Assembly (NCBI GenBank): GCA_963845565.1
Contig: CAWJSJ010000001.1
Coordinates: 704,001-768,000, forward strand
DNA from: an uncultured Methylomirabilota bacterium
GTDB taxonomy: Bacteria > Methylomirabilota > Methylomirabilia > Methylomirabilales > 2-02-FULL-66-22
Reading direction: 5' to 3'
DNA length: 64,000 nt
The position numbers were made by a program, and so were the translations under genes. Numbering within the stretch: the stretch's first letter is position 1; each line of letters opens with the position of its first letter. Positions 1 to 64,000 of the stretch are shown piece after piece. The notes beneath the pieces are model-generated. The model did not search any database. It was not told the origin of the DNA and saw only the letters and a list, made by a program, of their open reading frames with translations.

Positions 1-89
1 ACCGACGCGTCCTCGGCGCCCAGGCGAAGGCCAAGAGCGAGGGGCGCGAGCCGACCTGGAATGAGCTGCTGGGGGTGCAAAATGGGTAA
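1..89 (+). CDS. gltB: 3' end of glutamate synthase large subunit (partial)
   Basis: Frame from nt 3 reads RRVLGAQAKAKSEGREPTWNELLGVQNG*, stop TAA 87-89 overlapping the gltD ATG; position directly upstream of gltD. Confidence 0.65.
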   Translation, partial: RRVLGAQAKAKSEGREPTWNELLGVQNG

Positions 90-1518
90 GCCGACGGGTT
101 TCCTGGAGATCGGGCGCGAACTGCCCGAGCGACGGCCGGTGGCAGAGCGGGTCACGGACTGGCGGGAGATCAACCGCGAACTCCCCGAGGAGAAGGTACG
201 GGCGCAGGGCGCGCGCTGCATGAACTGCGGGATCCCCTTCTGTCACAAGGGTTGCCCTCTCGGGAATATCATCCCCGACTGGAACGACTTGGTCTATAAG
301 AACCGCTGGCGCGAGGCGCTGGACCGCCTGCTCGCCACCAACAATTTCCCGGAGTTCACCGGACGGCTTTGCCCGGCGCCGTGCGAAGGATCCTGCGTCC
401 TCGCGATCAATTCCGACCCGGTGACGATCAAGCAGATCGAGCTGGAGATCATCGAGCATGCCTTTCGGCACGGCTGGGTCAAACCGGAGCCACCCCTGGT
501 CCGCACCGGCAAGTCGGTTGCCGTCGTCGGTTCGGGGCCTTGCGGTCTGGCCGCCGCGGACCAACTGAACCGCGCCGGCCACCGCGTAACCGTCTTCGAG
601 CGGGCGGACCGCATCGGCGGGCTCTTGCGCTACGGTATCCCGGAGTTCAAATTAGAGAAGGGCATCCTGGATCGGCGCTTGAAGCTCATGACGGCGGAGG
701 GGGTCGTTTTCCGCCCCAACGCCGAGGTCGGCGTGAACATCTCAGTGGAGGAGCTCCGGTCAAAGTTCGACGCCATTCTCCTCGCCGCCGGGGCGACCCT
801 TCCACGTGATCTCAAGGTGCCCGGGAGGGATCTCGACGGGATCCATTTCGCCATGGAATACCTCCCGCAGGGAAACCGACGCTGCGCGGGCGATACGGTA
901 CCCGAAGCCACCCTCATCTCGGCGACGGGTAAACGGGTGGTGATCATCGGGGGTGGGGATACCGGAGCGGACTGCCTCGGAACGGCCCATCGCCAGGGCG
1001 CCGCTTCGGTCACGCAGTTCGAGCTGCTGCCGCGGCCGCCCGCGTCGCGGACCCCGGACAACCCGTGGCCGCTATGGCCGAATATCTTTCGAGTGTCCAC
1101 GGCGCACGAGGAAGGGGGTGAGCGAGACTACTGCATCTCGACACGCCATTTCTCGGGCGATGAAGGCCGGGTGAAGCGTCTGCACGGGGTCCGGGTGGAA
1201 TTCACCCCAGGACCGAACGGTCGGCCGACGATGCGAGAGTTGCCGGGGACCGAGTTCGAGATGGACGTTGACCTGGTCTTCTTGGCCATGGGGTTCTTGG
1301 GGCCGGAGCGGAACGCGATGCTCGCGCAACTCGGCGTCGCGATCACGGAACGCGGGACGGTGGCGGCGGACGCCAATAAGATGACCGACATCCCGGGCAT
1401 CTTCGCCGCGGGTGACACGGCGCGCGGCCAATCGTTGGTCGTCTGGGCGATCGCCGAAGGGCGGCAAGCGGCCCGGGGCATGGACGCGTATCTCATGGGG
1501 TCGACGACGCTTCCGTAG
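82..1518 (+). CDS. gltD: Glutamate synthase small (beta) subunit
   Basis: MGKPTGFLE start, RCMNCGIPFCHKGCP and GRLCPAPCEGSC Fe-S motifs, GSGPCG and GGGDTG dinucleotide motifs, GQSLVVWAIAEGR C-terminus. Confidence 0.96.
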   Translation: MGKPTGFLEIGRELPERRPVAERVTDWREINRELPEEKVRAQGARCMNCGIPFCHKGCPLGNIIPDWNDLVYKNRWREALDRLLATNNFPEFTGRLCPAPCEGSCVLAINSDPVTIKQIELEIIEHAFRHGWVKPEPPLVRTGKSVAVVGSGPCGLAAADQLNRAGHRVTVFERADRIGGLLRYGIPEFKLEKGILDRRLKLMTAEGVVFRPNAEVGVNISVEELRSKFDAILLAAGATLPRDLKVPGRDLDGIHFAMEYLPQGNRRCAGDTVPEATLISATGKRVVIIGGGDTGADCLGTAHRQGAASVTQFELLPRPPASRTPDNPWPLWPNIFRVSTAHEEGGERDYCISTRHFSGDEGRVKRLHGVRVEFTPGPNGRPTMRELPGTEFEMDVDLVFLAMGFLGPERNAMLAQLGVAITERGTVAADANKMTDIPGIFAAGDTARGQSLVVWAIAEGRQAARGMDAYLMGSTTLP

Positions 1519-1617
1519 CGCGGGCGCCGGATTCACCCCGTCTTGCCCCGGGGGTTCGCGGACGGTAGGCCGTTGTCAAAGAATAGTTTGACCGGAGAAA
1601 TTCCGGAAACGGCATAA

Positions 1618-1667
1618 GGAGCCGTAACGCAATTACAAAAAATGGACAGTTATTTCGTAACGGCTCC
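1618..1667. mobile_element. 50-bp miniature inverted-repeat element flanked by TAA on both sides
   Basis: Left GGAGCCGTAACGCAATTAC vs reverse complement of right end GGAGCCGTTACGAAATAAC (16/19); TAA at 1615-1617 and 1668-1670; AT-rich core. Confidence 0.5.
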
Positions 1668-1673
1668 TAAGAC

Positions 1674-1703
1674 TTGACACAACTCTTTTCGGGGGGATAG
1701 AGT
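1674..1703 (+). promoter_or_regulatory. Putative sigma70 promoter
   Basis: TTGACA (1674-1679), 18 nt, TAGAGT (1698-1703) upstream of the 1823 ORF. Confidence 0.5.
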
Positions 1704-1822
1704 AGTCAAAATCGACGCCGACGGCTTCTCCCATGCAATCGGGGCCCGCGCTTGCTTTCGCCGGAACGGCGGTGGTTGCGCGGGCCTCTCGCTATCCGGG
1801 ACCGAGCAGGGACAGGGCGACC

Positions 1823-2974
1823 ATGGCCGAGACGGCCGACATTCTGATCATCGGTGCGGGCATCGTCGGGTGCAGCCTCGCCTATCATCTCGCGCTGCAG
1901 GGTGCGTCCCGAGTCGTGGTGGTGGACCAGGACTTGATCTGCTCCGGCTCGACGGGGAAATCCGCCGGGGGCATCCGGCAGCAATTTGCGACGGCGCTGA
2001 ACGTCGAGCTCTCCCTGGAAAGTATCCACATGTTCGATCGCATGCCCGAGGAACTGGGCATCGATCCGGGTTTCCGGCGGGTCGGATATCTCTTTCTGGC
2101 ATCTACGCTGGAAGAGTTGACGCTCTTTCAGCGCAACGTGGCGCTGCAGCAGCGTTGCGGCGTGCCGGCCCGGATCGTCGGTCTTGACGACATTCGACGG
2201 CTGGTACCCTTCCTCCACCTCGACGGGATTCAAGGCGGAAGCTACTGCCCCACCGACGGGTACGCGGCGCCGTATGAGGTGACCATGGGCTATGCCGCCG
2301 CGGCGCGGCGGCGCGGCGTGCGCTTTCACGAGCAGCGGGCGGTGACCGGAGTCCTGCGCGCGGGCGACCGGGTGACCGGGGTGGAGACGCGCGAGGGCCC
2401 CATGCACGCCCCGGTGATCGTGAATGCCGCGGGGGCGTTCGCCGGGCGGATCGGGGAGATGGCGGGCGTGGAGGTGCCGATCAAACCGTTCCGGCGACAG
2501 CTCTTCACCACGCATCCGATTCCGGCGTTCGCCGAGGAGCCGCCCTTGACCATCGACTACCATCGGAACTGGTACTTCCGGGGCGAGCTGGGCGGCTGTC
2601 TCTTCTCGGGTCCGAAAGACGAGGAGAGCACCTTCAACACGAACGTGGACTGGGAACACTTGGCGGAGAGCGTGGAGCAAGCCGTGGTGCGCCTCCCCAT
2701 TCTGGCGGAGGCGGAGATTCACCGAGGATGGGCGGGCCTGTACGAGATCTCGCCGGACAACAACGCCATCCTCGGTCCGGTCCCGGAACTTCGAGGCTTC
2801 TACGTCGCCGGCGGCCACAGCGGCCACGGCTTCCAGCACGGCCCGATCGCCGGGAAGCTGATGGCGGAACTGATCCTCGCGGAACGGACCAGCATCGATA
2901 TCGGGGCCCTCGGGATCGAGCGTTTCCGGGCCGGGAAAGCCGTGCTGGAGCCGATGACGATGCACCAGGCGTGA
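1823..2974 (+). CDS. FAD-dependent oxidoreductase, DAO/sarcosine oxidase beta-like
   Basis: IIGAGIVG FAD motif, GSTGKSAGG, WAGLYEISPD, GHSGHGFQHGP. Confidence 0.88.
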   Translation: MAETADILIIGAGIVGCSLAYHLALQGASRVVVVDQDLICSGSTGKSAGGIRQQFATALNVELSLESIHMFDRMPEELGIDPGFRRVGYLFLASTLEELTLFQRNVALQQRCGVPARIVGLDDIRRLVPFLHLDGIQGGSYCPTDGYAAPYEVTMGYAAAARRRGVRFHEQRAVTGVLRAGDRVTGVETREGPMHAPVIVNAAGAFAGRIGEMAGVEVPIKPFRRQLFTTHPIPAFAEEPPLTIDYHRNWYFRGELGGCLFSGPKDEESTFNTNVDWEHLAESVEQAVVRLPILAEAEIHRGWAGLYEISPDNNAILGPVPELRGFYVAGGHSGHGFQHGPIAGKLMAELILAERTSIDIGALGIERFRAGKAVLEPMTMHQA

Positions 2975-3007
2975 GACCGGCGGCAGTCACCAACAGGAAA
3001 ACCGGCG

Positions 3008-4129
3008 ATGCGTGAAACGCGACTCATCATCGGCGCCAGCGAAACCGATGCAAACCTGTTTTATGCGACGCACTTCTTGGCGCCCGACGCCTTCGTGTTC
3101 GTCTGGACCCCCCAGGAGAAGATTCTCTTGATGTCCGATCTGGAGGTGGATCGGGCGCGGGGGCAGGCCCAGGTGGACACGGTGCTGCCGATCCGGACAT
3201 ACGAGGAGCGCGCCAAGGCCGCGGGGGTCGCCCGTCCGGGCATGCTGGATTCGCTCTGCGCGTTCCTGGCAGAGCGGGGCATCAACCAGGTTGTGGTTCC
3301 TGGCAGTTTTCCCATCGAATTCGGCGACGGGTTGCGCGAACGAGCCATCGAGGTGCAAGTTCGGCGGGAACCGTTCTTCGAGGAACGCCTCGTCAAGCTG
3401 CCCGCGGAGGTCGAGGCGATCACCCGGGCCATGCGACGGACAGAGGCGGCGCTGAATACGGCGATCGATGCTATTCGTGAGGCGGACATCGAGAATGGGG
3501 TGCTTCGCTGGAAGGGTGCTGTCCTGACGTCCGAGCGGGTGAGGCATCTGATCGGAGCGCAGCTTCTGGAGGACGGCCTGATCGGCCAACACACCATTGT
3601 GGCATGCGGGGAGGCCGCGTGCGATCCCCACAATCAGGGGAGCGGACCCCTTCGGGCGGGGCAGACGATCATCCTGGACGTGTTCCCACGGGATGAGGAG
3701 AGCCGGTATTTCGCCGATATCACGCGGACGGTGGTCAAGGGGCCGGCCCCCGAGACGGTGCGGAGGATGTATCGCGCCGTGGCGGATGGCCAGGCGTGCG
3801 CATTCCGTCTCATCCGAGACGGCGCCGAAGGCGACGCGATCCATCGGGAGGTGCACGCGGCGATAGAACGGCATGGTTTTCGGACCGGCGAAGTGGGCGG
3901 GCGCATGGAGGGCTTCTTCCACGGGACAGGCCACGGGCTGGGTTTGGACGTGCACGAACTCCCACGGATCTCGAAGGTGCCGACGACGCTGCGCACGGGG
4001 AACGTCGTGACGGTGGAACCCGGGCTTTACTATACCGGCGTGGGTGGGGTACGGCTCGAAGACGTGGTGGTGGTCACCGAGAACGGATGCGTCAACCTGA
4101 CGGCCTATCCAAAAGAGCTGGAGGTCTAG
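3008..4129 (+). CDS. Xaa-Pro aminopeptidase family (M24B)
   Basis: LDVFPR..YFADITRT, HGTGHGLGLDVHE, TVEPGLY, GVRLED metal-ligand motifs. Confidence 0.92.
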   Translation: MRETRLIIGASETDANLFYATHFLAPDAFVFVWTPQEKILLMSDLEVDRARGQAQVDTVLPIRTYEERAKAAGVARPGMLDSLCAFLAERGINQVVVPGSFPIEFGDGLRERAIEVQVRREPFFEERLVKLPAEVEAITRAMRRTEAALNTAIDAIREADIENGVLRWKGAVLTSERVRHLIGAQLLEDGLIGQHTIVACGEAACDPHNQGSGPLRAGQTIILDVFPRDEESRYFADITRTVVKGPAPETVRRMYRAVADGQACAFRLIRDGAEGDAIHREVHAAIERHGFRTGEVGGRMEGFFHGTGHGLGLDVHELPRISKVPTTLRTGNVVTVEPGLYYTGVGGVRLEDVVVVTENGCVNLTAYPKELEV

Positions 4130-4465
4130 ATGTCCGATCTTCGCTATCGAACGTCCCGTCTCAAGGTGTATGCCCAGCTCTTGCCCGCCGGGACGGCCGC
4201 GGAGGAGCGGCGGCGGTTCCTGGAAGATCTGGATCGGATGGATGAAGATGCCATCACGGGATTCTTCCAACAGATTCCAAACGAGGGGCCGGTGAGGCGC
4301 CTGCTGGAGATCCTCCGGGAGGCGAGAGAGTTGGGAGATCGGCTGAACGCGATGGACCGAACCCTACCCGTCCTTCCGCACACCGAGATTTCCGCCTGCT
4401 ACCGCCGGCTTCGGGCCCTGGGAGATGAGATCGCGGATCTGGCCGCGGCCGGCGTCCTGAAGTAG
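4130..4465 (+). CDS. Hypothetical helical protein, 111 aa
   Basis: ATG directly follows the peptidase TAG; normal GC-rich codon usage; no recognised motif. Confidence 0.7.
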   Translation: MSDLRYRTSRLKVYAQLLPAGTAAEERRRFLEDLDRMDEDAITGFFQQIPNEGPVRRLLEILREARELGDRLNAMDRTLPVLPHTEISACYRRLRALGDEIADLAAAGVLK

Positions 4466-4609
4466 CTTTCTTGACGGGCCGGGAGTGTGGTTCCGTCTTG
4501 TTGACCGATCGGTCCACTCATGGTGAGGCGATCTGGCTCGCCAAAGGTCAGAGCCGTTATGGTCAACAACTCCGGTCAGTTAAGGCGATATTTTTCCGAG
4601 AGAAACACA

Positions 4610-4638
4610 TTGACGTGTACGTGAAGCCTGGGTATACT
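4610..4638 (+). promoter_or_regulatory. Sigma70 promoter with overlapping dyad
   Basis: TTGACG, 17 nt, TATACT; imperfect palindrome TTGACGT-GT-ACGTGAA (4610-4625) covers the -35. Confidence 0.7.
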
Positions 4639-4712
4639 CTGCTCAGATTGAATCAGGACATATACGGTAAACAATGGGCTATCAGAACGGCACGCAGCGT
4701 GACAAGGGGGTA

Positions 4713-5276
4713 ATGACCATAGGCGACCTTGCGCGCCGTGCCGGAACAACCATGCGCACCATCCGCTACTATGAGGAGCGAGGGCTTATCGAGCCCATCG
4801 GGCGGACCAAGGGCGGGTTCCGGTTATACGAGGAGGAAGAACTTCGCAAGCTCCATCTGATCCGAAGCCTGCAGGGTCTAGACATGCCGCTGGCACAGGT
4901 GAAAGCGTTCTTCGACGAACGGCAGCGCGGACGAACCGGCGCCGAGATCGCCCCGGCCCTGCGCAACGTATTGCAGGATCATCTTCAGGTGATGGGGCAA
5001 AGGATCGCACAGTACCAGGCGATGCAGGACTCCATCCGAGAGACGATGGAGATTCTGAGGACGTGCGCACAATGCCCGCACGAACCGGGACCGAGCATCT
5101 GCCCGGCATGTCCCGCGCTGGCCGGTCGCGTGACGGTTCCGTTGCACATGCAAGCGGTCATCGAGGCGGCGGGGCGCACCGCGGACACGAGCCACACAAC
5201 AGAAGGCGCGCCGCCCCAGAGTTCGGCGCGAGCCTCACGCGAGGGTGGGGCATTCTTGGCACCAGAAACGTCATAG
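4713..5276 (+). CDS. MerR-family transcriptional regulator with C-terminal CxxC-x8-CxxC
   Basis: MTIGDLARRAGTTMRTIRYYEERGLI..RTKGGFRLY HTH; CAQCPHEPGPSICPAC; RBS AAGGGGG before ATG 4713 (alternative start 4674). Confidence 0.9.
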   Translation: MTIGDLARRAGTTMRTIRYYEERGLIEPIGRTKGGFRLYEEEELRKLHLIRSLQGLDMPLAQVKAFFDERQRGRTGAEIAPALRNVLQDHLQVMGQRIAQYQAMQDSIRETMEILRTCAQCPHEPGPSICPACPALAGRVTVPLHMQAVIEAAGRTADTSHTTEGAPPQSSARASREGGAFLAPETS

Positions 5277-5289
5277 GAGGGATAAGTTC

Positions 5290-5613
5290 ATGATCACGGT
5301 CACGACACAAGCAGCTACCAAGATCAAGGATATCAAGACAGCGCAGGCCGCCTCCGAGGAGACCGGGCTGCGCGTTCGCGTGGTGGGCGGCGGATGCTCC
5401 GGGTTTCAATACCAGCTGGTATTCGACACTCCGCAGGCGGGCGATCAGGTCTTCGAGTCGGATGGCGTGAAGGTCGTCGTGGACCCGAAGTCGTTTCTGT
5501 ACCTCGTCGGCACCGAGATCGACTACGTGGATGGCCTGAACGGGGCGGGTTTCACGATGAAGAACCCCAACGCGAAGGGCGGGTGCGGGTGCGGGTCGAG
5601 CTTCACGGCATAA
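5290..5613 (+). CDS. A-type Fe-S carrier (HesB/IscA/ErpA family)
   Basis: GGGCSGFQY and [14 protein letters not shown] signatures; RBS AGGAGG upstream. Confidence 0.95.
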
Positions 5614-5627
5614 GGGAAAGGGCAGCC

Positions 5628-6194
5628 ATGACAGTGCCCATGTCGACGACGAGCCCCCTCAGCGGAGAGGCGATCGTCGAGCGCGCCGTGCAGGAAGAGG
5701 TCGAGCGGGGGATCCTCTTGACCTCCCTCGACACGATGGTCAACTGGGCGCGCCGTTCCTCGATCTGGCCGGCCACCTTTGGTCTGGCGTGCTGCGCAAT
5801 CGAGATGATGGCAACGGGTGCGTCCCGGTTCGATCTGGCCCGATTTGGGGCCGAGGTCTTCCGGGCGTCGCCACGGCAGGCCGATCTCATGATCGTGGCG
5901 GGCCGTGTGAGCCGGAAGATGGCCCCCGTGCTGCGAAAGATTTACGACCAGATGCCGGACCCCAAGTGGGTCATCGCGATGGGGGCGTGCGCATCGTGCG
6001 GCGGCGTGTTCAACACCTATACCATCGTGCAGGGTGTCGACCAGGTCGTTCCGGTTGATGTGTACGTGCCTGGATGCCCGCCGCGGCCCGAGCAACTGAT
6101 CCACGGGATCATGCTCCTGCAGGAGAAGATCAAGGGAGAACGGAATTCCAGGAAGGATCTGATGAGCTTTCCGTGGGAACTAAATAATTCCTAG
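5628..6194 (+). CDS. nuoB: NADH-quinone oxidoreductase subunit B (not in a nuo operon)
   Basis: [43 protein letters not shown]. Confidence 0.95.
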
Positions 6195-6243
6195 GGGAGG
6201 TTGGCGGTGGCAACCGCCTGACGCAGAGGAGCATGAGACGCCA

Positions 6244-8109
6244 ATGACTCTGGAGACGCAGGTGGACGGGGCGGCAACGGCGAAGCGCAAGGAGCAGCGG
6301 GAGAGTGTGGTCATCCGTTTTGCCGGCGACTCCGGGGACGGCATGCAACTCACCGGCATGCAGTTCACCACGGAATCCGCGCTGGCCGGAAACGACATCG
6401 GCACCCTCCCCGACTATCCGGCGGAGATCCGAGCGCCGGCGGGGACGTTGGCCGGCGTCAGCGGGTTCCAGCTCAATTTCAGCAGCCTCGACATCTACAC
6501 GCCGGGCGACAATCCTGACGTTCTGGTGGTCATGAATCCCGCCGCCCTCAAGGTGAACATCGCCGACCTGAAAGCCGGCGGGCTGCTCCTGGCGGATCGC
6601 GACGGGTTCGACGAGGGCAACCTCAAGAAAGCCGGATACACCGGGAACCCCCTGGAAAACGGCTCCCTGGACAAGTATCAGGTCGTGACGGCGGACATGA
6701 CGGGCATGACCTTGCGGACGCTGGAGGATCTCAAGCTGTCGAACAAGGTCGCCACCCGCTGCAAGAACTTCTTCGCCCTCGGCCTGTGCTCTTGGCTGTA
6801 CAGCCGACCGATCGAGCCGACCATCAAATGGATTCAGGACAAGTTCAAGAAGACCCCCGAGCTTGTCGAGGCCAATACGCGCGTCCTCAAGGCGGGGTAC
6901 CACTACGGCGAAACGACCGAGTTGTTTGCGGTGCAATATGAAGTGAAACCCGCCCGGATCGCCCCGGGGACATATCGGAACATCACCGGGAATTCCGCTG
7001 TCGCTCTCGGACTGGTGGCGGCGGCGAAGAAGGCCGGCTTGACGCTGTTCCTCGGGAGTTATCCGATCACGCCGGCCAGCGACATCCTGCACGAGTTGTC
7101 GTATTACAAGCAGTTCGGGGTCCTGACGTTTCAGGCCGAGGACGAGATCGCAGGTGTCTGCTCGGCGCTGGGCGCCTCGTTCGGCGGGGTCATCGGCGTC
7201 ACGACCAGCAGCGGCCCCGGAATCGCGCTGAAACAGGAGGCGATCAACTTGGCGGTGATGGTCGAATTGCCCCTGGTGATCTGCAACGTGCAGCGGGGCG
7301 GCCCCAGCACGGGCCTCCCCACCAAGACGGAGCAGGCCGATCTCCTGCAAGCCATCTTCGGCCGGAACAGCGACTCGCCCTTGCCCGTGATCGCGGCCGC
7401 CACGCCCGCCGACTGTTTTTCGGCGGCCTACGAGGCGACCCGGATCGCCGTCAAGTACATGACCCCGGTGATTCTGCTCACCGACGGATACCTGGCGAAC
7501 GGTTCCGAGCCGTGGAACATACCCCACTTCGAAGACCTGGCGCCCATCCCCGTGGTGTTCCGGACCGATCCGAACGGGTTCTTTCCGTATCTCCGGGACC
7601 CGAAGACCTTGGCGCGGCCCTGGGTAAAACCCGGGACGCCCGGCTTGGAGCATCGCATCGGCGGGATCGAGAAGGCGGAGGTGACGGGGAATATCAGCTA
7701 CGACCCCCTCAACCATGAACGCATGACGCTGGCCCGAGCCCGCAAGGTGGAGGCGGTCCAGCAGGACATCCCGCCAACCCTCGTCCGAGGCGAACCCACC
7801 GGTGACCTCGTGGTTGTCGGCTGGGGCAGCACCTTCGGGGCGATTGCTGCCGCGGTCGAGGAGCTGCGGAATCATGGAACGCGGGTGTCGCACGTCCATT
7901 TAAGGTACCTGAACCCGCTGCCCGCCGATCTCGGGACGGTCCTGGCTGGCTTCAAGAAGATCCTGGTCCCCGAGATGAACACGGGGCAGCTCCGGATGAT
8001 TCTGCGCGCCACGTATCTGGTGGATGCCGTGGGATTGAACAAGATCCAGGGGCAGCCGTTCAAGGTCACGGAGATCGCCGACGCGATTCGGCGGGTACTG
8101 GAGGGGTAG
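6244..8109 (+). CDS. korA: 2-oxoacid:ferredoxin oxidoreductase alpha subunit (gamma-alpha fusion, KorA-type)
   Basis: [40 protein letters not shown]. Confidence 0.9.
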
Positions 8110-8110
8110 G

Positions 8111-9130
8111 ATGAGCGACGCGTCCACCGCCACGGCGACACCCAAGCTGACCCGCAAAGATTTCATCTCCGACCAGGACGTCCGGTGGTGTCCGGGGTGC
8201 GGGGACTACTCGATCCTGGCGCAGGTGCAGCGCGTGATGCCCGAACTGGGTCTTCCCCGCGAAAAATTCGTTTTCGTCTCCGGGATCGGCTGTTCCAGTC
8301 GGTTCCCGTATTACATGAACACGTACGGCTTCCACAGCATTCATGGCCGGGCGCCGGCCATCGCCAGCGGGCTGAAGATTGCGCGGCCGGAGCTGTCGGT
8401 GTGGGTGGTGACCGGCGACGGGGACGGACTGAGCATCGGGGGCAATCACCTGATTCACGCCCTCCGCCGGAATGTGGGCCTGAAGATCCTCCTGTTCAAC
8501 AACCGGATCTACGGGTTGACCAAGGGCCAGTACTCCCCGACCTCCGAGATCGGCAAGGTGACCAAGTCCACCCCGTTCGGGTCGGTGGATTACCCCTTCA
8601 ACCCGATCGCGGTCGCCATGGGGGTGGACGCCAGCTTCGTCGCGCGGACGGTCGACGTCGAGGCGAAATCGCTGCAAGACATCTTGCGGCGCGCCTACGA
8701 ACACCCGGGCGGCGCCTTCATCGAGATCCTGCAGAACTGCAACATCTTCAACGACGGCGCCTGGGAGACCGTGACGGACAAGGCGACCAAGGCCGATACG
8801 GTGCTGCTGCTGGAGCACGGCAAGCCGCTGATCTTCGGCAAAAATCGGGACAAGGGCCTCCGGCTCGGCGCCGGTGGCTCGCTCGAGGTGGTCACCCTGG
8901 GAAACGGCACCTCGGAGACCGACGTCTTGGTACACGACGAACGCAATCGGTCGCTGGCCTACATGCTGGCGCACCTCTCGAATCCGACCCCCATCGGCGT
9001 CTTCCACGCCATGCCCCGTCCCGTCTACGAGGAGGCCATGGCCCGGCAGGTGGACGCCGCCCGGCAGAAGCAGGGGGACGGGGACATCGACGCCCTCTTC
9101 AAGCGGGGCGAGACCTGGGTCGTGGAGTGA
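8111..9130 (+). CDS. korB: 2-oxoacid:ferredoxin oxidoreductase beta subunit
   Basis: WCPGCGD, SGIGCSSR, GDGDGLSIGGNH TPP motif, YGLTKGQYSPT. Confidence 0.92.
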   Translation: MSDASTATATPKLTRKDFISDQDVRWCPGCGDYSILAQVQRVMPELGLPREKFVFVSGIGCSSRFPYYMNTYGFHSIHGRAPAIASGLKIARPELSVWVVTGDGDGLSIGGNHLIHALRRNVGLKILLFNNRIYGLTKGQYSPTSEIGKVTKSTPFGSVDYPFNPIAVAMGVDASFVARTVDVEAKSLQDILRRAYEHPGGAFIEILQNCNIFNDGAWETVTDKATKADTVLLLEHGKPLIFGKNRDKGLRLGAGGSLEVVTLGNGTSETDVLVHDERNRSLAYMLAHLSNPTPIGVFHAMPRPVYEEAMARQVDAARQKQGDGDIDALFKRGETWVVE

Positions 9131-9234
9131 CCACGATTCGCGTCGCATCGACCACAGACACCCGTGGTGGGATGGGGGCATTCCCCCTCCACCGACGCTG
9201 GTAACCTGACGGATCCCCAGTGACTGCTGGCCGC

Positions 9235-10650
9235 ATGACCTCCGAGACGCGTCGCCGTCTTCTCTCTGCCTGCCGTGACATCGTGGGCGCCGATGGCGTG
9301 GTCTCCGCTCCCGATGAGCTTCGCGTGTACGAGTGCGATGCGCTGACGACGGACCACCGCGCCGTGCCCGATCTGGTCGTGTTGCCGACCAGCACGGATC
9401 AGGTGGCCGCGGTGGCTCGACTGTGCGCGACCGCGGGTGTCCCCATCGTCCCGCGGGGAGCCGGAACCGGACTCTCGGGCGGAGCGATCGCGACCCGGGG
9501 CGGCGTGCTGGTCGTCCTCACCCGCATGAATCGCGTCTTGGACATCGACCCGGCCAACCGGACCGCGACGGTCGAGGCCGGGTGCGTCAATTTGGCCATC
9601 AGCCGCGCCGTCGCCTCCCACGGGTTCTTCTTCGCCCCCGACCCGGCGAGTCAGCAGGCGTCCACCATCGGCGGGAATGTCGCGGAGAACGCCGGCGGCC
9701 CGCACTGCCTGAAATACGGCGCGACGAAGAATCATGTGCTCGGGGCCACGGTCGTCCTGCCCAGCGGCGAGGTCATCCGTCTCGGCGGTCGGTTGGCCGA
9801 CCAACCGGGATACGATCTGCTCGGCGTGTTCGTGGGGTCGGAGGGGACCCTGGGCATCTGCACCGAGGTGATCGTCCGATTGCTCCCCGTGCCGCAGGCC
9901 GTCAAGACGATCCTGGCCGTGTTCCGGAGCATCGAGGAGGCCAGCACCGCGGTCTCGGCGATCATCGCCCGCGGGATCATCCCGGTCGCGCTGGAGATGA
10001 TCGACCAGGAAACCACGCAGGCGGTGGAGGCGTATGCCCACGCCGGGTATCCGCTGGATGCGGGGGCGGTCCTGTTGATCGAACTGGAGGGCCTCTCGGC
10101 AGAGGTCGCTACCGAAGCTGGGGAAGTGGAACAGGCCTGCCGAGCGCACGGGTGTCTCGACGCCAAGGTGGCGCGGAGCGAAGAGGAGCGGACGCTCCTG
10201 TGGAAAGGGCGGAAATCCGCAGCGGGGGCGTTCGGGCGGATGACGCGGAACTACTACCACCAGGACGCGGTGGTCCCGCGGACCAAGCTGGCGGCGGTCT
10301 TGCGGGAGATCGCGGCCATCGGGGTGCAGCACGGGGTACGGGTGCCCAACGTGTTTCACGCGGGCGACGGAAACATTCATCCGTTGCTGTGCTACGACGA
10401 CCGCGTGCCCGGTCAGTTCGAGCGGGCGATGGCGGCGGGCGACGAGATCATGCGGTGCTGCATTCGCGCCGGCGGCACGGTGAGCGGGGAGCACGGAATC
10501 GGCGTCGAGAAGCGGGAATATCTTCGCCTGATGTACAGCGACGACGATCTGGCGGCCATGCGGCGCGTGCAGCGGGTGTTCGACCCGGCCGGCCGCTGTA
10601 ACCCGGGCAAGATCTTCCCCGACCAGCCACACGAGGAGCGGACTCCATGA
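9235..10650 (+). CDS. glcD: Glycolate/lactate oxidase FAD subunit GlcD
   Basis: PRGAGTGLSGGA, PDPASQQASTIGGNVAENAGGPHCLKYG, HAGDGNIHP, GEHGIG. Confidence 0.9.
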   Translation: MTSETRRRLLSACRDIVGADGVVSAPDELRVYECDALTTDHRAVPDLVVLPTSTDQVAAVARLCATAGVPIVPRGAGTGLSGGAIATRGGVLVVLTRMNRVLDIDPANRTATVEAGCVNLAISRAVASHGFFFAPDPASQQASTIGGNVAENAGGPHCLKYGATKNHVLGATVVLPSGEVIRLGGRLADQPGYDLLGVFVGSEGTLGICTEVIVRLLPVPQAVKTILAVFRSIEEASTAVSAIIARGIIPVALEMIDQETTQAVEAYAHAGYPLDAGAVLLIELEGLSAEVATEAGEVEQACRAHGCLDAKVARSEEERTLLWKGRKSAAGAFGRMTRNYYHQDAVVPRTKLAAVLREIAAIGVQHGVRVPNVFHAGDGNIHPLLCYDDRVPGQFERAMAAGDEIMRCCIRAGGTVSGEHGIGVEKREYLRLMYSDDDLAAMRRVQRVFDPAGRCNPGKIFPDQPHEERTP

Positions 10651-11975
10651 CGGACGCCGCCCTGATGACGCACCTCCTCCCCGCCTTGCGGGAATGCGTC
10701 GGGCCCGACGGGCTGCGCGAAGCGGCGGCGACTGCAGCCTATTCGTTGGACGGGGTCGAACCCTGGGCGGCGGTCGTGCCGTGCGACGAGGACGAGGCAT
10801 CCCGCGCGCTGGCCCTGGCGTCCGAGCATGGGTTGGCGGTCGTGCCCTGGGGCGGGGGCGCCCACCAGTCGGTAGGCCACCTCCCCACGCGCTACGACCT
10901 GGCGCTGGATCTCCGGCGGATGAATCAGATTCGCGCGTACGAACCGGCGGATATGACCGTCACGGTCCACGCGGGAGTCACGGTCGCCGACCTGCAGCGG
11001 GTCCTCGCGGAGGCCGATCAGTTCTTCCCCCTGGACCCGCCGCTTCCCGATCGCGCCACGATCGGCGGGGTGGTGGCCGCGAACCTCAACGGTCCGTTGC
11101 GCTGCCGGTACGGGACGGTCCGCGACCTGGTGCTGGGGATGCGCGTGGCGCATGCGGACGGTACGATCACCAAGGCGGGCGCCCGCGTCGTGAAGAATGC
11201 CACGGCCTACGACGTGACCAAGCTGCACGTGGGGGCCCACGGGACGCTGGGGATGGTCCTCGAGGCCACCCTTCGGGTACAGCCGCGGCCGGCTCTCGAG
11301 CGGGGCTGGTGGCTGGTCGGTGCGCCCGTCGAGGAATGCCAGACCCTTGCCACACGTCTGCTCGGCTCGCATCTGGCGCCCAATCGCCTGGAAGTCATCG
11401 TCGGGGACGGCAGGGCGATCTGTGGCTCGCCGGAACCCGGCCCAGCGCTGATGATCAGCTTCGCCGGGGTTCAGGACGCGGTCGAGGACCAAGCGGCGGC
11501 GCTTGACGGACTGGCACGGCGCGCGGGGTTCCGGATTGTCGCCGTCGAGAATGGCCCCGCGGTGTGGCGGATGCTCCAGGATTTTCCCTGGGGATTCACC
11601 ATGCATGGGACGGCGTTCCGGATAGCCTGGCGCGCGAGCGTGCTGCCATCCGATTGCGCCAAGACCATGCAGGCGCTCGCCGCCGGCATACCCCCGACCG
11701 GCATGGCCATGGCGGCCACGGTCGCCCATGGGGTACTCCGGGGCGAGATCTGCGCCGCCAGACCGGACGATCTCGTCGTCCGATTGCGGGAGGCGCGGGA
11801 GGCGGTGAGCGGGGTGGGTGGGTTCCTGGTCGTGACGGCCGCTCCCGCGCCGATCCGGGGGGCGGTCACCATGTGGGGTCCCACGCCGGGCGACGCGGCC
11901 CTGATGCGACAACTCAAGGCGGCATTCGACCCGCGAGGCGTGTTGAACCCTGGGCGTTTCATAGACGGTCTGTAA
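10647..11975 (+). CDS. glcE: Glycolate oxidase FAD-binding subunit GlcE
   Basis: ATIGGVVAAN, RYGTVRDLVLG, VVKNATAYD, FDPRGVLNPGRF; ATGA overlap with glcD. Confidence 0.87.
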   Translation: MTDAALMTHLLPALRECVGPDGLREAAATAAYSLDGVEPWAAVVPCDEDEASRALALASEHGLAVVPWGGGAHQSVGHLPTRYDLALDLRRMNQIRAYEPADMTVTVHAGVTVADLQRVLAEADQFFPLDPPLPDRATIGGVVAANLNGPLRCRYGTVRDLVLGMRVAHADGTITKAGARVVKNATAYDVTKLHVGAHGTLGMVLEATLRVQPRPALERGWWLVGAPVEECQTLATRLLGSHLAPNRLEVIVGDGRAICGSPEPGPALMISFAGVQDAVEDQAAALDGLARRAGFRIVAVENGPAVWRMLQDFPWGFTMHGTAFRIAWRASVLPSDCAKTMQALAAGIPPTGMAMAATVAHGVLRGEICAARPDDLVVRLREAREAVSGVGGFLVVTAAPAPIRGAVTMWGPTPGDAALMRQLKAAFDPRGVLNPGRFIDGL

Positions 11976-11988
11976 TTGGGGGCGAGGC

Positions 11989-13380
11989 TTGAGGACAGAG
12001 ACGCCGGTGACACCCTCCGAGGCGAGTGAGAGCCCGCGGCCATCCCTCCCACAGAGTTGGCCCGGGTGGCCGCCGATTCAGGACTGCGTGCACTGCGGCC
12101 TGTGCCTCGCCAGCTGCCCGACGTATCTGAGCACGGGAATCGAGATGTCCTCGCCTCGGGGGCGGATCGCCATGGTGCGAGCCCTGGGCGACGGGCGCGG
12201 CGGCTTCAGCCCGGAACTGGTCAAGCACCTCGATCAGTGCCTGGGGTGTCTGGCGTGCGAGGTGGCGTGTCCGTCCGGTGTGGTCTACGGGCATGCCTTG
12301 GAGGAGGCGCGCGAAGCCATCGAGGCACAGTACGAGCGTGCGCCGGCGGATCGCCTGATGCGTTGGCTCCTGGAGCACCTGTTTCCCTATCCGCATCGGT
12401 TGCGGTGGGCGCTCCACGCCCTGTACCTGTACCAGCGGTTCGGAGTCTCCCGGGCGGTTCGCGCCTCCGGGCTGCTGCGTGCGCTGTCGGGACGGCTGGC
12501 CCAGATGGAGGCGCTCCTGCCGACGGTACCGTCCCCGCGGGAGCGCCGACCGCTTCCCGAGGTCACGCTGGCCGCGCGCCCCCGGCGCGGCCGGGTCGGA
12601 TTCCTGACCGGGTGCGCGCAACGGTATCTCCTGCCGGGACTCAACCGGGCGACGGTGCGGGTGCTGGCCGCGGCCGGCTTTGACGTGGTGACACCCCCGA
12701 CCCAGGGGTGCTGCGGCGCGCTCCACGCGCACGCCGGCGATCTGGGCGAAGCGCGGAGCATGGCCCGCGCAGTTATCGAGACGTTCGAAGGGGCGCAGGT
12801 GGACATGGTGGTCGCCAACGCCGCCGGGTGCGGCGCGGCCATGAAGCAGTACGGGCACCTGCTGCGCGACGATTCGGCCTGGCGGGAGCGCGCCGTACGG
12901 TTCAGCGCGCAGGTCCGCGATGTCACCCAGGTCCTGGCCGACGTCCCCTGGAATGGAGAGCTGCGCACCGTGCCGGTGTCGGTGACCTACCACGAGGCCT
13001 GCCATCTCGCGCACGCGCAGCGGATCCGCAGCGAACCGCGGACCGTCCTGATGCAGATCCCTGGGTTGCGCCTCGTCGAGCTGACCGAGTCGGATCTCTG
13101 TTGCGGCAGCGCCGGCACGTACAACATGCTTCAGCCCGAGATGGCGAACCGACTCCTGGCGCGGAAAGTGGACCGTATTCGGCAGGCCGACACCGATTTC
13201 GTCGCGGCCGGCAACATTGGCTGCCTCCTGCAGATCCAGCTCGGCTTGCAGGAGGCGGGCGCTCGAACGCGTGCCATCCATCCCGTCGAATTGCTGGACT
13301 GGGCCCTCCACGGGATGCCGGGGAGGGCACCGGGCGCCCACCCCGAGCAGGAGAAAGCGAGAACGCGCACCAGCCCGTGA
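11989..13380 (+). CDS. glcF: Glycolate oxidase iron-sulfur subunit GlcF
   Basis: CVHCGLCLASCP and CLGCLACEVACP ferredoxin motifs, two CCG domains; start codon uncertain. Confidence 0.9.
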   Translation: MRTETPVTPSEASESPRPSLPQSWPGWPPIQDCVHCGLCLASCPTYLSTGIEMSSPRGRIAMVRALGDGRGGFSPELVKHLDQCLGCLACEVACPSGVVYGHALEEAREAIEAQYERAPADRLMRWLLEHLFPYPHRLRWALHALYLYQRFGVSRAVRASGLLRALSGRLAQMEALLPTVPSPRERRPLPEVTLAARPRRGRVGFLTGCAQRYLLPGLNRATVRVLAAAGFDVVTPPTQGCCGALHAHAGDLGEARSMARAVIETFEGAQVDMVVANAAGCGAAMKQYGHLLRDDSAWRERAVRFSAQVRDVTQVLADVPWNGELRTVPVSVTYHEACHLAHAQRIRSEPRTVLMQIPGLRLVELTESDLCCGSAGTYNMLQPEMANRLLARKVDRIRQADTDFVAAGNIGCLLQIQLGLQEAGARTRAIHPVELLDWALHGMPGRAPGAHPEQEKARTRTSP

Positions 13381-13455
13381 GCAGCCACGGCGCGTGACAC
13401 GCTGCGCACACACCCTCGAATAGCGAACGTCCAACGTTCAGAAAAGGAGCAGACC

Positions 13456-13929
13456 ATGGCAGCGGAAGTAGGACAGAAGGCACCGGAGTTCACACTGGTC
13501 GGCACGGACCTGAAGGCGGTCGGTCTGAAGGATTTTGCGAACAAGAACGTCGTCCTGGCGTTCTACCCGGCGGCGTTCACCGGCGTATGCGAGAAGGAAT
13601 TGTGCACCTTTCGGGACGCCTTGAACGATTTTGCGAGCGCCAGCACCGCGGTGGTGGGGGTCAGCGTGGACTCGCCGTTCGCCAACAAGGAATTCGCCGG
13701 AAAGAACGGCCTGAATTTCCCGCTCCTGTCGGATCTCAACCGGGATGCCATCGCCAAGTACGACGTGGTGTTCAACGACCTGGCGGGCGTCAAGGGCTTC
13801 ACGGTGGCGAAGCGGTCCGTGTTCGTCATCGACAAGTCCGGGACCATTCGGTACCGGTGGGTCGCCCCGGAGCCCAAGGTCGAGCCGGACTACGCCGAGG
13901 TGAAGGCGGCCGTCAAGAAGCTCGGCTAG
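13456..13929 (+). CDS. Peroxiredoxin (AhpC/TSA family)
   Basis: [15 protein letters not shown] (PxxxTxxC), [22 protein letters not shown]. Confidence 0.93.
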
Positions 13930-13930
13930 T

Positions 13931-14099
13931 CGGATGCTGAAGAACCGGTTTTCGCCCAGGTTGCTCAAAAAGGTCCAGATGCAAGGCGGCGCGCAAAGGG
14001 CGGGGCACCCACCGAAGGTGGGTCAAGGCGTACTCCAGGTACGCCGCAGCGAGTGCCCGAGCAAGCCAACGCAGCAGATGGGCCTTTTTCAGCGGCCTG
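13931..14099. mobile_element. MITE-like element with nested terminal inverted repeats
   Basis: CAGGTTGCTCAAAAAGGTCCAGATGC (13957-13982) pairs imperfectly with GCAGATGGGCCTTTTTCAGCGGCCTG (14074-14099); extra end motif GGATGCTGAAGAA at 13932; internal GGCGTAC..GTACGCC hairpin; no coding capacity. Confidence 0.7.
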
Positions 14100-14112
14100 C
14101 GAGGGAGTCCCC

Positions 14113-14635
14113 ATGTTCAGCGAGCTGGCCAAGGGGTTGGCGACAACCCTGAAGCACATGTTTCGAAAGACGGAGACAGTCGGGTACCCGGAGCAGCGGC
14201 TACCGCTAGCGCCGCGGTATCGCGGCCGGCACATCCTGATCAAGGATGAGGATGGGCTGGAGCGCTGCGTGGGGTGCGAGCTGTGCGCCGTCGCCTGCCC
14301 GGCGGACGCGATCTACATCGAGGCGGCGGAGAACACGGATGACGCAGCGGGTCTCCCACGGCGAGCGGTACGCCAAGGTGTACAAGATCCACATGCTGCG
14401 GTGCATCTTCTGCGGGATGTGCGAAGAGGCCTGCCCGGAGGACGCCATCTTCATGGGGAAGCAGTACGAACTGGCATCCTATCGGCGGGACGATTTCGTG
14501 TACAGCAAGGAACGGCTGCTGCTGCCGCTGCGGGAAGCGGCCAAGCAGCGCCCGGAGCTGCTCCAGCCCGGAACAGGACTCGGGATGGGGCAGCAGTACA
14601 GACCGGCCCAACAGATGCCGGCGTCACGAACCTAG
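14113..14635 (+). CDS. nuoI: NADH-quinone oxidoreductase subunit I, split by a +1 frameshift near 14344 (error or pseudogene)
   Basis: Frame 1: [34 protein letters not shown]; next frame: [29 protein letters not shown]. Confidence 0.88.
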
Positions 14636-14677
14636 CGCGAGCGCTGCTCGCGGTTCACAGGGGGAGGGGGGATTACC

Positions 14678-15304
14678 ATGGCGTACGAGTGGAAACTGAA
14701 GGCTCGTCCGTATTCGGACGAAGAGGCCAAGAAGCTGCTGGCGAATGTGGTCAGCTCTGAAACGACCGATTGGCACTACAACACGCACCACAAGGGGTAC
14801 GTGACGGCCCTGAACAACATCGAGAAGGGGCTGGAGACGGCGGACCGCGCGGCGGCGAACGGCAACTACAGCGTGATCGGTGAACTCAAGCGCCGGTTCA
14901 CCTGGAACCATGCCGGCACGTTGCTCCACGACATCTATTGGGAGGTCTTGGGCGGCGACGGGGACCCGAAGAAAGGCGCGGATGTCCTCGCGACCATCGA
15001 GCGCGACTTCGGAAGCTTCGACACGTGGAAGGCAGATTTCAAGGCCGCCACGGTGTCGGCGAAGCTGAGCGGCTGGGGCTTGCTGGTCTACGACCGACTC
15101 GGCTCGCAGCGACTCCTGAACGTCCTGGTGGACGAACACCACTACGGGGCCATCTGGGGCGGGGTTCCGCTGGTCGCCTGCGACGTGTTCGAGCACGCCT
15201 ACTACCACAAGGACGGCCCGGCCCGCGCCAAGTACATCGACAATTTCCTGGCCGGTTTGCACTGGGGACGGGTCAACGACCGGTTCAAGAAGTACTGTAA
15301 GTAG
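14678..15304 (+). CDS. Fe/Mn superoxide dismutase
   Basis: [30 protein letters not shown] metal-ligand motifs. Confidence 0.93.
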
Positions 15305-15329
15305 TCGGTGTAACCCATTACAGAAATGT

Positions 15330-15372
15330 AACAACAGCCGCGCCGATGATCTTCGGCTCGGCTGTTGTTTTT
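15330..15372 (+). terminator. Intrinsic terminator after sod
   Basis: AACAACAGCCG-C-GCCGA..TCGGC-T-CGGCTGTTGTT stem followed by T-run. Confidence 0.75.
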
Positions 15373-15499
15373 CGTGTCCCGATCCGTGAAACGTCACATG
15401 TCGGAGAGTGAGGCGACCCTGCGCGGCACCATCACACGGGTATGCCCCGGTCCACCGTCGCCAAGCCTTGCAGGCCATTTGCCTCCAGCCCGTCACCTA

Positions 15500-15820
15500 C
15501 GCCCACGACACGAACAGCTATCACACCACGGCCCGCGGGGACCGGCGCGTGGCGGCCTATATCGAGGGCCTGTCGCGAACCGACCAAGCCATCATCGCCG
15601 TCGCCTTGACGGGGGTCGCCGAGCGTGGCCGGGAGGCCCGGGGGGTCACCTTGCGGCAGCTCGGTGGCAAGCTGTAGGAGCTCCGGATCGGTCCGCACCG
15701 GGTCTTCTATGTCCTCTGGCACCCGGCGGAGATTGTGCTGCTCAATGCCTATCAGAAACAGACGCAGAAAGCGCCCGCGCGGCACGTGAAGGTCGCGCAG
15801 CGCCGGATGGCAGCGGGAAG
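15500..15820 (+). pseudogene. RelE/ParE-superfamily (Gp49/HigB-like) toxin remnant
   Basis: In-frame YHTTARGDRRVAAYIEGL..RQLGGKL*ELRIGPHRVFY..IVLLNAYQKQTQKAP; TAG 15675-15677 where family members typically have Trp (LWELR); no start codon or antitoxin seen. Confidence 0.75.
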
Positions 15821-15932
15821 CAGAGGGGGCAATTGGGCGACGGCAGGCGAGTCGATTAGGCACGAGTCAACCGGGCAGGGGTCGAGGAATCCGACAAAGA
15901 GGACCCTGGGGGTCCGACGGCGCGTTTTCTGC

Positions 15933-15961
15933 TTGCCTCGAGACCGGTCAGGCCTTATCCT
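15933..15961 (+). promoter_or_regulatory. Putative sigma70 promoter
   Basis: TTGCCT, 17 nt, TATCCT upstream of the small Zn-ribbon ORF. Confidence 0.5.
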
Positions 15962-16074
15962 TACCCGTCTTTTTGCCACAGCGGGTGAACCCTGTTGGCG
16001 GAGTCGGGATCACATCATGGGGGCAGCGGTGCCCCTCTGACGCTGCGGGACGCAGCAGAAGGGAGCGGCTAGAG

Positions 16075-16248
16075 ATGGCTGAGAGCAAGGTACAAAAGGT
16101 GGCTCGCCAGAGCGCTGTGCGGAAGTCGGTCGGGACCTGCCAGTGCGGCGGCGAGCTGATCTGGGCCCAGGTGGTCACGGCCCGCCCGCGCATGATGAAG
16201 ATCTGCGAGAAGTGCGGCGCTTTCCACGACAAGGAACAATCCTCCTAG
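16075..16248 (+). CDS. Small basic Zn-ribbon-like protein, 57 aa
   Basis: MAESKVQKVARQSAVRKSVGTCQCGGELIWAQVVTARPRMMKICEKCGAF; CxC..CxxC; RBS AAGGGAG. Confidence 0.7.
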   Translation: MAESKVQKVARQSAVRKSVGTCQCGGELIWAQVVTARPRMMKICEKCGAFHDKEQSS

Positions 16249-16398
16249 CCACCCCTCGCACGCCTGTTTCGACGGTGGGAACTCACACCTCCTGTTGGGC
16301 GGTCGCTGACCCACAGAACAGGAGAGATGTTGAGGGTGTGTTCGCCGTCGACATCGATCGAGGCGGGCGTCGGCTCGGGACCATGTTCGAGTTGAGGC

Positions 16399-16440
16399 CA
16401 ACGCCCCGAGAATCCTCGCGATTCTCGGGGCGTTGCGTTT
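16399..16440 (+). terminator. Perfect 16-bp hairpin, likely terminator
   Basis: CAACGCCCCGAGAATC / GATTCTCGGGGCGTTG with 5-nt loop, short T tract after. Confidence 0.65.
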
Positions 16441-16473
16441 CGCGCTACACACGTCGGGGCCGTCCCGGCGGCT

Positions 16474-17235
16474 ATGGAGTCTTCCGTGGAGAACCCGCCA
16501 CCGTTGGATCGGATGTTACGGAATCGGCTGACCGCCGTGTTCCTGGCGGCGTTCGAGGACCCCGCGCAGCGGGACGCGTTGGACTGGCTGTCGCTGTATT
16601 GCGAGCTCGCACCGGGTTGGAACAACGGGCTCGTGCCGGTGGCTGCGCTCCTGAAGGCACGATCTGGCGCAAGCCGGGTCGCGTTACAGGAGGCGGTGGG
16701 GAGCCTCGGCGGGATTCTGCAATGGCAGCCGGGCGAATCGGCCGGCGTCGCCCCGGAACCCGTATTGCTCGCGTGCCTCGCGCCGGTGACCGCGATGGTT
16801 CGGCTCTATCTGACGGTCCTACACGAGGCGGACGGGCGGCGGGCGACGCTGGACGCGATGGAGCCCCTCTCGAGAACGGTCACCGAGGCCGCTTTCTGTT
16901 TCAATGCCGGGCTGTTCTTCGAGGCCCACGAGCATCTGGAGCATCGGTGGGTGGCGTTGCCGCGCGGACCCGTCAGGCGGTTTGTGCAAGGGATCATTCA
17001 GATCAGTGTCGGCTTGTATCATGCCCGGCGGGGGAGCTACCACGGTGCCGTCAATCAATTGGCGAAAGGACTGGAGAAGCTGGGGGGCCTGAGCGGTTCC
17101 GTGATGGGGTTGGACTGCGGCCAGCTCGTGCGCGAAGTGGACGCCTTCCGCCGGCGACTCGTTGTCCGTGGCTCCGACGACCGGGGACCCGCACGGCTTG
17201 AAGAGATGCCGCGCATACGTATGATGAATCTCTGA
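16474..17235 (+). CDS. DUF309 domain-containing protein with N-terminal extension
   Basis: FNAGLFFEAHEHLEHRW..VQGIIQISVGLYH..GA signature. Confidence 0.8.
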   Translation: MESSVENPPPLDRMLRNRLTAVFLAAFEDPAQRDALDWLSLYCELAPGWNNGLVPVAALLKARSGASRVALQEAVGSLGGILQWQPGESAGVAPEPVLLACLAPVTAMVRLYLTVLHEADGRRATLDAMEPLSRTVTEAAFCFNAGLFFEAHEHLEHRWVALPRGPVRRFVQGIIQISVGLYHARRGSYHGAVNQLAKGLEKLGGLSGSVMGLDCGQLVREVDAFRRRLVVRGSDDRGPARLEEMPRIRMMNL

Positions 17236-17369
17236 CGGCGTCTCCGGCCCGTCCGGCGGCTTCGCTCGACAGCGGTTCGCAAACTTGCTAGATTCGGAGG
17301 CATCGCGGCGCCGCGAGGTGCAATCGCGTGGCGGAGCCATCGGAGGTCGTCCGGCACGAAGAGGCAAGC

Positions 17370-18686
17370 ATGGGGTACCAGCCGATTGTCCGAGAGGCGC
17401 AGCGGACGTTTCCCCTCGCCTCGGCGTCCCTGTGGGACCTGCTGGCCAACACCGACCACCTGGACCGCTCGATCGGCCTGCCGCACGTGGCGTTTGGGCC
17501 ACTCACGGTCACGGCAGACGCTCTCTATCGTGAGGCGACGGCGCGCTTCTGGCATTTCCTGCGTATGACCTGGCGCGAATACCCATTCGAGTGGGTCCGA
17601 GGCCAGCGATACGCGGTCTTGCGCCTCTTCGACTCGGGACCGTTGAACGCGTTCTACGGTGGCGTGGAGGTGACGGACGAGGGCCAGCGGAGCCGCCTGC
17701 GGGTATTCGCAGAATTCACGCCGCGGACGCCGCTGGGCTGGGCCATGGCGCGGATGCTGGCACGGAAAGGGATCCGGGACATCTTCGCCTACTGCCAGCG
17801 ATTCGTCGCCCTCCGCACCTCGAACTTGGACATCGGTCTGCCACCGCCGCCGCGGGTGAGCCCCGTGAACCGTTCCATGCTTGATCGGATGTCTGGCGCG
17901 CTGCAGGGCGAGACGGTGGGCGCCCCCCTAATGGCGCGTTTTGTCCGGCACGTGGCGACCGCCTCGGATGCCGAGGTGCTGCGGATGCAGCCGTACGGGC
18001 TGGCGGACGCGTGGGGAGCGGACCGGGCGGAGATGCTGCGGCTGCTCGTCGGTGCGGAGCGACAGGGGGCGCTGCAGCAGACCTGGGAGGTGATGTGTCC
18101 GAACTGCCGGGTGCCGACGGTACGGACCGGCAGCCTGGCCGGCGTTCCGGACCGGCTCCATTGCGACACCTGCGGCATCGCGTACGACACCGACCTGGAG
18201 CGCTGGGTGGAACTGCGATACTCCGTCACCCCCCAGCTGCGACCGGCGAAGGACGAGGTGTATTGCATCGGAGGACCGGCCAACGCGCCGCACGTGTGGG
18301 CACAGCACTACATGCTGCCCGGGACGGAGCGGACCTTCTCCCTCACGTTGCCTGAGGAAGCGTTTCGCGTGCGGGTTCTTCGGGTCAATCGGATGTGCCC
18401 GCTGGAGCCGGACCACGCCGCCGTCGGTGACGCGACCTTCACCTACCGCCCGGATGGCTGGTTCCAGATCCGTCAAGGGTTCCGGCCCGGCTCCGTGACG
18501 GTGCGGCTCCGGAACGAGGCGCCGCACGTTGCGGTCGTAGTGCTGGAGCGCGTCCAAGCAGACCCGCGGGCCATCACCGCGGCGCAGGTCCTGCGGCAGT
18601 CGGAATTCCGCGAGATCGCCGGGGCTGGCGTGGCTCCACCCGGCACGTCGAGCGACGGCGTCGACGCGCCACCGAAGCGGCGCTGA
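17370..18686 (+). CDS. SRPBCC-like + DUF5939-like protein without a cyclase domain
   Basis: WREYPFEWV, LRMQPYGLADAWG, WEVMCPNC..HCDTCG, YCIGGPANAPHV; ends shortly after ITAAQVLRQSEFRE. Confidence 0.65.
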   Translation: MGYQPIVREAQRTFPLASASLWDLLANTDHLDRSIGLPHVAFGPLTVTADALYREATARFWHFLRMTWREYPFEWVRGQRYAVLRLFDSGPLNAFYGGVEVTDEGQRSRLRVFAEFTPRTPLGWAMARMLARKGIRDIFAYCQRFVALRTSNLDIGLPPPPRVSPVNRSMLDRMSGALQGETVGAPLMARFVRHVATASDAEVLRMQPYGLADAWGADRAEMLRLLVGAERQGALQQTWEVMCPNCRVPTVRTGSLAGVPDRLHCDTCGIAYDTDLERWVELRYSVTPQLRPAKDEVYCIGGPANAPHVWAQHYMLPGTERTFSLTLPEEAFRVRVLRVNRMCPLEPDHAAVGDATFTYRPDGWFQIRQGFRPGSVTVRLRNEAPHVAVVVLERVQADPRAITAAQVLRQSEFREIAGAGVAPPGTSSDGVDAPPKRR

Positions 18687-18764
18687 CGACGAGGTGGCGC
18701 AGGCGCGCGGAACATCATCCCGGCCGGGTTCAAGGCGACGGGGAAGAGCAGGGAGGGTTGAGGA

Positions 18765-19658
18765 ATGGCACGACCGTCTGGACGCAAGGCGAGCAAATAC
18801 GCGTTCCTTCTTGGCGAGCACATCTCTCATTCGCTGTCACCCGCCATCCACAATCCCGCGTACACGGCCCTGGGATTGGACTACGAATTTGGCTTGATGG
18901 ACGTCCCGCCGTCGGGACTCCGGGAAGCGCTGGCGCGCATGCGGGAGCCGGACTGCCTGGGGGGCAATATCACCATGCCCTACAAGCGCGACGTCCTGGC
19001 CGCAGCGGACGAGTGCTCGGACACGGTCCGTCGGTGCGAGGCCGCCAGCCTCATGATTAACCGCAAGGGGCGGTTCTTGCTGCACAACAATGATGTCGAA
19101 GCGATCGCTGCGTGCCTGGGTCGTCGCGCGGCCACGGTGGCCAAGGGCCCCGCGGTGATCATCGGGGCAGGGGGCTCGGCCGCCGCGATGCTGGAGGCGC
19201 TGCGCCGCGTGCCACCGACCCGAATCGTCGTGCTGGCTAGGCGGCCGGAAGCCGCCAAGGCGCTCGTCGAGCGGGCCAAAGAGTGGGTCGGAGTTCCGAT
19301 CGAGTCGGGTCATCTCGCGGAAGGTGGCGGGAAGATGGCCGACGCGGCCGTCATTTTCAACGCGACATCCCTGGGCGTGCACCCGGATGACCCCAGCCCG
19401 GTGCCCCGGGAGGTCTTGCGACCTGGCCTGCTGGTCTATGACATCGTGTACCAACGTGAGGCGCTAAACACGCTGCAAACCGAGGCCCTGGCTGCAGGCG
19501 CACTGGTGTGCGACGGGATGATGCACATCTTTGAGCAAGCACCGTTCAGTTTCCAGATGCTCACGGACCGCGAGGCGCCGCGCGCTTTGATGCTGGAGAG
19601 TCTGGTCGCGGCGACCGGGCGCAAGCCACTCGATTGGGGGTCGGATTCAACCGTGTGA
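18765..19658 (+). CDS. Shikimate/quinate dehydrogenase family protein (divergent AroE paralog)
   Basis: GEHISHSLSPAIHN, GGNITMPYK, IGAGGSA, NATSLG, YDIVY, DGMMH. Confidence 0.85.
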   Translation: MARPSGRKASKYAFLLGEHISHSLSPAIHNPAYTALGLDYEFGLMDVPPSGLREALARMREPDCLGGNITMPYKRDVLAAADECSDTVRRCEAASLMINRKGRFLLHNNDVEAIAACLGRRAATVAKGPAVIIGAGGSAAAMLEALRRVPPTRIVVLARRPEAAKALVERAKEWVGVPIESGHLAEGGGKMADAAVIFNATSLGVHPDDPSPVPREVLRPGLLVYDIVYQREALNTLQTEALAAGALVCDGMMHIFEQAPFSFQMLTDREAPRALMLESLVAATGRKPLDWGSDSTV

Positions 19659-19682
19659 GTCATGAGGGTTGGAGGTCTAGGC

Positions 19683-19934
19683 TCAAGGTTGAAGGTTGAC
19701 ACTATTCTGCCCCTTCCTCGTGGCGCGCCAGGTCCGCCGGAACCGCGGGAACCTTCCTCTCTGTTTCTCTCGTGATGGCTTGAACCGCCCCGTCAAGTTC
19801 CTGCGCAAGCCGTTCGACCAGGATCAGGTCGGACCCTGCACGGCCCAGAGCCCTCGCAACAGCGAACCCGATCCCACGTGCCGACTCGGTAACCAGGTAA
19901 CCTTTCCAACGAGTGAGAATCCTGTCGGAATCAT
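19683..19934 (-). pseudogene. Truncated, frameshifted SDR 5' remnant
   Basis: RBS GGAGA + MIPTGFSLVGKV, then shifted frame LVTESARGIGFAVARALGRAGSDLILV..VPADL; degenerate TGxxxGIG motif; ends after about 80 codons. Confidence 0.7.
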
Positions 19935-20125
19935 CTGGTCTCCATCTGAGGATCGCTCAATAAGGCAGATCATCCGTGGCGGCCTCCGGCGAAAGGCGGG
20001 CGGCGGAGTCCAAGGAATAGACACGTTCCGTAATAGCGCTTGACAGGATTTCTTACGCTATGCTATCGATATTTTGACAATATAACACGAATATATTACT
20101 AACATTTTGAGTGGAAGAGAATCCA

Positions 20126-20767
20126 ATGCCAGAGTCCAAGAGTAAGAAGTTGCTTGTCTATGACGTACTCAAAGAACGGATCATTGCCCAGATCATGAAG
20201 CCAGGAGAGCCCATCAACGAGGGAGTCCTTTCTCAGGAGCTCGATATCAGCAAGACACCCATACGGGAAGCCATCCAGCAGTTGGAGAAGGAGGGTTTCA
20301 TCGAAAACATCCCAGGCAAAGGGAACTTCGTCTCCTACATCTCCATCCAGGGCCTCCGAGAGCTCTTCGAGATCCGAGAGATGCTGGAGTGCGAGGCGAT
20401 CAAGCGGGCAGCCGTGAAGCGCGACCCGCAAAAACTGACGGAGATCCGGAAGGCGTTCGAGTTGTCTGGGGAGTCCTCGCAGAATGGATCACCGCGGCAG
20501 TTTCGTGCAGGCGAGCACATTCACATTTTCATCTTCGAATCGCTCGGAAACCAGCGCTTGTTGGAAATCTACCGCCGGCTGCACGATCACATCGCCAGAC
20601 ATCGGAACTATTTCTTCAGCGACGTGCACGAGGGGCGACCAGAGAAATCCTATCGCGAGCACCTGGAGATCCTGGACGCGCTGGCTGCGCAGGATCCTAC
20701 CCGGTGCGAGCACGCCATGAGGGAGCATCTCAGGAATTCTCTGGATTACGTCAAGAGCATCATCTGA
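20126..20767 (+). CDS. GntR family regulator (FadR/FCD type)
   Basis: VYDVLKERII..PGEPINE..ISKTPIREAIQQLEKEG HTH; GNQRL and EHLEILDAL FCD motifs. Confidence 0.93.
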   Translation: MPESKSKKLLVYDVLKERIIAQIMKPGEPINEGVLSQELDISKTPIREAIQQLEKEGFIENIPGKGNFVSYISIQGLRELFEIREMLECEAIKRAAVKRDPQKLTEIRKAFELSGESSQNGSPRQFRAGEHIHIFIFESLGNQRLLEIYRRLHDHIARHRNYFFSDVHEGRPEKSYREHLEILDALAAQDPTRCEHAMREHLRNSLDYVKSII

Positions 20768-20903
20768 GACCGGCAGGGGACTCCGCTACCGCAGTGTTGC
20801 CCCGCGCGCGGCGGAGTGGCTTCCGCGTAAGCGGGCAGGTCGCAGTAGGGAATTCAGCGGCCGTGTGCGGGTTCGAATGTCGACTCTCCAGGAGTGAAAA
20901 GCC

Positions 20904-21575
20904 ATGATACACATCAAGACCACAATTGAACGCCCCTCCAAGGAGTTGACGGAACGCTTCAGCAAACTCGGATCCGCCACGGTCCACGAGGCATCAGGGC
21001 GGAAGGGAGTTGTGAATCCCGCGATCAAACCCATTCGGAAGGGCCTGCGCCTCTGTGGTCCGGCGTTCACTGTCCAGTGCGGCCCTGGCGACAACCTGAT
21101 GCTCCATAAGGCCCTTGAGAAGGCCCAACCCGGCGATGTGCTCGTCACCTCGGTCAGCGGGTATCCGGAGGGCGGGTACTTTGGCGGTCTGATGGCGGTT
21201 TCGGCGGTCGCGCGTCGTCTCGGGGGGCTTGCCATTGACGGCTGCATTCGAGATTCGGAAGAGATCATCGCGATGGGCTTCCCCATCTTCGCCCGGGGGT
21301 TTTGCATCCGTGGCACGAGCAAGTCGGTGGCGGGGCTGATAAATCATCCGACGGTTTTTGGCGGTATCGTGGTCCAGCCGGGCGACCTAATCCTGGGCGA
21401 CGACGACGGTCTGGTCACGATAGCGCGCACCGAGGTCGAGTCGGTGCTCGAGAAGGCGTTGCAGCGGGTGGAGGCGGAAGCTAAGAAATCGGAGCAGCTC
21501 CGGAGCGGCATTTCGAGCGTCGAGCTCAATAAACTCGGCAAGGTCTTCGAGGCGCTGGGGCTCGTCGAGGAGTAG
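20904..21575 (+). CDS. RraA-family HMG/CHA aldolase (LigK-like)
   Basis: GSATVHEA, GPAFTV..PGDNLMLH, GGYFGGLM, DGCIRD, PGDLILGDDDG. Confidence 0.88.
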   Translation: MIHIKTTIERPSKELTERFSKLGSATVHEASGRKGVVNPAIKPIRKGLRLCGPAFTVQCGPGDNLMLHKALEKAQPGDVLVTSVSGYPEGGYFGGLMAVSAVARRLGGLAIDGCIRDSEEIIAMGFPIFARGFCIRGTSKSVAGLINHPTVFGGIVVQPGDLILGDDDGLVTIARTEVESVLEKALQRVEAEAKKSEQLRSGISSVELNKLGKVFEALGLVEE

Positions 21576-21579
21576 GCCC

Positions 21580-22618
21580 ATGGCTACGGTCACCCCGGAA
21601 CGCTTGACAGAGGTCGTCATCGAAGTGCTGAAGGGGTTCGGGGCGGCGGAGGATGAGGCTCCCATCGTCGCGGAGAGCCTCGTCCGCGCCGAGATGCGGG
21701 GCACCGATACCCACGGCCTTCCGTATCTGAAGCTGTTGGTCGAACGGGTCGAAGCCGGAATGGTGTCGCTCCCGACCCGGGTCACGGTCCGCAACGACGA
21801 CGGCGCGACGGCGCTGCTCGACGGAGGGAACGGAATCGGGCAAATCGCGGGCTGGCAGGCCATGGAACGGAGCATTCGCAAGGCCCGGGAACACGGGATC
21901 GGCCTCACGCTCGTCCGGAATACCAACAACCTTGGGTTCCTCGCGTTCTATACGATGCACGCGGCAGAACAGGGATTCGTCGGCATCACGATGGGCAACG
22001 CGAACGCCGCCATTTCGCCATGGGGTGGCGCCGAGGCCTTCTTTGGTACCAACCCCCTCTCCATCGCGGTCCCAGGCAGTGGGGAGCCGGTGGCGTTGGA
22101 TATGTCGTCGAGCGTGGTGGCGCGCGGCAAGGTCCGCAAGGCGCAGCGGCTCGGCGAAAAGATCCCACTCGGATGGGCGCTGGATGAGGCGGGTGTGCCG
22201 ACCGACGATCCCGGCGCGGCGCTCAAGGGAACGCTGCTTCCTATCGGAGGGCCGAAGGGGTACGGCTTAGCGTTCATGGTGGATGTGCTCGCCGGGATGC
22301 TCTCCGGTGCGAAATTCGGACGGGACATCAAGAGTTTCCATCAACTCATGGGGCCGACCGAGGTCGGCGCGCTGACGATCGCGATCAATGTCGAACGCTT
22401 CATGCCCCTCGAGTCGGTTCAGGGACCTGATGAAAGGATATGTCGATTCGATCCGCGGAAGTCGGAAGGCGAAGGGAACGGATCGGATCTATTTGCCGGG
22501 GGAGATCGAGTCCGAGAAAGAAAAGACGAGCCGAGAGCGGGGCATCGAGCTGAAACCGGCGTCCATCGAGTTGGTGAATCAACTGCTGGAGAAGATTCGG
22601 AGCCAGGTGCGCCTCTAG
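21580..22618 (+). CDS. Ldh_2 family (ComC/AllD-like) 2-hydroxyacid dehydrogenase, +1 frameshift near 22414
   Basis: GTDTHG, DGGNGIG, FGTNPLSIA, LDMSSS, GGPKGYGL; family C-terminus RIYLPGEIE lies in the next frame, ending TAG 22618. Confidence 0.87.
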
Positions 22619-22753
22619 GTCAAAACGAAGACCATCGAAAAGAGCTGTCGATATCATTGTAGTCGCTGATCATTCAAATAGTTATGGAACATACATAAAG
22701 TTTTGTCGTGTTCTGAGTGTTCCCGATGACGCTCTTAACTCGAGGAGGATGTC

Positions 22754-23500
22754 ATGGACGAAATGAAGGAGCTGGTGGTCGTCGTCACGGGGTCGGGGAA
22801 GGGGTTGGGGAAGGGAATTGCCGAGAGGTGCTACGGCGAAGGCGCCACGGTCGTCACCTGGGATCGATCCGGCGCGGCGAAGGCCGTCGCGGATACCCTC
22901 GATCCGTCTGGGAAGCGGACGCTGTACGTCCAAGCGGATGCGGTGAAGGAAGAGCAGGTGGTCCGCGCCCTTGATGAGGTCGTCAAGAGATTCGGCCGGG
23001 TGGATGTTCTGGTCAACAACGCCGGGATCTCGCGCCACAAGCCGATCGAGGAGATGACGCTGGAGCTCTTCGAAGAGGTGATGAAGATCAACGTGACCGG
23101 CCTCTTCCTTTGCTGCAAGGCCGTGGTCCCCATCATGAAGAAACAGGGGCGCGGGAAGATCGTCAATATCTCGTCCCTGGCCGCTCGGACGGGTCGGCCA
23201 GGGGTCGGCGTGAACTACGCCGCCTCCAAGGGCGCCGTGGTCTCCATGACGCAGACCTTGGCGCGAGAGTTGGGCCCCGCCGGGATCTACGTGAACGCCA
23301 TCGCTCCCGGCTCAGTGCTGACAGAGCAGACGCGCCAGTATCCCCCGGAGGTGTTCGCGAAATGGAATGCCGGGCGGGCGGTTCAACATGACGGGCTCCC
23401 AGAGGATGTGGGGGACGCGGTCATCTTCCTGGCGTCGAAGCGCTCAGACTGGGTCACGGGCGTCACGCTCGATCTCAACGGAGGGATCCTGATCCGCTAG
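22754..23500 (+). CDS. SDR family NAD(P)-dependent oxidoreductase
   Basis: TGSGKGLG, LVNNAG, NISS, YAASK. Confidence 0.95.
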   Translation: MDEMKELVVVVTGSGKGLGKGIAERCYGEGATVVTWDRSGAAKAVADTLDPSGKRTLYVQADAVKEEQVVRALDEVVKRFGRVDVLVNNAGISRHKPIEEMTLELFEEVMKINVTGLFLCCKAVVPIMKKQGRGKIVNISSLAARTGRPGVGVNYAASKGAVVSMTQTLARELGPAGIYVNAIAPGSVLTEQTRQYPPEVFAKWNAGRAVQHDGLPEDVGDAVIFLASKRSDWVTGVTLDLNGGILIR

Positions 23501-23544
23501 GGCAGTCGTTGGCGTAGACCGGTCATACGGGAAAAGGAGAGACT

Positions 23545-23904
23545 ATGTCGGAACTGAAGGTCATCAACATCAAGGACGTGAAGGGCGAGCGGCGAGATCC
23601 GCCGCGCATGTCGTGGGTGCTCGTCTCCGAGAAGACCGTGGGGGCCCAGAATCTCGCCATGGGGGTTAATGAGACGTACCCCGGCGGTATGGTGCCGGAA
23701 CACAAGCACGACAAGGAGGAAGAGGTGATGTTCTTCCTCGCGGGCCGGGGGACCTTTGTCACGGAAGACAGAGAGATTCCTTTGGAGCCGGGAGTGTGCA
23801 TCTACAATCCACCCGGGAAATCGCACAAGATCATTAACACAGGGGACGAGGTCCTCCGGTTTGTCTGGATCTATTCGCCCCAGCTTCCTGGTCATCGGAA
23901 GTAG
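23545..23904 (+). CDS. Cupin domain protein
   Basis: PGGMVPEHKH..EE and PPGKSH cupin metal motifs. Confidence 0.9.
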   Translation: MSELKVINIKDVKGERRDPPRMSWVLVSEKTVGAQNLAMGVNETYPGGMVPEHKHDKEEEVMFFLAGRGTFVTEDREIPLEPGVCIYNPPGKSHKIINTGDEVLRFVWIYSPQLPGHRK

Positions 23905-23991
23905 GGAGAAACAGCGGTTAGCGATCAGCAATCAGCAATCAAGCGTATGGCCGGCAAATCAACAGGCAATTTCTCGACAAGGAGACTCACG

Positions 23992-24957
23992 ATGGGAAAT
24001 TGGACGCTGCCCCCCACGGGCGGTCACATGGAAAAGCCCTCGAAGATCTATTACCAGACGATGACGAAGAAGGACGTGGAGGAGCGCCTGAAGGTGAACG
24101 ACATCCTGCTCATCCCGTTCGGCTCGACCGAGAACCACGGCGACGCGCAGCCGTATGGCGAGGACGTGTTCATCGTGACGAGGATGTGCGAGATGATCGC
24201 GCAGAAGACCGGATGCACCGTGGCGGAGCCACTCTGGTACGCGTCGCATCCCTTCGCCCACCTGGGGCAGACGGGGACCGTTCCCATCCCCGATGACCTG
24301 ACATCGGCGCTCGTGCGCTCAATCGTCTCAGGGTACTGGAACGCAGGGTTCCGCAAGCAGATCCTGATGAGCAGCCACGGGCAAGAGTACATCATCCCAT
24401 CGGCCATCCAGGAGTGGGCCAAGAAGTACCAAGTTCCTGCCGTGATCATCTTCCTGGACGTGATGAAGATCATGGGCGACGCGTTGAAGGACAAGGCCCA
24501 CGGCGGCCCCTTCGAGACCCCCTTCCGGCACGGTGACGAGGCGGAGAACTCCATCTGCCTGGCGCTCTTCCCGGAGTTCGTGCAGATGGAGAACTGCGTC
24601 GACACCAAGACGTGGGGCTTCCTGCCCGAAGGGCATATCGACAAGGGCGGCGACATCTACAACTACCCCATCCCCGGCCAGAGCCACGTTGGCGGCAGCG
24701 GGGTGGAGTTCGCGATTTACCCGGAAGGCGTGATGGGCAAGCCCTCGCTCGCCAAGCCCGAGAAAGCTTACCAGGCCATCGAGAACTACTTAGACTACGT
24801 TGTCAAGCTGCACAACGACATCCGGGCGAAATTCCCTCCGGGGGTACTGCCGGAGGCAAAGTACATGACCCAGAGGAGCGAGGAAGAGATCGATCTCCTC
24901 CTCAAGGGGCCGGACAGGGGCGGTAGGCACATCTACACGATCGCCTGGCCCTCGTGA
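23992..24957 (+). CDS. Creatininase-fold hydrolase, 3-dehydro-scyllo-inosose hydrolase (IolN)-like
   Basis: IPFGSTENHG..GED, SSHGQE, PFRHGDEAE; N-terminus WTLPPTGGHMEK resembles the IolN subfamily (from memory); RBS AAGGAG. Confidence 0.78.
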   Translation: MGNWTLPPTGGHMEKPSKIYYQTMTKKDVEERLKVNDILLIPFGSTENHGDAQPYGEDVFIVTRMCEMIAQKTGCTVAEPLWYASHPFAHLGQTGTVPIPDDLTSALVRSIVSGYWNAGFRKQILMSSHGQEYIIPSAIQEWAKKYQVPAVIIFLDVMKIMGDALKDKAHGGPFETPFRHGDEAENSICLALFPEFVQMENCVDTKTWGFLPEGHIDKGGDIYNYPIPGQSHVGGSGVEFAIYPEGVMGKPSLAKPEKAYQAIENYLDYVVKLHNDIRAKFPPGVLPEAKYMTQRSEEEIDLLLKGPDRGGRHIYTIAWPS

Positions 24958-24971
24958 TCGGGAAGATTGTG

Positions 24972-25035
24972 GTGAAGGCAATCGTCAAGACAGACCAGAG
25001 CCGGGCTCCCATGCCCGGAACCCGGCTCTGGAGAG
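24972..25035 (+). pseudogene. Short 5' remnant of a second Zn-dependent dehydrogenase
   Basis: VKAIVKTDQ then, in a shifted frame, PEPGSGE, mirroring MKAIVKARED..PEPGPGE of the downstream gene. Confidence 0.45.
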
Positions 25036-25113
25036 CCCGCTACTTGGACTATCGACGGTGGGGGAGGGAGCCTCTCGAGCCTCCCCCGCAATCTCACCAC
25101 GTGAGGTCCGCAC

Positions 25114-26183
25114 ATGAAAGCGATCGTGAAAGCCAGGGAAGATGCGGGGGCGATGGAGGTGCGCGACCTCCCGATCCCGGAGCCAGGTCCCGGTGAAGTT
25201 CTTGTGAAGATGAAGGCGGCGGGGATCTGCTTCAGCGATTTCATGATCCTGACCAACAAGTACAAGGGCCGCGTGCCCGTCCCGATCCCCATGATCATGG
25301 GCCATGAGGGTGCGGGAGTCGTGGCCGACGTAGGGAAGGGAGTCGCAACACGTCAAGGCCGGGGACAAGGTCGGACTGAATCCCCTCTGGGGCTGCGGGC
25401 AGTGCGAGAACTGCTTCAACGGATACCCGAACATGTGCATGACCTGGCGGCATCTGGGAATCACGTGTGACGGCACGTTCGCGGAATACCGCGCCGTGCC
25501 GGCCTTTGTCGCCTGCAAACTCGCGGACAGCGTCTCGCCGATCGATGCCGCCTTCATCGAGCCGATCAGCCTCGCGGTCGGCACCTTCGAGCATGTGAGG
25601 CCCATGCTGGGGGATACGGTGGCCATCATCGGCCCCGGGTCGATCGGCTTGTTTCACCTGCAGGCGTTCAAGTCTGCGGGTGCTGGGAAGATCATGGTCA
25701 TCGGCCTCGACAAGGACGCTCAGCGGCTGGAGATCGCGAAGAAGCTGGGCGCCGACCACATCATCAAGGGAGCAAGGAAGATGTGGTGAGCGCTTGAGAT
25801 CACCTGGGAGCAAGGAAGATGTGGTCCAGCGCGTTCGGGAGCTCACCAACGGCCTGGGGGCCGATATCGTGGTGGAAACCGCGAATCACCCCTCGACCGT
25901 TCCGCTGGCCGTCAGCCTGGCAGCCCCCAAGGGGCGTGTCCGTCTCTTCGGCCTATACCCCGAAGCGACCATGAGCCCCCTGACCCTTCTCCGCGCCGGC
26001 GTGACGATGGTCGGGGATGTGGCGACGAATACGCGCTATTTCCTGCGCGCCATGCGTTGGATCGAATACAGGAAGGTGCTGGCCCAACCAATGGTGAGTT
26101 GCCGCTTCGCACTGGATCAGGCCAAGGAAGCCTTCGACGCCTTTTCCCAGGGAGGTGCGGTCAAGGTGCTCTTCGAGATTTGA
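25114..26183 (+). CDS. Zn-dependent (MDR) dehydrogenase, interrupted near 25350 (+1) and at 25768-25804 (37-nt insertion)
   Basis: GICFSD, GHEGAG, CGQCENC..C structural Zn, EP, GPGSIG, GADIVVE, AVKVLF spread over three frames. Confidence 0.88.
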
Positions 26184-26331
26184 GCCTCCGAGGTGAAGTC
26201 GTAGGTGTGAGGCCGTCGCGACCAACCGAGCCGGACCCACTTCTGGAGCCAGTTGAAGGGAAGGTTTCGAAAGTCTGCGGGGCCGGTGCACTGCCTGTAA
26301 GTGGTGAGAAGGAACTCTGAAGGGAGAGGCG

Positions 26332-26778
26332 ATGAAGAAGATTCTGGTGCTGCACGGTGTCAATCTCAACATGTTCGGAAAACGGGACCCCGCCCAGTAT
26401 GGGACGATCACCCTGGACGAGATCAACCAGCAGCTCCAGACCCTGGCCAGGGAGCTGGGCGTGGAGCTGGAAACGTTCCAGACAAACTTCGAGGGCGAGA
26501 TCTGCGAGAAGATCCACAAGGCTCATCTGGACAAGGTGGACGCAGTGGTCATCAACGCGGGTGCCTGGACCCATTACAGCATCGCGCTTCGCGACGCCCT
26601 GGCGATCCTGAAGGTTCCCATCATCGAGTGTCACATGTCGAACATCCACGCGCGAGAAGAGTTCCGGCACGTCTCTCACGTGTCGCCCCTCGCGAAAGGG
26701 ATCATCGCGGGATTCGGAGTCCACAGTTATCTGTTGAGCTTACGGGCCGCCGTCACATTGATTACGGACAAGGAGTAG
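26332..26778 (+). CDS. aroQ: Type II 3-dehydroquinate dehydratase
   Basis: LHGVNLNMFGKRDPAQYG, INAGAWTHYSIALRDA, ECHMSNIHAREEFRH. Confidence 0.96.
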   Translation: MKKILVLHGVNLNMFGKRDPAQYGTITLDEINQQLQTLARELGVELETFQTNFEGEICEKIHKAHLDKVDAVVINAGAWTHYSIALRDALAILKVPIIECHMSNIHAREEFRHVSHVSPLAKGIIAGFGVHSYLLSLRAAVTLITDKE

Positions 26779-26910
26779 CAGAGGGAAGCGGTCAGCCTTC
26801 AGTTTCAGAGATGACGCGAAGAGTCGCCTCGAAATAGGCATGGGACCCGTTCCGAAGCTGATTGCTGACTGCTGAGTGCTACGGTCATTCCACTCGAAGG
26901 AGGAGTCACG

Positions 26911-28641
26911 GTGCGCAACATCGTGAGGGCGAATACGCGAACAGGAGAAATCCGGGTTGCTCCTTGCTCGAATGAGGAGCAGCGATGGGGTGGCCGATCG
27001 CTGATCGCCCACCTGATGCTGCGGGAGGTTTGGCCCGGGTGTAATCCACTAGGGAGGGAGAACAAGCTCATCGTCGCATCCGGGTGGTTGGGTGATACCG
27101 CCGTGACGACGGCGGGACGTTGCTCCATTGGGGGCAAGAGTCCCCTGACGGGTGGGGTCAAGGAGGCGAACGTCGGCGGCGAACCCGGAAAACAGATAGC
27201 CCGACTCGGCGTGCGCGCCTTGGTGTTGGAGGACGCACCGGAACGGCCGGAGCCCCGGGTGTTGTGGGTCGGAAAGGACACCTGCGAACTGCTCCCCGCA
27301 CCGGACCTGCGGGGCCTCGAGATGGGGGCGACCTTCGACGCACTCCGCGGCCGTTTCGGTGCGCACACCAGCTTTTTCTGCATCGGGCCTGCGGGCGAGA
27401 TGTGCCTCGGTTCAGCCGCCGTCGCTACCACGGACAGGACCGGAGCGCAGGTACGGTTTGCGGCCCGAGGTGGGCTCGGCGCCGTCATGGGATCCAAGGG
27501 CATCAAGGCGATCGTCTTCGACGATACGGGGGCCCGCCCTGACCCGGCGCACGATCCGGAAGGCCTTGCGGCGGCCGGCCGGGAGGTATGGCAGATCCTC
27601 CGCGATGACCCGAAGACGCAGAACCGCCACGACTTCGGCACACCAGCCGTTCTCGCCATCTGTGACTCGCTGGGTATTCTTCCCACGCGCAACTTCCAAA
27701 CAGGCCACTTCGAGGAGTTCGAGGCCATTTCCGGGGAGCGCGTGGCCGACCTGATCGTGGGCCGAGGAGGCGAAGGGGAGCGGGGTTTACTCTGCGTTCG
27801 CGGGTGCAATATCCAGTGTTCGAACAACTTCGCTGACGCGGCGGGGAAGACGCTGGTGGCTTCACTGCAATACGAAAACATCGGCCTATTGGGCTCCAAC
27901 TGCGGCATCGGCGACGTGGACGAGGTGGCCAGAATCAACCATCTCTGCAACCAGGTGGGCGTGGATACCATTGAAGTAGGTGCTGCTATCGGCGTGGCCA
28001 TGGAGGCCGGAATCATCGCCTTTGGCGATGCGACTGGCGCGAAGGATCTCGTCCGGCAGATCGGCGAAGGCACCCCGCTGGGCCGGGTGCTCGGGAGCGG
28101 CGTCGTCATCACCGGGAAGGTTCTGGGGGTTAGGAGAGTTCCGGCTGTGAAGGGCCAGGCGATACCCGCCTACGATCCGCGATCGCTGAAAGGCATCGGT
28201 GTGACGTACGCCACGTCCCCAATGGGCGCAGACCACACCGCAGGAAACGCGCTGGAGATGGCCAAGGTGCTCGATCAGAAAAAGAAGGAGGGACAGGTCG
28301 AGGCATCGTTGCGGCTCCAAGTCCGGGCAGCCCTCCTCGACAGTCTGGGGGTTTGTCTATTCATTCGCCCCGCCTTCGTCAAGGACCCGAACCTAATGGC
28401 CCGCCTGCTCAACGGGCGTTACGGCTGGTCGTTAACCTACGCCGACGTACAGAAGATGGGTCTCACATGTCTTCAGATGGAACGGGATTTCAACCGACGC
28501 GCCGGCGTCTCGGATGAACTGTGCGACGTTCCGGAGTTCATGCGGAACGAACTCCTGCCGCCCTTCGATACGGTATTTGACGTGTCGCGCGAGGACATGC
28601 GGCGGATCTGGGATGTGAAACTGCCGGAGGGTGTGTTTTAG
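26911..28641 (+). CDS. Tungsten aldehyde:ferredoxin oxidoreductase family protein
   Basis: GKSPLTGG, IGPAGE, ARGGLGAVMGSKGIKAI, CVRGCNIQC, YDPR, SPMGADH. Confidence 0.92.
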   Translation: MRNIVRANTRTGEIRVAPCSNEEQRWGGRSLIAHLMLREVWPGCNPLGRENKLIVASGWLGDTAVTTAGRCSIGGKSPLTGGVKEANVGGEPGKQIARLGVRALVLEDAPERPEPRVLWVGKDTCELLPAPDLRGLEMGATFDALRGRFGAHTSFFCIGPAGEMCLGSAAVATTDRTGAQVRFAARGGLGAVMGSKGIKAIVFDDTGARPDPAHDPEGLAAAGREVWQILRDDPKTQNRHDFGTPAVLAICDSLGILPTRNFQTGHFEEFEAISGERVADLIVGRGGEGERGLLCVRGCNIQCSNNFADAAGKTLVASLQYENIGLLGSNCGIGDVDEVARINHLCNQVGVDTIEVGAAIGVAMEAGIIAFGDATGAKDLVRQIGEGTPLGRVLGSGVVITGKVLGVRRVPAVKGQAIPAYDPRSLKGIGVTYATSPMGADHTAGNALEMAKVLDQKKKEGQVEASLRLQVRAALLDSLGVCLFIRPAFVKDPNLMARLLNGRYGWSLTYADVQKMGLTCLQMERDFNRRAGVSDELCDVPEFMRNELLPPFDTVFDVSREDMRRIWDVKLPEGVF

Positions 28642-28899
28642 TTTGGGCCCGAAGTGCGACCGGACGGCTGTGCGTGCCACGCCACGGGGAGTCTCCCGAC
28701 TCGGACACGGAGAAATATACGGGATTTCTGCGATAGACGGGCAGAGAACGCTCGAGATCACCCTGGCTATCCAAAGGTCTGGTGAGACCAGGCAGCCTCC
28801 TCGGTTGGCATGAGTCAAGAAGGGGAAGCGCAAAGACGTCGGATATGAGGGTATGACATGGTGTGGCCGGTGCCCGTGTCCGGTCACCAGGAGGGAGTG

Positions 28900-29376
28900 A
28901 TGCTCCAACGGCTAAGCGGCGCGTTGCGACGTTGCACCGAAATCGCGATCATGGTCCTCATGGGGTTCCTTGTGGTGATCGTAGTGGCGAGTGTTCTGTT
29001 CCGCTACATCTTGTTTGCGCCGCTCTCGTGGTCCGAGGAGGTGGGCCGGTATTTGATGATCTGGCTGGGGTTCTTAGCGGCTAGCATTGCCATTCGACAA
29101 GGACTGCACGTCGGTGTGGAGGTCGTGGTTCAATGGGTTCGGCCGGAGATTTCTACCCGGCTGAGAGGGTTGGCCCGCGGGGCGACGATCGGTTTCCTCC
29201 TGATCGTGATGGGCTACGGTTTCTTCCTCGTCACCAACCTGTGGGAGCAGTGGAGTCCGGTCATGGGCATCCGGATGACTTGGCCATACCTTGCGATTCC
29301 GGTCGGCAGCCTCCTAATGTTGATCCAAATGGTGACGCCGTCAAGCCAAGAAACCAAGACTGAGGCAGCGGGTTAG
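28900..29376 (+). CDS. dctQ: TRAP transporter small permease
   Basis: Four hydrophobic segments, WSEEVGRYLMIW, HVGVE. Confidence 0.9.
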   Translation: MLQRLSGALRRCTEIAIMVLMGFLVVIVVASVLFRYILFAPLSWSEEVGRYLMIWLGFLAASIAIRQGLHVGVEVVVQWVRPEISTRLRGLARGATIGFLLIVMGYGFFLVTNLWEQWSPVMGIRMTWPYLAIPVGSLLMLIQMVTPSSQETKTEAAG

Positions 29377-29385
29377 GAGGAATCC

Positions 29386-30669
29386 ATGCTGACGATTTTG
29401 GCGCTGACATTTCTAGTGACGGCCGCGATCGGCGTCCCAATCGCCTTTGCCCTCGGTTTGGCGGCGGCGGCGGCGGTGGTGGTCTGGGGGCAGGTGCCAC
29501 TCTGGCTGCTTCCCCAGCGGATGTTCACAGGGGTGGACAGCTTTGTCTTCATGGCCATTCCCTTCTTCATCCTCGCGGGCGAGCTGATGTGTACCTCAGG
29601 GATCCTCGACCGTCTTGTGAAGTTCACCGACGCGTTAGTAGGTCACATTCGGGGTGGATTGGCTCACGTGAACATCGTGGCAAGCATGATCTTTGCGGGA
29701 ATCAGTGGTTCCGCCGTCGCCGATGCTGCGGCTCTGGGTGCAATCTTGATCCCGAGCATGCAGAAAGAGTACGACGTCGATTTCGGGAGTGGAGTCTGCG
29801 CGGGCGCTTCGACCATCGGACCCATCATCCCGCCCAGCATCCCGATGGTCATTTATGCCCTGGCTGCCGGTGGGGTTTCGATTGCGGGCCTGTTTTTGGC
29901 CGGGGTCATTCCTGGCATTCTCATGGGTCTAGGAATGATGACCATCGCGTATATCATCGCACGGCGCCGCGGTTATCCGGTCCGACCCCGATCGCTCTCT
30001 GCGGGCGACCTCCTGGTGCGGTTGTGGCAGGTGATCCCGGCGTTGCTCATGCCGATCATTATCGTGGGTGGGATTCTCGGCGGGATCTTCACCGCGACGG
30101 AGGCGGCAGCCGTCGCGGTGGCGTATGCCGTTCTGGTGGGATTTCTGGTTACCAAAGAACTAAGATGGCGAGACATTCCCCCTGCCCTGCTGAAGGCGGG
30201 CATTACCACGTCTGTGGTCTTTATGCTCATTGCGACGTCCAACGTGGTTTCCTGGCTACTCACTACCCAGCAGGTTCCCCGTTTGGTCGCTCAGTTTCTC
30301 CGGGACGTGGCCCCCAGCCCCTGGATTTTCCTCTTGTTGGTGAACATCTTCCTCCTGATCGTCGGCTGCTTGCTGGACCTCAGTGCCGCGATCATCATGT
30401 TCGTGCCTATCTTGGCGCCGGTGGCGTTGATCTATGGCGTGGACCCTCTCCATTTCGGCTTCGTTGTGGTGCTCAACCTAGTCATCGGCCTGCTGACCCC
30501 ACCGGTCGGGGTCTGCCTTTTCGTGGTTGCCGGGATTGCCAGAATCTCGTTGGAGCGTCTGGTTCGAGCGGTCTGGCCGTTCTTGCTCTGGCAGCTTGCG
30601 GTACTCGGACTGGTTACCTACGTGCCTGGAGTTTGCACAGCGATTCCGCGATTCTTCGGATACCAGTGA
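29386..30669 (+). CDS. dctM: TRAP transporter large permease
   Basis: AIPFFILAG, GGLAHVN, SGSAVAD, GPIIPPS, FTATEA, TPPVG. Confidence 0.95.
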   Translation: MLTILALTFLVTAAIGVPIAFALGLAAAAAVVVWGQVPLWLLPQRMFTGVDSFVFMAIPFFILAGELMCTSGILDRLVKFTDALVGHIRGGLAHVNIVASMIFAGISGSAVADAAALGAILIPSMQKEYDVDFGSGVCAGASTIGPIIPPSIPMVIYALAAGGVSIAGLFLAGVIPGILMGLGMMTIAYIIARRRGYPVRPRSLSAGDLLVRLWQVIPALLMPIIIVGGILGGIFTATEAAAVAVAYAVLVGFLVTKELRWRDIPPALLKAGITTSVVFMLIATSNVVSWLLTTQQVPRLVAQFLRDVAPSPWIFLLLVNIFLLIVGCLLDLSAAIIMFVPILAPVALIYGVDPLHFGFVVVLNLVIGLLTPPVGVCLFVVAGIARISLERLVRAVWPFLLWQLAVLGLVTYVPGVCTAIPRFFGYQ

Positions 30670-30785
30670 GGTACGGCGCACAACCGATGACCGTCAACGA
30701 AAGGAGGTGGGGTCATTCCTTGTATCAGCCGGAAAGTGTTGCATCTGGTTGGCAACCTCACGTGAGAGAAGGAGGATACGGTACC

Positions 30786-31826
30786 ATGTCTAAGTACGTT
30801 TCGGCGATAGCGGTAGGGATCTGTTTGCTGCTGGTTGGGCTTGCCCCCGGCGCGCTTCCGACGGTGCAGGCCGCGCAGTTCGATATTCGGCTCGGTCACT
30901 CCGATCCCCCGGATATCCACACATCGCGAAAGGCAGCGGGATCCACGGTGTTTAAGAATCTGGTCGAGAACGAGACGGGCGGGGCCGTCAAGATCAACTT
31001 GTTCCCGGCGGGCCAGCTCGGAGCCGAGCGCGAGGTGGCTGAGGCGGTCAAGCTGGGCAGCGTCCAAATGGGAATGCTGTCCGGTCCGTTCAGCGGGTTC
31101 TGCAAGGAAGCGCAGGTGTTCGATATTCCCTATCTCTTCCCGTCGCTCCTCGTGGCGTATCGTACGCTGGACGGGCCGTTTGGCAAGGAGCTGGCGCAGG
31201 AGTGCCTGCAGAAGACTGGCATGCGCATTTTGACCTATGCCCAGGTCGGCTTCCGCAATTTCACGAACTCCGCGCGCGTCATCAAGAGCCCTGCGGATGT
31301 GAAGGGGCTCAAGTTCCGGGTGATGGAGAATCCGGTCTACATGAACCTCGTGCGGTCCATGGGTGGCGCGCCGACGCCGATCCCCTGGCCGGAGACCTAC
31401 ACCGCGCTCCAGCAAAAGGTCGTGGATGGGCAGGAGAATCCGATCTCCGCGATTCAGTTCGCCAAGCTGTATGAGGTGCAGAAGTATATGACCATGGATG
31501 GGCACACCTTCGGCGTGAGCTTCATGCTCATCAATGAGAAGTTCTTCCAGAGTCTGCCCAAGGAGTACCAGGCGATCGTGAAGAATGCGGCCGTGACCTC
31601 GGCGGTTTCCGAGAACGGAATCGACAACCTCGTTTCTGCCATCGGCATCCAGTTTCTGAAGGACAAGGGAATGGAGATCTACACTCCGACAGCCTCGGAG
31701 AAGACCCAGTTCAGGACTGCAGCGCAACCGGCAGTCATCGAGTACCTGGAGAAGCAGATCGGCCGGCCCTGGATCGATAAGGTGCTGAACGCCGTCAAGC
31801 AGACGGAAGCGGCGTTGGCGCAATAA
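30786..31826 (+). CDS. dctP: TRAP transporter substrate-binding protein
   Basis: Signal peptide, FPAGQLG, GFRNFT, GLKFRVM (carboxylate-binding Arg), YTALQQKVVDGQEN; RBS AAGGAGG. Confidence 0.93.
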   Translation: MSKYVSAIAVGICLLLVGLAPGALPTVQAAQFDIRLGHSDPPDIHTSRKAAGSTVFKNLVENETGGAVKINLFPAGQLGAEREVAEAVKLGSVQMGMLSGPFSGFCKEAQVFDIPYLFPSLLVAYRTLDGPFGKELAQECLQKTGMRILTYAQVGFRNFTNSARVIKSPADVKGLKFRVMENPVYMNLVRSMGGAPTPIPWPETYTALQQKVVDGQENPISAIQFAKLYEVQKYMTMDGHTFGVSFMLINEKFFQSLPKEYQAIVKNAAVTSAVSENGIDNLVSAIGIQFLKDKGMEIYTPTASEKTQFRTAAQPAVIEYLEKQIGRPWIDKVLNAVKQTEAALAQ

Positions 31827-32017
31827 GGAGAATTTCGCGCACGCTTGGACTCGCGTCCGAGATGGATGTGGCCCTCCCGGTCGGATCGATCATTGGTCGA
31901 GGAGGCGAAGGCCTGACACATGGCACGCTGCGAGGGCAGGCGTTGTTTGTCTGTCCTCGCAGCAGAATGTGCTGATATGAAAGGGGTGCTGCTTCTCACA
32001 CTTGTGAGGTCGGTCAA

Positions 32018-32329
32018 ACGATAGTTATCCGTTTCTTCGCAAGCATCCGAAATGTGACGGGTGTGAAGGAGATCGAGTGGGACGAGCCGACGCCCACGCT
32101 GGGCGAATTGCTCCGTCTGCTTTCGAATCAGTACGGCCCTGAGTTTCGGCGGTGGGTGCTCGATGGTGGGAACCTGAGTGGCGCGGTCATGGTGGTGATC
32201 AACGGCGACGATGCGCGGCACCAGGCGGGGCTGTCAACACCTCTCCACCCGGAGGACGTCGTGTCAATCCTGCCCATGATGGCCGGGGGGTCTGGTGTAG
32301 GGCGGGGAGGGGACCATGGCGCCGTTTGA
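32018..32329 (+). CDS. MoaD/ThiS family sulfur carrier
   Basis: IVIRFFASIRNVTG..VING..LHPEDVVSILPMMAGG; conserved N-terminus begins at ACG 32018, upstream of the first GTG at 32054. Confidence 0.78.
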   Translation, partial: TIVIRFFASIRNVTGVKEIEWDEPTPTLGELLRLLSNQYGPEFRRWVLDGGNLSGAVMVVINGDDARHQAGLSTPLHPEDVVSILPMMAGGSGVGRGGDHGAV

Positions 32330-33443
32330 CGCAGGTAAATTATACCGCCTTATGGAGGAGGCGGGCTTGCAAATGGTTCTCGCCTGTACGCGGCACAACG
32401 TCCGGTACCTCACGGGAGGGTACGCGTATCATTTCCTTTCCCGCGCACCGCGATTTGGACGCAGCCAGTATCTCCCGTTCGTGGGCCTCCCCCGAGGGCG
32501 CTTCGATGAGGCGTTCTATGTCGGTCGTGCGGATGAGCGCAGCCAGATCGAAACGGAAGGGCTCTGGATCTCCCACCGGATAGCCACGCCGGTCGGCACG
32601 GTCAATGCGGCTGAAGGCGTGATGCAGGCGGCCCGGCAGCTCGGTATTACCGAGGGCGTTATAGGGGTGGAGATGTCCTTTCTCCCCGGGGATGCGCTCC
32701 TCACGCTGCAGCGCGGTCTCCCCAAGGTGACGTTCGTGGACGCCACACCGGTCCTGGAAGAGCTCCGCGCCGTGAAGACGCCAGCCGAGGTGGCCCACCT
32801 GCGGACAGTGTACGACCGTGTGGCAGAGGCGATCCAGGCCGCGTTCGCCGCCGGCAGGCCCGGAGTGACGACCGCGGCGATCGCGCGACGGGTAGAGCGG
32901 GAGATGGCTCAGCGAAACGTTGCCTTCCTCTTTGCCTTCACGTGCGCCGGACCGGGGACTCTCCGGGTGCCGTCTTCTGTCCGATGGGAATCCGGGTGCG
33001 TCCTCCACATTGACGCCGGGGGAGAGGAGGGCGATTATCTGGCCGACATTTGTCGGATGGGGTGCCTTGGAGAGCCCTCAAGCCTCGCTCGGGACTTACA
33101 CGGGGCCTGCATCGAGGTGCAGGGACGGGCCCGGAAGTTGGTGCGGGCAGGTCTCCCGTGTCGGGAGCTGTTGGTTGAAGGGGAGCGCGCGGTCAGAGAG
33201 AATCGCTTCTGTTCCTATGGCAGATTCGTGGCCCACGGTATTGGCATGGTGTCCCACGAGCAGCCGGACATCTCGTCCAGTGATACGCGGCCGCTGGAGG
33301 CCGGCATGGTCCTCTCGATCGAGACGGACTTCATTCATCCGGACGTCGGCCACGTGAAGATCGAAGACGCCGTGGCCGTGACGGAAAACGGCTGCGAGGG
33401 ACTCGGCGACCTAGGCCGCGACTGGCGCATCATCCCCGTGTAA
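32316..33443 (+). CDS. M24 family (Xaa-Pro peptidase/creatinase-like) hydrolase
   Basis: NVRYLTG, LRAVKT, ID..YLADICR, HGIG..HE, SIE, KIED. Confidence 0.85.
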   Translation: MAPFDAGKLYRLMEEAGLQMVLACTRHNVRYLTGGYAYHFLSRAPRFGRSQYLPFVGLPRGRFDEAFYVGRADERSQIETEGLWISHRIATPVGTVNAAEGVMQAARQLGITEGVIGVEMSFLPGDALLTLQRGLPKVTFVDATPVLEELRAVKTPAEVAHLRTVYDRVAEAIQAAFAAGRPGVTTAAIARRVEREMAQRNVAFLFAFTCAGPGTLRVPSSVRWESGCVLHIDAGGEEGDYLADICRMGCLGEPSSLARDLHGACIEVQGRARKLVRAGLPCRELLVEGERAVRENRFCSYGRFVAHGIGMVSHEQPDISSSDTRPLEAGMVLSIETDFIHPDVGHVKIEDAVAVTENGCEGLGDLGRDWRIIPV

Positions 33444-33582
33444 GGAAATCCTGCCCCGTCTCCCTTCCCCAGAACCCCAACGGGTGAACCCCGTGTGCGT
33501 CTTGGGCTTCTTGTGGCGGCACGCCTCGGCTGATCCGCGTCATGCGACTCGGAATTCGCTGTGCCTTGCCCGCAAATACTGC

Positions 33583-33611
33583 TTGACCGGTGACGTGACG
33601 TGCCTTAGCTT
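33583..33611 (+). promoter_or_regulatory. Putative sigma70 promoter for aroK-aroB
   Basis: TTGACC, 17 nt, TAGCTT. Confidence 0.4.
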
Positions 33612-33653
33612 CCTCGTGCTTCGTAGCTCCTCCAATGATACGGTGCGATAGGC

Positions 33654-35291
33654 ATGACCGGATACAAGCGCAACATCATTCTCGGCGGTTTCATGGCGAC
33701 GGGGAAATCCTCCGTGGGGAGACGCCTGGCCATCGTGCTGGGGTATGACTTCCTCGACCTGGATACGCTGATCGCGGCGGAAACCGGCATGCCGATCTCT
33801 CAGATCTTCGCCACCCAAGGAGAAGCCGCGTTCCGGACGCTCGAAACCCGCATGGTGGAGCGGGTCGCGGGTCGAACGGGTTGCGTCGTGGCCACCGGGG
33901 GCGGCACGATCGTGAATCCGCGTAACCTGGTGGCGCTGAAACGAAGCGGGGTTGTCGTCGCGTTGACGGCGGATCCCGACACGATCCTGGCGCGGATCGG
34001 ACCGACGGAGGATCGGCCGATGCTCTGGGGGGCGGACAAGCGGGAACGGGTCCGGCTGCTCTTGGAACAGCGAGCCGACGCGTACGCCAAAGCCGATCTG
34101 ATCGTGGATGCCTCGGCCCACACCATCGATCACGTGGTGAATCATATCCTGGACTTCTTGACCCTGCATCACGTGATCGCACAACGGACAACCGTCAACC
34201 TTCCATCCATGGCCGAGAGCTTCCGCATCGCACTCGGACCGCGGTCCCACGAGGTGATCATCGGCCCCGGATTACTGGGCGAAGTCGGGAGACTGGTCAA
34301 GGACTTGGGTCTGGCTCGCACCGGGATCTTGTTGACCAATCCCGACGATAATCGGTTGTTTGGCGAGCGTGTGGCTCGGTCTCTCGCGGATGCCGGCTTC
34401 AGCGTCAGATGCGTCGAGCTCGCGGAGCGGGAAGACGCCAAAGGACTCGAGACGCTCGGCTCGCTGTATCGGCAGATGGCGGCGCAGCGACTGGAGCGGC
34501 GGTCGCCGGTTTTCGCGCTGGGCGGCGTGGTGACCGGAGAGATTGCCGGGTTCGCCGCCGCCACGTATCTGCGAGGCCTTCCGCTCATCCAGATCCCTAC
34601 CTCGCCCATCGCGCAAGTGGATACCAGCATTGGCGGCAAGGTCGCCGTGAATCTTCCCGAGGGGAAGAATCTGGTCGGCGCCTTCTACCAGCCGCGCCAG
34701 GTGATCACCGACGTTGAGGCCTTGGCCTCTCTCCCGATCCGGGACTTCCGTGCCGGGTTGGCAGAGGTGGTGAAGATCGCGGCGATCCGCGACCGGGACC
34801 TTTTCGAATACCTCGAGAAGAACGTTGAAGAAGTGCTATCGCAGGACCTGCGAGCGTTGGTCCGTTTCGTGCGGCGCGCCTGCGAGATCAAGGCCTCGAT
34901 CGTGGAAGCGGACGAGTGGGAGACCGATGTCCGATCGATCCTCAATTTCGGCCATACGGTCGGGCACGCGGTGGAGGCAGCGACGGGATACCGCGGGCCG
35001 AACCATGGTGAGGCCGTGGCCATGGGAATGGTGGTCGCCGCCACCATCGCCGTCCGACGGAAGATATGCCCCGCCGACGCGCTGGATCGCCTGAAAAACC
35101 TACTGCAGGCGTTCGGTCTCCCTACCGGTCTCCTGGTCGATGCCGCGGATGTTCTTCGCTTCGTGCGATATGACAAGAAGATCCAGGACCGTCAGCTCCG
35201 GTTTGTCTTACTTCAGGGCATCGGGGAGTCGGTGGTCACGTCGCTCGAATCGCCAGACGAGCTGGAGGAGGCGCTGAAGGCATGCGCCTGA
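33654..35291 (+). CDS. aroKB: Shikimate kinase / 3-dehydroquinate synthase fusion
   Basis: GFMATGKSSVG P-loop, GEAAFR, ATGGG, RPML; then QVDTSIGGK, GKNLVGAFYQP, LNFGHTVGHA, HGEAV. Confidence 0.9.
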   Translation: MTGYKRNIILGGFMATGKSSVGRRLAIVLGYDFLDLDTLIAAETGMPISQIFATQGEAAFRTLETRMVERVAGRTGCVVATGGGTIVNPRNLVALKRSGVVVALTADPDTILARIGPTEDRPMLWGADKRERVRLLLEQRADAYAKADLIVDASAHTIDHVVNHILDFLTLHHVIAQRTTVNLPSMAESFRIALGPRSHEVIIGPGLLGEVGRLVKDLGLARTGILLTNPDDNRLFGERVARSLADAGFSVRCVELAEREDAKGLETLGSLYRQMAAQRLERRSPVFALGGVVTGEIAGFAAATYLRGLPLIQIPTSPIAQVDTSIGGKVAVNLPEGKNLVGAFYQPRQVITDVEALASLPIRDFRAGLAEVVKIAAIRDRDLFEYLEKNVEEVLSQDLRALVRFVRRACEIKASIVEADEWETDVRSILNFGHTVGHAVEAATGYRGPNHGEAVAMGMVVAATIAVRRKICPADALDRLKNLLQAFGLPTGLLVDAADVLRFVRYDKKIQDRQLRFVLLQGIGESVVTSLESPDELEEALKACA

Positions 35292-35348
35292 CCCGATAGG
35301 ATGGCTGCAAGAGACAGTGGACGCTAGTCAGGAGGCGAACTGATCCCT

Positions 35349-36443
35349 ATGGATGCGGTGCGCGTGAACCTCAAAGGTCGAGGATACGAAATCCTTGTGG
35401 GGCCGGACCTGCTTCGCCAGTCCGGCGACATGATCCGGCCGCTGGCGCTCGGGCGACACCTCGCGCTCGTCACGCACCCGGTTTTGGCGGAAACCCACGG
35501 GTACGCCCCGGCGCTGGCCGCCTCGCTGCGGGAGGTTGGCCACGAGGTGAGCCTCGTCACGGTCCCCCCCGGCGAGGAGAGCAAATCCTTGGATCAGGCG
35601 GCTCGCCTGTGTCGGGAGTTGGTGCGTGTCGGGCTGGACCGCGGCTCCGCTATTCTCGCGCTCGGTGGCGGAGTGATCGGAGACCTCGCCGGGTTCGTTG
35701 CCGCCACACTTTTTCGGGGCATTTCGTTCATCAATCTCCCAACCACGCTCCTGGCGCAGGTGGACAGCAGCATCGGGGGAAAGACAGGCGTAAACCTCCC
35801 CGAGGGAAAGAACTTGGTCGGCACGTTCTATCAGCCGCGATTGGTCCTGGCAGACGTGCTGACGTTGAAAACGCTCCCGCCGCGGGAGTTTCGTTCGGGA
35901 TTGGCGGAAGTCGTCAAGCACGCCATGATCGCGGATGCGGAGCTTTTCGGCACGCTGGAGCGAGATACCGATCGGGTACTGGCTCGGAATGCGGAGGTCC
36001 TTCAAGGCATCGTGGCGAAGAACTGCGCCATCAAGGCTCGGATCGTGGAGCAGGACGAGCGCGAGACGGGAGTCCGCGCGGTCCTGAATTTCGGGCATAC
36101 CGTCGGCCATGCGGTCGAGGCGGCACTCGGCTATGGGGTGGTCACGCACGGCGAAGCGGTGGCGTACGGGATGCTGGTCGCAACGGCGCTCTCGGTCCGG
36201 CGGGGTCTGTGCACGCGCTCGGATGCCGCTCGGCTGGCAGCGCTCCTGCGCCGGTTCGCCCTCGTCCCGGCTGCGCCGCCGTCGCCGGAACTCCTTGAAA
36301 AATATATGGTTAGAGACAAGAAGACGCGCGACGGGGTGCTGCAATTCGTGTTGACACCTGGAGTGGGAAATGTTACCGTCGCGCCGGTTTCCGACCGGAA
36401 CGATCTCCGGGAAGCCCTCCATAACTGGCAGGCGTACGTCTAG
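35349..36443 (+). CDS. aroB: 3-dehydroquinate synthase
   Basis: GGGVIGDLAGF, PTTLLAQVDSSIGGKTG, LNFGHTVGHA, HGEAV, DKK. Confidence 0.96.
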   Translation: MDAVRVNLKGRGYEILVGPDLLRQSGDMIRPLALGRHLALVTHPVLAETHGYAPALAASLREVGHEVSLVTVPPGEESKSLDQAARLCRELVRVGLDRGSAILALGGGVIGDLAGFVAATLFRGISFINLPTTLLAQVDSSIGGKTGVNLPEGKNLVGTFYQPRLVLADVLTLKTLPPREFRSGLAEVVKHAMIADAELFGTLERDTDRVLARNAEVLQGIVAKNCAIKARIVEQDERETGVRAVLNFGHTVGHAVEAALGYGVVTHGEAVAYGMLVATALSVRRGLCTRSDAARLAALLRRFALVPAAPPSPELLEKYMVRDKKTRDGVLQFVLTPGVGNVTVAPVSDRNDLREALHNWQAYV

Positions 36444-36570
36444 GTTCCGCGAACACAGAAGACAGGCGATTCGAGACTCCGCGCCGGAGAGTGCGGGCGC
36501 CCGGATCCCCTCGGTGGTGTTTTTCGCGAACGGCGCACGGATGAGCCTCGAACGCCTGTAGGAGTCTGTC

Positions 36571-37245
36571 GTGATCCCGAATGGAGATGCGCGTCCGGCG
36601 GTGGATCCGAGCGAGTCCTCGTTCGTTCGCCTGGCCGAAGCCTACCGCCGAGAAGGACTGCTCGAAGATGCGATTCGTATCTGCCGAGAAGGGCTGACCC
36701 GGTTTCCGACCACGCTGCGCGGACGGATTCTCCTGGGGCAGATCCTACTCGAGCAGGGGGAGACCCCGGAGGCCACGGCAGAGTTCGACCGTGTGGAGCG
36801 CGAGTCTTCCGGGAATCCCGAGATCCTCGCGCTCCTCCGCGAGGCGCGCCCCCCGGTTGCCCCGCAGCGCGCCGATGATGTCGGATCGCTCGAAACGGCC
36901 GGTCCGCTCGAGGGCGCGCCCGAAACCGGGTACGCCGCGGCCCACGAGCCGGGTCTCCTCTTCCTGGATTTTCCCGAGTACGCCGGATCCCCCGGGATGC
37001 ACACGACGAATGCCCCGGTCGACCCGCTGGCGAGCTCGACCTTGGCGGCGTTGTATGCCGATCAAGGGGATCCCGTCCGGGCGGAAGCCATCCGGCGGCA
37101 GCTCGAGGCGGGGAGGCCGGGCGGAGCGCCGACAGGGGCAACGCCACGAACGGGCGAGGCGCCGGGCACGCGGTATCTTGATCGACTGCTCCGACTGCGT
37201 GACGTCGTGCAGCGGTTGCGAACGGAGTATACTCGCTCGGCGTGA
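36571..37245 (+). CDS. Tetratricopeptide repeat protein
   Basis: FVRLAEAYRREGLLEDAIRICREGL..GRILLGQILLEQG; TLAALYADQG. Confidence 0.8.
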   Translation: MIPNGDARPAVDPSESSFVRLAEAYRREGLLEDAIRICREGLTRFPTTLRGRILLGQILLEQGETPEATAEFDRVERESSGNPEILALLREARPPVAPQRADDVGSLETAGPLEGAPETGYAAAHEPGLLFLDFPEYAGSPGMHTTNAPVDPLASSTLAALYADQGDPVRAEAIRRQLEAGRPGGAPTGATPRTGEAPGTRYLDRLLRLRDVVQRLRTEYTRSA

Positions 37246-37320
37246 CGAGTGCGCGCGGGTGGTCTTGGGGGGGGCGCCCGCATCATGTTCTCGTTCTTGC
37301 TTTGAAAGGAGTGGACGCAC

Positions 37321-37878
37321 GTGATCTCTGCCGGTGATCTACGCCCAGGAATGAAGATCGAGATGGATGGCGTTCCCTTTATCGTGACCGACTCCCAGTG
37401 GGTCAAGCCTGGCAAGGGGGGCGCCTTTAATCGCACCAAGCTGCGGAACATGCGGACGGGATCCATCGCCGAGCGGACGTTCCGCACCGAGGAAAAGGTG
37501 GATCAAGCCGTTCTGGAGGAGCGGCGGGCGCAGTTCCTGTATCGGAGCGACGACGAGTTCCACTTCATGGACACCGAGAGCTACGAGCAGTTCTTCCTCC
37601 CCGAGGGGCAGATGGGCGATGCGAGCACCTACCTGAAAGAGGAAATGGTCGTGACCATCGTCTCGCATGGCGGGAGCCCGCTGGACGTGGTCGTCCCCAC
37701 GTTCGTGGAGTTGTTGGTGGCCGAGACCGACCCGGGGCTTCGGGGCGACACGGCATCGGGCGGCTCCAAGCCGGCCACCCTCGAGACGGGCGCGGTGATC
37801 CAGGTCCCCCTCTTCATCAACGTCGGAGACCGGCTTCGCGTAGACACGCGCACGGGGAGCTACATCGAGCGCGCGTGA
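37321..37878 (+). CDS. efp: Elongation factor P
   Basis: [34 protein letters not shown]. Confidence 0.97.
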
Positions 37879-37889
37879 CAGGAGCCCCC

Positions 37890-38339
37890 ATGGACCTGAA
37901 AGAGCTCAAAGCCCTCCTCCGACTGATGGAGGGTAACGACGTGGAAGAGCTGGAGGTGGAGGAGGGGGGCAGACGCGTGCGCATCCGCCGCCGGTCGGGC
38001 GACGTGACCCCGCCGGTCGCGGTGCGTTCCGGCCTGCCGGGACAGGCAGGCGCCAAGTTCGCTGCAGCACCGACCGGCGCCGCCGCGGATACCGCCGGTT
38101 TCACCCCCGTCGAGTCCCCCATGGTGGGCACGTTCTATCGGGCACCTGCGCCCGGCGCCGACCCGTACGTCAAGGAAGGCGACCTGATACAGAAGGGCAC
38201 GGTGGTCTGCATCGTCGAAGCGATGAAACTGATGAACGAGATCGAAAGCGACGTGGCCGGTCGCATCGTGAAGATCGTGGCCGAGAATGGCAAACCCGTG
38301 GAATTCGGCCAGGCCCTTTTCCTGGTGGAGCCGTCTTAG
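37890..38339 (+). CDS. accB: Biotin carboxyl carrier protein
   Basis: [17 protein letters not shown] biotinylation motif. Confidence 0.96.
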
Positions 38340-38401
38340 AGGTATGCGCGCACGGTTCTCTTGGTCCCCCACAACCGTGTCAATAGCCGAATAACCTTCC
38401 A

Positions 38402-39745
38402 GTGTTTTCTAAGGTATTGATTGCAAATCGCGGCGAAATTGCCGTCCGGATCATTCGGGCGTGTCAAGAGCTCGACATCCGAACGGTGGCGGTCTATTCC
38501 CAGGCCGACCGGCAGGCCCTGCACGTCGAGTTGGCGGACGAGGCCGTGTGCATCGGCGCACCGCCCGCCAGTCAGAGCTACCTGAAACTGGATCGGATTA
38601 TCAGCGCGGCCGGGATCGTAGGCGCCGACGCCATCCATCCCGGGTACGGGTTCCTGGCGGAGAATCCGCATTTCGCGGAGGTCTGCGAGCAGTGCGGGAT
38701 TGCCTTCATCGGCCCCTCGGCCGCCAGTATCCGGCTGATGGGCGACAAGGCCGCCGCCCGCCGGGCGGCCGAGGCCGAGGGCGTTCCTGTGCTCCCCGGA
38801 AGTCGGCACCCGGTCCGGGATCTCGACGAGGCCAAGCGACTCGCGCGCGAGATCGGGTTCCCGCTCATCATCAAGGCGAGCGCCGGCGGGGGCGGCAAGG
38901 GCATGCGCGTGGTGACCGGGCCCGACGACCTCGAGTCGGCTCTGGCCACGGCCGCTGCAGAAGCGGCCGCCGCCTTCGGGGACGCCGCCGTCTACCTGGA
39001 GCGCTTTCTGCCCGATCCGCGTCACGTGGAGATCCAGATCTTGATGGACGGGGAGGGAAACGGCGTCCACCTGGGCGAACGGGATTGTTCCATCCAGCGG
39101 CGACACCAGAAACTGCTGGAAGAGGCCCCCTCACCGGCGCTCAGCGAGACGCAGCGCCGGGCCATGGGAGAGTCAGCCCTGCGTATCGCCAAGGCCGCGG
39201 GGTACCGGAACGCCGGGACCGTGGAGTTCCTGCTGGACCCGCGCGGCGGGTATTTTTTCATGGAGATGAACACCCGCGTGCAGGTCGAGCATCCGGTCAC
39301 CGAGATGGTCACCGGGTTGGACATCGTCAAGGCCCAGCTCCGGATCGCCTCCGGCGAGCCGCTCGGTCTCTGCCAGGCCGATATCCGGGTCCTCGGTCAC
39401 AGCCTGGAGTGCCGGATCAACGCGGAAGATCCGGAGCGATTCCTTCCCTCCCCGGGACTCCTCACCGCGCTTCGCCTGCCGGGTGGGCCGGGTGTGCGGG
39501 TGGACACCCATGCCTATGCCGGGTACCTCGTGCCACCGTTCTATGATTCGCTGCTCGCCAAAGTGATTGCGCACGGACGGACGCGGGACGAGGCCGTGCG
39601 CTGCATGCGGCGCGCCCTGCACGAAATGCGGGTCGAGGGGGTCAAAACGACCATTCCGGTGCATCAGCGCATTCTGCAGCACCCGGACTTCCTGGCGGGG
39701 CGGACCTCGACGCAGTTCCTCACCCGGTTGCTGGCGGAACGCTGA
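38402..39745 (+). CDS. accC: Biotin carboxylase
   Basis: [50 protein letters not shown]. Confidence 0.97.
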
Positions 39746-40383
39746 TGCTCGGCCAGTTGCATCTCTGCGTGATCACCGATCCCACCCTGGCGCCCGGTCG
39801 AGACCACGTGGCCATCGCCGAAGCGGCGTTGGCGGGCGGGGCCGACATGATTCAACTGCGCGACAAGACGGGCACCCTGCGCGATCTGCTGCCGCAGGCG
39901 CGCGCCATCCAGGCGCGGTGTCGGGCGCACGGGGCGTTGTTTATCGTGAACGACCGAGTGGATCTCGCGCTTGCCGCGGACGCGGACGGGGCCCATGTCG
40001 GCCAAGAAGATCTTCCGGCGGCAAATGCTCGGCGGCTCCTGGGACCCCGACGACTTCTGGGTGTCTCCACCCACAGCCTCGTGCAGGCCGAAGCGGCGCA
40101 ACAGGTCGGAGCCAACTACATCGGCTTCGGCCCGATGTTTGCCACAGGCACGAAGGAAACGGGCTACACCCCGCGCGGGCTGGACGCCCTCCGCGAAATT
40201 CGCAAGGTCGTGGCGCTTCCCATCCTGGCCATCGGTGGCATCTCGCTTTCCAATGTCGCGGAAGTGATTTCAGCCGGCGCCACAGCCCCCGCGGTCATCT
40301 CGGCGGTGGTGGGGACCGCAGACATCACGGCGACGGCAGCGGCGTTTCGACAGAGAGTGGTGGCGGCCAAAGCCCGAGGCTGA
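39745..40383 (+). CDS. thiE: Thiamine-phosphate synthase
   Basis: QLRDK, VNDRVD, GAHVGQED, GVSTH, AIGGI. Confidence 0.95.
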   Translation: MLGQLHLCVITDPTLAPGRDHVAIAEAALAGGADMIQLRDKTGTLRDLLPQARAIQARCRAHGALFIVNDRVDLALAADADGAHVGQEDLPAANARRLLGPRRLLGVSTHSLVQAEAAQQVGANYIGFGPMFATGTKETGYTPRGLDALREIRKVVALPILAIGGISLSNVAEVISAGATAPAVISAVVGTADITATAAAFRQRVVAAKARG

Positions 40384-40615
40384 GACCGACCCTCGGACGC
40401 CGTCTGAGATGCTCATGCGATGGGCAGCGCGCCGGAACACTGCCGATCGGATACGCAGATGGCCGATGGCGTTCGGTCACTTGGAATCGCCTCGATGGCG
40501 TGGATTTCTGTGACCGACGGGGTGTTATGAATCCTACCGAGACAAGAAGGCTGGCGGCGATCCCAAGGCACGAAAAATGCTCATTTTGAAGCGGTATGTG
40601 GAACGGTCTGCGTGC

Positions 40616-40644
40616 TTGACAGGGGGCCTCAACCCACATATCAT
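40616..40644 (+). promoter_or_regulatory. Near-consensus sigma70 promoter for the liv operon
   Basis: TTGACA, 17 nt, TATCAT. Confidence 0.75.
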
Positions 40645-40759
40645 CCCATCCCTGCGCACCGGACAGACCAGCCAGGAACATTCGACGAATGGACCGTCCG
40701 CATGGAGCGGTCGGGACGCTCGTGCAACTGGGGGTATCCTCGGAAGGGAGGGACGTGTC

Positions 40760-41965
40760 ATGAGACGTACGGTGAGCCTTTGGTATGTCGGCATCGCGGT
40801 GGTGGTGATGGCGCTCGCGTTCTCGGCGCCGGCACTGGCGGGCGAGGCAAAGGGAACCATCAAGATCGCGACCCAGAGTCCGCTGTCCGGAGACCAGGCC
40901 GCCATCGGCGAAGGCATCAAGCTAGGCGCCCAGCTCGCGATCGAACAGTTGAAGGGTCCCGTCGAGAAGGCGGGGTTCAAGGTCGAGTTGGTCCCCTTCG
41001 ACGACCAGGCCAAACCGGACGTCGGAGTGGCCAACGCCAAGAACATGATCACCGACAAGGACATCCTGGCGGTGGTCGGACATTACAACTCCGGTGTGGC
41101 GATCCCGTCGTCCGAGATCTATAAGGAGGCGATGCTTGTCCAGATCTCTCCCGCCAACACCAACCCGGTCGTGACGGATCGGAACTATCCCAACGTGAAC
41201 CGGGTGTGTGGCCGTGACGACGTCCAGGGTGTAGTGGGGGCGGAGTTCGCCAAGAGCCTCGGGGTCAAGACGGCGTACGTGATCCACGACAAGACCACCT
41301 ACGGTCAGAGCATCGCCGAATTCTTCCGCGACCACGCCAAGAAGCTCGGTATCGAGGTCGTGGGGTTCGAGGGCACCGAGGAGAAGTCCAACTTCGACCC
41401 GATCCTGACCCCGGTGAAGGCAAAGAACCCGGATCTGATCTACTTCGGCGGCATCTACTCGCAGGCCGGCCCCCTCTATAAGCAGGCACGGGAGAAGGGG
41501 ATCAAGGCCAAACTGATGGGGCCGGACGGCGTCGACTCTTCCGACCTGGCGAAGATCGCAGGCGAGGCCATCGTGGGGATGCACTACACCACGGTAGCCG
41601 GCCCGGTTTCCATGTACCCCAAGTCCAAGGAGTTCGCCACGGCCTACAAGAACAAGTTCAAGAAAGACCCGGAGCCCTTCGCGGCACAGGCCTATGATTC
41701 GGCGGCGATTGCGCTCAAGGCGATCGAGGCCGCCATCAAAGGGGCCGGCGGAAAGATGCCGTCCCGTGACGCGGTGACCAAGGAAGTCCGCAAGGTCAAG
41801 TACTCGGGTCTGACGGGTAACGTCGAATTCGACGGCAAGGGCGACCCCAAGAAGGCGCTCTACTTCGTCATTCAAGTCGTGTCGGCGGATCCCGCCAAGT
41901 GGGGCGACAACAAGGAAGCCAAGCGCCTCGAGATCGCTGCCCCAGCCCTGAAGAAGACGAAGTAG
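40760..41965 (+). CDS. livK: Branched-chain amino acid ABC transporter substrate-binding protein
   Basis: Signal peptide, PLSG, DDQAKP, VVGHYNSG, HDKTTYG. Confidence 0.9.
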   Translation: MRRTVSLWYVGIAVVVMALAFSAPALAGEAKGTIKIATQSPLSGDQAAIGEGIKLGAQLAIEQLKGPVEKAGFKVELVPFDDQAKPDVGVANAKNMITDKDILAVVGHYNSGVAIPSSEIYKEAMLVQISPANTNPVVTDRNYPNVNRVCGRDDVQGVVGAEFAKSLGVKTAYVIHDKTTYGQSIAEFFRDHAKKLGIEVVGFEGTEEKSNFDPILTPVKAKNPDLIYFGGIYSQAGPLYKQAREKGIKAKLMGPDGVDSSDLAKIAGEAIVGMHYTTVAGPVSMYPKSKEFATAYKNKFKKDPEPFAAQAYDSAAIALKAIEAAIKGAGGKMPSRDAVTKEVRKVKYSGLTGNVEFDGKGDPKKALYFVIQVVSADPAKWGDNKEAKRLEIAAPALKKTK

Positions 41966-41979
41966 CCGCAACGTCCTGG

Positions 41980-42021
41980 ACGAAGGGGAGGGGTCGGCCG
42001 TGGACCCCTCCCCTTCGTTTT
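41980..42021 (+). terminator. Intra-operon 16-bp hairpin after the binding-protein gene
   Basis: ACGAAGGGGAGGGGTC / GACCCCTCCCCTTCGT followed by TTT. Confidence 0.7.
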
Positions 42022-42037
42022 CACCGCGACCATAGGC

Positions 42038-43009
42038 ATGGACTTTCCGCTGCTGATCGCCATTTTTCCGCAGGTCGTCCTGGATGGACTCATCCTGGGC
42101 TTCATGTACGCCCTGATCGCCTTGGGCTACACGATGGTCTACGGGGTGTTGGAGTTCATCAATTTCGCCCATAGCGAGATCTTCATCTTCGGGGCGTTCG
42201 TCGGGGTCGAGATCCTGCTGGGCCTCAAGGCATTCGGCGTGCTGGGGAGTCTGTCGCCGTTCCTGGTCCTGGTGTTGCTGCTCATCGCCGGGATGGCGGC
42301 GAGCGCGCTCCTGGCCGTGGTGGTCGAGCGGGTGGCCTACCGCCCGCTGCGGGGCGCGCCGCGGCTGGTTCCGCTCATCTCGGCGATCGGCGTCTCGTTT
42401 TTCCTTCAGGATGCCATCCGACTCGTCGAGAGCGTCTGGAACAACGCGTTCAATCTCGTCTATCCAACCATGCCGCAATTGAACGTCCGATACAACATCA
42501 CCGAGGCCATCGACGTGCCGATGAAGTCGCTCGTGGTGATCGTCAGCGCGCTCCTGATGCTCTGGTGTTTGCACTTGATCGTCAACAAGACAAAGGTCGG
42601 AAAGGCGATCCGGGCCGTCGCCGAGGATCAGCCCACCGCCAGCCTGATGGGGATCAACGTCAACCGGATCATCTCACTGACATTTTTGATCGGGGGCGCC
42701 ATGGGGGGTGCGGCGGGCGTTCTCTTCGGCGTGCAGTACAGCCTGATCAATCCGTACTCCGGTTTCATCCCGGGTCTCAAGGCGTTCACGGCGGCGGTCC
42801 TCGGGGGGATCGGCAACATCCCCGGCGCGATGATGGGCGGCCTCGTGCTGGGTTTGCTGGAGGCCTTCGCGGCGTCGTATCTCTCGCTGCTGACGGGGGG
42901 GGCGTTTGGCGCGGAGTACAAGGACATCTTTGCCTTCTCCGTTCTGATCCTGATCCTGATCTTCCGTCCCAAGGGCCTCCTGGGAGAGGTCGTGAGGGAG
43001 CGCGCGTAA
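42038..43009 (+). CDS. livH: Branched-chain amino acid ABC permease
   Basis: YALIALGYTMVYG..INFAH, GKAIRAVAED, KAFTAAVLGGIG. Confidence 0.94.
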   Translation: MDFPLLIAIFPQVVLDGLILGFMYALIALGYTMVYGVLEFINFAHSEIFIFGAFVGVEILLGLKAFGVLGSLSPFLVLVLLLIAGMAASALLAVVVERVAYRPLRGAPRLVPLISAIGVSFFLQDAIRLVESVWNNAFNLVYPTMPQLNVRYNITEAIDVPMKSLVVIVSALLMLWCLHLIVNKTKVGKAIRAVAEDQPTASLMGINVNRIISLTFLIGGAMGGAAGVLFGVQYSLINPYSGFIPGLKAFTAAVLGGIGNIPGAMMGGLVLGLLEAFAASYLSLLTGGAFGAEYKDIFAFSVLILILIFRPKGLLGEVVRERA

Positions 43010-44284
43010 GTGAGCTGGCTCAGCGCCATCCTCAATCGTCCCTGGTCCGCCACCGTCCTCGTCGTGGCGGTCCTCGGCCTGTCGTGTGTCGCGGTGGCGA
43101 GCAGCCCCCGATCCGTCCTGGCGTTCCTCTTGTTCCAGACGTCAATCCTGCTGATCTATCTCGCGCGCATCCCGCGCTGGTGGAAGCTATCCCTGGGCGT
43201 CCTCACCCTGGGCGTCCTCATGCCGATCCTCGGGACCATCAACGGGTATTACATGGAGGTGGCCACCCAGGTCGGCATCTTCGTCGCGCTGGCCCTGGGC
43301 CTGAACATCGTGGTGGGCCTGGCCGGATTGCTCGACCTCGGGTACGTCGCCTTTTATGCGGTGGGCGCCTACTCGTGGGCGATCTTCGGCTCCCCGCAAG
43401 CCGAGAAATTCGTGTCCGAAGCGATCATGAGCTTCCCTTTGTCGGGTGGGTGGTTCTTCGTTTTCCTGATTGTCGGCGTGGTCGTCTCGGCGACCACCGG
43501 CATCCTGCTCGGCCTGCCCGTCCTGCGGCTGCGGGGCGACTATCTGGCGGTCGTTACCCTGGGCTTCGGTGAGGTGATCCGCGTCCTCGCCAACAACCTG
43601 GACAAGCCCATCAACCTCACCAACGGTCCGCAGGGGATTACCCCGATCGTACGTCCCCCCCTGTTCTTCCAGCCGCTCTTGCACGCGGTCGGGATCGAGG
43701 CCTCGCCGTCGGCGCTGTACCCCCTGTACTTTTATTTCTTGGTCTTGCTGATCGTCATGGTGGTCATCCTGGTCAACCGACGACTGGAGGATTCCCACAT
43801 CGGTCGGGCCTGGGAGGCGATTCGCGAGGATGAGATGGCCGCCATCAGCATGGGGGTCCCCCTGGTGCGCATGAAGCTCCTGGCCTTTGCCTGCGGAGCC
43901 TCGTTCGCCGGCGCGATGGGGGTCGTGTTCAGCGCCAAGCAGGTGTTCATCAATCCCGAGTCGTTCACCTTCCTCGAATCGATCGGGGTGCTCTCGATGG
44001 TGATCCTCGGCGGGATGGGGTCGATTCCTGGGGCCATCCTGGGGGCGACGGCCGTGACGGTGCTCAACCTCCAGGTGCTGAAAGGATTCTCGCTCTGGCT
44101 CAACGAGCTTCGGAACGCGGGCGTGACCATCCTGGGCTACAACCTGGCCCATCTCCCGACGCAGCTCGAGCCGGCCAAGTACGAACGCATGATCTTCGGG
44201 GTCATCCTCATCCTGATGATGATCTACCGTCCGCAGGGGATCCTTCCCGCCCGGCGGCGGAGCCGCGAGTTGGGGGACGGGTAG
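43010..44284 (+). CDS. livM: Branched-chain amino acid ABC permease
   Basis: GLNIVVGLAGLLDLGY, LRLRGDYLAVVTLGFGE, AIREDE. Confidence 0.94.
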   Translation: MSWLSAILNRPWSATVLVVAVLGLSCVAVASSPRSVLAFLLFQTSILLIYLARIPRWWKLSLGVLTLGVLMPILGTINGYYMEVATQVGIFVALALGLNIVVGLAGLLDLGYVAFYAVGAYSWAIFGSPQAEKFVSEAIMSFPLSGGWFFVFLIVGVVVSATTGILLGLPVLRLRGDYLAVVTLGFGEVIRVLANNLDKPINLTNGPQGITPIVRPPLFFQPLLHAVGIEASPSALYPLYFYFLVLLIVMVVILVNRRLEDSHIGRAWEAIREDEMAAISMGVPLVRMKLLAFACGASFAGAMGVVFSAKQVFINPESFTFLESIGVLSMVILGGMGSIPGAILGATAVTVLNLQVLKGFSLWLNELRNAGVTILGYNLAHLPTQLEPAKYERMIFGVILILMMIYRPQGILPARRRSRELGDG

Positions 44285-45082
44285 ATGGGCGTTCTCCTCA
44301 CGGTGGAAGGGGTCACCAAGCGCTTTGGCGGACTGACGGCCCTTGCGGGCGTGAACCTGTCGCTCGAGGAAGGGACGATCAGCTCGGTGATCGGGCCGAA
44401 TGGCGCCGGCAAGACCACGCTGTTCAACGTCCTCACGGGCGTCTATCAGTCCGACGGCGGACAGATCACCTTTCGGGGCCAGTCGTTGCGGGGGCTGCGA
44501 CCGGACCAGATCACGGCCCTGGGGATGTGCCGTACCTTCCAGAACATCCGCCTGTTTGCCAACATGACCGTCGTCGAGAACGTTCTGGTCGGCATGCACA
44601 GCCGCGTCCCGCTCTCCCTGGTCGACGTGCTGCGCCGGACCCAACGATTTCACCGGGAGGAGGGCCAGCTCTGGAGCCGGGCATCGAGACTCCTCGAGGT
44701 GGTCGGCCTCCGCGCCAAGGCGAACGAGGTCGCCAAGAACCTGCCCTACGGCGAGCAGCGTCGATTGGAACTCGCGCGCGCGCTGGCCTCGACGCCCACC
44801 CTCCTTCTCCTCGACGAGCCGACGGCCGGGATGACCCAGGGAGAGGCGCGGAGCCTGATGGCGCTGCTCCGACGACTGATCGCAGAGTATCGGCTGACAA
44901 TCCTCCTGATCGAGCACAACATGCGCGTAGTCATGGGGGTGTCGGATCGCGTGACGGTGCTGGACTACGGCGAGAAGATCGCCGAAGGAGAACCCGCCGC
45001 CGTCCAGAAAGACCCCCGGGTCATCGAGGCGTATCTGGGGCGAAAGCGCTGGGGGGCCAAGGCGGGAGAGGCCCATGCTTGA
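44285..45082 (+). CDS. livG: Branched-chain amino acid ABC ATPase
   Basis: GPNGAGKTT, RTFQNIRLF, LPYGEQRRLE, VIEAYLG. Confidence 0.94.
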   Translation: MGVLLTVEGVTKRFGGLTALAGVNLSLEEGTISSVIGPNGAGKTTLFNVLTGVYQSDGGQITFRGQSLRGLRPDQITALGMCRTFQNIRLFANMTVVENVLVGMHSRVPLSLVDVLRRTQRFHREEGQLWSRASRLLEVVGLRAKANEVAKNLPYGEQRRLELARALASTPTLLLLDEPTAGMTQGEARSLMALLRRLIAEYRLTILLIEHNMRVVMGVSDRVTVLDYGEKIAEGEPAAVQKDPRVIEAYLGRKRWGAKAGEAHA

Positions 45083-45782
45083 GATAGAAGATCTCCACGT
45101 CTATTACGGGGAGATCCACGCCCTCAAGGGGATCTCGCTCCGCGTGGCGCAAGGAGAGATCGTGGCCCTGCTCGGCAACAACGGGGCCGGCAAGACGACG
45201 ACGCTGAAGACGATTTCGGGGCTGCTCCGTCCGCGCACCGGCCACGTGCTCCTCGAAGGGCGTCCCATCCACCAGCTGGCTCCGCACGAGATCGTGGCGC
45301 GCGGCGTGGCGCAGTCACCGGAAGGCCGAAAGATCTTCAACCGGCTGACGGTGACCGAGAATTTGGATATGGGGGCGTACCTGCGCAACGATGCCGCCAT
45401 TCGACGGGACATGGACCACATTTTCGAGCTGTTTCCGCGCTTGCGGGAGCGCCGGCAGCAGACGGCGGGCACACTCTCGGGTGGGGAGCAGCAGATGCTG
45501 GCGATGGGTCGCGCGTTGATGGCGCGGCCACGGATCCTCTTGTTGGACGAACCGTCCATGGGCCTGGCGCCCATCTTGGTAGAACAGATCTTCGAGACCG
45601 TGGCCGACATCAACCGACAGGGGACGACCATTCTGCTGGTGGAGCAGAATGCCGCCATCGCCTTGTCGGTCGCCCATCGCGGGTACGTCTTGGAGACGGG
45701 GAGCATCGCGCTGACGGGCGGGGCAGCCGAGCTTTCCGAGCACCCCGAGGTCCAGCGGGCGTACCTCGGGGAGACGGCGTAA
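45075..45782 (+). CDS. livF: Branched-chain amino acid ABC ATPase
   Basis: GNNGAGKTT, PEGRKIF, LSGGEQQML, LDEPSMGLAP. Confidence 0.95.
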   Translation: MLEIEDLHVYYGEIHALKGISLRVAQGEIVALLGNNGAGKTTTLKTISGLLRPRTGHVLLEGRPIHQLAPHEIVARGVAQSPEGRKIFNRLTVTENLDMGAYLRNDAAIRRDMDHIFELFPRLRERRQQTAGTLSGGEQQMLAMGRALMARPRILLLDEPSMGLAPILVEQIFETVADINRQGTTILLVEQNAAIALSVAHRGYVLETGSIALTGGAAELSEHPEVQRAYLGETA

Positions 45783-45788
45783 TCACCG

Positions 45789-46952
45789 ATGCGAGGGCTG
45801 TGGCTCTCCCTCCTGTTGATGTGGGCCCACCCGGTGGAGGCGGGGGAACTCGTTCCGATACGGCTGGGACTGGTCGTCCCCATGGCAAGCGAGGCCGGGC
45901 CCGTGGCGCAGAGCATGCATCACGCCGCCGAGATGGCGATTCTCGATCGCGGCACCGTCCTCGGGCGCCCGGTCGCGCTCCGTGTGCAGGACGATCCGTT
46001 CGACCCCAAGCAGGCTACGGTCACCGCCGAGCGGTTCGTGCTGGAGGGGGTCTGGGGCGTGGTCGGCCACTTCTATTCCAGCTCTTCGGTCCCGGCCTCC
46101 GCGATCTACCACCAGGCGGGTATTCCCATGGTCACCGCGACCGCGACGCACCCGCGTCTGACAGCGCAGGGGTTCGGGAACGTATTTCGAGTGGCGGGGC
46201 GGGACGACCAGCAGGCGGTCACCGCGGCCGAGTGGATCGTGACGCGCGCCAAGGCCCGTCGGATCGCGATCGTGCACGATCGGACGGAATACGGCCAGGG
46301 GCTGGCGGACGCGCTCCGGCGCGAGATCGAGCGGCGGCCGCCGCGGCGCGTGGTGGCGATCGAGACGCTGGCGCAGGGCGATAAGGACTTCACGGCGCAA
46401 GTCGGTCGAGTGCGAGCCAGCCGTCCGGACGTCGTCTACTTCGGGGGCATCTTTCGTGAAGCCGCATATCTGCTCCGGCAGTTGCGCCAGGCCGGGGTGT
46501 CGGCGACCTTCGTGAGTGGGGACGCGGTCCTGGATCCCGAGTTCGTGAAGCTGGCCGGCGACGACGTCGCGGCCGGAGCGTATCTGACCTTCGCCCCCGA
46601 CCCGCGCCTGCGGGATTCCGCGCGCCCGGTGATTCAGCGGTACGAATCGCGGTACGGAACCCTCGGCCCCTACGTGCTCTACGTCTACGACGCCGTGGGG
46701 GTCCTGCTTCGTGCCATCCAGACCGGCAGGCCGACCGACGGCAGTCCCGACGAGCTACGCAAAGTGGCGCGAGCGATCCGGGGTCACGCCTACCCGGGCG
46801 CGCTGGGGACGCTCCGCTGGGACGCGCATGGCGACCTGGCAGCGTCTCCGTACGTGATGTACGTGGTCCGGCAGGGTGGCGCCGTTCAGGGCTGGTTCGA
46901 GCAAGTGCCGGCCACCGGCCCGCCCCCCGCGGCGAAACCGCCGCAGCGCTAG
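45789..46952 (+). CDS. Second branched-chain amino acid ABC substrate-binding protein
   Basis: Signal peptide, VVGHFYSS, FRVAGRDDQQ, HDRTEYGQGLA. Confidence 0.88.
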   Translation: MRGLWLSLLLMWAHPVEAGELVPIRLGLVVPMASEAGPVAQSMHHAAEMAILDRGTVLGRPVALRVQDDPFDPKQATVTAERFVLEGVWGVVGHFYSSSSVPASAIYHQAGIPMVTATATHPRLTAQGFGNVFRVAGRDDQQAVTAAEWIVTRAKARRIAIVHDRTEYGQGLADALRREIERRPPRRVVAIETLAQGDKDFTAQVGRVRASRPDVVYFGGIFREAAYLLRQLRQAGVSATFVSGDAVLDPEFVKLAGDDVAAGAYLTFAPDPRLRDSARPVIQRYESRYGTLGPYVLYVYDAVGVLLRAIQTGRPTDGSPDELRKVARAIRGHAYPGALGTLRWDAHGDLAASPYVMYVVRQGGAVQGWFEQVPATGPPPAAKPPQR

Positions 46953-47000
46953 AATTCGGTTGGGCTCACCGACCCGCGTCGCCGAGGAAGGAGATCCGTC

Positions 47001-47642
47001 GTGAAGACTCGCACCGTTGTCGTGGATCCCAAGACGCCGCAGACCGAGGTCGTCCAGCAGGCGGTGGAGGCGCTGCGCCGCGGAGGACTCGTCGCGTTTC
47101 CCACCGATACGCTGTACGCCCTGGGCGCGGACGCCTTGGCTGCCGATGCCATCGAGCGCGTTCTGATGGTGAAGGGGCGCCATCGTGGAAAGCCCCTGAG
47201 TATCCTGGTCCCGTCGGTGGAGGCCATCGTGGCGCTCGGCGTCTCGCTGGGCGACGGTGTCCGCGGTCTGATGGAGGCCTTTTGGCCAGGACCGCTGACG
47301 GTGGTCGTCAAGGCCCCCGGGCGGTTCCCAGCCACGCTCACGGCGGCCACCGGCACCATCGGCCTGCGGATCCCGGGCGGTGCCGTGGCGCAGTCGATTC
47401 TGACGGCATTCGGCGGTCCCATCATCGGGACCAGCGCCAACAAAGCGGGCGGGGCCGATCCTGCGGATGCCAAGACCGTCCAGCGAGCCGTCGGCGGTCA
47501 GATCGATCTGATTCTCGACGGAGGACGCGTCGCCCTGGGCGTGCCCTCGACGGTCATCGATTGCAGCGTGGAGCCCGCCCGGCTCCTCCGGGAAGGCGCC
47601 GTTCCCCGCGCCACGCTGGCCGCCAAGATCGCCCTTGCCTGA
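47001..47642 (+). CDS. tsaC: Threonylcarbamoyl-AMP synthase (TsaC/Sua5/YrdC)
   Basis: AFPTDTLYALG, KGR, FWPGPLT, TSAN, STVID. Confidence 0.92.
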   Translation: MKTRTVVVDPKTPQTEVVQQAVEALRRGGLVAFPTDTLYALGADALAADAIERVLMVKGRHRGKPLSILVPSVEAIVALGVSLGDGVRGLMEAFWPGPLTVVVKAPGRFPATLTAATGTIGLRIPGGAVAQSILTAFGGPIIGTSANKAGGADPADAKTVQRAVGGQIDLILDGGRVALGVPSTVIDCSVEPARLLREGAVPRATLAAKIALA

Positions 47643-49089
47643 CTCGGCCGATCCTGCGGATGACAGGACCCCTCTCGCCGCTGACCCCGTTGCGCCGGAA
47701 ACACCGCGGAGGCAACGGTGGTGGACGCTCGTCTGCGTCAGCTTCGGCGCCTTCATGGCGCCGCTCGACTCCAGTATCATTCACACAACCCTGCCGCTGA
47801 TCGCGCGGGAGTTCCGCGTCGACGTGCTGCGCATCGAATGGGTGGTCCTCGCCTATCTGCTGACGCTCAGCAGTCTCCTCTTGATCGGTGGGCGGCTCGG
47901 AGACCGGCTGGGCGAGCGGCCACTGTTTGTCGGCGGATTCGCGCTGTTCACGGTCGGTTCGCTGCTCTGTGGTCTGGCCCAAGGCGTCGGCACGCTGATC
48001 GTTTCCAGGGTGGCGCAGGCCGCGGGGGGCTCCCTGCTGATCGCCCTCGGGCCTGCCATGCTGACGCGAGCCTTCCCAGCCTCCCAGCGGGGCCGTGTCC
48101 TGGGCGTTCAGGCATCCGTCGTGTATCTCGGCCTCACAATCGGGCCGGGGCTGGGCGGGTTGATCGCCTCCAGCTTCGGCTGGCGGTGGGTGTTCCTCGT
48201 CAATTTGCCGATCGGGCTGGCCGCCATCGGGACCGCCTTGGCCGTCCTGCAGGACGGCCCGGGTCGCACCCGGCGAGACCCGTTCGACTTGGCGGGCGCT
48301 TGCCTGTTCGCCGCCGGCCTCGTGGCGTTCGTTTTCGCGATCTCGCGGGGAGCGGAGATCGGCTGGAACGCCGCAGCTCCTCGGATCGCCGCCCTGAGCG
48401 CCGCCGCGGCGGCCGCGACGTTTGTCGCGAGAGCGCTTCGCCACCCCCACCCCTTCTTGGACCTTCGGCTCTTTCGGCACCGCCTGTTCGCGGCGGCGAC
48501 GCTGAGCGCGCTCTGCAACTACATGGCGAGTGCCACCACAGCCTTCCTGACCCCCTTCTACCTGATTCGCGGAAACCATCTGACGCCGGATCGCGCCGGG
48601 GCGCTGCTCATGACGATGCCCCTCACCATGGCGCTGGTGGCTCCACTCAGCGGCTGGCTCTCCGATCGGATCGGTTCGCGCCTTCCCACCGTCGCGGGGA
48701 TGATCTGCGTGGCGGCCGGCATGTGGATGCTCGGCGGTTCGGGCCCGGCGCCCCGCGAGGCCGAGGTAGCTCTCCGCCTCGCCGTCGTCGGCCTGGGGGT
48801 CGGCCTGTTCACCTCGCCCAACAACAGCGCGATCATGGGCGCCGTCCCTCAGGCGCTCCAGGGGCTGGCGAGCGGTTTGGTGGCGACTGCCCGAACGCTG
48901 GGAATGATCTTGGGCGTGACCGTCTCGGGAGCGCTCTTCGGTGCGGGAATTCAGCGGCTCTTGCCCGGGACCGGACAGGATGCGGTGGCGGTGGTGCAGG
49001 CCTACGGGCACGCGATGCGGATCGTGGCCGCCGTGGCCGCGGCGGGCGCCCTCGCGAGCCTCGTGCGAGGCCGCAGGAACGCGGCCTAG
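47635..49089 (+). CDS. MFS transporter, DHA2/EmrB-like
   Basis: LDSSII, GGRLGDRLG, GPGLGG, WRWVFLVNLPIG; many hydrophobic segments. Confidence 0.9.
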   Translation: MPDSADPADDRTPLAADPVAPETPRRQRWWTLVCVSFGAFMAPLDSSIIHTTLPLIAREFRVDVLRIEWVVLAYLLTLSSLLLIGGRLGDRLGERPLFVGGFALFTVGSLLCGLAQGVGTLIVSRVAQAAGGSLLIALGPAMLTRAFPASQRGRVLGVQASVVYLGLTIGPGLGGLIASSFGWRWVFLVNLPIGLAAIGTALAVLQDGPGRTRRDPFDLAGACLFAAGLVAFVFAISRGAEIGWNAAAPRIAALSAAAAAATFVARALRHPHPFLDLRLFRHRLFAAATLSALCNYMASATTAFLTPFYLIRGNHLTPDRAGALLMTMPLTMALVAPLSGWLSDRIGSRLPTVAGMICVAAGMWMLGGSGPAPREAEVALRLAVVGLGVGLFTSPNNSAIMGAVPQALQGLASGLVATARTLGMILGVTVSGALFGAGIQRLLPGTGQDAVAVVQAYGHAMRIVAAVAAAGALASLVRGRRNAA

Positions 49090-49125
49090 CCCGCCCGGCG
49101 CGATGTCGCCGGACCGAGATACCGC

Positions 49126-49155
49126 TTGAACCGGCGAAAATTGACGTGCTACACT
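49126..49155 (+). promoter_or_regulatory. Putative extended -10 promoter for relA/spoT
   Basis: TTGAAC, 18 nt ending TGC, TACACT. Confidence 0.4.
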
Positions 49156-49197
49156 CCCACCAGACGTGACTATAGCGCAGCGCAGATAGGCGACGGC

Positions 49198-51363
49198 ATG
49201 CGGATCGAAGGCGTCCTGGACGGCATTCACGAGTATCACCCGCAGGCGGACGTGGAGCCGGTCATGCGGGCCTATGTATTTGCCGCCAAAGCCCACAAGG
49301 GGCAAGAGCGCATCTCGGGCGAACCCTACCTCACGCACCCCCTCGAAGTGGCCGGCATCCTCACCGAGCTCCGCCTGGATACCGGCACCATCGCGGCCGG
49401 CCTGCTCCACGACGCGGTGGAAGACACCCACGCCACGCTGGCCGAAATCAAGGAGTTCTTCGGCCCCGAGGTGGCGGCGGTGGTAGATGGCGTGACCAAG
49501 CTTTCCCGGATTCCTTTCAGCACACGGGAAGAGGCGCAAGCCGAGAACATCCGAAAGATGATCCTGGCGATGTCCAAGGACATCCGAGTGATTCTCGTCA
49601 AGCTGGCGGACCGCTTGCACAACATGCGGACCCTGGACCCGCTGCCGGACGCCAAACGGCGCCTGATCGCCCAGGAGACGCTGGACATCTACGCCCCCCT
49701 GGCACACCGACTGGGGATCTCATGGATCAAGGCCGAACTGGAAGACCTGGCGTTGCGGCACCTCGATCCGCAAGCCTATCACGACCTGGCGGCGCTGATC
49801 GCACGCAAGCGTCAAGAGCGCGAGGGGGACATCAACGAAGCGATCCGCCTCCTCGAAGGCAAGCTTGCGGAAGTGGACGTCAAGGCGCAGATCACCGGCC
49901 GCCCGAAGCACTTCTACAGCATTTACAAGAAGATGCACGATCAAAAGAAGGAGTTCGACGAGATCTACGATCTGACCGCGGTCCGGGTCATCACCAGCTC
50001 CCTCAAGGACTGCTACGGAACCCTGGGCGTCATCCATACCCTCTGGAAACCCATCTCGCACCGCTTCAAGGATTTCATCGCGGTCCCCAAGAGCAATGGC
50101 TATCAGTCGCTCCACACCACCGTCATCGGTCCGAAGGGGGATCCGGTGGAGATCCAGATCCGGACCCGGGAGATGCACCGGGTGGCGGAGGAGGGGATCG
50201 CGGCGCACTGGAAGTACAAAGAAGGTAAGAGTAGCGTCGATCCCAGCGACCAGAGCTTCGTCTGGCTGCGGCAACTCATGGAGTGGCAGCGTGAACTGAA
50301 GGACTCGAAGGAGTTTCTGGATACCCTGCGCGTCGACCTGTTCCCCGACGAGGTCTACGTGTTCACGCCCCGGGGAGACGTCCGGCAGTTTCCCAAAGGC
50401 GCCACCCCCATCGATTTTGCCTTTGCCATCCACACCGATGTCGGCCTGCGCTGCGTGGGGGCCAAGATCAGTGGGCGGCTGGTGCCGCTCCGGACAGAAC
50501 TGCAGAACGGTGACATCGTCGAGATCGTCACCTCCCCCAACCATGTGCCCAGCAAGGACTGGCTGAAGATCGTCAAGACGCCGCGGGCCCGCAGCAAGGT
50601 CCGGCAGTGGATCAAGAACGAGGAGCGGACGCGAAGCATCAGTCTTGGCCGCGACCTGCTGGATAAAGAGATCCGGCGGCTAGGGAAGAGTCCGAACCAG
50701 CTTCTCCGGCCGGAGGCCTTGGCGCTGGCGCTGGAGCGGTACGGCTTTGCGACGGACGAAGAGCTCTTTGCGGCCTTGGGTTATGGCAAGGTGTCTCCCC
50801 GACAGGCGGTCAGTCGCCTCCTTCCGCCGGAGGAATTCCAGGCGCTGACCGAGGCGGAGGAGACTCGGGAGAAAAAGGGCGAGCGGAAGCCCATCCGCCC
50901 GCGGCCGGCCGAGGAGGGGGTGCGCATTCGGGGGGTCGACGACATTCTAGTGCGGTTCTCCAAATGCTGCAGCCCGGTACCCGGGGATGAGATCATCGGT
51001 TTCATCACCCGCGGTCGGGGTGTATCGGTCCACACCGCGGATTGCCCCAACGCCGTGAGCTTGATGGCGGATCCCGAACGACAGATCGCCGTGAGCTGGG
51101 ACGGGAAGCAGAAGGATCCCCATCAAGTCAAGATCCGGGTCGAGATCGGCAAGGACCGACAGGGCATCCTGGCGGAGATCACAACGGCCATCTCCAGCAC
51201 CAACGCGAATATCACCCAGGCCGACATCCGCGTGACGGAAGCAGGCATGGGCGTGAACAACTTCGTCCTGGAAGTCAGCGACCTCCGGCAGCTTCAGGCC
51301 ACGATGCAGGCTATCCGGAAGGTGGATGGGGTAGTGGGGGTCGAGCGGATGAGGTCCTTCTAG
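49198..51363 (+). CDS. relA: Bifunctional (p)ppGpp synthetase/hydrolase
   Basis: HDAVED hydrolase motif, KLADRLHNMRT, RFKD, YQSLHT, EIQIRT, TGS domain, KCC..PGD, ACT domain. Confidence 0.96.
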   Translation: MRIEGVLDGIHEYHPQADVEPVMRAYVFAAKAHKGQERISGEPYLTHPLEVAGILTELRLDTGTIAAGLLHDAVEDTHATLAEIKEFFGPEVAAVVDGVTKLSRIPFSTREEAQAENIRKMILAMSKDIRVILVKLADRLHNMRTLDPLPDAKRRLIAQETLDIYAPLAHRLGISWIKAELEDLALRHLDPQAYHDLAALIARKRQEREGDINEAIRLLEGKLAEVDVKAQITGRPKHFYSIYKKMHDQKKEFDEIYDLTAVRVITSSLKDCYGTLGVIHTLWKPISHRFKDFIAVPKSNGYQSLHTTVIGPKGDPVEIQIRTREMHRVAEEGIAAHWKYKEGKSSVDPSDQSFVWLRQLMEWQRELKDSKEFLDTLRVDLFPDEVYVFTPRGDVRQFPKGATPIDFAFAIHTDVGLRCVGAKISGRLVPLRTELQNGDIVEIVTSPNHVPSKDWLKIVKTPRARSKVRQWIKNEERTRSISLGRDLLDKEIRRLGKSPNQLLRPEALALALERYGFATDEELFAALGYGKVSPRQAVSRLLPPEEFQALTEAEETREKKGERKPIRPRPAEEGVRIRGVDDILVRFSKCCSPVPGDEIIGFITRGRGVSVHTADCPNAVSLMADPERQIAVSWDGKQKDPHQVKIRVEIGKDRQGILAEITTAISSTNANITQADIRVTEAGMGVNNFVLEVSDLRQLQATMQAIRKVDGVVGVERMRSF

Positions 51364-51374
51364 GGCGGGGATTT

Positions 51375-51448
51375 GGCAATCAGGCGATTCGGCAGTCAGG
51401 GTCGCTTCGGAGTTCCCAAGTACCTAATCGCCCGGTTGCCGAATTGCC
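51375..51448. repeat. Inverted pair of degenerate 8-mer tandem repeats
   Basis: GGCAATCA GGCGATTC GGCAGTCA ... TAATCGCC CGGTTGCC GAATTGCC between convergent relA and rpmB. Confidence 0.6.
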
Positions 51449-51460
51449 GTTCGCGATGAT

Positions 51461-51655
51461 CTAGGCGGTCTTCTGGACCTTGCCGGAGCGGATGCACCGC
51501 GTGCACACATGGATGACCCGGGGCGCCCCGTTCACCATGGCCCGGACGCGCTGGACGTTGGGGTAGCGCCGCTTGGCGGAGACGTTGTGGGCGTGGCTGA
51601 TTTGGGAACCGGACTGCGGGCCCTTCCCGCAGATCTCGCATCGCGTGGCCGGCAT
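51461..51655 (-). CDS. rpmB: 50S ribosomal protein L28 (Zn-ribbon form)
   Basis: CEICGKGP..SHAHN..RRYPNVQRV..VCTRCIRSGKV; RBS AAGGGAG. Confidence 0.95.
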   Translation of the reverse strand: MPATRCEICGKGPQSGSQISHAHNVSAKRRYPNVQRVRAMVNGAPRVIHVCTRCIRSGKVQKTA

Positions 51656-51710
51656 GAACCTTTCTCCCTTCAGACGGATGTGCGTCAAAACTCTGGCGCG
51701 GATACCTTGA

Positions 51711-53843
51711 ATGACGGCGCCAGACTATACTGAATCGTCCCGCCGAAGGCAAGCCTTTTCTCCGATTCCGACCCTGTCCGACCTGGGTCCCGACACCGCC
51801 ATCCGCCGCGTGAAGGGGATCGGCCCGGCGCGCGCCGAACGGTTGGAGCGGCTCGGCGTCCGCGCGATCGGCGACGCGTTGCTGCTCGTGCCGCGACGGT
51901 ACGAAGACCGGCGCACATTCGCACCCATCGGCCGACTCCGTCCGGGAGACGTGGCCAGCGTGCTGGGTGAGGTCAAGTCGGTGGGGATGGGCCGCACGCG
52001 GAGGGGGATCCCGTTCTGCGAGATCCTGGTGGAGGATCGCACGGGCAGCCTGCCGGTTCGCTGGTATCGGCAACCCTACCTGGCGCACGCCTTCCGCCGC
52101 GGGCTCCGGATCATCCTGACGGGCCGGCTCACCCCCTACCCGCCGCGCTACATGGTGAATCCGGAACACGAGGTGGAGGAGGCCGAGGAGATCCAGTATC
52201 ACAGCGGGCGCATCGTGCCCGTCTATCCCTTGACTGCCGGCCTGGCGCAACGATTTCTGCGCCGATTACTCTTCGACCTCGCCCGCACTGTCGGACCGCG
52301 CCTGCCCGATCCCGTGCCTACCGAGGTGCGCGACCGACACGGACTGTTGCCGCTGCCGGATGCGGTGGGCGCGCTGCACGCGCCGGAGACGCTGGAGGGG
52401 GCGGCGGCCGCGCGCCGCCGTCTCGCCTTCGATGAGTTCCTCCTTTTCAGTTTGGCCGTGCTCCGGCAGCGAGCAGGTCGAGGCGTCCAACCCGGGATCA
52501 CCTTTGCCACACCGGGCCCTTTGGCCGAGCGGGCGCGGGCGGCCCTTCCGTTCGCTCTGACCGGCGGCCAGAACCGAACGCTGGAGGCCGTCTGGCAGGA
52601 CATGGCCGCCCCGAAGCCCATGCAGCGCTTGCTGCAGGGCGACGTGGGGTCCGGAAAGACGATCGTCGCCTTCTTGGCGGCCCTCACCGCGGTCGATAAC
52701 GGGTATCAAGCGGCCGTGATGGCGCCGACGGAGATCCTGGCGGCGCAGCACGCCGACAGGCTGCGGAGCTTGGCGGAGCCCTTGGGCGTGCCCGTCGTCC
52801 ACCTGGGCGGCGGGATGCAGGCCGGGCTCCGGCGCGACGCGTTGGCGCACCTGGGCGGGGAGGAGCCCTGTCTCGTCGTGGGCACCCACGCACTGCTGCA
52901 AACCGACGTGGTCTTCGGACGGCTCGGCTTCGCCGTGGTGGACGAGCAGCATCGCTTCGGCGTCCTGCAGCGAGCGGCGCTGCAGGGCAAAGCCGCTCAT
53001 CCCGACGTCCTGGTGATGAGCGCGACGCCCATCCCGCGGAGTCTGGCGCTGGTCCTCTACGGGGACCTGGACCTCAGCATCATCGACGAATTGCCGCCGG
53101 GCCGGCAGCCGATCACCACCGTCTGGGTTGCGGAGGGGGAGCGCGCACGGGTCGCCGCGGAAATGCTGGCCTGCCTCGTCCGCGGGGAACGCGCCTACGT
53201 GGTGTGCCCGGTGGTCGAGGAGTCCGCGGCCGAGCTCAAGGCCGCGGTCCAGACGGCAGAGATCTATCGGCGAGGCGCGTTGGGCCGGTTCGGCGTCGGC
53301 CTGGTCCACGGCCGCATGTCGTCGGGGGACAAACTGGCGACGCTGCGCGCGTTTCGGGACGGACAGATCCGCCTGCTCGTCGCCACCACGGTGGTGGAAG
53401 TCGGGGTGGATGTTCCCGAAGCGACCGTCATGGTGATCGAGCACGCGGATCGTCTCGGGTTGGCCCAGCTGCACCAGCTCCGCGGTCGAGTCGGTCGGGC
53501 CGATCGGCCGGCGTCCTGTTTTGTGGTTGCGGATCGGGAGGAGCTGGGGGCGGAGGCGCAGGCGCGCCTCGAGGCGTTCGTGCGCGAGCGGGACGGCTTC
53601 GCGCTGGCGGAGGCGGATCTCCGCCTGCGCGGTCCCGGGGACTTCTTCGGAACCCGGCAAGCCGGTCTGGACGGGTTTCAGGTGGGAGATCTCGCCGCAG
53701 ACCTGCGCCTGCTCGAGGCCGCCCGGCACGAAGCGGAAATCGCACTTCGAGACCACCCCGATCTCGACGGCCCCTGGCTGCCCGCGCGGGCGGCCATGGA
53801 GACTCGGTGGGCGGCGCGGCTCGGACTGGCGCGGGTCGGGTAG
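51711..53843 (+). CDS. recG: ATP-dependent DNA helicase RecG
   Basis: PRRYED, LQGDVGSGKT, DEQHRFG, SATPIPR, QLRGRVGR, RGPGDFFGTRQ; start uncertain. Confidence 0.96.
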   Translation: MTAPDYTESSRRRQAFSPIPTLSDLGPDTAIRRVKGIGPARAERLERLGVRAIGDALLLVPRRYEDRRTFAPIGRLRPGDVASVLGEVKSVGMGRTRRGIPFCEILVEDRTGSLPVRWYRQPYLAHAFRRGLRIILTGRLTPYPPRYMVNPEHEVEEAEEIQYHSGRIVPVYPLTAGLAQRFLRRLLFDLARTVGPRLPDPVPTEVRDRHGLLPLPDAVGALHAPETLEGAAAARRRLAFDEFLLFSLAVLRQRAGRGVQPGITFATPGPLAERARAALPFALTGGQNRTLEAVWQDMAAPKPMQRLLQGDVGSGKTIVAFLAALTAVDNGYQAAVMAPTEILAAQHADRLRSLAEPLGVPVVHLGGGMQAGLRRDALAHLGGEEPCLVVGTHALLQTDVVFGRLGFAVVDEQHRFGVLQRAALQGKAAHPDVLVMSATPIPRSLALVLYGDLDLSIIDELPPGRQPITTVWVAEGERARVAAEMLACLVRGERAYVVCPVVEESAAELKAAVQTAEIYRRGALGRFGVGLVHGRMSSGDKLATLRAFRDGQIRLLVATTVVEVGVDVPEATVMVIEHADRLGLAQLHQLRGRVGRADRPASCFVVADREELGAEAQARLEAFVRERDGFALAEADLRLRGPGDFFGTRQAGLDGFQVGDLAADLRLLEAARHEAEIALRDHPDLDGPWLPARAAMETRWAARLGLARVG
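51724..51752 (-). promoter_or_regulatory. Putative sigma70 promoter for rpmB
   Basis: Minus strand TTGCCT, 17 nt, TATAGT. Confidence 0.6.
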
Positions 53844-53954
53844 GGTGTCGATCAGGCGATGTGTCGACGAGTCAACGGGTTCAGGCAGGATCCGGGCAGT
53901 GCTCCAATCGACTTGTGGGCCAATCGACTGCGTTGACATCCTGATGAGGTGAGG

Positions 53955-54518
53955 ATGCGCATCAGCGCTGGAGCGTATCGTGGTCGACGGCTCCAGAGCC
54001 CCAAAGGGGTTCGGACACGCCCGACCTCCGATCTCTTGCGGCAAGCCATCTTCAACGTGGTGGGGAGCCACCTCCAAGGCGCCCACGTCTTGGACCTGTT
54101 CGCCGGTACCGGGGCGCTGGGGTTGGAGGCGCTCAGCCGTGGTGCGGCCACCGCGGCGTTCGTCGAGCGGGATCATGCGGCCCTCGCCAGCTTGCGGGCC
54201 AATCTCGAGACGCTGGGCGTATCCGACCAGGCCCGGATCCTCCCGATGGACGCACTGGCCGCCGTGGAACGGTGTGCCCGGAACGGTGAGCGATTCGACT
54301 GTGTCTTCCTGGACCCGCCGTATCTCGGGGGCGACGCGGCCCGGTGCATCGAAGGGCTTGCCCCGGGAATGATTTTGCGGGAGAATGCCATGCTTGTCGT
54401 GCAGGCCTTCCATAAGACCGTGCTCCCCGAACAGGTCGGCACACTGGCCCGGTCATGGGAGCGGCGGTACGGCGAGACCCGGCTGACCGTCTACCGGAAG
54501 GAGAGCCCATGCCCGTGA
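53955..54518 (+). CDS. rsmD: 16S rRNA m2G966 methyltransferase
   Basis: MRISAG, RPT, LDLFAGTGALGLEALSRG, DPPY. Confidence 0.94.
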   Translation: MRISAGAYRGRRLQSPKGVRTRPTSDLLRQAIFNVVGSHLQGAHVLDLFAGTGALGLEALSRGAATAAFVERDHAALASLRANLETLGVSDQARILPMDALAAVERCARNGERFDCVFLDPPYLGGDAARCIEGLAPGMILRENAMLVVQAFHKTVLPEQVGTLARSWERRYGETRLTVYRKESPCP

Positions 54519-54997
54519 CCGCAGTCTACCCCGGAACCTTCGACCCGTTCACCAACGGACACGGCGACCTGCTGCGCCGCGCCGCGCGACTCTTTCCGCG
54601 ATTGATCCTGGCGGTCGCCCGGAACCCGCAGAAGTCTCCCTTGTTTACGCTGGAGGAACGGCTTGCCATCGCCCGCCAGGCGATCGGCGACCTGCCCGAG
54701 GTGGAAATCGACTCCTTCGATATGCTGACGGTGGACTACGTGCAGAGCAAAGGGGCACAGGTGATCGTCCGGGGCGTCCGCGCCGTCTCCGACTTCGAGT
54801 TCGAGTTCGCCATGGCCCTCATGAACCGGAAGATCAACGAGGAGATCGAGACGGTTTTTCTGATGCCGAGTCAGGCCTATACCTACCTCAGCTCACGCCT
54901 GGTCAAGGAGGTGGCCCTCCTGGGAGGAAACGTGGACGACCTTGTTCCACCCCTGGCGGCCACACTGCTGAAGGCGCGGGCCAGCCGACCCCGGTAA
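54509..54997 (+). CDS. coaD: Pantetheine-phosphate adenylyltransferase
   Basis: YPGTFDPFTNGH, RGVRAVSDFEFE, SSRLVKE. Confidence 0.96.
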   Translation: MPVTAVYPGTFDPFTNGHGDLLRRAARLFPRLILAVARNPQKSPLFTLEERLAIARQAIGDLPEVEIDSFDMLTVDYVQSKGAQVIVRGVRAVSDFEFEFAMALMNRKINEEIETVFLMPSQAYTYLSSRLVKEVALLGGNVDDLVPPLAATLLKARASRPR

Positions 54998-55014
54998 TCG
55001 ACAAGGAGGCATGC

Positions 55015-56208
55015 ATGAACATCTCGCAGCGCGCCAAGAATCTGGTCCCGTCCGCCACGCTCGCCATCGGCGCCAAGGCCCGCCAGATGCAGGCCGATGG
55101 AATCGACGTCATTGGCTTCGCCCAGGGTGAGCCAGACTTCGACACGCCGGGCCACATCAAGGAGGCAGCCATCCAGGCCGCCCGGGACGGCTTCACCAAG
55201 TACACCGCCACGGGCGGCATCAACGAACTGAAGGACGCGGTGGCGGTTAAACTCAAGCGGGACAACGGCTTGACCTATGCCCGAAATCAGGTCCTCGTCT
55301 CCTGTGGCGGTAAGCATTCTCTCTATAATGTGTTCCAGGCCCTGCTGGACCCAGGCGACGAGGTCATCATCCCTGCCCCCTACTGGGTGAGCTTCCCGGA
55401 GCAAGTCAAGCTGTGCGGTGCCACCCCGGTGATCGTGCAGACCAAGGAATCGCAGGGCTTCCGCCTCAATCGCGAGATCTTGGAGCCCGCGGTGACGCCC
55501 CGGACCAAGATCATCGTCCTGAACTCGCCGTCCAACCCGACGGGGGCGGCGCTCAGCCGGACGGAACTGGAGGGCGTCGCCGCACTGGCAGTGCAGCGGG
55601 GCGTGTGCATCGTGTCCGACGAGACCTACGAGGCGCTGGTCTATGACGGGTTCCAACACGTCAGCATCGCGTCGTTGAACGCCGCCGCCTACGCCCACAC
55701 CATCGTTGTGAATTCCCTGTCCAAGGCGTACGCCATGACCGGCTGGCGACTCGGCTACGCGGCTGGACCCGCGGAGATCATCAAGGCCATGGACGGCCTG
55801 CAGGGCCAGATGACCTCCAACCCGACCTCGTTCGCGCAGCGCGGCGGGGTGGCGGCGCTGATCGGACCGCAGGAGCCGACCCACCAGATGCGCGAGGAGT
55901 TTGCCAAGCGGCGCCGACACATCGCGGACCGGCTCAACGCCATGCCCGGGATCCGCTGCCATAGCCCGGAAGGGGCCTTCTATGTCTTCCCGAATGTCGC
56001 CCGACTCTATGAAAAGCGGTATCAGGAGAAACCCATCACCAACTCCACCGAGTTCTCGGCGTTCCTGCTGGATGCCGCCCGGATCGCCGTGGTGCCGGGC
56101 GTGGAGTTCGGCAACGACAATCACATCCGGATCTCCTATGCGACCTCGATGGTGAACATCGAGAAGGGCATGGATCGGATGGCCGAGGCCATCGCGGCTC
56201 TCGGCTAG
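55015..56208 (+). CDS. Class I PLP-dependent (aspartate) aminotransferase
   Basis: GEPDF, PYWVS, NSPSNPTG, SDETY, SKAYAMTGWRLG. Confidence 0.93.
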   Translation: MNISQRAKNLVPSATLAIGAKARQMQADGIDVIGFAQGEPDFDTPGHIKEAAIQAARDGFTKYTATGGINELKDAVAVKLKRDNGLTYARNQVLVSCGGKHSLYNVFQALLDPGDEVIIPAPYWVSFPEQVKLCGATPVIVQTKESQGFRLNREILEPAVTPRTKIIVLNSPSNPTGAALSRTELEGVAALAVQRGVCIVSDETYEALVYDGFQHVSIASLNAAAYAHTIVVNSLSKAYAMTGWRLGYAAGPAEIIKAMDGLQGQMTSNPTSFAQRGGVAALIGPQEPTHQMREEFAKRRRHIADRLNAMPGIRCHSPEGAFYVFPNVARLYEKRYQEKPITNSTEFSAFLLDAARIAVVPGVEFGNDNHIRISYATSMVNIEKGMDRMAEAIAALG

Positions 56209-56308
56209 CGGGGTCCCCGCCGGGATGAGGGACCCGGACGAATCGCGCCGGCCGCGGGGGCCGGTGGTGTCGTGACGTCAAACCGCGTGTGCAGAAGGAG
56301 GGAGACCC

Positions 56309-57928
56309 ATGAAAGGCATTACCGGGGTGGTCGGTGTCCTCGTCTTTGCCGCCGTGCTCTTGGCGGCGGGACCGGCCATCGCCCAGACGACGTTCGTCTT
56401 CGGCAACCAGGGCGAGCCGGTGTCGCTCGATCCGGCGGTCATCACGGACGGGATCTCAAATCGGATCACGCGTCAGCTCTACGAGGGGTTAGTGAAGTAC
56501 AAGGGCGCGACCACAGAGGTCATCCCGGCGCTGGCGGAGAAGTGGGAGGTCAGCAAGGATGGAACGGTGTGGACGTTTACGCTGCACAAAGGGGTGAAGT
56601 TCCATGACGGTAACCCCTGCGACGCCGCCGCGATCGTCTGGAACTTCGACCGGTGGCGCCTGAGCAAGCATCCGCAACACGAGAACCAGATCAAGGCCGG
56701 CCAGACGTTTGAGTACTACGAGGCCCAGTTCGGCGGCTTTGACGAGAAGAGCCTCATCACCAAGGTCGAGGCCGTCAACCCACAGACCGTCCGGATCACC
56801 CTGAGGAACCCGCAAGGGCCGTTCCTCGCCAACCTGGCGATGTTCGTCTTCGACATTGTCAGCCCGAAAGCCGTCGAAAAGCACGGGTTGAATTTCGGGA
56901 AGAACCCTGTGGGCACTGGTCCCTTCAAGTTTGTCGAGTGGAAGGTGGGGCAGGAGGTCATCCTGGAGGCGAACAAGGATTACTGGGACAAGGCCCACGC
57001 GCCCAAGGTCCAGCGGGTGGTCATCCGAAACATCAAGGACAACTCGCAACGGTTGGCGGCCTTGAAGGCGGGTGAGATCCACGGGTTCGAAGGACTCAAC
57101 CCGGACGACGTGAAGGTGGTTCGGGCGGACCCGAATCTCCAGATCATCCTGCGGCCGACCAATACCACGGGGTATGTGGCCTTCAATTACAAGGTGAAGG
57201 AGTTGCGGGATGGGCGCGTGCGTCAGGCCATCGCCCATGCGATCAACAAGAAGGCGATCGTGGACGCTCTCTACGGCGGGACCGGCATGGTGGCGAATCA
57301 ATTCCAGCCACCGCCGCTCTGGGGGCACAACAAGGAACTGAAAGACTACGAGTATAACCCCGAGCGAGCCAAGCAGCTTCTGAAGGACGCCGGCTTCGGA
57401 CAGGGTCTGAAAGAGATCACGTGGGACGACGGAAAAAAGGAGCCCCTCCAGTTCTGGTACATGCCGGTCTCCCGGCCGTACTACCCGAACCCAAAGGAGA
57501 TCGCGGAAGCCATCGCCGCCGACCTGGCGAAGGTGGGAATTACCGTTCAGCTCCAGACCACCGACTGGGCGGTCTATCTGGATAAGCGGAAGAACGGTCA
57601 GCTGCCGCTCTACATGCTGGGATGGACGGGCGATAACGGCGATCCGGACAACTTCGTCTGCTACTTCTTCTGTTCGCCGGGTGCGTCGCGGGAAGGTTTT
57701 TACGCCAACCAGCAGCTCACTGATGTGTTGATGGAGGCCCAGAAGCTGACCGATCAGCCGAAGCGCGCCGCGCTTTACCGGAAAGCGGAACAGATGATCC
57801 ACGACGATGTGGCCCGCATTTTCATCGCCAACAATCAACCGCCGCTCCCGTTCGCAAAGAAGGTGAAAGGATACGTGGCGAACCCGACCAACAGCGAGTT
57901 CTTCAACACGGTGTCTATCGAGAAGTAG
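56309..57928 (+). CDS. Peptide ABC transporter substrate-binding protein (DppA-like)
   Basis: SLDPA, PALAEKW, GVKFHDG, PVGTGPF, RPYYPNP, GWTGDNGDPDNF. Confidence 0.92.
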   Translation: MKGITGVVGVLVFAAVLLAAGPAIAQTTFVFGNQGEPVSLDPAVITDGISNRITRQLYEGLVKYKGATTEVIPALAEKWEVSKDGTVWTFTLHKGVKFHDGNPCDAAAIVWNFDRWRLSKHPQHENQIKAGQTFEYYEAQFGGFDEKSLITKVEAVNPQTVRITLRNPQGPFLANLAMFVFDIVSPKAVEKHGLNFGKNPVGTGPFKFVEWKVGQEVILEANKDYWDKAHAPKVQRVVIRNIKDNSQRLAALKAGEIHGFEGLNPDDVKVVRADPNLQIILRPTNTTGYVAFNYKVKELRDGRVRQAIAHAINKKAIVDALYGGTGMVANQFQPPPLWGHNKELKDYEYNPERAKQLLKDAGFGQGLKEITWDDGKKEPLQFWYMPVSRPYYPNPKEIAEAIAADLAKVGITVQLQTTDWAVYLDKRKNGQLPLYMLGWTGDNGDPDNFVCYFFCSPGASREGFYANQQLTDVLMEAQKLTDQPKRAALYRKAEQMIHDDVARIFIANNQPPLPFAKKVKGYVANPTNSEFFNTVSIEK

Positions 57929-57961
57929 TCGGGAGCCGAGACCCGACGGGGACCGGACGAT

Positions 57962-58966
57962 ATGGGTCAGTATGTAATCAAACGGTTTTTGACAATCGTT
58001 CCTGTCCTCGTCGGGATCTCCATCATCGTCTTCGGGTTCATCCACCTCATTCCAGGCGACCCCGCCGTGACCATGCTCGGCGAGCGCGCGACGCCAGAGC
58101 GTGTCAAAGAAGTCCGCACGCAGCTCGGTTTGGATGAGCCGCTTTACACACAATACTTCATCTATGTTGGAAAGATTATTCGCGGAGATCTTGGGACCTC
58201 GATCCTGCGCGGCGATCCGGTGCTGCTGGACCTGGTACGGAGGTTTCCGGCGACGGTCGAGTTGGCCTTCAGCGCGATCTTGATCGCTATCCTGGTCGGC
58301 ATTCCCGCGGGCATCGTGTCGGCGGTCTGGCGCAATTCAGTGTTCGACGGATGCTCCCGGATCATGGCCCTGACCGGCGTGTCCATGCCGATCTTCTGGC
58401 TGGGCCTGATGTTGGCCTGGGTCTTCGGCGTCATCCTGGGATGGTTTCCTACCGGTTTTCGGCTGGGGACGAGCATCACGCTCGTCCCGGTGACGCATTT
58501 CAATCTCCTGGACAGTGTGATCACTCGAAACGGCGAGGCCCTGGTCGCCAGCGTGCGCCACCTCGTCCTGCCGGCCGTGGCCCTGTCAACGATCCCGATG
58601 GCCGTCATCACCAGAATGACCCGGGCAAGCTTGTTGGAGGTCCTCTCCCAGGACTATATCCGCACCGCCGAGTCCAAGGGCCTTCCACAGCGCGCCGTCG
58701 TGTTGCGCCACGCCATGCGGAATGCGCTGCTCCCCGTCATGACGGTGACGGGCCTGCAGGTGGGGCGCCTGCTCGCCGGCGCCATTCTCACCGAGACGAT
58801 CTTCTCGTGGCCCGGGATCGGCCTGTGGATTTACGAAGGCATCCAGGCGCGCGATTACCCGATCGTCCAGGGCGCGACGCTGTTCATCGCCACGATCTTC
58901 GTGATGGTGAACCTCGTCACCGACTGCTTATACGCCACCGTGGACCCCCGGATCAAATATGACTGA
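57962..58966 (+). CDS. Peptide ABC permease (DppB-like)
   Basis: PGDPA, FPATVEL, DYIRTAESKGL, ETIFSWPG, DPRI. Confidence 0.93.
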   Translation: MGQYVIKRFLTIVPVLVGISIIVFGFIHLIPGDPAVTMLGERATPERVKEVRTQLGLDEPLYTQYFIYVGKIIRGDLGTSILRGDPVLLDLVRRFPATVELAFSAILIAILVGIPAGIVSAVWRNSVFDGCSRIMALTGVSMPIFWLGLMLAWVFGVILGWFPTGFRLGTSITLVPVTHFNLLDSVITRNGEALVASVRHLVLPAVALSTIPMAVITRMTRASLLEVLSQDYIRTAESKGLPQRAVVLRHAMRNALLPVMTVTGLQVGRLLAGAILTETIFSWPGIGLWIYEGIQARDYPIVQGATLFIATIFVMVNLVTDCLYATVDPRIKYD

Positions 58967-59846
58967 GACGCCTTCTGCCCTGACCCTCGGCGCCCGCGGG
59001 AAGAGCCCGTTGCAGGCCGCCCTGCATCGCCTTCTGGCCAACCAGGTGGCGCGGGGTGGCTTGCTCATCATCCTGCTGTTCACCCTGATGGCGGCCCTGG
59101 CTCCGGTCTTTTTTCCCTATAACCCCGCCACCGACTCCGACCTGCTGGCGCGTCTGAAGCCGCCCACCTCCAGTCATCCCTTCGGCACGGATGCTCTGGG
59201 GCGCGACATTCTGATGCGCATCCTGCACGGCGCGCGGGTCTCGCTCAGTCTCGGTGTGGGGTCGGTCGTCCTGGCGGGGCTCATCGGGTCGGTCCTCGGG
59301 CTGTTGGCCGGGTATGCCGGCCGCCGGACCGACCTGTGCCTGATGTTCTGCATGGATATCCTGCTGGCCTTTCCGGCCACCCTGTTGGCGATCGCCATCG
59401 TGGCGATGATCGGGCCGGGTCTCCGGAACGCCTTGATCGCCATCAGCGTCGTCTCGATCCCGTTCTACGCGCGGATCACCCGGGGGGAGGTTCTCACGCT
59501 GAAGGAGCGGGAGTTCGTCACCGCGGCGCGGGCGTTGGGGGGCGGGTCGGTGCGCGTCATCCTGTGCCACATCTTTCCCAACACGCTGCCGCCGCTGGCG
59601 GTGCAAACCACGCTCGCCATCGCCTTTGCCATCCTGGAAGCAGCCGCGCTGGGCTTCCTCGGGCTCGGCGCCCAACCGCCGGTCCCGGAATGGGGGGCGA
59701 TGCTCGCGGACAGTTACAAATTCTTCACCAGCGGGGCATGGTGGGCGTTCTTCTACCCGGGGGTGACGATCATGCTCTCGGTCCTCGGTTTCAACCTGGT
59801 GGGCGATGCGTTGCGTGACGCCCTCGACCCTCGGATGCGGATTTAG
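58959..59846 (+). CDS. Peptide ABC permease (DppC-like)
   Basis: HPFGTDALGRD, EFVTAARALG, PEWG, GDALRDALDP. Confidence 0.93.
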   Translation: MTETPSALTLGARGKSPLQAALHRLLANQVARGGLLIILLFTLMAALAPVFFPYNPATDSDLLARLKPPTSSHPFGTDALGRDILMRILHGARVSLSLGVGSVVLAGLIGSVLGLLAGYAGRRTDLCLMFCMDILLAFPATLLAIAIVAMIGPGLRNALIAISVVSIPFYARITRGEVLTLKEREFVTAARALGGGSVRVILCHIFPNTLPPLAVQTTLAIAFAILEAAALGFLGLGAQPPVPEWGAMLADSYKFFTSGAWWAFFYPGVTIMLSVLGFNLVGDALRDALDPRMRI

Positions 59847-59878
59847 ACGGGCATCGGTCATGTGACGGGAGGGGTTCC

Positions 59879-61447
59879 ATGTGGCGCCAAGGGTTGTTGA
59901 TCACGATGATGGCGACGGCGCTCGCGTACGGCGCGCCGGCTCCGCTTCGCGCCCAGGAGCAGGTCTTCCGTATCAACAACATGGTCGAACCGGAGAGTCT
60001 CGACCCGGGTGTTGTGACCGGCGTGCCGGAACACCGCATCCTGAGCAACCTCTTCGAGGGGCTGACGACCACCGATCCCAAGGACCTGTCCCCACGGCCC
60101 GGCATGGCGGCGTCCTGGACGGTCTCCAAAGACGGCCTGGCGTACACCTTCACGCTGCGCGACGCGCTCTGGACGGACGGGAGACCGGTGACCGCCCAGG
60201 ACTTCGTCTTTGCCTGGGAGCGCGTGCTCAACCCGAAATCCGGCGCCAAGTACGCGCAGCAGTTGTTTGCCCTCAAGAACGCCGAAGAGTACAACAAGGG
60301 CCGGGTCACCGAGTTTTCGCAGGTGGGCGTGAAGGCGCCGGACCCCAGGACGCTGCAGGTGACGCTCAAGAGCCCGACCGCCTACTTCCTCGACCTCACG
60401 AGCTTCTACACCCTGTATCCGGTACCCAAGTGGGCGCTCGACGCGCACGGCAAGGACTGGGTCAAGCCCGGGAAGATCGTGAGCAACGGCCCCTTCCGCC
60501 TCTCGAGCTGGGTCCCGCAGAAGGAGCTGGTCCTGGAGAAGAATCCCCGGCATTGGGATGCCGCCTCGGTGAAGCTGCAGAAGGTCATCTTCTTGCCGAC
60601 CGATGACATCAACACCGCCTACAAGCAGTTTGTGGCCGGCGACAGCGACTGGGTGCCGACCGTCCCCCCGGCGCTGCTCGACGCGGCGAAGAGTCGACCC
60701 GAGTACTATGCATCGCCGTATCTGGGCACCTATTACTTCCGGTTCAACGTGACCAAGACGCCGACGAACGACGTCCGTGTTCGCAAGGCGTTGAGCCAGA
60801 CTGTGGACCGGGAGGCGCTCACGAAGTTCGTCACAAAGGCCGGGGAGGTGCCGCACACCGCCTTCGTTCCCGCGGGCGTGCGAGGGTACGAGGGCCCGCG
60901 CGGGCTCGGGTTCGATCCCGCCGCGGCCAAGCGGCTGCTGGCAGAGGCCGGCTATCCGAACGGCAAGGGGTTCCCGAAGGTGGAGCTGCTCTACAACACC
61001 AACGAGCTCCACCGCGTCATCACCCAGGCCATCCAGCAGATGTGGAAAGAGCACCTCGGCGTGCAGGTGGAATTGGTGAACGTGGAGTGGAAGGTCTATC
61101 TCGCCAGGCAGAGCGGCCTCGACTATCAGATCTCGCGGGCCGGCTGGATCGGGGATTACGTCGACCCGAACACCTTCCTGGAGATGTGGAAGACCGGCGG
61201 GGGCAATAACCAGACGGGATGGTCCAACAGGCGCTACGACGAACTGATCGACCAGGCAGCGAGACTGGTCAACGCCAAGGACCGGATGCGGACGCTGGCG
61301 GAGGCGGAGCGGATCCTGCTGGAGGAAATGCCGGTGCTCCCGCTCTACACGTACGTGAATAAGGGCATGTTGAGCAGGAAGGTGAGGGGGTGGCACCCGA
61401 ACATCCTGGATCAGCACCCGCTGAAACACATCAGCCTGGAGCGGTGA
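59879..61447 (+). CDS. oppA: Oligopeptide ABC substrate-binding protein
   Basis: EPESLDP, LFEGL, WTDG, SNGPF, RAGWIGDY. Confidence 0.9.
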   Translation: MWRQGLLITMMATALAYGAPAPLRAQEQVFRINNMVEPESLDPGVVTGVPEHRILSNLFEGLTTTDPKDLSPRPGMAASWTVSKDGLAYTFTLRDALWTDGRPVTAQDFVFAWERVLNPKSGAKYAQQLFALKNAEEYNKGRVTEFSQVGVKAPDPRTLQVTLKSPTAYFLDLTSFYTLYPVPKWALDAHGKDWVKPGKIVSNGPFRLSSWVPQKELVLEKNPRHWDAASVKLQKVIFLPTDDINTAYKQFVAGDSDWVPTVPPALLDAAKSRPEYYASPYLGTYYFRFNVTKTPTNDVRVRKALSQTVDREALTKFVTKAGEVPHTAFVPAGVRGYEGPRGLGFDPAAAKRLLAEAGYPNGKGFPKVELLYNTNELHRVITQAIQQMWKEHLGVQVELVNVEWKVYLARQSGLDYQISRAGWIGDYVDPNTFLEMWKTGGGNNQTGWSNRRYDELIDQAARLVNAKDRMRTLAEAERILLEEMPVLPLYTYVNKGMLSRKVRGWHPNILDQHPLKHISLER

Positions 61448-61454
61448 CCCTCCC

Positions 61455-62372
61455 GTGGTCGGTTACGTTGCGAGAAGAGTAGCGGGCTTCCTGCCGGTCC
61501 TCTTCGTGATCATCTCGCTCTCCTTCTTCATCATGCGCCTGGCCCCCGGCGGCCCCTTCGATCTCGACCGCGCCCTTCCAGACCAGGTGCGCGCCAACCT
61601 CGAGGCGCGGTACCGCCTGAATGAGCCGCTCGGGGCGCAGTACCTCCGATACGTCGCCGACGTCCTCCGCGGCGATCTCGGCCCATCGTTTCGCTACCCC
61701 GACCGAACGGTCAATGAACTGCTGGGCCTCGGCTTTCCGGTGTCGCTCCTCCTCGGAGCGTGCGCCATGATCGTGGCACTGTGCCTGGGCGGCGCGGCCG
61801 GCCTGCTGGCCGGCGCACATCGGAACGCGCCGCTGGACTATGTCGCCATGTCGTTCGCCCTGTTCGGTGTCTCGGTCCCGAATTTCGTTCTCGGACCCAT
61901 GCTCATGCTGCTCTTCGCGCTGGCCCTGGGCTGGCTTCCCGTCGCAGGGTGGGGCACCTGGCGTCACCTGATCCTTCCGGCGTTCACACTGGGAACATTC
62001 TATGCCGCCTACGTCGCGCGCCTGACGCGCGCCGGCATGCTGGAGGTGATCGGCCAGGACTTCATCCGAACCGCCCGAGCGAAAGGGCTGCACGAAAGCG
62101 CGGTCGTCCTGCGCCACGCGCTCCCCAGTGCCATCCTTCCGGTCGTGAGCTACCTCGGGCCCGCGTCCGCCGCGGTGCTCACCGGCTCGGTGGTCGTTGA
62201 AACCGTGTTCAGCATTCCCGGGGTCGGGCGCTACTTCGTGGCCAGTGCCCTGAACCGAGACTACACCATGGTGCTGGGGACGGTCATCGCGTACAGTGCC
62301 CTGCTCTTAGTCTTCAACCTCCTGGTGGACCTTCTGTACGCATTCTTGGATCCGCGGGTGCACGTTCAATGA
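61455..62372 (+). CDS. oppB: Oligopeptide ABC permease
   Basis: APGGPF, GDLGPSF, DFIRTARAKGL, ALNRDY. Confidence 0.9.
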   Translation: MVGYVARRVAGFLPVLFVIISLSFFIMRLAPGGPFDLDRALPDQVRANLEARYRLNEPLGAQYLRYVADVLRGDLGPSFRYPDRTVNELLGLGFPVSLLLGACAMIVALCLGGAAGLLAGAHRNAPLDYVAMSFALFGVSVPNFVLGPMLMLLFALALGWLPVAGWGTWRHLILPAFTLGTFYAAYVARLTRAGMLEVIGQDFIRTARAKGLHESAVVLRHALPSAILPVVSYLGPASAAVLTGSVVVETVFSIPGVGRYFVASALNRDYTMVLGTVIAYSALLLVFNLLVDLLYAFLDPRVHVQ

Positions 62373-63244
62373 GCCGCGCCTCAGGTCGAGCCACCGGCGC
62401 GTCGCCGTGGGAGGACGCACTGCGCCGGCTGCGTCGGAATCGCTTGGCGATGCTGGGGCTGGGCATCCTGCTGGGGTTCGTGGTGGCCGCCGCGCTCGCG
62501 CCCTGGATCACGTCGTACGCCTACGACAAGACCAACCTGCCGTACGGGGCGAGGCCGCCCACCCGGGCGCATCTGTTCGGCACGGATGAACTGGGACGGG
62601 ACCTGCTGACGCGGATCCTCTACGGCGCGCGGATCTCGTTCGCCGTGGGCATCCTGGCAACGACGGTCAGCCTGACCATCGGCGTCACCTATGGGGCCAT
62701 CGCCGGATTCCGAGGGGGGCGCGTGGATCACGCGATGATGCGCGTCGTGGATATCCTGTACGGGCTCCCGTTCATGTTCTTCGTGATCCTCCTGATGGTT
62801 TTCTTCGGCCGAAACATCCTCAATCTTTTCATCGCCCTGGGGGCCGTGCAGTGGTTGACGATGGCGCGCATCGTCCGGGGCCAGGTCCTGAGCCTGCGGA
62901 CTCGGGAGTTCGTCCTGGCGGCGCACGCGATCGGTGCCCCACCCGGGCGCGTGCTGGTGCGGCACCTCTTGCCGAATGCCGTCGGTCCGATCGTGGTCTA
63001 TGCGACGCTGACGGTGCCAGCGATCATGCTCGAGGAGGCGTTTCTGAGTTTTCTTGGGTTGGGCGTACAGCCGCCCATGGCCAGCTGGGGATCGCTGGCG
63101 GCGGAAGGGGCGGCCGCGATGGAGGCCTATCCGTGGTTGATCGTCTTTCCCGGGGCCGCCCTGACGCTGACCCTGTTATCGTTGAATTTTCTGGGTGACG
63201 GGCTGCGCGACGCATGCGACCCCCAACTGAGCGGACGGCACTGA
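62369..63244 (+). CDS. oppC: Oligopeptide ABC permease
   Basis: FGTDELGRD, MARIVRGQ, EAFLSFLGLG, GDGLRDA. Confidence 0.9.
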   Translation: MSRASGRATGASPWEDALRRLRRNRLAMLGLGILLGFVVAAALAPWITSYAYDKTNLPYGARPPTRAHLFGTDELGRDLLTRILYGARISFAVGILATTVSLTIGVTYGAIAGFRGGRVDHAMMRVVDILYGLPFMFFVILLMVFFGRNILNLFIALGAVQWLTMARIVRGQVLSLRTREFVLAAHAIGAPPGRVLVRHLLPNAVGPIVVYATLTVPAIMLEEAFLSFLGLGVQPPMASWGSLAAEGAAAMEAYPWLIVFPGAALTLTLLSLNFLGDGLRDACDPQLSGRH

Positions 63245-63297
63245 GGGGGGAGGCCGACAGGTCCCGGCTGGGAAACCCGAACGGCATTTTTTTCATG

Positions 63298-63326
63298 TTG
63301 AACTGTCTGTTCGGCGATGCTAGACT
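63298..63326 (+). promoter_or_regulatory. Putative internal promoter for the ABC ATPase gene
   Basis: TTGAAC, 17 nt ending TGC, TAGACT, preceded by a T-rich tract. Confidence 0.5.
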
Positions 63327-63362
63327 GCCCCCGCTTCTTGGCCGTCACAATAAGGACAAGGC

Positions 63363-64000
63363 ATGAGCCAGACCGCTGCGACCGACAACGGAATCCTGCT
63401 GGACATCCAAGAGTTGCAGACACACTTCATCACCGACGCGGGAACCGTGCGCGCCGTGGACGGGGTGAGTCTCACGGTACGCCGGGGGGAAACCCTGGGG
63501 ATTGTCGGGGAATCGGGGTGCGGGAAGAGCGTGACGGCCCTGTCCGTGCTGCGCCTGATCCCCAATCCGCCCGGTAAGGTGGTCGGAGGCCGGATCTTGT
63601 TAGACGGGCGGAACCTGTTGGAGCTGCCCGAGAACGAAATGCGGAAGGTGCGGGGCGCATCGATCTCCATGATCTTCCAGGAGCCGATGACCTCCCTGAA
63701 TCCCGTCTTCACGGTGGGCGACCAGATCGCCGAGGGGATCCGGCTGCACCAGAAGCTTTCCAAGCGCGACTCCTGGGCCAAGGCGATCGAGATGCTGCGC
63801 TTGGTCCGCATTCCCGACCCCGACCGCCGGGTGAAGGAATATCCGCATCAGATGTCGGGGGGCATGCGTCAGCGCGTGATGATCGCCATGGCGCTCTCCT
63901 GCAATCCGCACCTGCTGATCGCCGACGAGCCGACGACCGCCCTCGACGTCACCATCCAGGCGCAGATCCTGGAACTCCTGAACCAGCTGAAGGAGAAACT
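63363..64000 (+). CDS. oppD: Oligopeptide ABC ATPase (runs off window)
   Basis: [70 protein letters not shown]. Confidence 0.93.

Follow-up and report, generated by a model that had tools for sequence, protein, structure and literature searches.

What would a single operon do with a shikimate-type dehydrogenase, a dehydroquinase, a paralogue of an inositol-ring hydrolase and an aldolase of the protocatechuate type? These genes lie together in the window, by which we mean the whole 64,000-nucleotide stretch analysed from an uncultured Methylomirabilota bacterium. Profile searches confirmed all cluster genes on the + strand, between 18765 and 33443 and in the order first listed (Table 1); every member that the earlier note had assigned to one co-oriented cluster was present, as was the M24 protein. 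The same note had reported the absence of a dehydroshikimate dehydratase and of a ring-cleavage dioxygenase, and these families indeed had no match among the 21 proteins scanned. A literature search found no account of such a cluster or pathway. We consider that the chance is slightly better than even that the operon encodes a catabolic route by which quinate is broken down independently of O2 and without aromatisation, and which shikimate may optionally enter; judged from the sequences, quinate/shikimate is most likely the best-fitting substrate. Gene content, conservation, phylogeny and family membership were established directly, and we infer the substrate, each reaction, the step order and the regulation.

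Table 1. Features of the cluster, with positions in the window and suggested roles.
Feature	Position	Strand	Match or remark	Suggested role
Divergent AroE-family (shikimate/quinate) dehydrogenase	18765..19658	+	PF08501	Candidate accessory shikimate entry, probably also biosynthetic copy of the genome
Conserved promoter and candidate GntR operator	20040..20096	+	TTGACA at 20040	
Candidate operator sequences (predicted)	20069-20083; 20080-20096	+	ATAT-N7-ATAT; ATAT-N9-ATAT	
GntR/FCD regulator	20126..20767	+	PF00392 + PF07729	
RraA-family HMG/CHA aldolase	20904..21575	+	NF006731, 213.8 vs cut-off 179	Proposed: CHA to pyruvate + oxaloacetate
Ldh_2-family 2-hydroxyacid dehydrogenase	21580..22618	+	PF02615; frameshift 22413, likely assembly error	
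SDR dehydrogenase	22754..23500	+	PF13561	Candidate ring-hydroxyl oxidation
Monocupin	23545..23904	+	PF07883; HxHxxEEE..H metal motif	Candidate ketol-aldose isomerase
IolN paralogue, creatininase-fold metallohydrolase	23992..24957	+	NF041098, 493.6 bits, cut-off 245	Proposed retro-Claisen opener of the 3,5-didehydroquinate ring
15-bp GC-rich hairpin, hydrolase/Zn-MDR gap	24995..25031	.	Consensus scan only	Possible mRNA processing or termination site
Zn-dependent MDR dehydrogenase, not IolM	25114..26183	+	PF08240/PF00107; broken ~25345, 25768-25804	Candidate second ring oxidation
Type II 3-dehydroquinase (AroQ), cluster-associated lineage	26332..26778	+	TIGR01088, 190.6 vs 169.85	
Aldehyde:ferredoxin oxidoreductase, AOR family	26911..28641	+	PF02730 + PF01314	Proposed: 2-hydroxyaldehyde to 2-hydroxyacid
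TRAP small permease DctQ	28900..29376	+	PF04290; start set by ribosome-binding site	
TRAP large permease DctM	29386..30669	+	TIGR00786, 438 vs 268	
TRAP solute-binding DctP	30786..31826	+	TIGR00787, 230 vs 175; carboxylate-binding Arg (FRVMENP)	
MoaD/ThiS sulfur carrier	32021..32329	+	PF02597; start codon uncertain	Candidate: pterin cofactor supply for AOR
M24-family dimetal hydrolase	32316..33443	+	PF00557; D-D-H-E-E metal set aligns to prolidases	Candidate lactonase/esterase

Two of the genes are interrupted. The ldh2 gene carries a single surplus base, and both of its frames match the intact orthologue of G009; the Zn-MDR gene carries a single surplus base at its first break and, at the second, a 37-bp insertion repeating a short stretch. 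These 37 bp were skipped by contigs from all three of the wetland/freshwater DNA runs, the base near 25345 was missing from contigs of X3, X4 and the RNA run X15, and that at 22413 was missing from the X3 contig, the one contig listed across the site. All three defects are most likely assembly errors.

The gene-neighbourhood comparison across genomes that had been suggested at the outset revealed a fixed kit around one hydrolase clade, which comprises 149 of 202 IolN-like rows, the remaining 53 forming the comparison set. The same gene set was found again around 61 hydrolase homologues from Spirochaetota, Thermodesulfobacteriota, Atribacterota and Bacillota, a recurrence that exceeds chance, and the hosts are for the most part strict anaerobes. 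Among the 149 clade rows, many of them on short contigs, we counted the cupin in 129, Ldh_2 in 103, AOR in 100, the RraA aldolase in 99 (0/53 in the comparison set), DctP in 92, MDR1 in 86 and MDR2 in 29; the M24 protein accompanied 22 (0/53 outside). An SDR homologue at ≥50% occurred in 86 examined loci, window included, and MoaD/ThiS in only four, again with the window included, so we regard the latter as accessory.

The AF2 model of the hydrolase (pLDDT 93) matched the creatininase fold (E 2.5e-15), and its metal ligands lined up with those of creatininase in the alignment. In 2013, Rodionova et al. reportedly described an inositol pathway in Thermotoga maritima with IolG, IolM, IolN and IolO, names that we assigned from NCBIfam models. 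Both in that pathway and in the one proposed here, a cyclitol is oxidised twice to a 2-hydroxy-1,3-diketone, in which a creatininase-fold enzyme then hydrolyses a C-C bond. It is nevertheless highly improbable that the cluster joins a Thermotoga-type inositol pathway to a novel lower half: although the hydrolase of the window exceeds the cut-off of the IolN equivalog and IolG-like Gfo proteins occur in 41 examined loci, IolM, IolO and transketolase were found near none of the 149 clade hydrolases, as against 17, 33 and 12 of 37 inositol-type rows. The hydrolase falls in a separate clade, with Gly at residue 229 in 63/63 clade rows in place of the Trp invariant in 17/17 inositol-type rows, and is 51% identical to the genome's own second IolN, which sits in an IolM-like/IolO-like/transketolase context. 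Identification of the Zn-MDR as IolM was rejected, since intact orthologues score about 200 against a cut-off of 450. The window also differs from Thermotoga in its carboxylate TRAP (rather than a sugar ABC transporter), its attached dehydroquinases and a lower module of cupin, AOR, Ldh_2 and CHA aldolase.

In the quinate route that we propose, the acid would be taken up through the TRAP transporter, and the Zn-MDR plus the SDR or a Gfo/Idh/MocA protein (two core NAD(P) dehydrogenases, either of which might act at either position) would oxidise C3 and C5. The product, 3,5-didehydroquinate, would be a 2-hydroxy-1,3-diketone resembling the substrate of IolN, and the IolN paralogue would hydrolyse its ring to HOOC-CH2-C(OH)(COOH)-CH2-CO-CH2OH. 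The cupin may then turn this ketol into a 2-hydroxyaldehyde, AOR may convert the aldehyde to the acid, and Ldh_2 would oxidise the 2-hydroxy group, yielding CHA (C7H8O8), which the RraA aldolase would split; the net reaction would be quinate + 2 H2O -> pyruvate + oxaloacetate (OAA) + 8[H]. Shikimate would enter by AroE and AroQ, through dehydroshikimate and dehydroquinate, both enzymes here being probably biosynthetic as well. This scheme leaves the TIM-barrel, Gfo and M24 partners without a fixed position.

On chemical grounds, 3,5-didehydroquinate could lose water to gallate, which would count against the route. It is very unlikely that gallate or another trihydroxy aromatic is instead the substrate, entering by hydration (AroQ reversed) or reduction (AroE) before the hydrolase opens the ring. 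Gallate equals 3,5-didehydroquinate minus water and CHA is an intermediate in aerobic gallate breakdown, as such an entry would have it; however, at least two core ring dehydrogenases would be superfluous, most rows lack aroQ, and aromatic entry better suits a distinct sister clade, which carries a nitroreductase and in most cases lacks a ring dehydrogenase. In the Clostridium scatologenes phloroglucinol pathway (PMC10470551), as in the proposed route, a metallohydrolase opens a cyclic 1,3-diketone anaerobically in a retro-Claisen reaction; there, in contrast to the window, the enzyme (DPGC) is of the cyclase family, an aromatic is reduced at the entry, and a beta-keto acid cleavage enzyme makes the second cut.

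For the lower half, the cupin metal motif was kept across 42 aligned copies, and in the AOR-less loci L002, L019 and L048 an NAD-type ALDH takes the place of AOR. The aldolase has 3NOJ as its nearest structure (E 2.4e-48) and lies below the TIGR02798 (LigK/PcmE) cut-off (201 vs 304.5); the Asp of GYFGD in 3NOJ is mostly Gly in cluster aldolases. Both points weigh against the proposed CHA cleavage. One 3NOJ aspartate is missing from the window enzyme, which is consistent with an earlier cleavage of quinate, in which the aldolase would split the ring-opened ketol into OAA and hydroxyacetone, and cupin, AOR and Ldh_2 would lead on through lactaldehyde and lactate to pyruvate. The end products would be identical to those of the CHA route, and in six Lachnospiraceae-type rows an HMGL-like lyase occurs while cupin, AOR and Ldh_2 are missing, so that cleavage there is probably at the ketol stage; these clusters also lack RraA and must therefore use a different cleavage. 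For the window we hold this early cleavage to be quite unlikely. Its aldolase passes the CHA-aldolase equivalog NF006731, a family that acts on 2-oxo acids, and the sister clade runs homologous enzymes (cupin in 11/12 mapped loci, AOR in 9/12, Ldh_2 in 7/12) with no aldolase of any kind in those 12 loci, which suggests that the three act on the full-length ring-opened chain. The sister clade thus favours late cleavage through CHA and lends support to the order first proposed. No sugar-acid dehydratase or kinase family recurred among cluster neighbours, so the aldol substrate should have built-in CH2 groups, as quinate does. PEPCK adjoins five loci, which fits OAA as a product, and esterases within the L027/L028 clusters fit chlorogenate release.

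The protocatechuate 4,5-cleavage/gallate pathway (LigK/PcmE/GalC, PDB 3NOJ) shares with the window the aldolase family and the proposed split of CHA; in the window, however, no dioxygenase, OMA hydratase or tautomerase was seen, and CHA would arise without O2, through a hydrolysis and three redox/isomerase steps. Classical quinate catabolism (QuiA/B/C, QsuBCD, Listeria qui1/qui2), as presented in bioRxiv 10.1101/2025.04.08.647683, likewise starts with a quinate/shikimate dehydrogenase and a dehydroquinase, but leads through a dehydroshikimate dehydratase, not detected in the window, to protocatechuate. It is extremely improbable that such aromatisation followed by meta-cleavage to CHA operates here, with the absent genes encoded at other sites of the genome. 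While aroE, aroQ and a CHA aldolase belong to such a route, and a TIM barrel adjoins the tandem aroQs of Spirochaetota, an intradiol dioxygenase was not found, the sole LigB-family match is a 4,5-DOPA dioxygenase, and the hosts are mainly strict anaerobes. None of 28 TIM barrels carries an AsbF/QsuB-like motif, the aroQ-linked TIM barrel lacks two metal ligands, and ketose epimerases/IolI outrank AsbF for both TIM types.

The dehydroquinases point to quinate and shikimate. The genomic tests by which the earlier note might have been refuted came out mostly in its favour: aroQ or aroD lies near the cluster in 43/149 clade rows and in 0/53 outside the clade (40 after dropping L021 and L227, housekeeping aroQs beside prephenate dehydrogenase, and the duplicate contig L210). 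Dehydroquinases were recruited at least four times, from unrelated lineages: the window-type aroQ, a Spirochaetota tandem aroQ pair, a Lachnospiraceae aroD and, in L008, an aroD directly 3' of the hydrolase. Where checked, surplus copies exist (two aroQ in G020, two aroD in F. orotica, two aroQ plus aroD elsewhere in G043). The earlier caveat that aroQ might merely be the biosynthetic copy holds in part. In the tree, the window gene forms a clade with L049 and L058 (support 100/99), among cluster aroQs of other phyla and apart from the housekeeping aroQ, which in relatives sits ahead of efp; six genus members have the window type, and only G020 also keeps the housekeeping one. It is, however, the only dehydroquinase found in the genome, and aroE is a single copy, so a second, biosynthetic role of both is likely. 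AroE scores under every aroE cut-off (best 168 vs 252), retains the TMPYK lysine and NND aspartate with Ser replacing the AVNT asparagine, and is 29% identical to the housekeeping-type L083 and 77-92% to aroQ-adjacent copies in G006, G009, G013 and G014. Its suggested place as the core entry enzyme had to be given up, with aroE in just 17/149 rows and also clusterless in G003 and G011.

Scarce aroE, the sole copies of aroQ and aroE in this genome, the G006 aroQ/aroE pair of window type, found with no clade hydrolase in that genome, and a random draw all count against the quinate/shikimate reading. In randomly drawn genomes, 0/12 clade loci had a dehydroquinase within about 10 kb; window-type aroQ (63-84%) occurred in 4/12, one of them 13 kb off, and no aroQ was detected with the window aroQ query in 6/12. 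The same chemistry might serve another core substrate, a cyclitol acid or deoxy-cyclitol (e.g., epi-quinate, dihydroshikimate, quercitol), with aroQ, aroD and aroE as additions in some lineages only; 106/149 clade rows lack a nearby dehydroquinase, and frequent partners of the clade include Gfo/Idh/MocA proteins and epimerase-like TIM barrels. We regard this as unlikely, since quinate itself requires no dehydroquinase, four unrelated dehydroquinase lineages joined this hydrolase clade alone, a carboxylate TRAP is unsuited to neutral quercitols, and the product of dihydroshikimate would lack the tertiary OH required by the aldolase.

An acid substrate, as in the quinate route, is also suggested by DctP, which aligns to the organic-acid DctP structures 4NQ8 and 4P9K and appears to be of the carboxylate type. 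The gntR gene is the first cluster gene in most loci, and a gap of about 450 bp containing the conserved promoter parts it from aroE, so the main transcript probably begins at gntR. TTGACA followed by ATAT-N7-ATAT was found in 29/33 non-redundant regions upstream of gntR (block-shuffle mean 0.007, maximum 1 in 300).

Growth on quinate and shikimate without O2, as the proposed route would allow, was reportedly described for Ilyobacter insuetus and Propionivibrio limicola by Brune and Schink in 1992 and Brune et al. in 2002, and such fermentation studies are said to have found no aromatic intermediates. We know of no genes behind these fermentations. The E. coli ydiM-ydiN-ydiB-aroD-ydiF-ydiO locus is a quinate/shikimate gene set akin to the Lachnospiraceae-type clusters, which have YdiM/N-like MFS proteins (30-33%) and AroD (43-46%), with a YdiB-like dehydrogenase (46%) in L208; G012 and G014 have a YdiF-like CoA transferase close to the cluster. 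Unlike the window kit, the ydi locus lacks an IolN-like hydrolase as well as an aldolase, a cupin and an AOR. According to PMC10512730, quinic and shikimic acid are the only substrates fermented by I. insuetus. If the proposed route is correct, the cluster would provide candidate genes for an anaerobic quinate/shikimate metabolism long known from physiology alone, and common plant acids would be opened with water in place of oxygen in many oxygen-avoiding bacteria.

The candidate O2-independent quinate/shikimate route of the earlier note, with ring hydrolysis leading to 4-carboxy-4-hydroxy-2-oxoadipate (CHA), was built on a set of co-oriented genes, and all of them were found with the positions and orientation it had assigned. 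The window corresponds to C1:704001-768000 in the assembly of the source genome (5.36 Mb, 98.7% complete), where the reading frames of ldh2 and of the Zn-dependent dehydrogenase (MDR) are interrupted. Contigs from three wetland/freshwater DNA runs skip a 37-bp insertion in the MDR gene, its single extra base is missing from contigs of the runs X3, X4 and X15 (an RNA run), and the extra base of ldh2 is missing from the one X3 contig listed. Since the breaks are absent in these other samples, ldh2 and the Zn-MDR gene are intact in close relatives there, which rules out that the frameshifts reflect decay of the pathway. The X15 contigs cover 20 of 30 bins; because DNA carry-over is possible, this coverage is not proof of expression.

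Positions of the cluster, of neighboring genes and of the second IolN-type locus of the genome
Feature	Coordinates	Strand	Remarks
Cluster	18765..33443	+
IolN-like hydrolase gene (creatininase family)	23992..24957	+
2-oxoacid:ferredoxin oxidoreductase and GlcDEF-like oxidase genes	6244-13380		Upstream; products could use pathway pyruvate
nuoI-like gene	14053-14635		Frameshift near 14343 relative to genome G009; further sign of assembly indel errors
aroK-aroB fusion, second aroB, TPR gene, efp	33654-37878		No aroQ between TPR gene and efp
IolM-like MDR, two IolN-like genes (one frameshifted), IolO-like TIM barrel, IolE-like gene, split transketolase (L062)	contig C2, ~1196000-1204000

The AOR gene product contains the AFOR_N and AFOR_C domains of AOR-family tungsto-enzymes (PF02730 and PF01314, both above cut-off), the three TRAP subunits DctPQM are encoded, and DctP retains the conserved Arg of the carboxylate type; ESM Atlas matches were limited to generic cupins. 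Searches for tRNAs in the window and for Rfam RNAs in the cluster region were both negative. A generic promoter scan did no better than chance and overlooked a conserved promoter: in 29 of 33 non-redundant regions preceding gntR, TTGACA is followed by ATAT-N7-ATAT (shuffle mean 0.007). This element is a candidate autoregulatory GntR operator.

With the hydrolase as query, we retrieved 61 loci (59-97% identity) from Spirochaetota, Thermodesulfobacteriota, Atribacterota and Bacillota, and the survey also took in relatives of the host. Random draws of 401 genomes from each of three groups gave matches in 14, 32 and 17 genomes, of which 13, plus 40 selected regions, were added, together with 80 of 569 metagenome matches. 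After matches with fewer than 230 aligned residues were discarded, 202 rows remained; their tree comprises the window clade (149 rows; FastTree support 0.91, SH-aLRT 100 in a 63-row subset), sister groups (16) and an inositol-type group (37). No hydrolase match at E 1e-20 was found in plasmids. We used tblastn thresholds to count partner genes at distances of up to ~11 kb (20 kb at three merged loci), and the counts are descriptive because short contigs are frequent and related rows do not count as independent: among the 149 window-clade rows, a cupin accompanies 129, Ldh_2 103, AOR 100, the RraA aldolase 99, DctP 92, MDR1 86, a TIM barrel 39, MDR2 29, M24 22, aroE 17 and an HMGL-like gene 6. 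In seven loci (L002, L007, L011, L019, L025, L036, L038), an extra set of genes recurs: one for a racemase-like protein, one for a cupin-like protein without a Pfam family, and glyoxalase or Gfo genes. Genes of aromatic biosynthesis (aroA, DAHP synthase, aroK/B, prephenate dehydrogenase) often adjoin the cluster in different phyla (L008/L147, L018, L021, L044, L056 and the window). The cluster is a real, conserved and apparently undescribed anaerobic catabolic operon; a literature search returned no description of the route or the cluster, and as most subscription journals lie outside its coverage, an earlier description is possible.

The proposed ring opening works like that of IolM and IolN in the Thermotoga inositol pathway, but the window cluster does not belong to that pathway. 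The hydrolase has the creatininase fold (Foldseek E 2.5e-15 to 1Q3K, AF2 model), with the binuclear metal ligands E, H, D, H, E aligned and invariant, and scores 493.6 bits against the IolN family model NF041098 (cut-off 245). This model scores the clades alike: sister clades pass too, the F. orotica hydrolase reaches 537 bits, and the model therefore has no power to tell substrates apart. The partner genes separate the two systems. IolM, IolO and transketolase were each found in 0 of the 149 window-clade rows (tblastn, ~11 kb), and the IolM model (cut-off 450) gives intact cluster-MDR orthologues a score of 199-201, compared with 545-560 bits for true IolM of the same genus. No IolO is present in the window; the cluster TIM barrel scores 59 against the IolO model (cut-off 300), versus 333 at an inositol-type locus of the same genus (L116). 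Conversely, the 37 inositol-type rows contain IolM in 17, IolO in 33, transketolase in 12 and a sugar ABC transporter in 17, and RraA, DctP or a dehydroquinase in none. The genome itself carries a second IolN on contig C2, 51% identical to the window hydrolase and adjoined by IolM-like, IolO-like and transketolase genes. The missing IolM and IolO, the MDR score and this separate locus make it very unlikely that the cluster is a Thermotoga-type inositol pathway. A Trp that is invariant in 17/17 inositol-type rows is replaced by Gly229 in 63/63 window-clade rows, which may make space for a substituent. The database name of the window-clade hydrolases, 3-dehydro-scyllo-inosose hydrolase, would accordingly be a misannotation.

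In the proposed pathway, quinate (C7H12O6) would lose 4H at C3 and C5 through the MDR together with an SDR/Gfo enzyme, and the hydrolase would open the oxidized ring to HOOC-CH2-C(OH)(COOH)-CH2-CO-CH2OH. The cupin would isomerize this chain, AOR and then Ldh_2 would oxidize it to CHA (C7H8O8), and CHA would finally be split into pyruvate and oxaloacetate. The middle module is supported by the replacement of AOR by an ALDH in three loci (L002, L019, L048), by the absence of any recurring sugar-acid dehydratase or kinase among the cluster loci, and by PEPCK adjoining 5 loci. The last step resembles that of the LigK-type pathway, but the cluster is not a member of it: the gene described as an HMG/CHA aldolase passes the CHA aldolase/oxaloacetate decarboxylase model NF006731 (213.8 versus 179), while its score against the LigK/PcmE model TIGR02798 is below the cut-off (201.1 versus 304.5). 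Its closest structure match is 3NOJ (E 2.4e-48). The RD of DGCIRD, presumably the catalytic Arg-Asp, is conserved; the Asp of GYFGD in 3NOJ, which we take to be a metal-site residue, is Gly here and G/D/E/A among 43 aldolase copies. Reading each step from gene content and chemistry, we lean slightly towards the full quinate route through CHA.

Quinate and shikimate, two abundant acids of plants, reach wetlands, sediments, digesters and guts, and their textbook catabolism requires aromatization and O2. Known quinate routes aromatize (bioRxiv 10.1101/2025.04.08.647683), and in the phloroglucinol pathway a different enzyme family opens a cyclic diketone by a retro-Claisen reaction (PMC10470551). 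Aromatization of quinate to protocatechuate followed by ring cleavage is an unlikely explanation of the cluster, because the genome has no intradiol dioxygenase, its LigB-family match is a DOPA dioxygenase, and the dehydratase motif is absent. A profile search bore out the reported lack of a dehydroshikimate dehydratase in the window, and an AsbF/QsuB motif occurs in 0 of the 28 TIM barrels of the genome, although a QuiC2-type enzyme could escape this search. PF00775 (intradiol dioxygenase) gave 0 matches in this 98.7% complete genome, and the PF02900 match is the DOPA dioxygenase already named. The TIM barrels of the cluster are similar to ketose epimerases/IolI, and in the aroQ-linked type two metal ligands are missing; we therefore rejected them as dehydroshikimate dehydratases.

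The window AroQ scores 190.6 against TIGR01088 (cut-off 169.85), with intact KRDPAQYG and HMSNIHAREEFR motifs, which we take to be the Arg/Tyr/His catalytic motifs. As the earlier note required for its reading, a dehydroquinase accompanies the cluster elsewhere: one lies nearby in 43/149 window-clade rows versus 0/53 others (40 rows after dropping the housekeeping aroQs of L021 and L227 and the duplicate contig L210). These genes belong to at least four lineages: the window-type aroQ, grouped (100/99) with cluster copies of Syntrophobacterales and Smithellaceae; a tandem aroQ pair in Spirochaetota; the aroD of Lachnospiraceae; and an aroD directly 3' of the hydrolase in L008. In relatives, the housekeeping place is aroB-TPR-aroQ-efp; the efp-adjoining aroQ was found in 18 of the 20 relative loci returned (17/19 if genome G028 is left out; its loci L065 and L087 were included in the aroQ and aroE trees, and the conclusions are unaffected), forms a separate clade and is ~50% identical to the window aroQ. 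It is missing between TPR and efp in the window, G006 and G009. The tree, together with genome G020, which has both types, rules out that the window aroQ is a relocated housekeeping copy. Extra dehydroquinases also occur in F. orotica (two aroD) and G043 (two cluster aroQ, and aroD elsewhere). No second aroE, second aroQ or aroD was found in the source genome, and 5 of 6 genus members with the window-type aroQ lack the housekeeping type; aroQ and aroE of the source genome therefore likely serve both catabolism and biosynthesis. In several Spirochaetota loci (L012, L013, L014, L026, L042, L043, L051 and others), the tandem divergent aroQ pair and a TIM barrel missing two metal ligands stand beside the cluster in several orientations; the pair is possibly a heteromeric dehydroquinase with a pseudoenzyme.

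The AroE-like protein fared less well as the proposed entry enzyme: aroE is accessory (17/149 rows) and also present without the cluster. The window AroE falls below all cut-offs (168 versus 252; TIGR00507, 136 versus 200), and the Asn of AVNT is Ser. In L111 and L112 (genomes G003 and G011), the divergent aroE clade of the window (80%) occurs where the hydrolase cluster is absent, and its neighbors there are a possible CoA-ligase-like gene, SDR, OYE, or aroQ together with an ABC transporter; these contexts perhaps represent a second hydroaromatic route. Among 12 window-clade loci from the random draws, none has a dehydroquinase within ~10 kb, and searches of these whole genomes found the window-type aroQ in 4, at a distance of 13 kb in one of them, and aroD in 2. 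The core substrate is thus possibly another cyclitol acid, but quinate itself requires no dehydroquinase. Lachnospiraceae-type clusters encode a YdiM/N-like MFS transporter and AroD, L208 also a YdiB-like dehydrogenase, and esterases are located within the L027/L028 clusters. We consider quinate/shikimate the probable substrate of the cluster.

The sister-clade loci (L254-L258, L260, L261, L272, L119, L247, L249, L234, L282) contain a nitroreductase (10 of 16 rows), a 146-163 aa protein without a Pfam family, a two-subunit CoA-transferase (8 of 16), TctABC, cupin, AOR and Ldh_2, the last three in 11, 9 and 7 of 12 gene maps. They have no aldolase, RraA included, and mostly no ring dehydrogenase. 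Without an aldolase, their cupin, AOR and Ldh_2 would act on an uncleaved chain, which by analogy favors late cleavage via CHA in the window cluster. A Lachnospiraceae-type variant (L052-L055, L154, L208) combines an HMGL-like lyase, the hydrolase, two Zn-MDRs, a TIM epimerase, a BaiCD-like flavoenzyme, aroD and the MFS gene, mostly with TRAP, and has no cupin, AOR or Ldh_2. It is a candidate for gut quinate fermentation to oxaloacetate and hydroxyacetone in which the flavoenzyme would serve as electron sink; direct cleavage requires a tertiary beta-hydroxy carbon, which quinate C1 would fit. More tentatively, and with some doubt, IolN paralogues may have radiated into a whole family of pathways, as yet undescribed, that hydrolyze plant C6 rings anaerobically and share a module (cupin, AOR, Ldh_2) leading from the ketol through aldehyde and hydroxyacid to the oxoacid. 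Its members would be the oxidative quinate/shikimate route via CHA; the gut variant, whose lyase would split the citryl-ketol directly; and the sister clade, a candidate reductive ring-opening route in which gallate or pyrogallol would be dearomatized and opened, bypassing phloroglucinol.

Brune and Schink reportedly described in 1992 an anaerobic fermentation of quinate and shikimate without aromatic intermediates, and for decades bacteria have been known that ferment nothing but these two acids; to our knowledge, no genes are known for them. Fermentation of the acids without O2 is also on record in PMC10512730 and in reference entries of PMC3035301 and PMC4462926. The cluster supplies a complete, mass-balanced and testable gene-to-reaction map, and it occurs in named cultured strains, among them F. 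orotica DSM 1287, H. stercorisuis DSM 15480, T. subterraneus DSM 21563 and F. ferrireducens Y170. If true, the proposal would assign an AOR subfamily and a C-C hydrolase subfamily a defined function in catabolism, correct the annotation of the hydrolase and provide marker genes for the anaerobic turnover of hydroaromatic carbon, and the quinate fermentation described in 1992 would have its genetic basis in the oxidative CHA route or the Lachnospiraceae variant.
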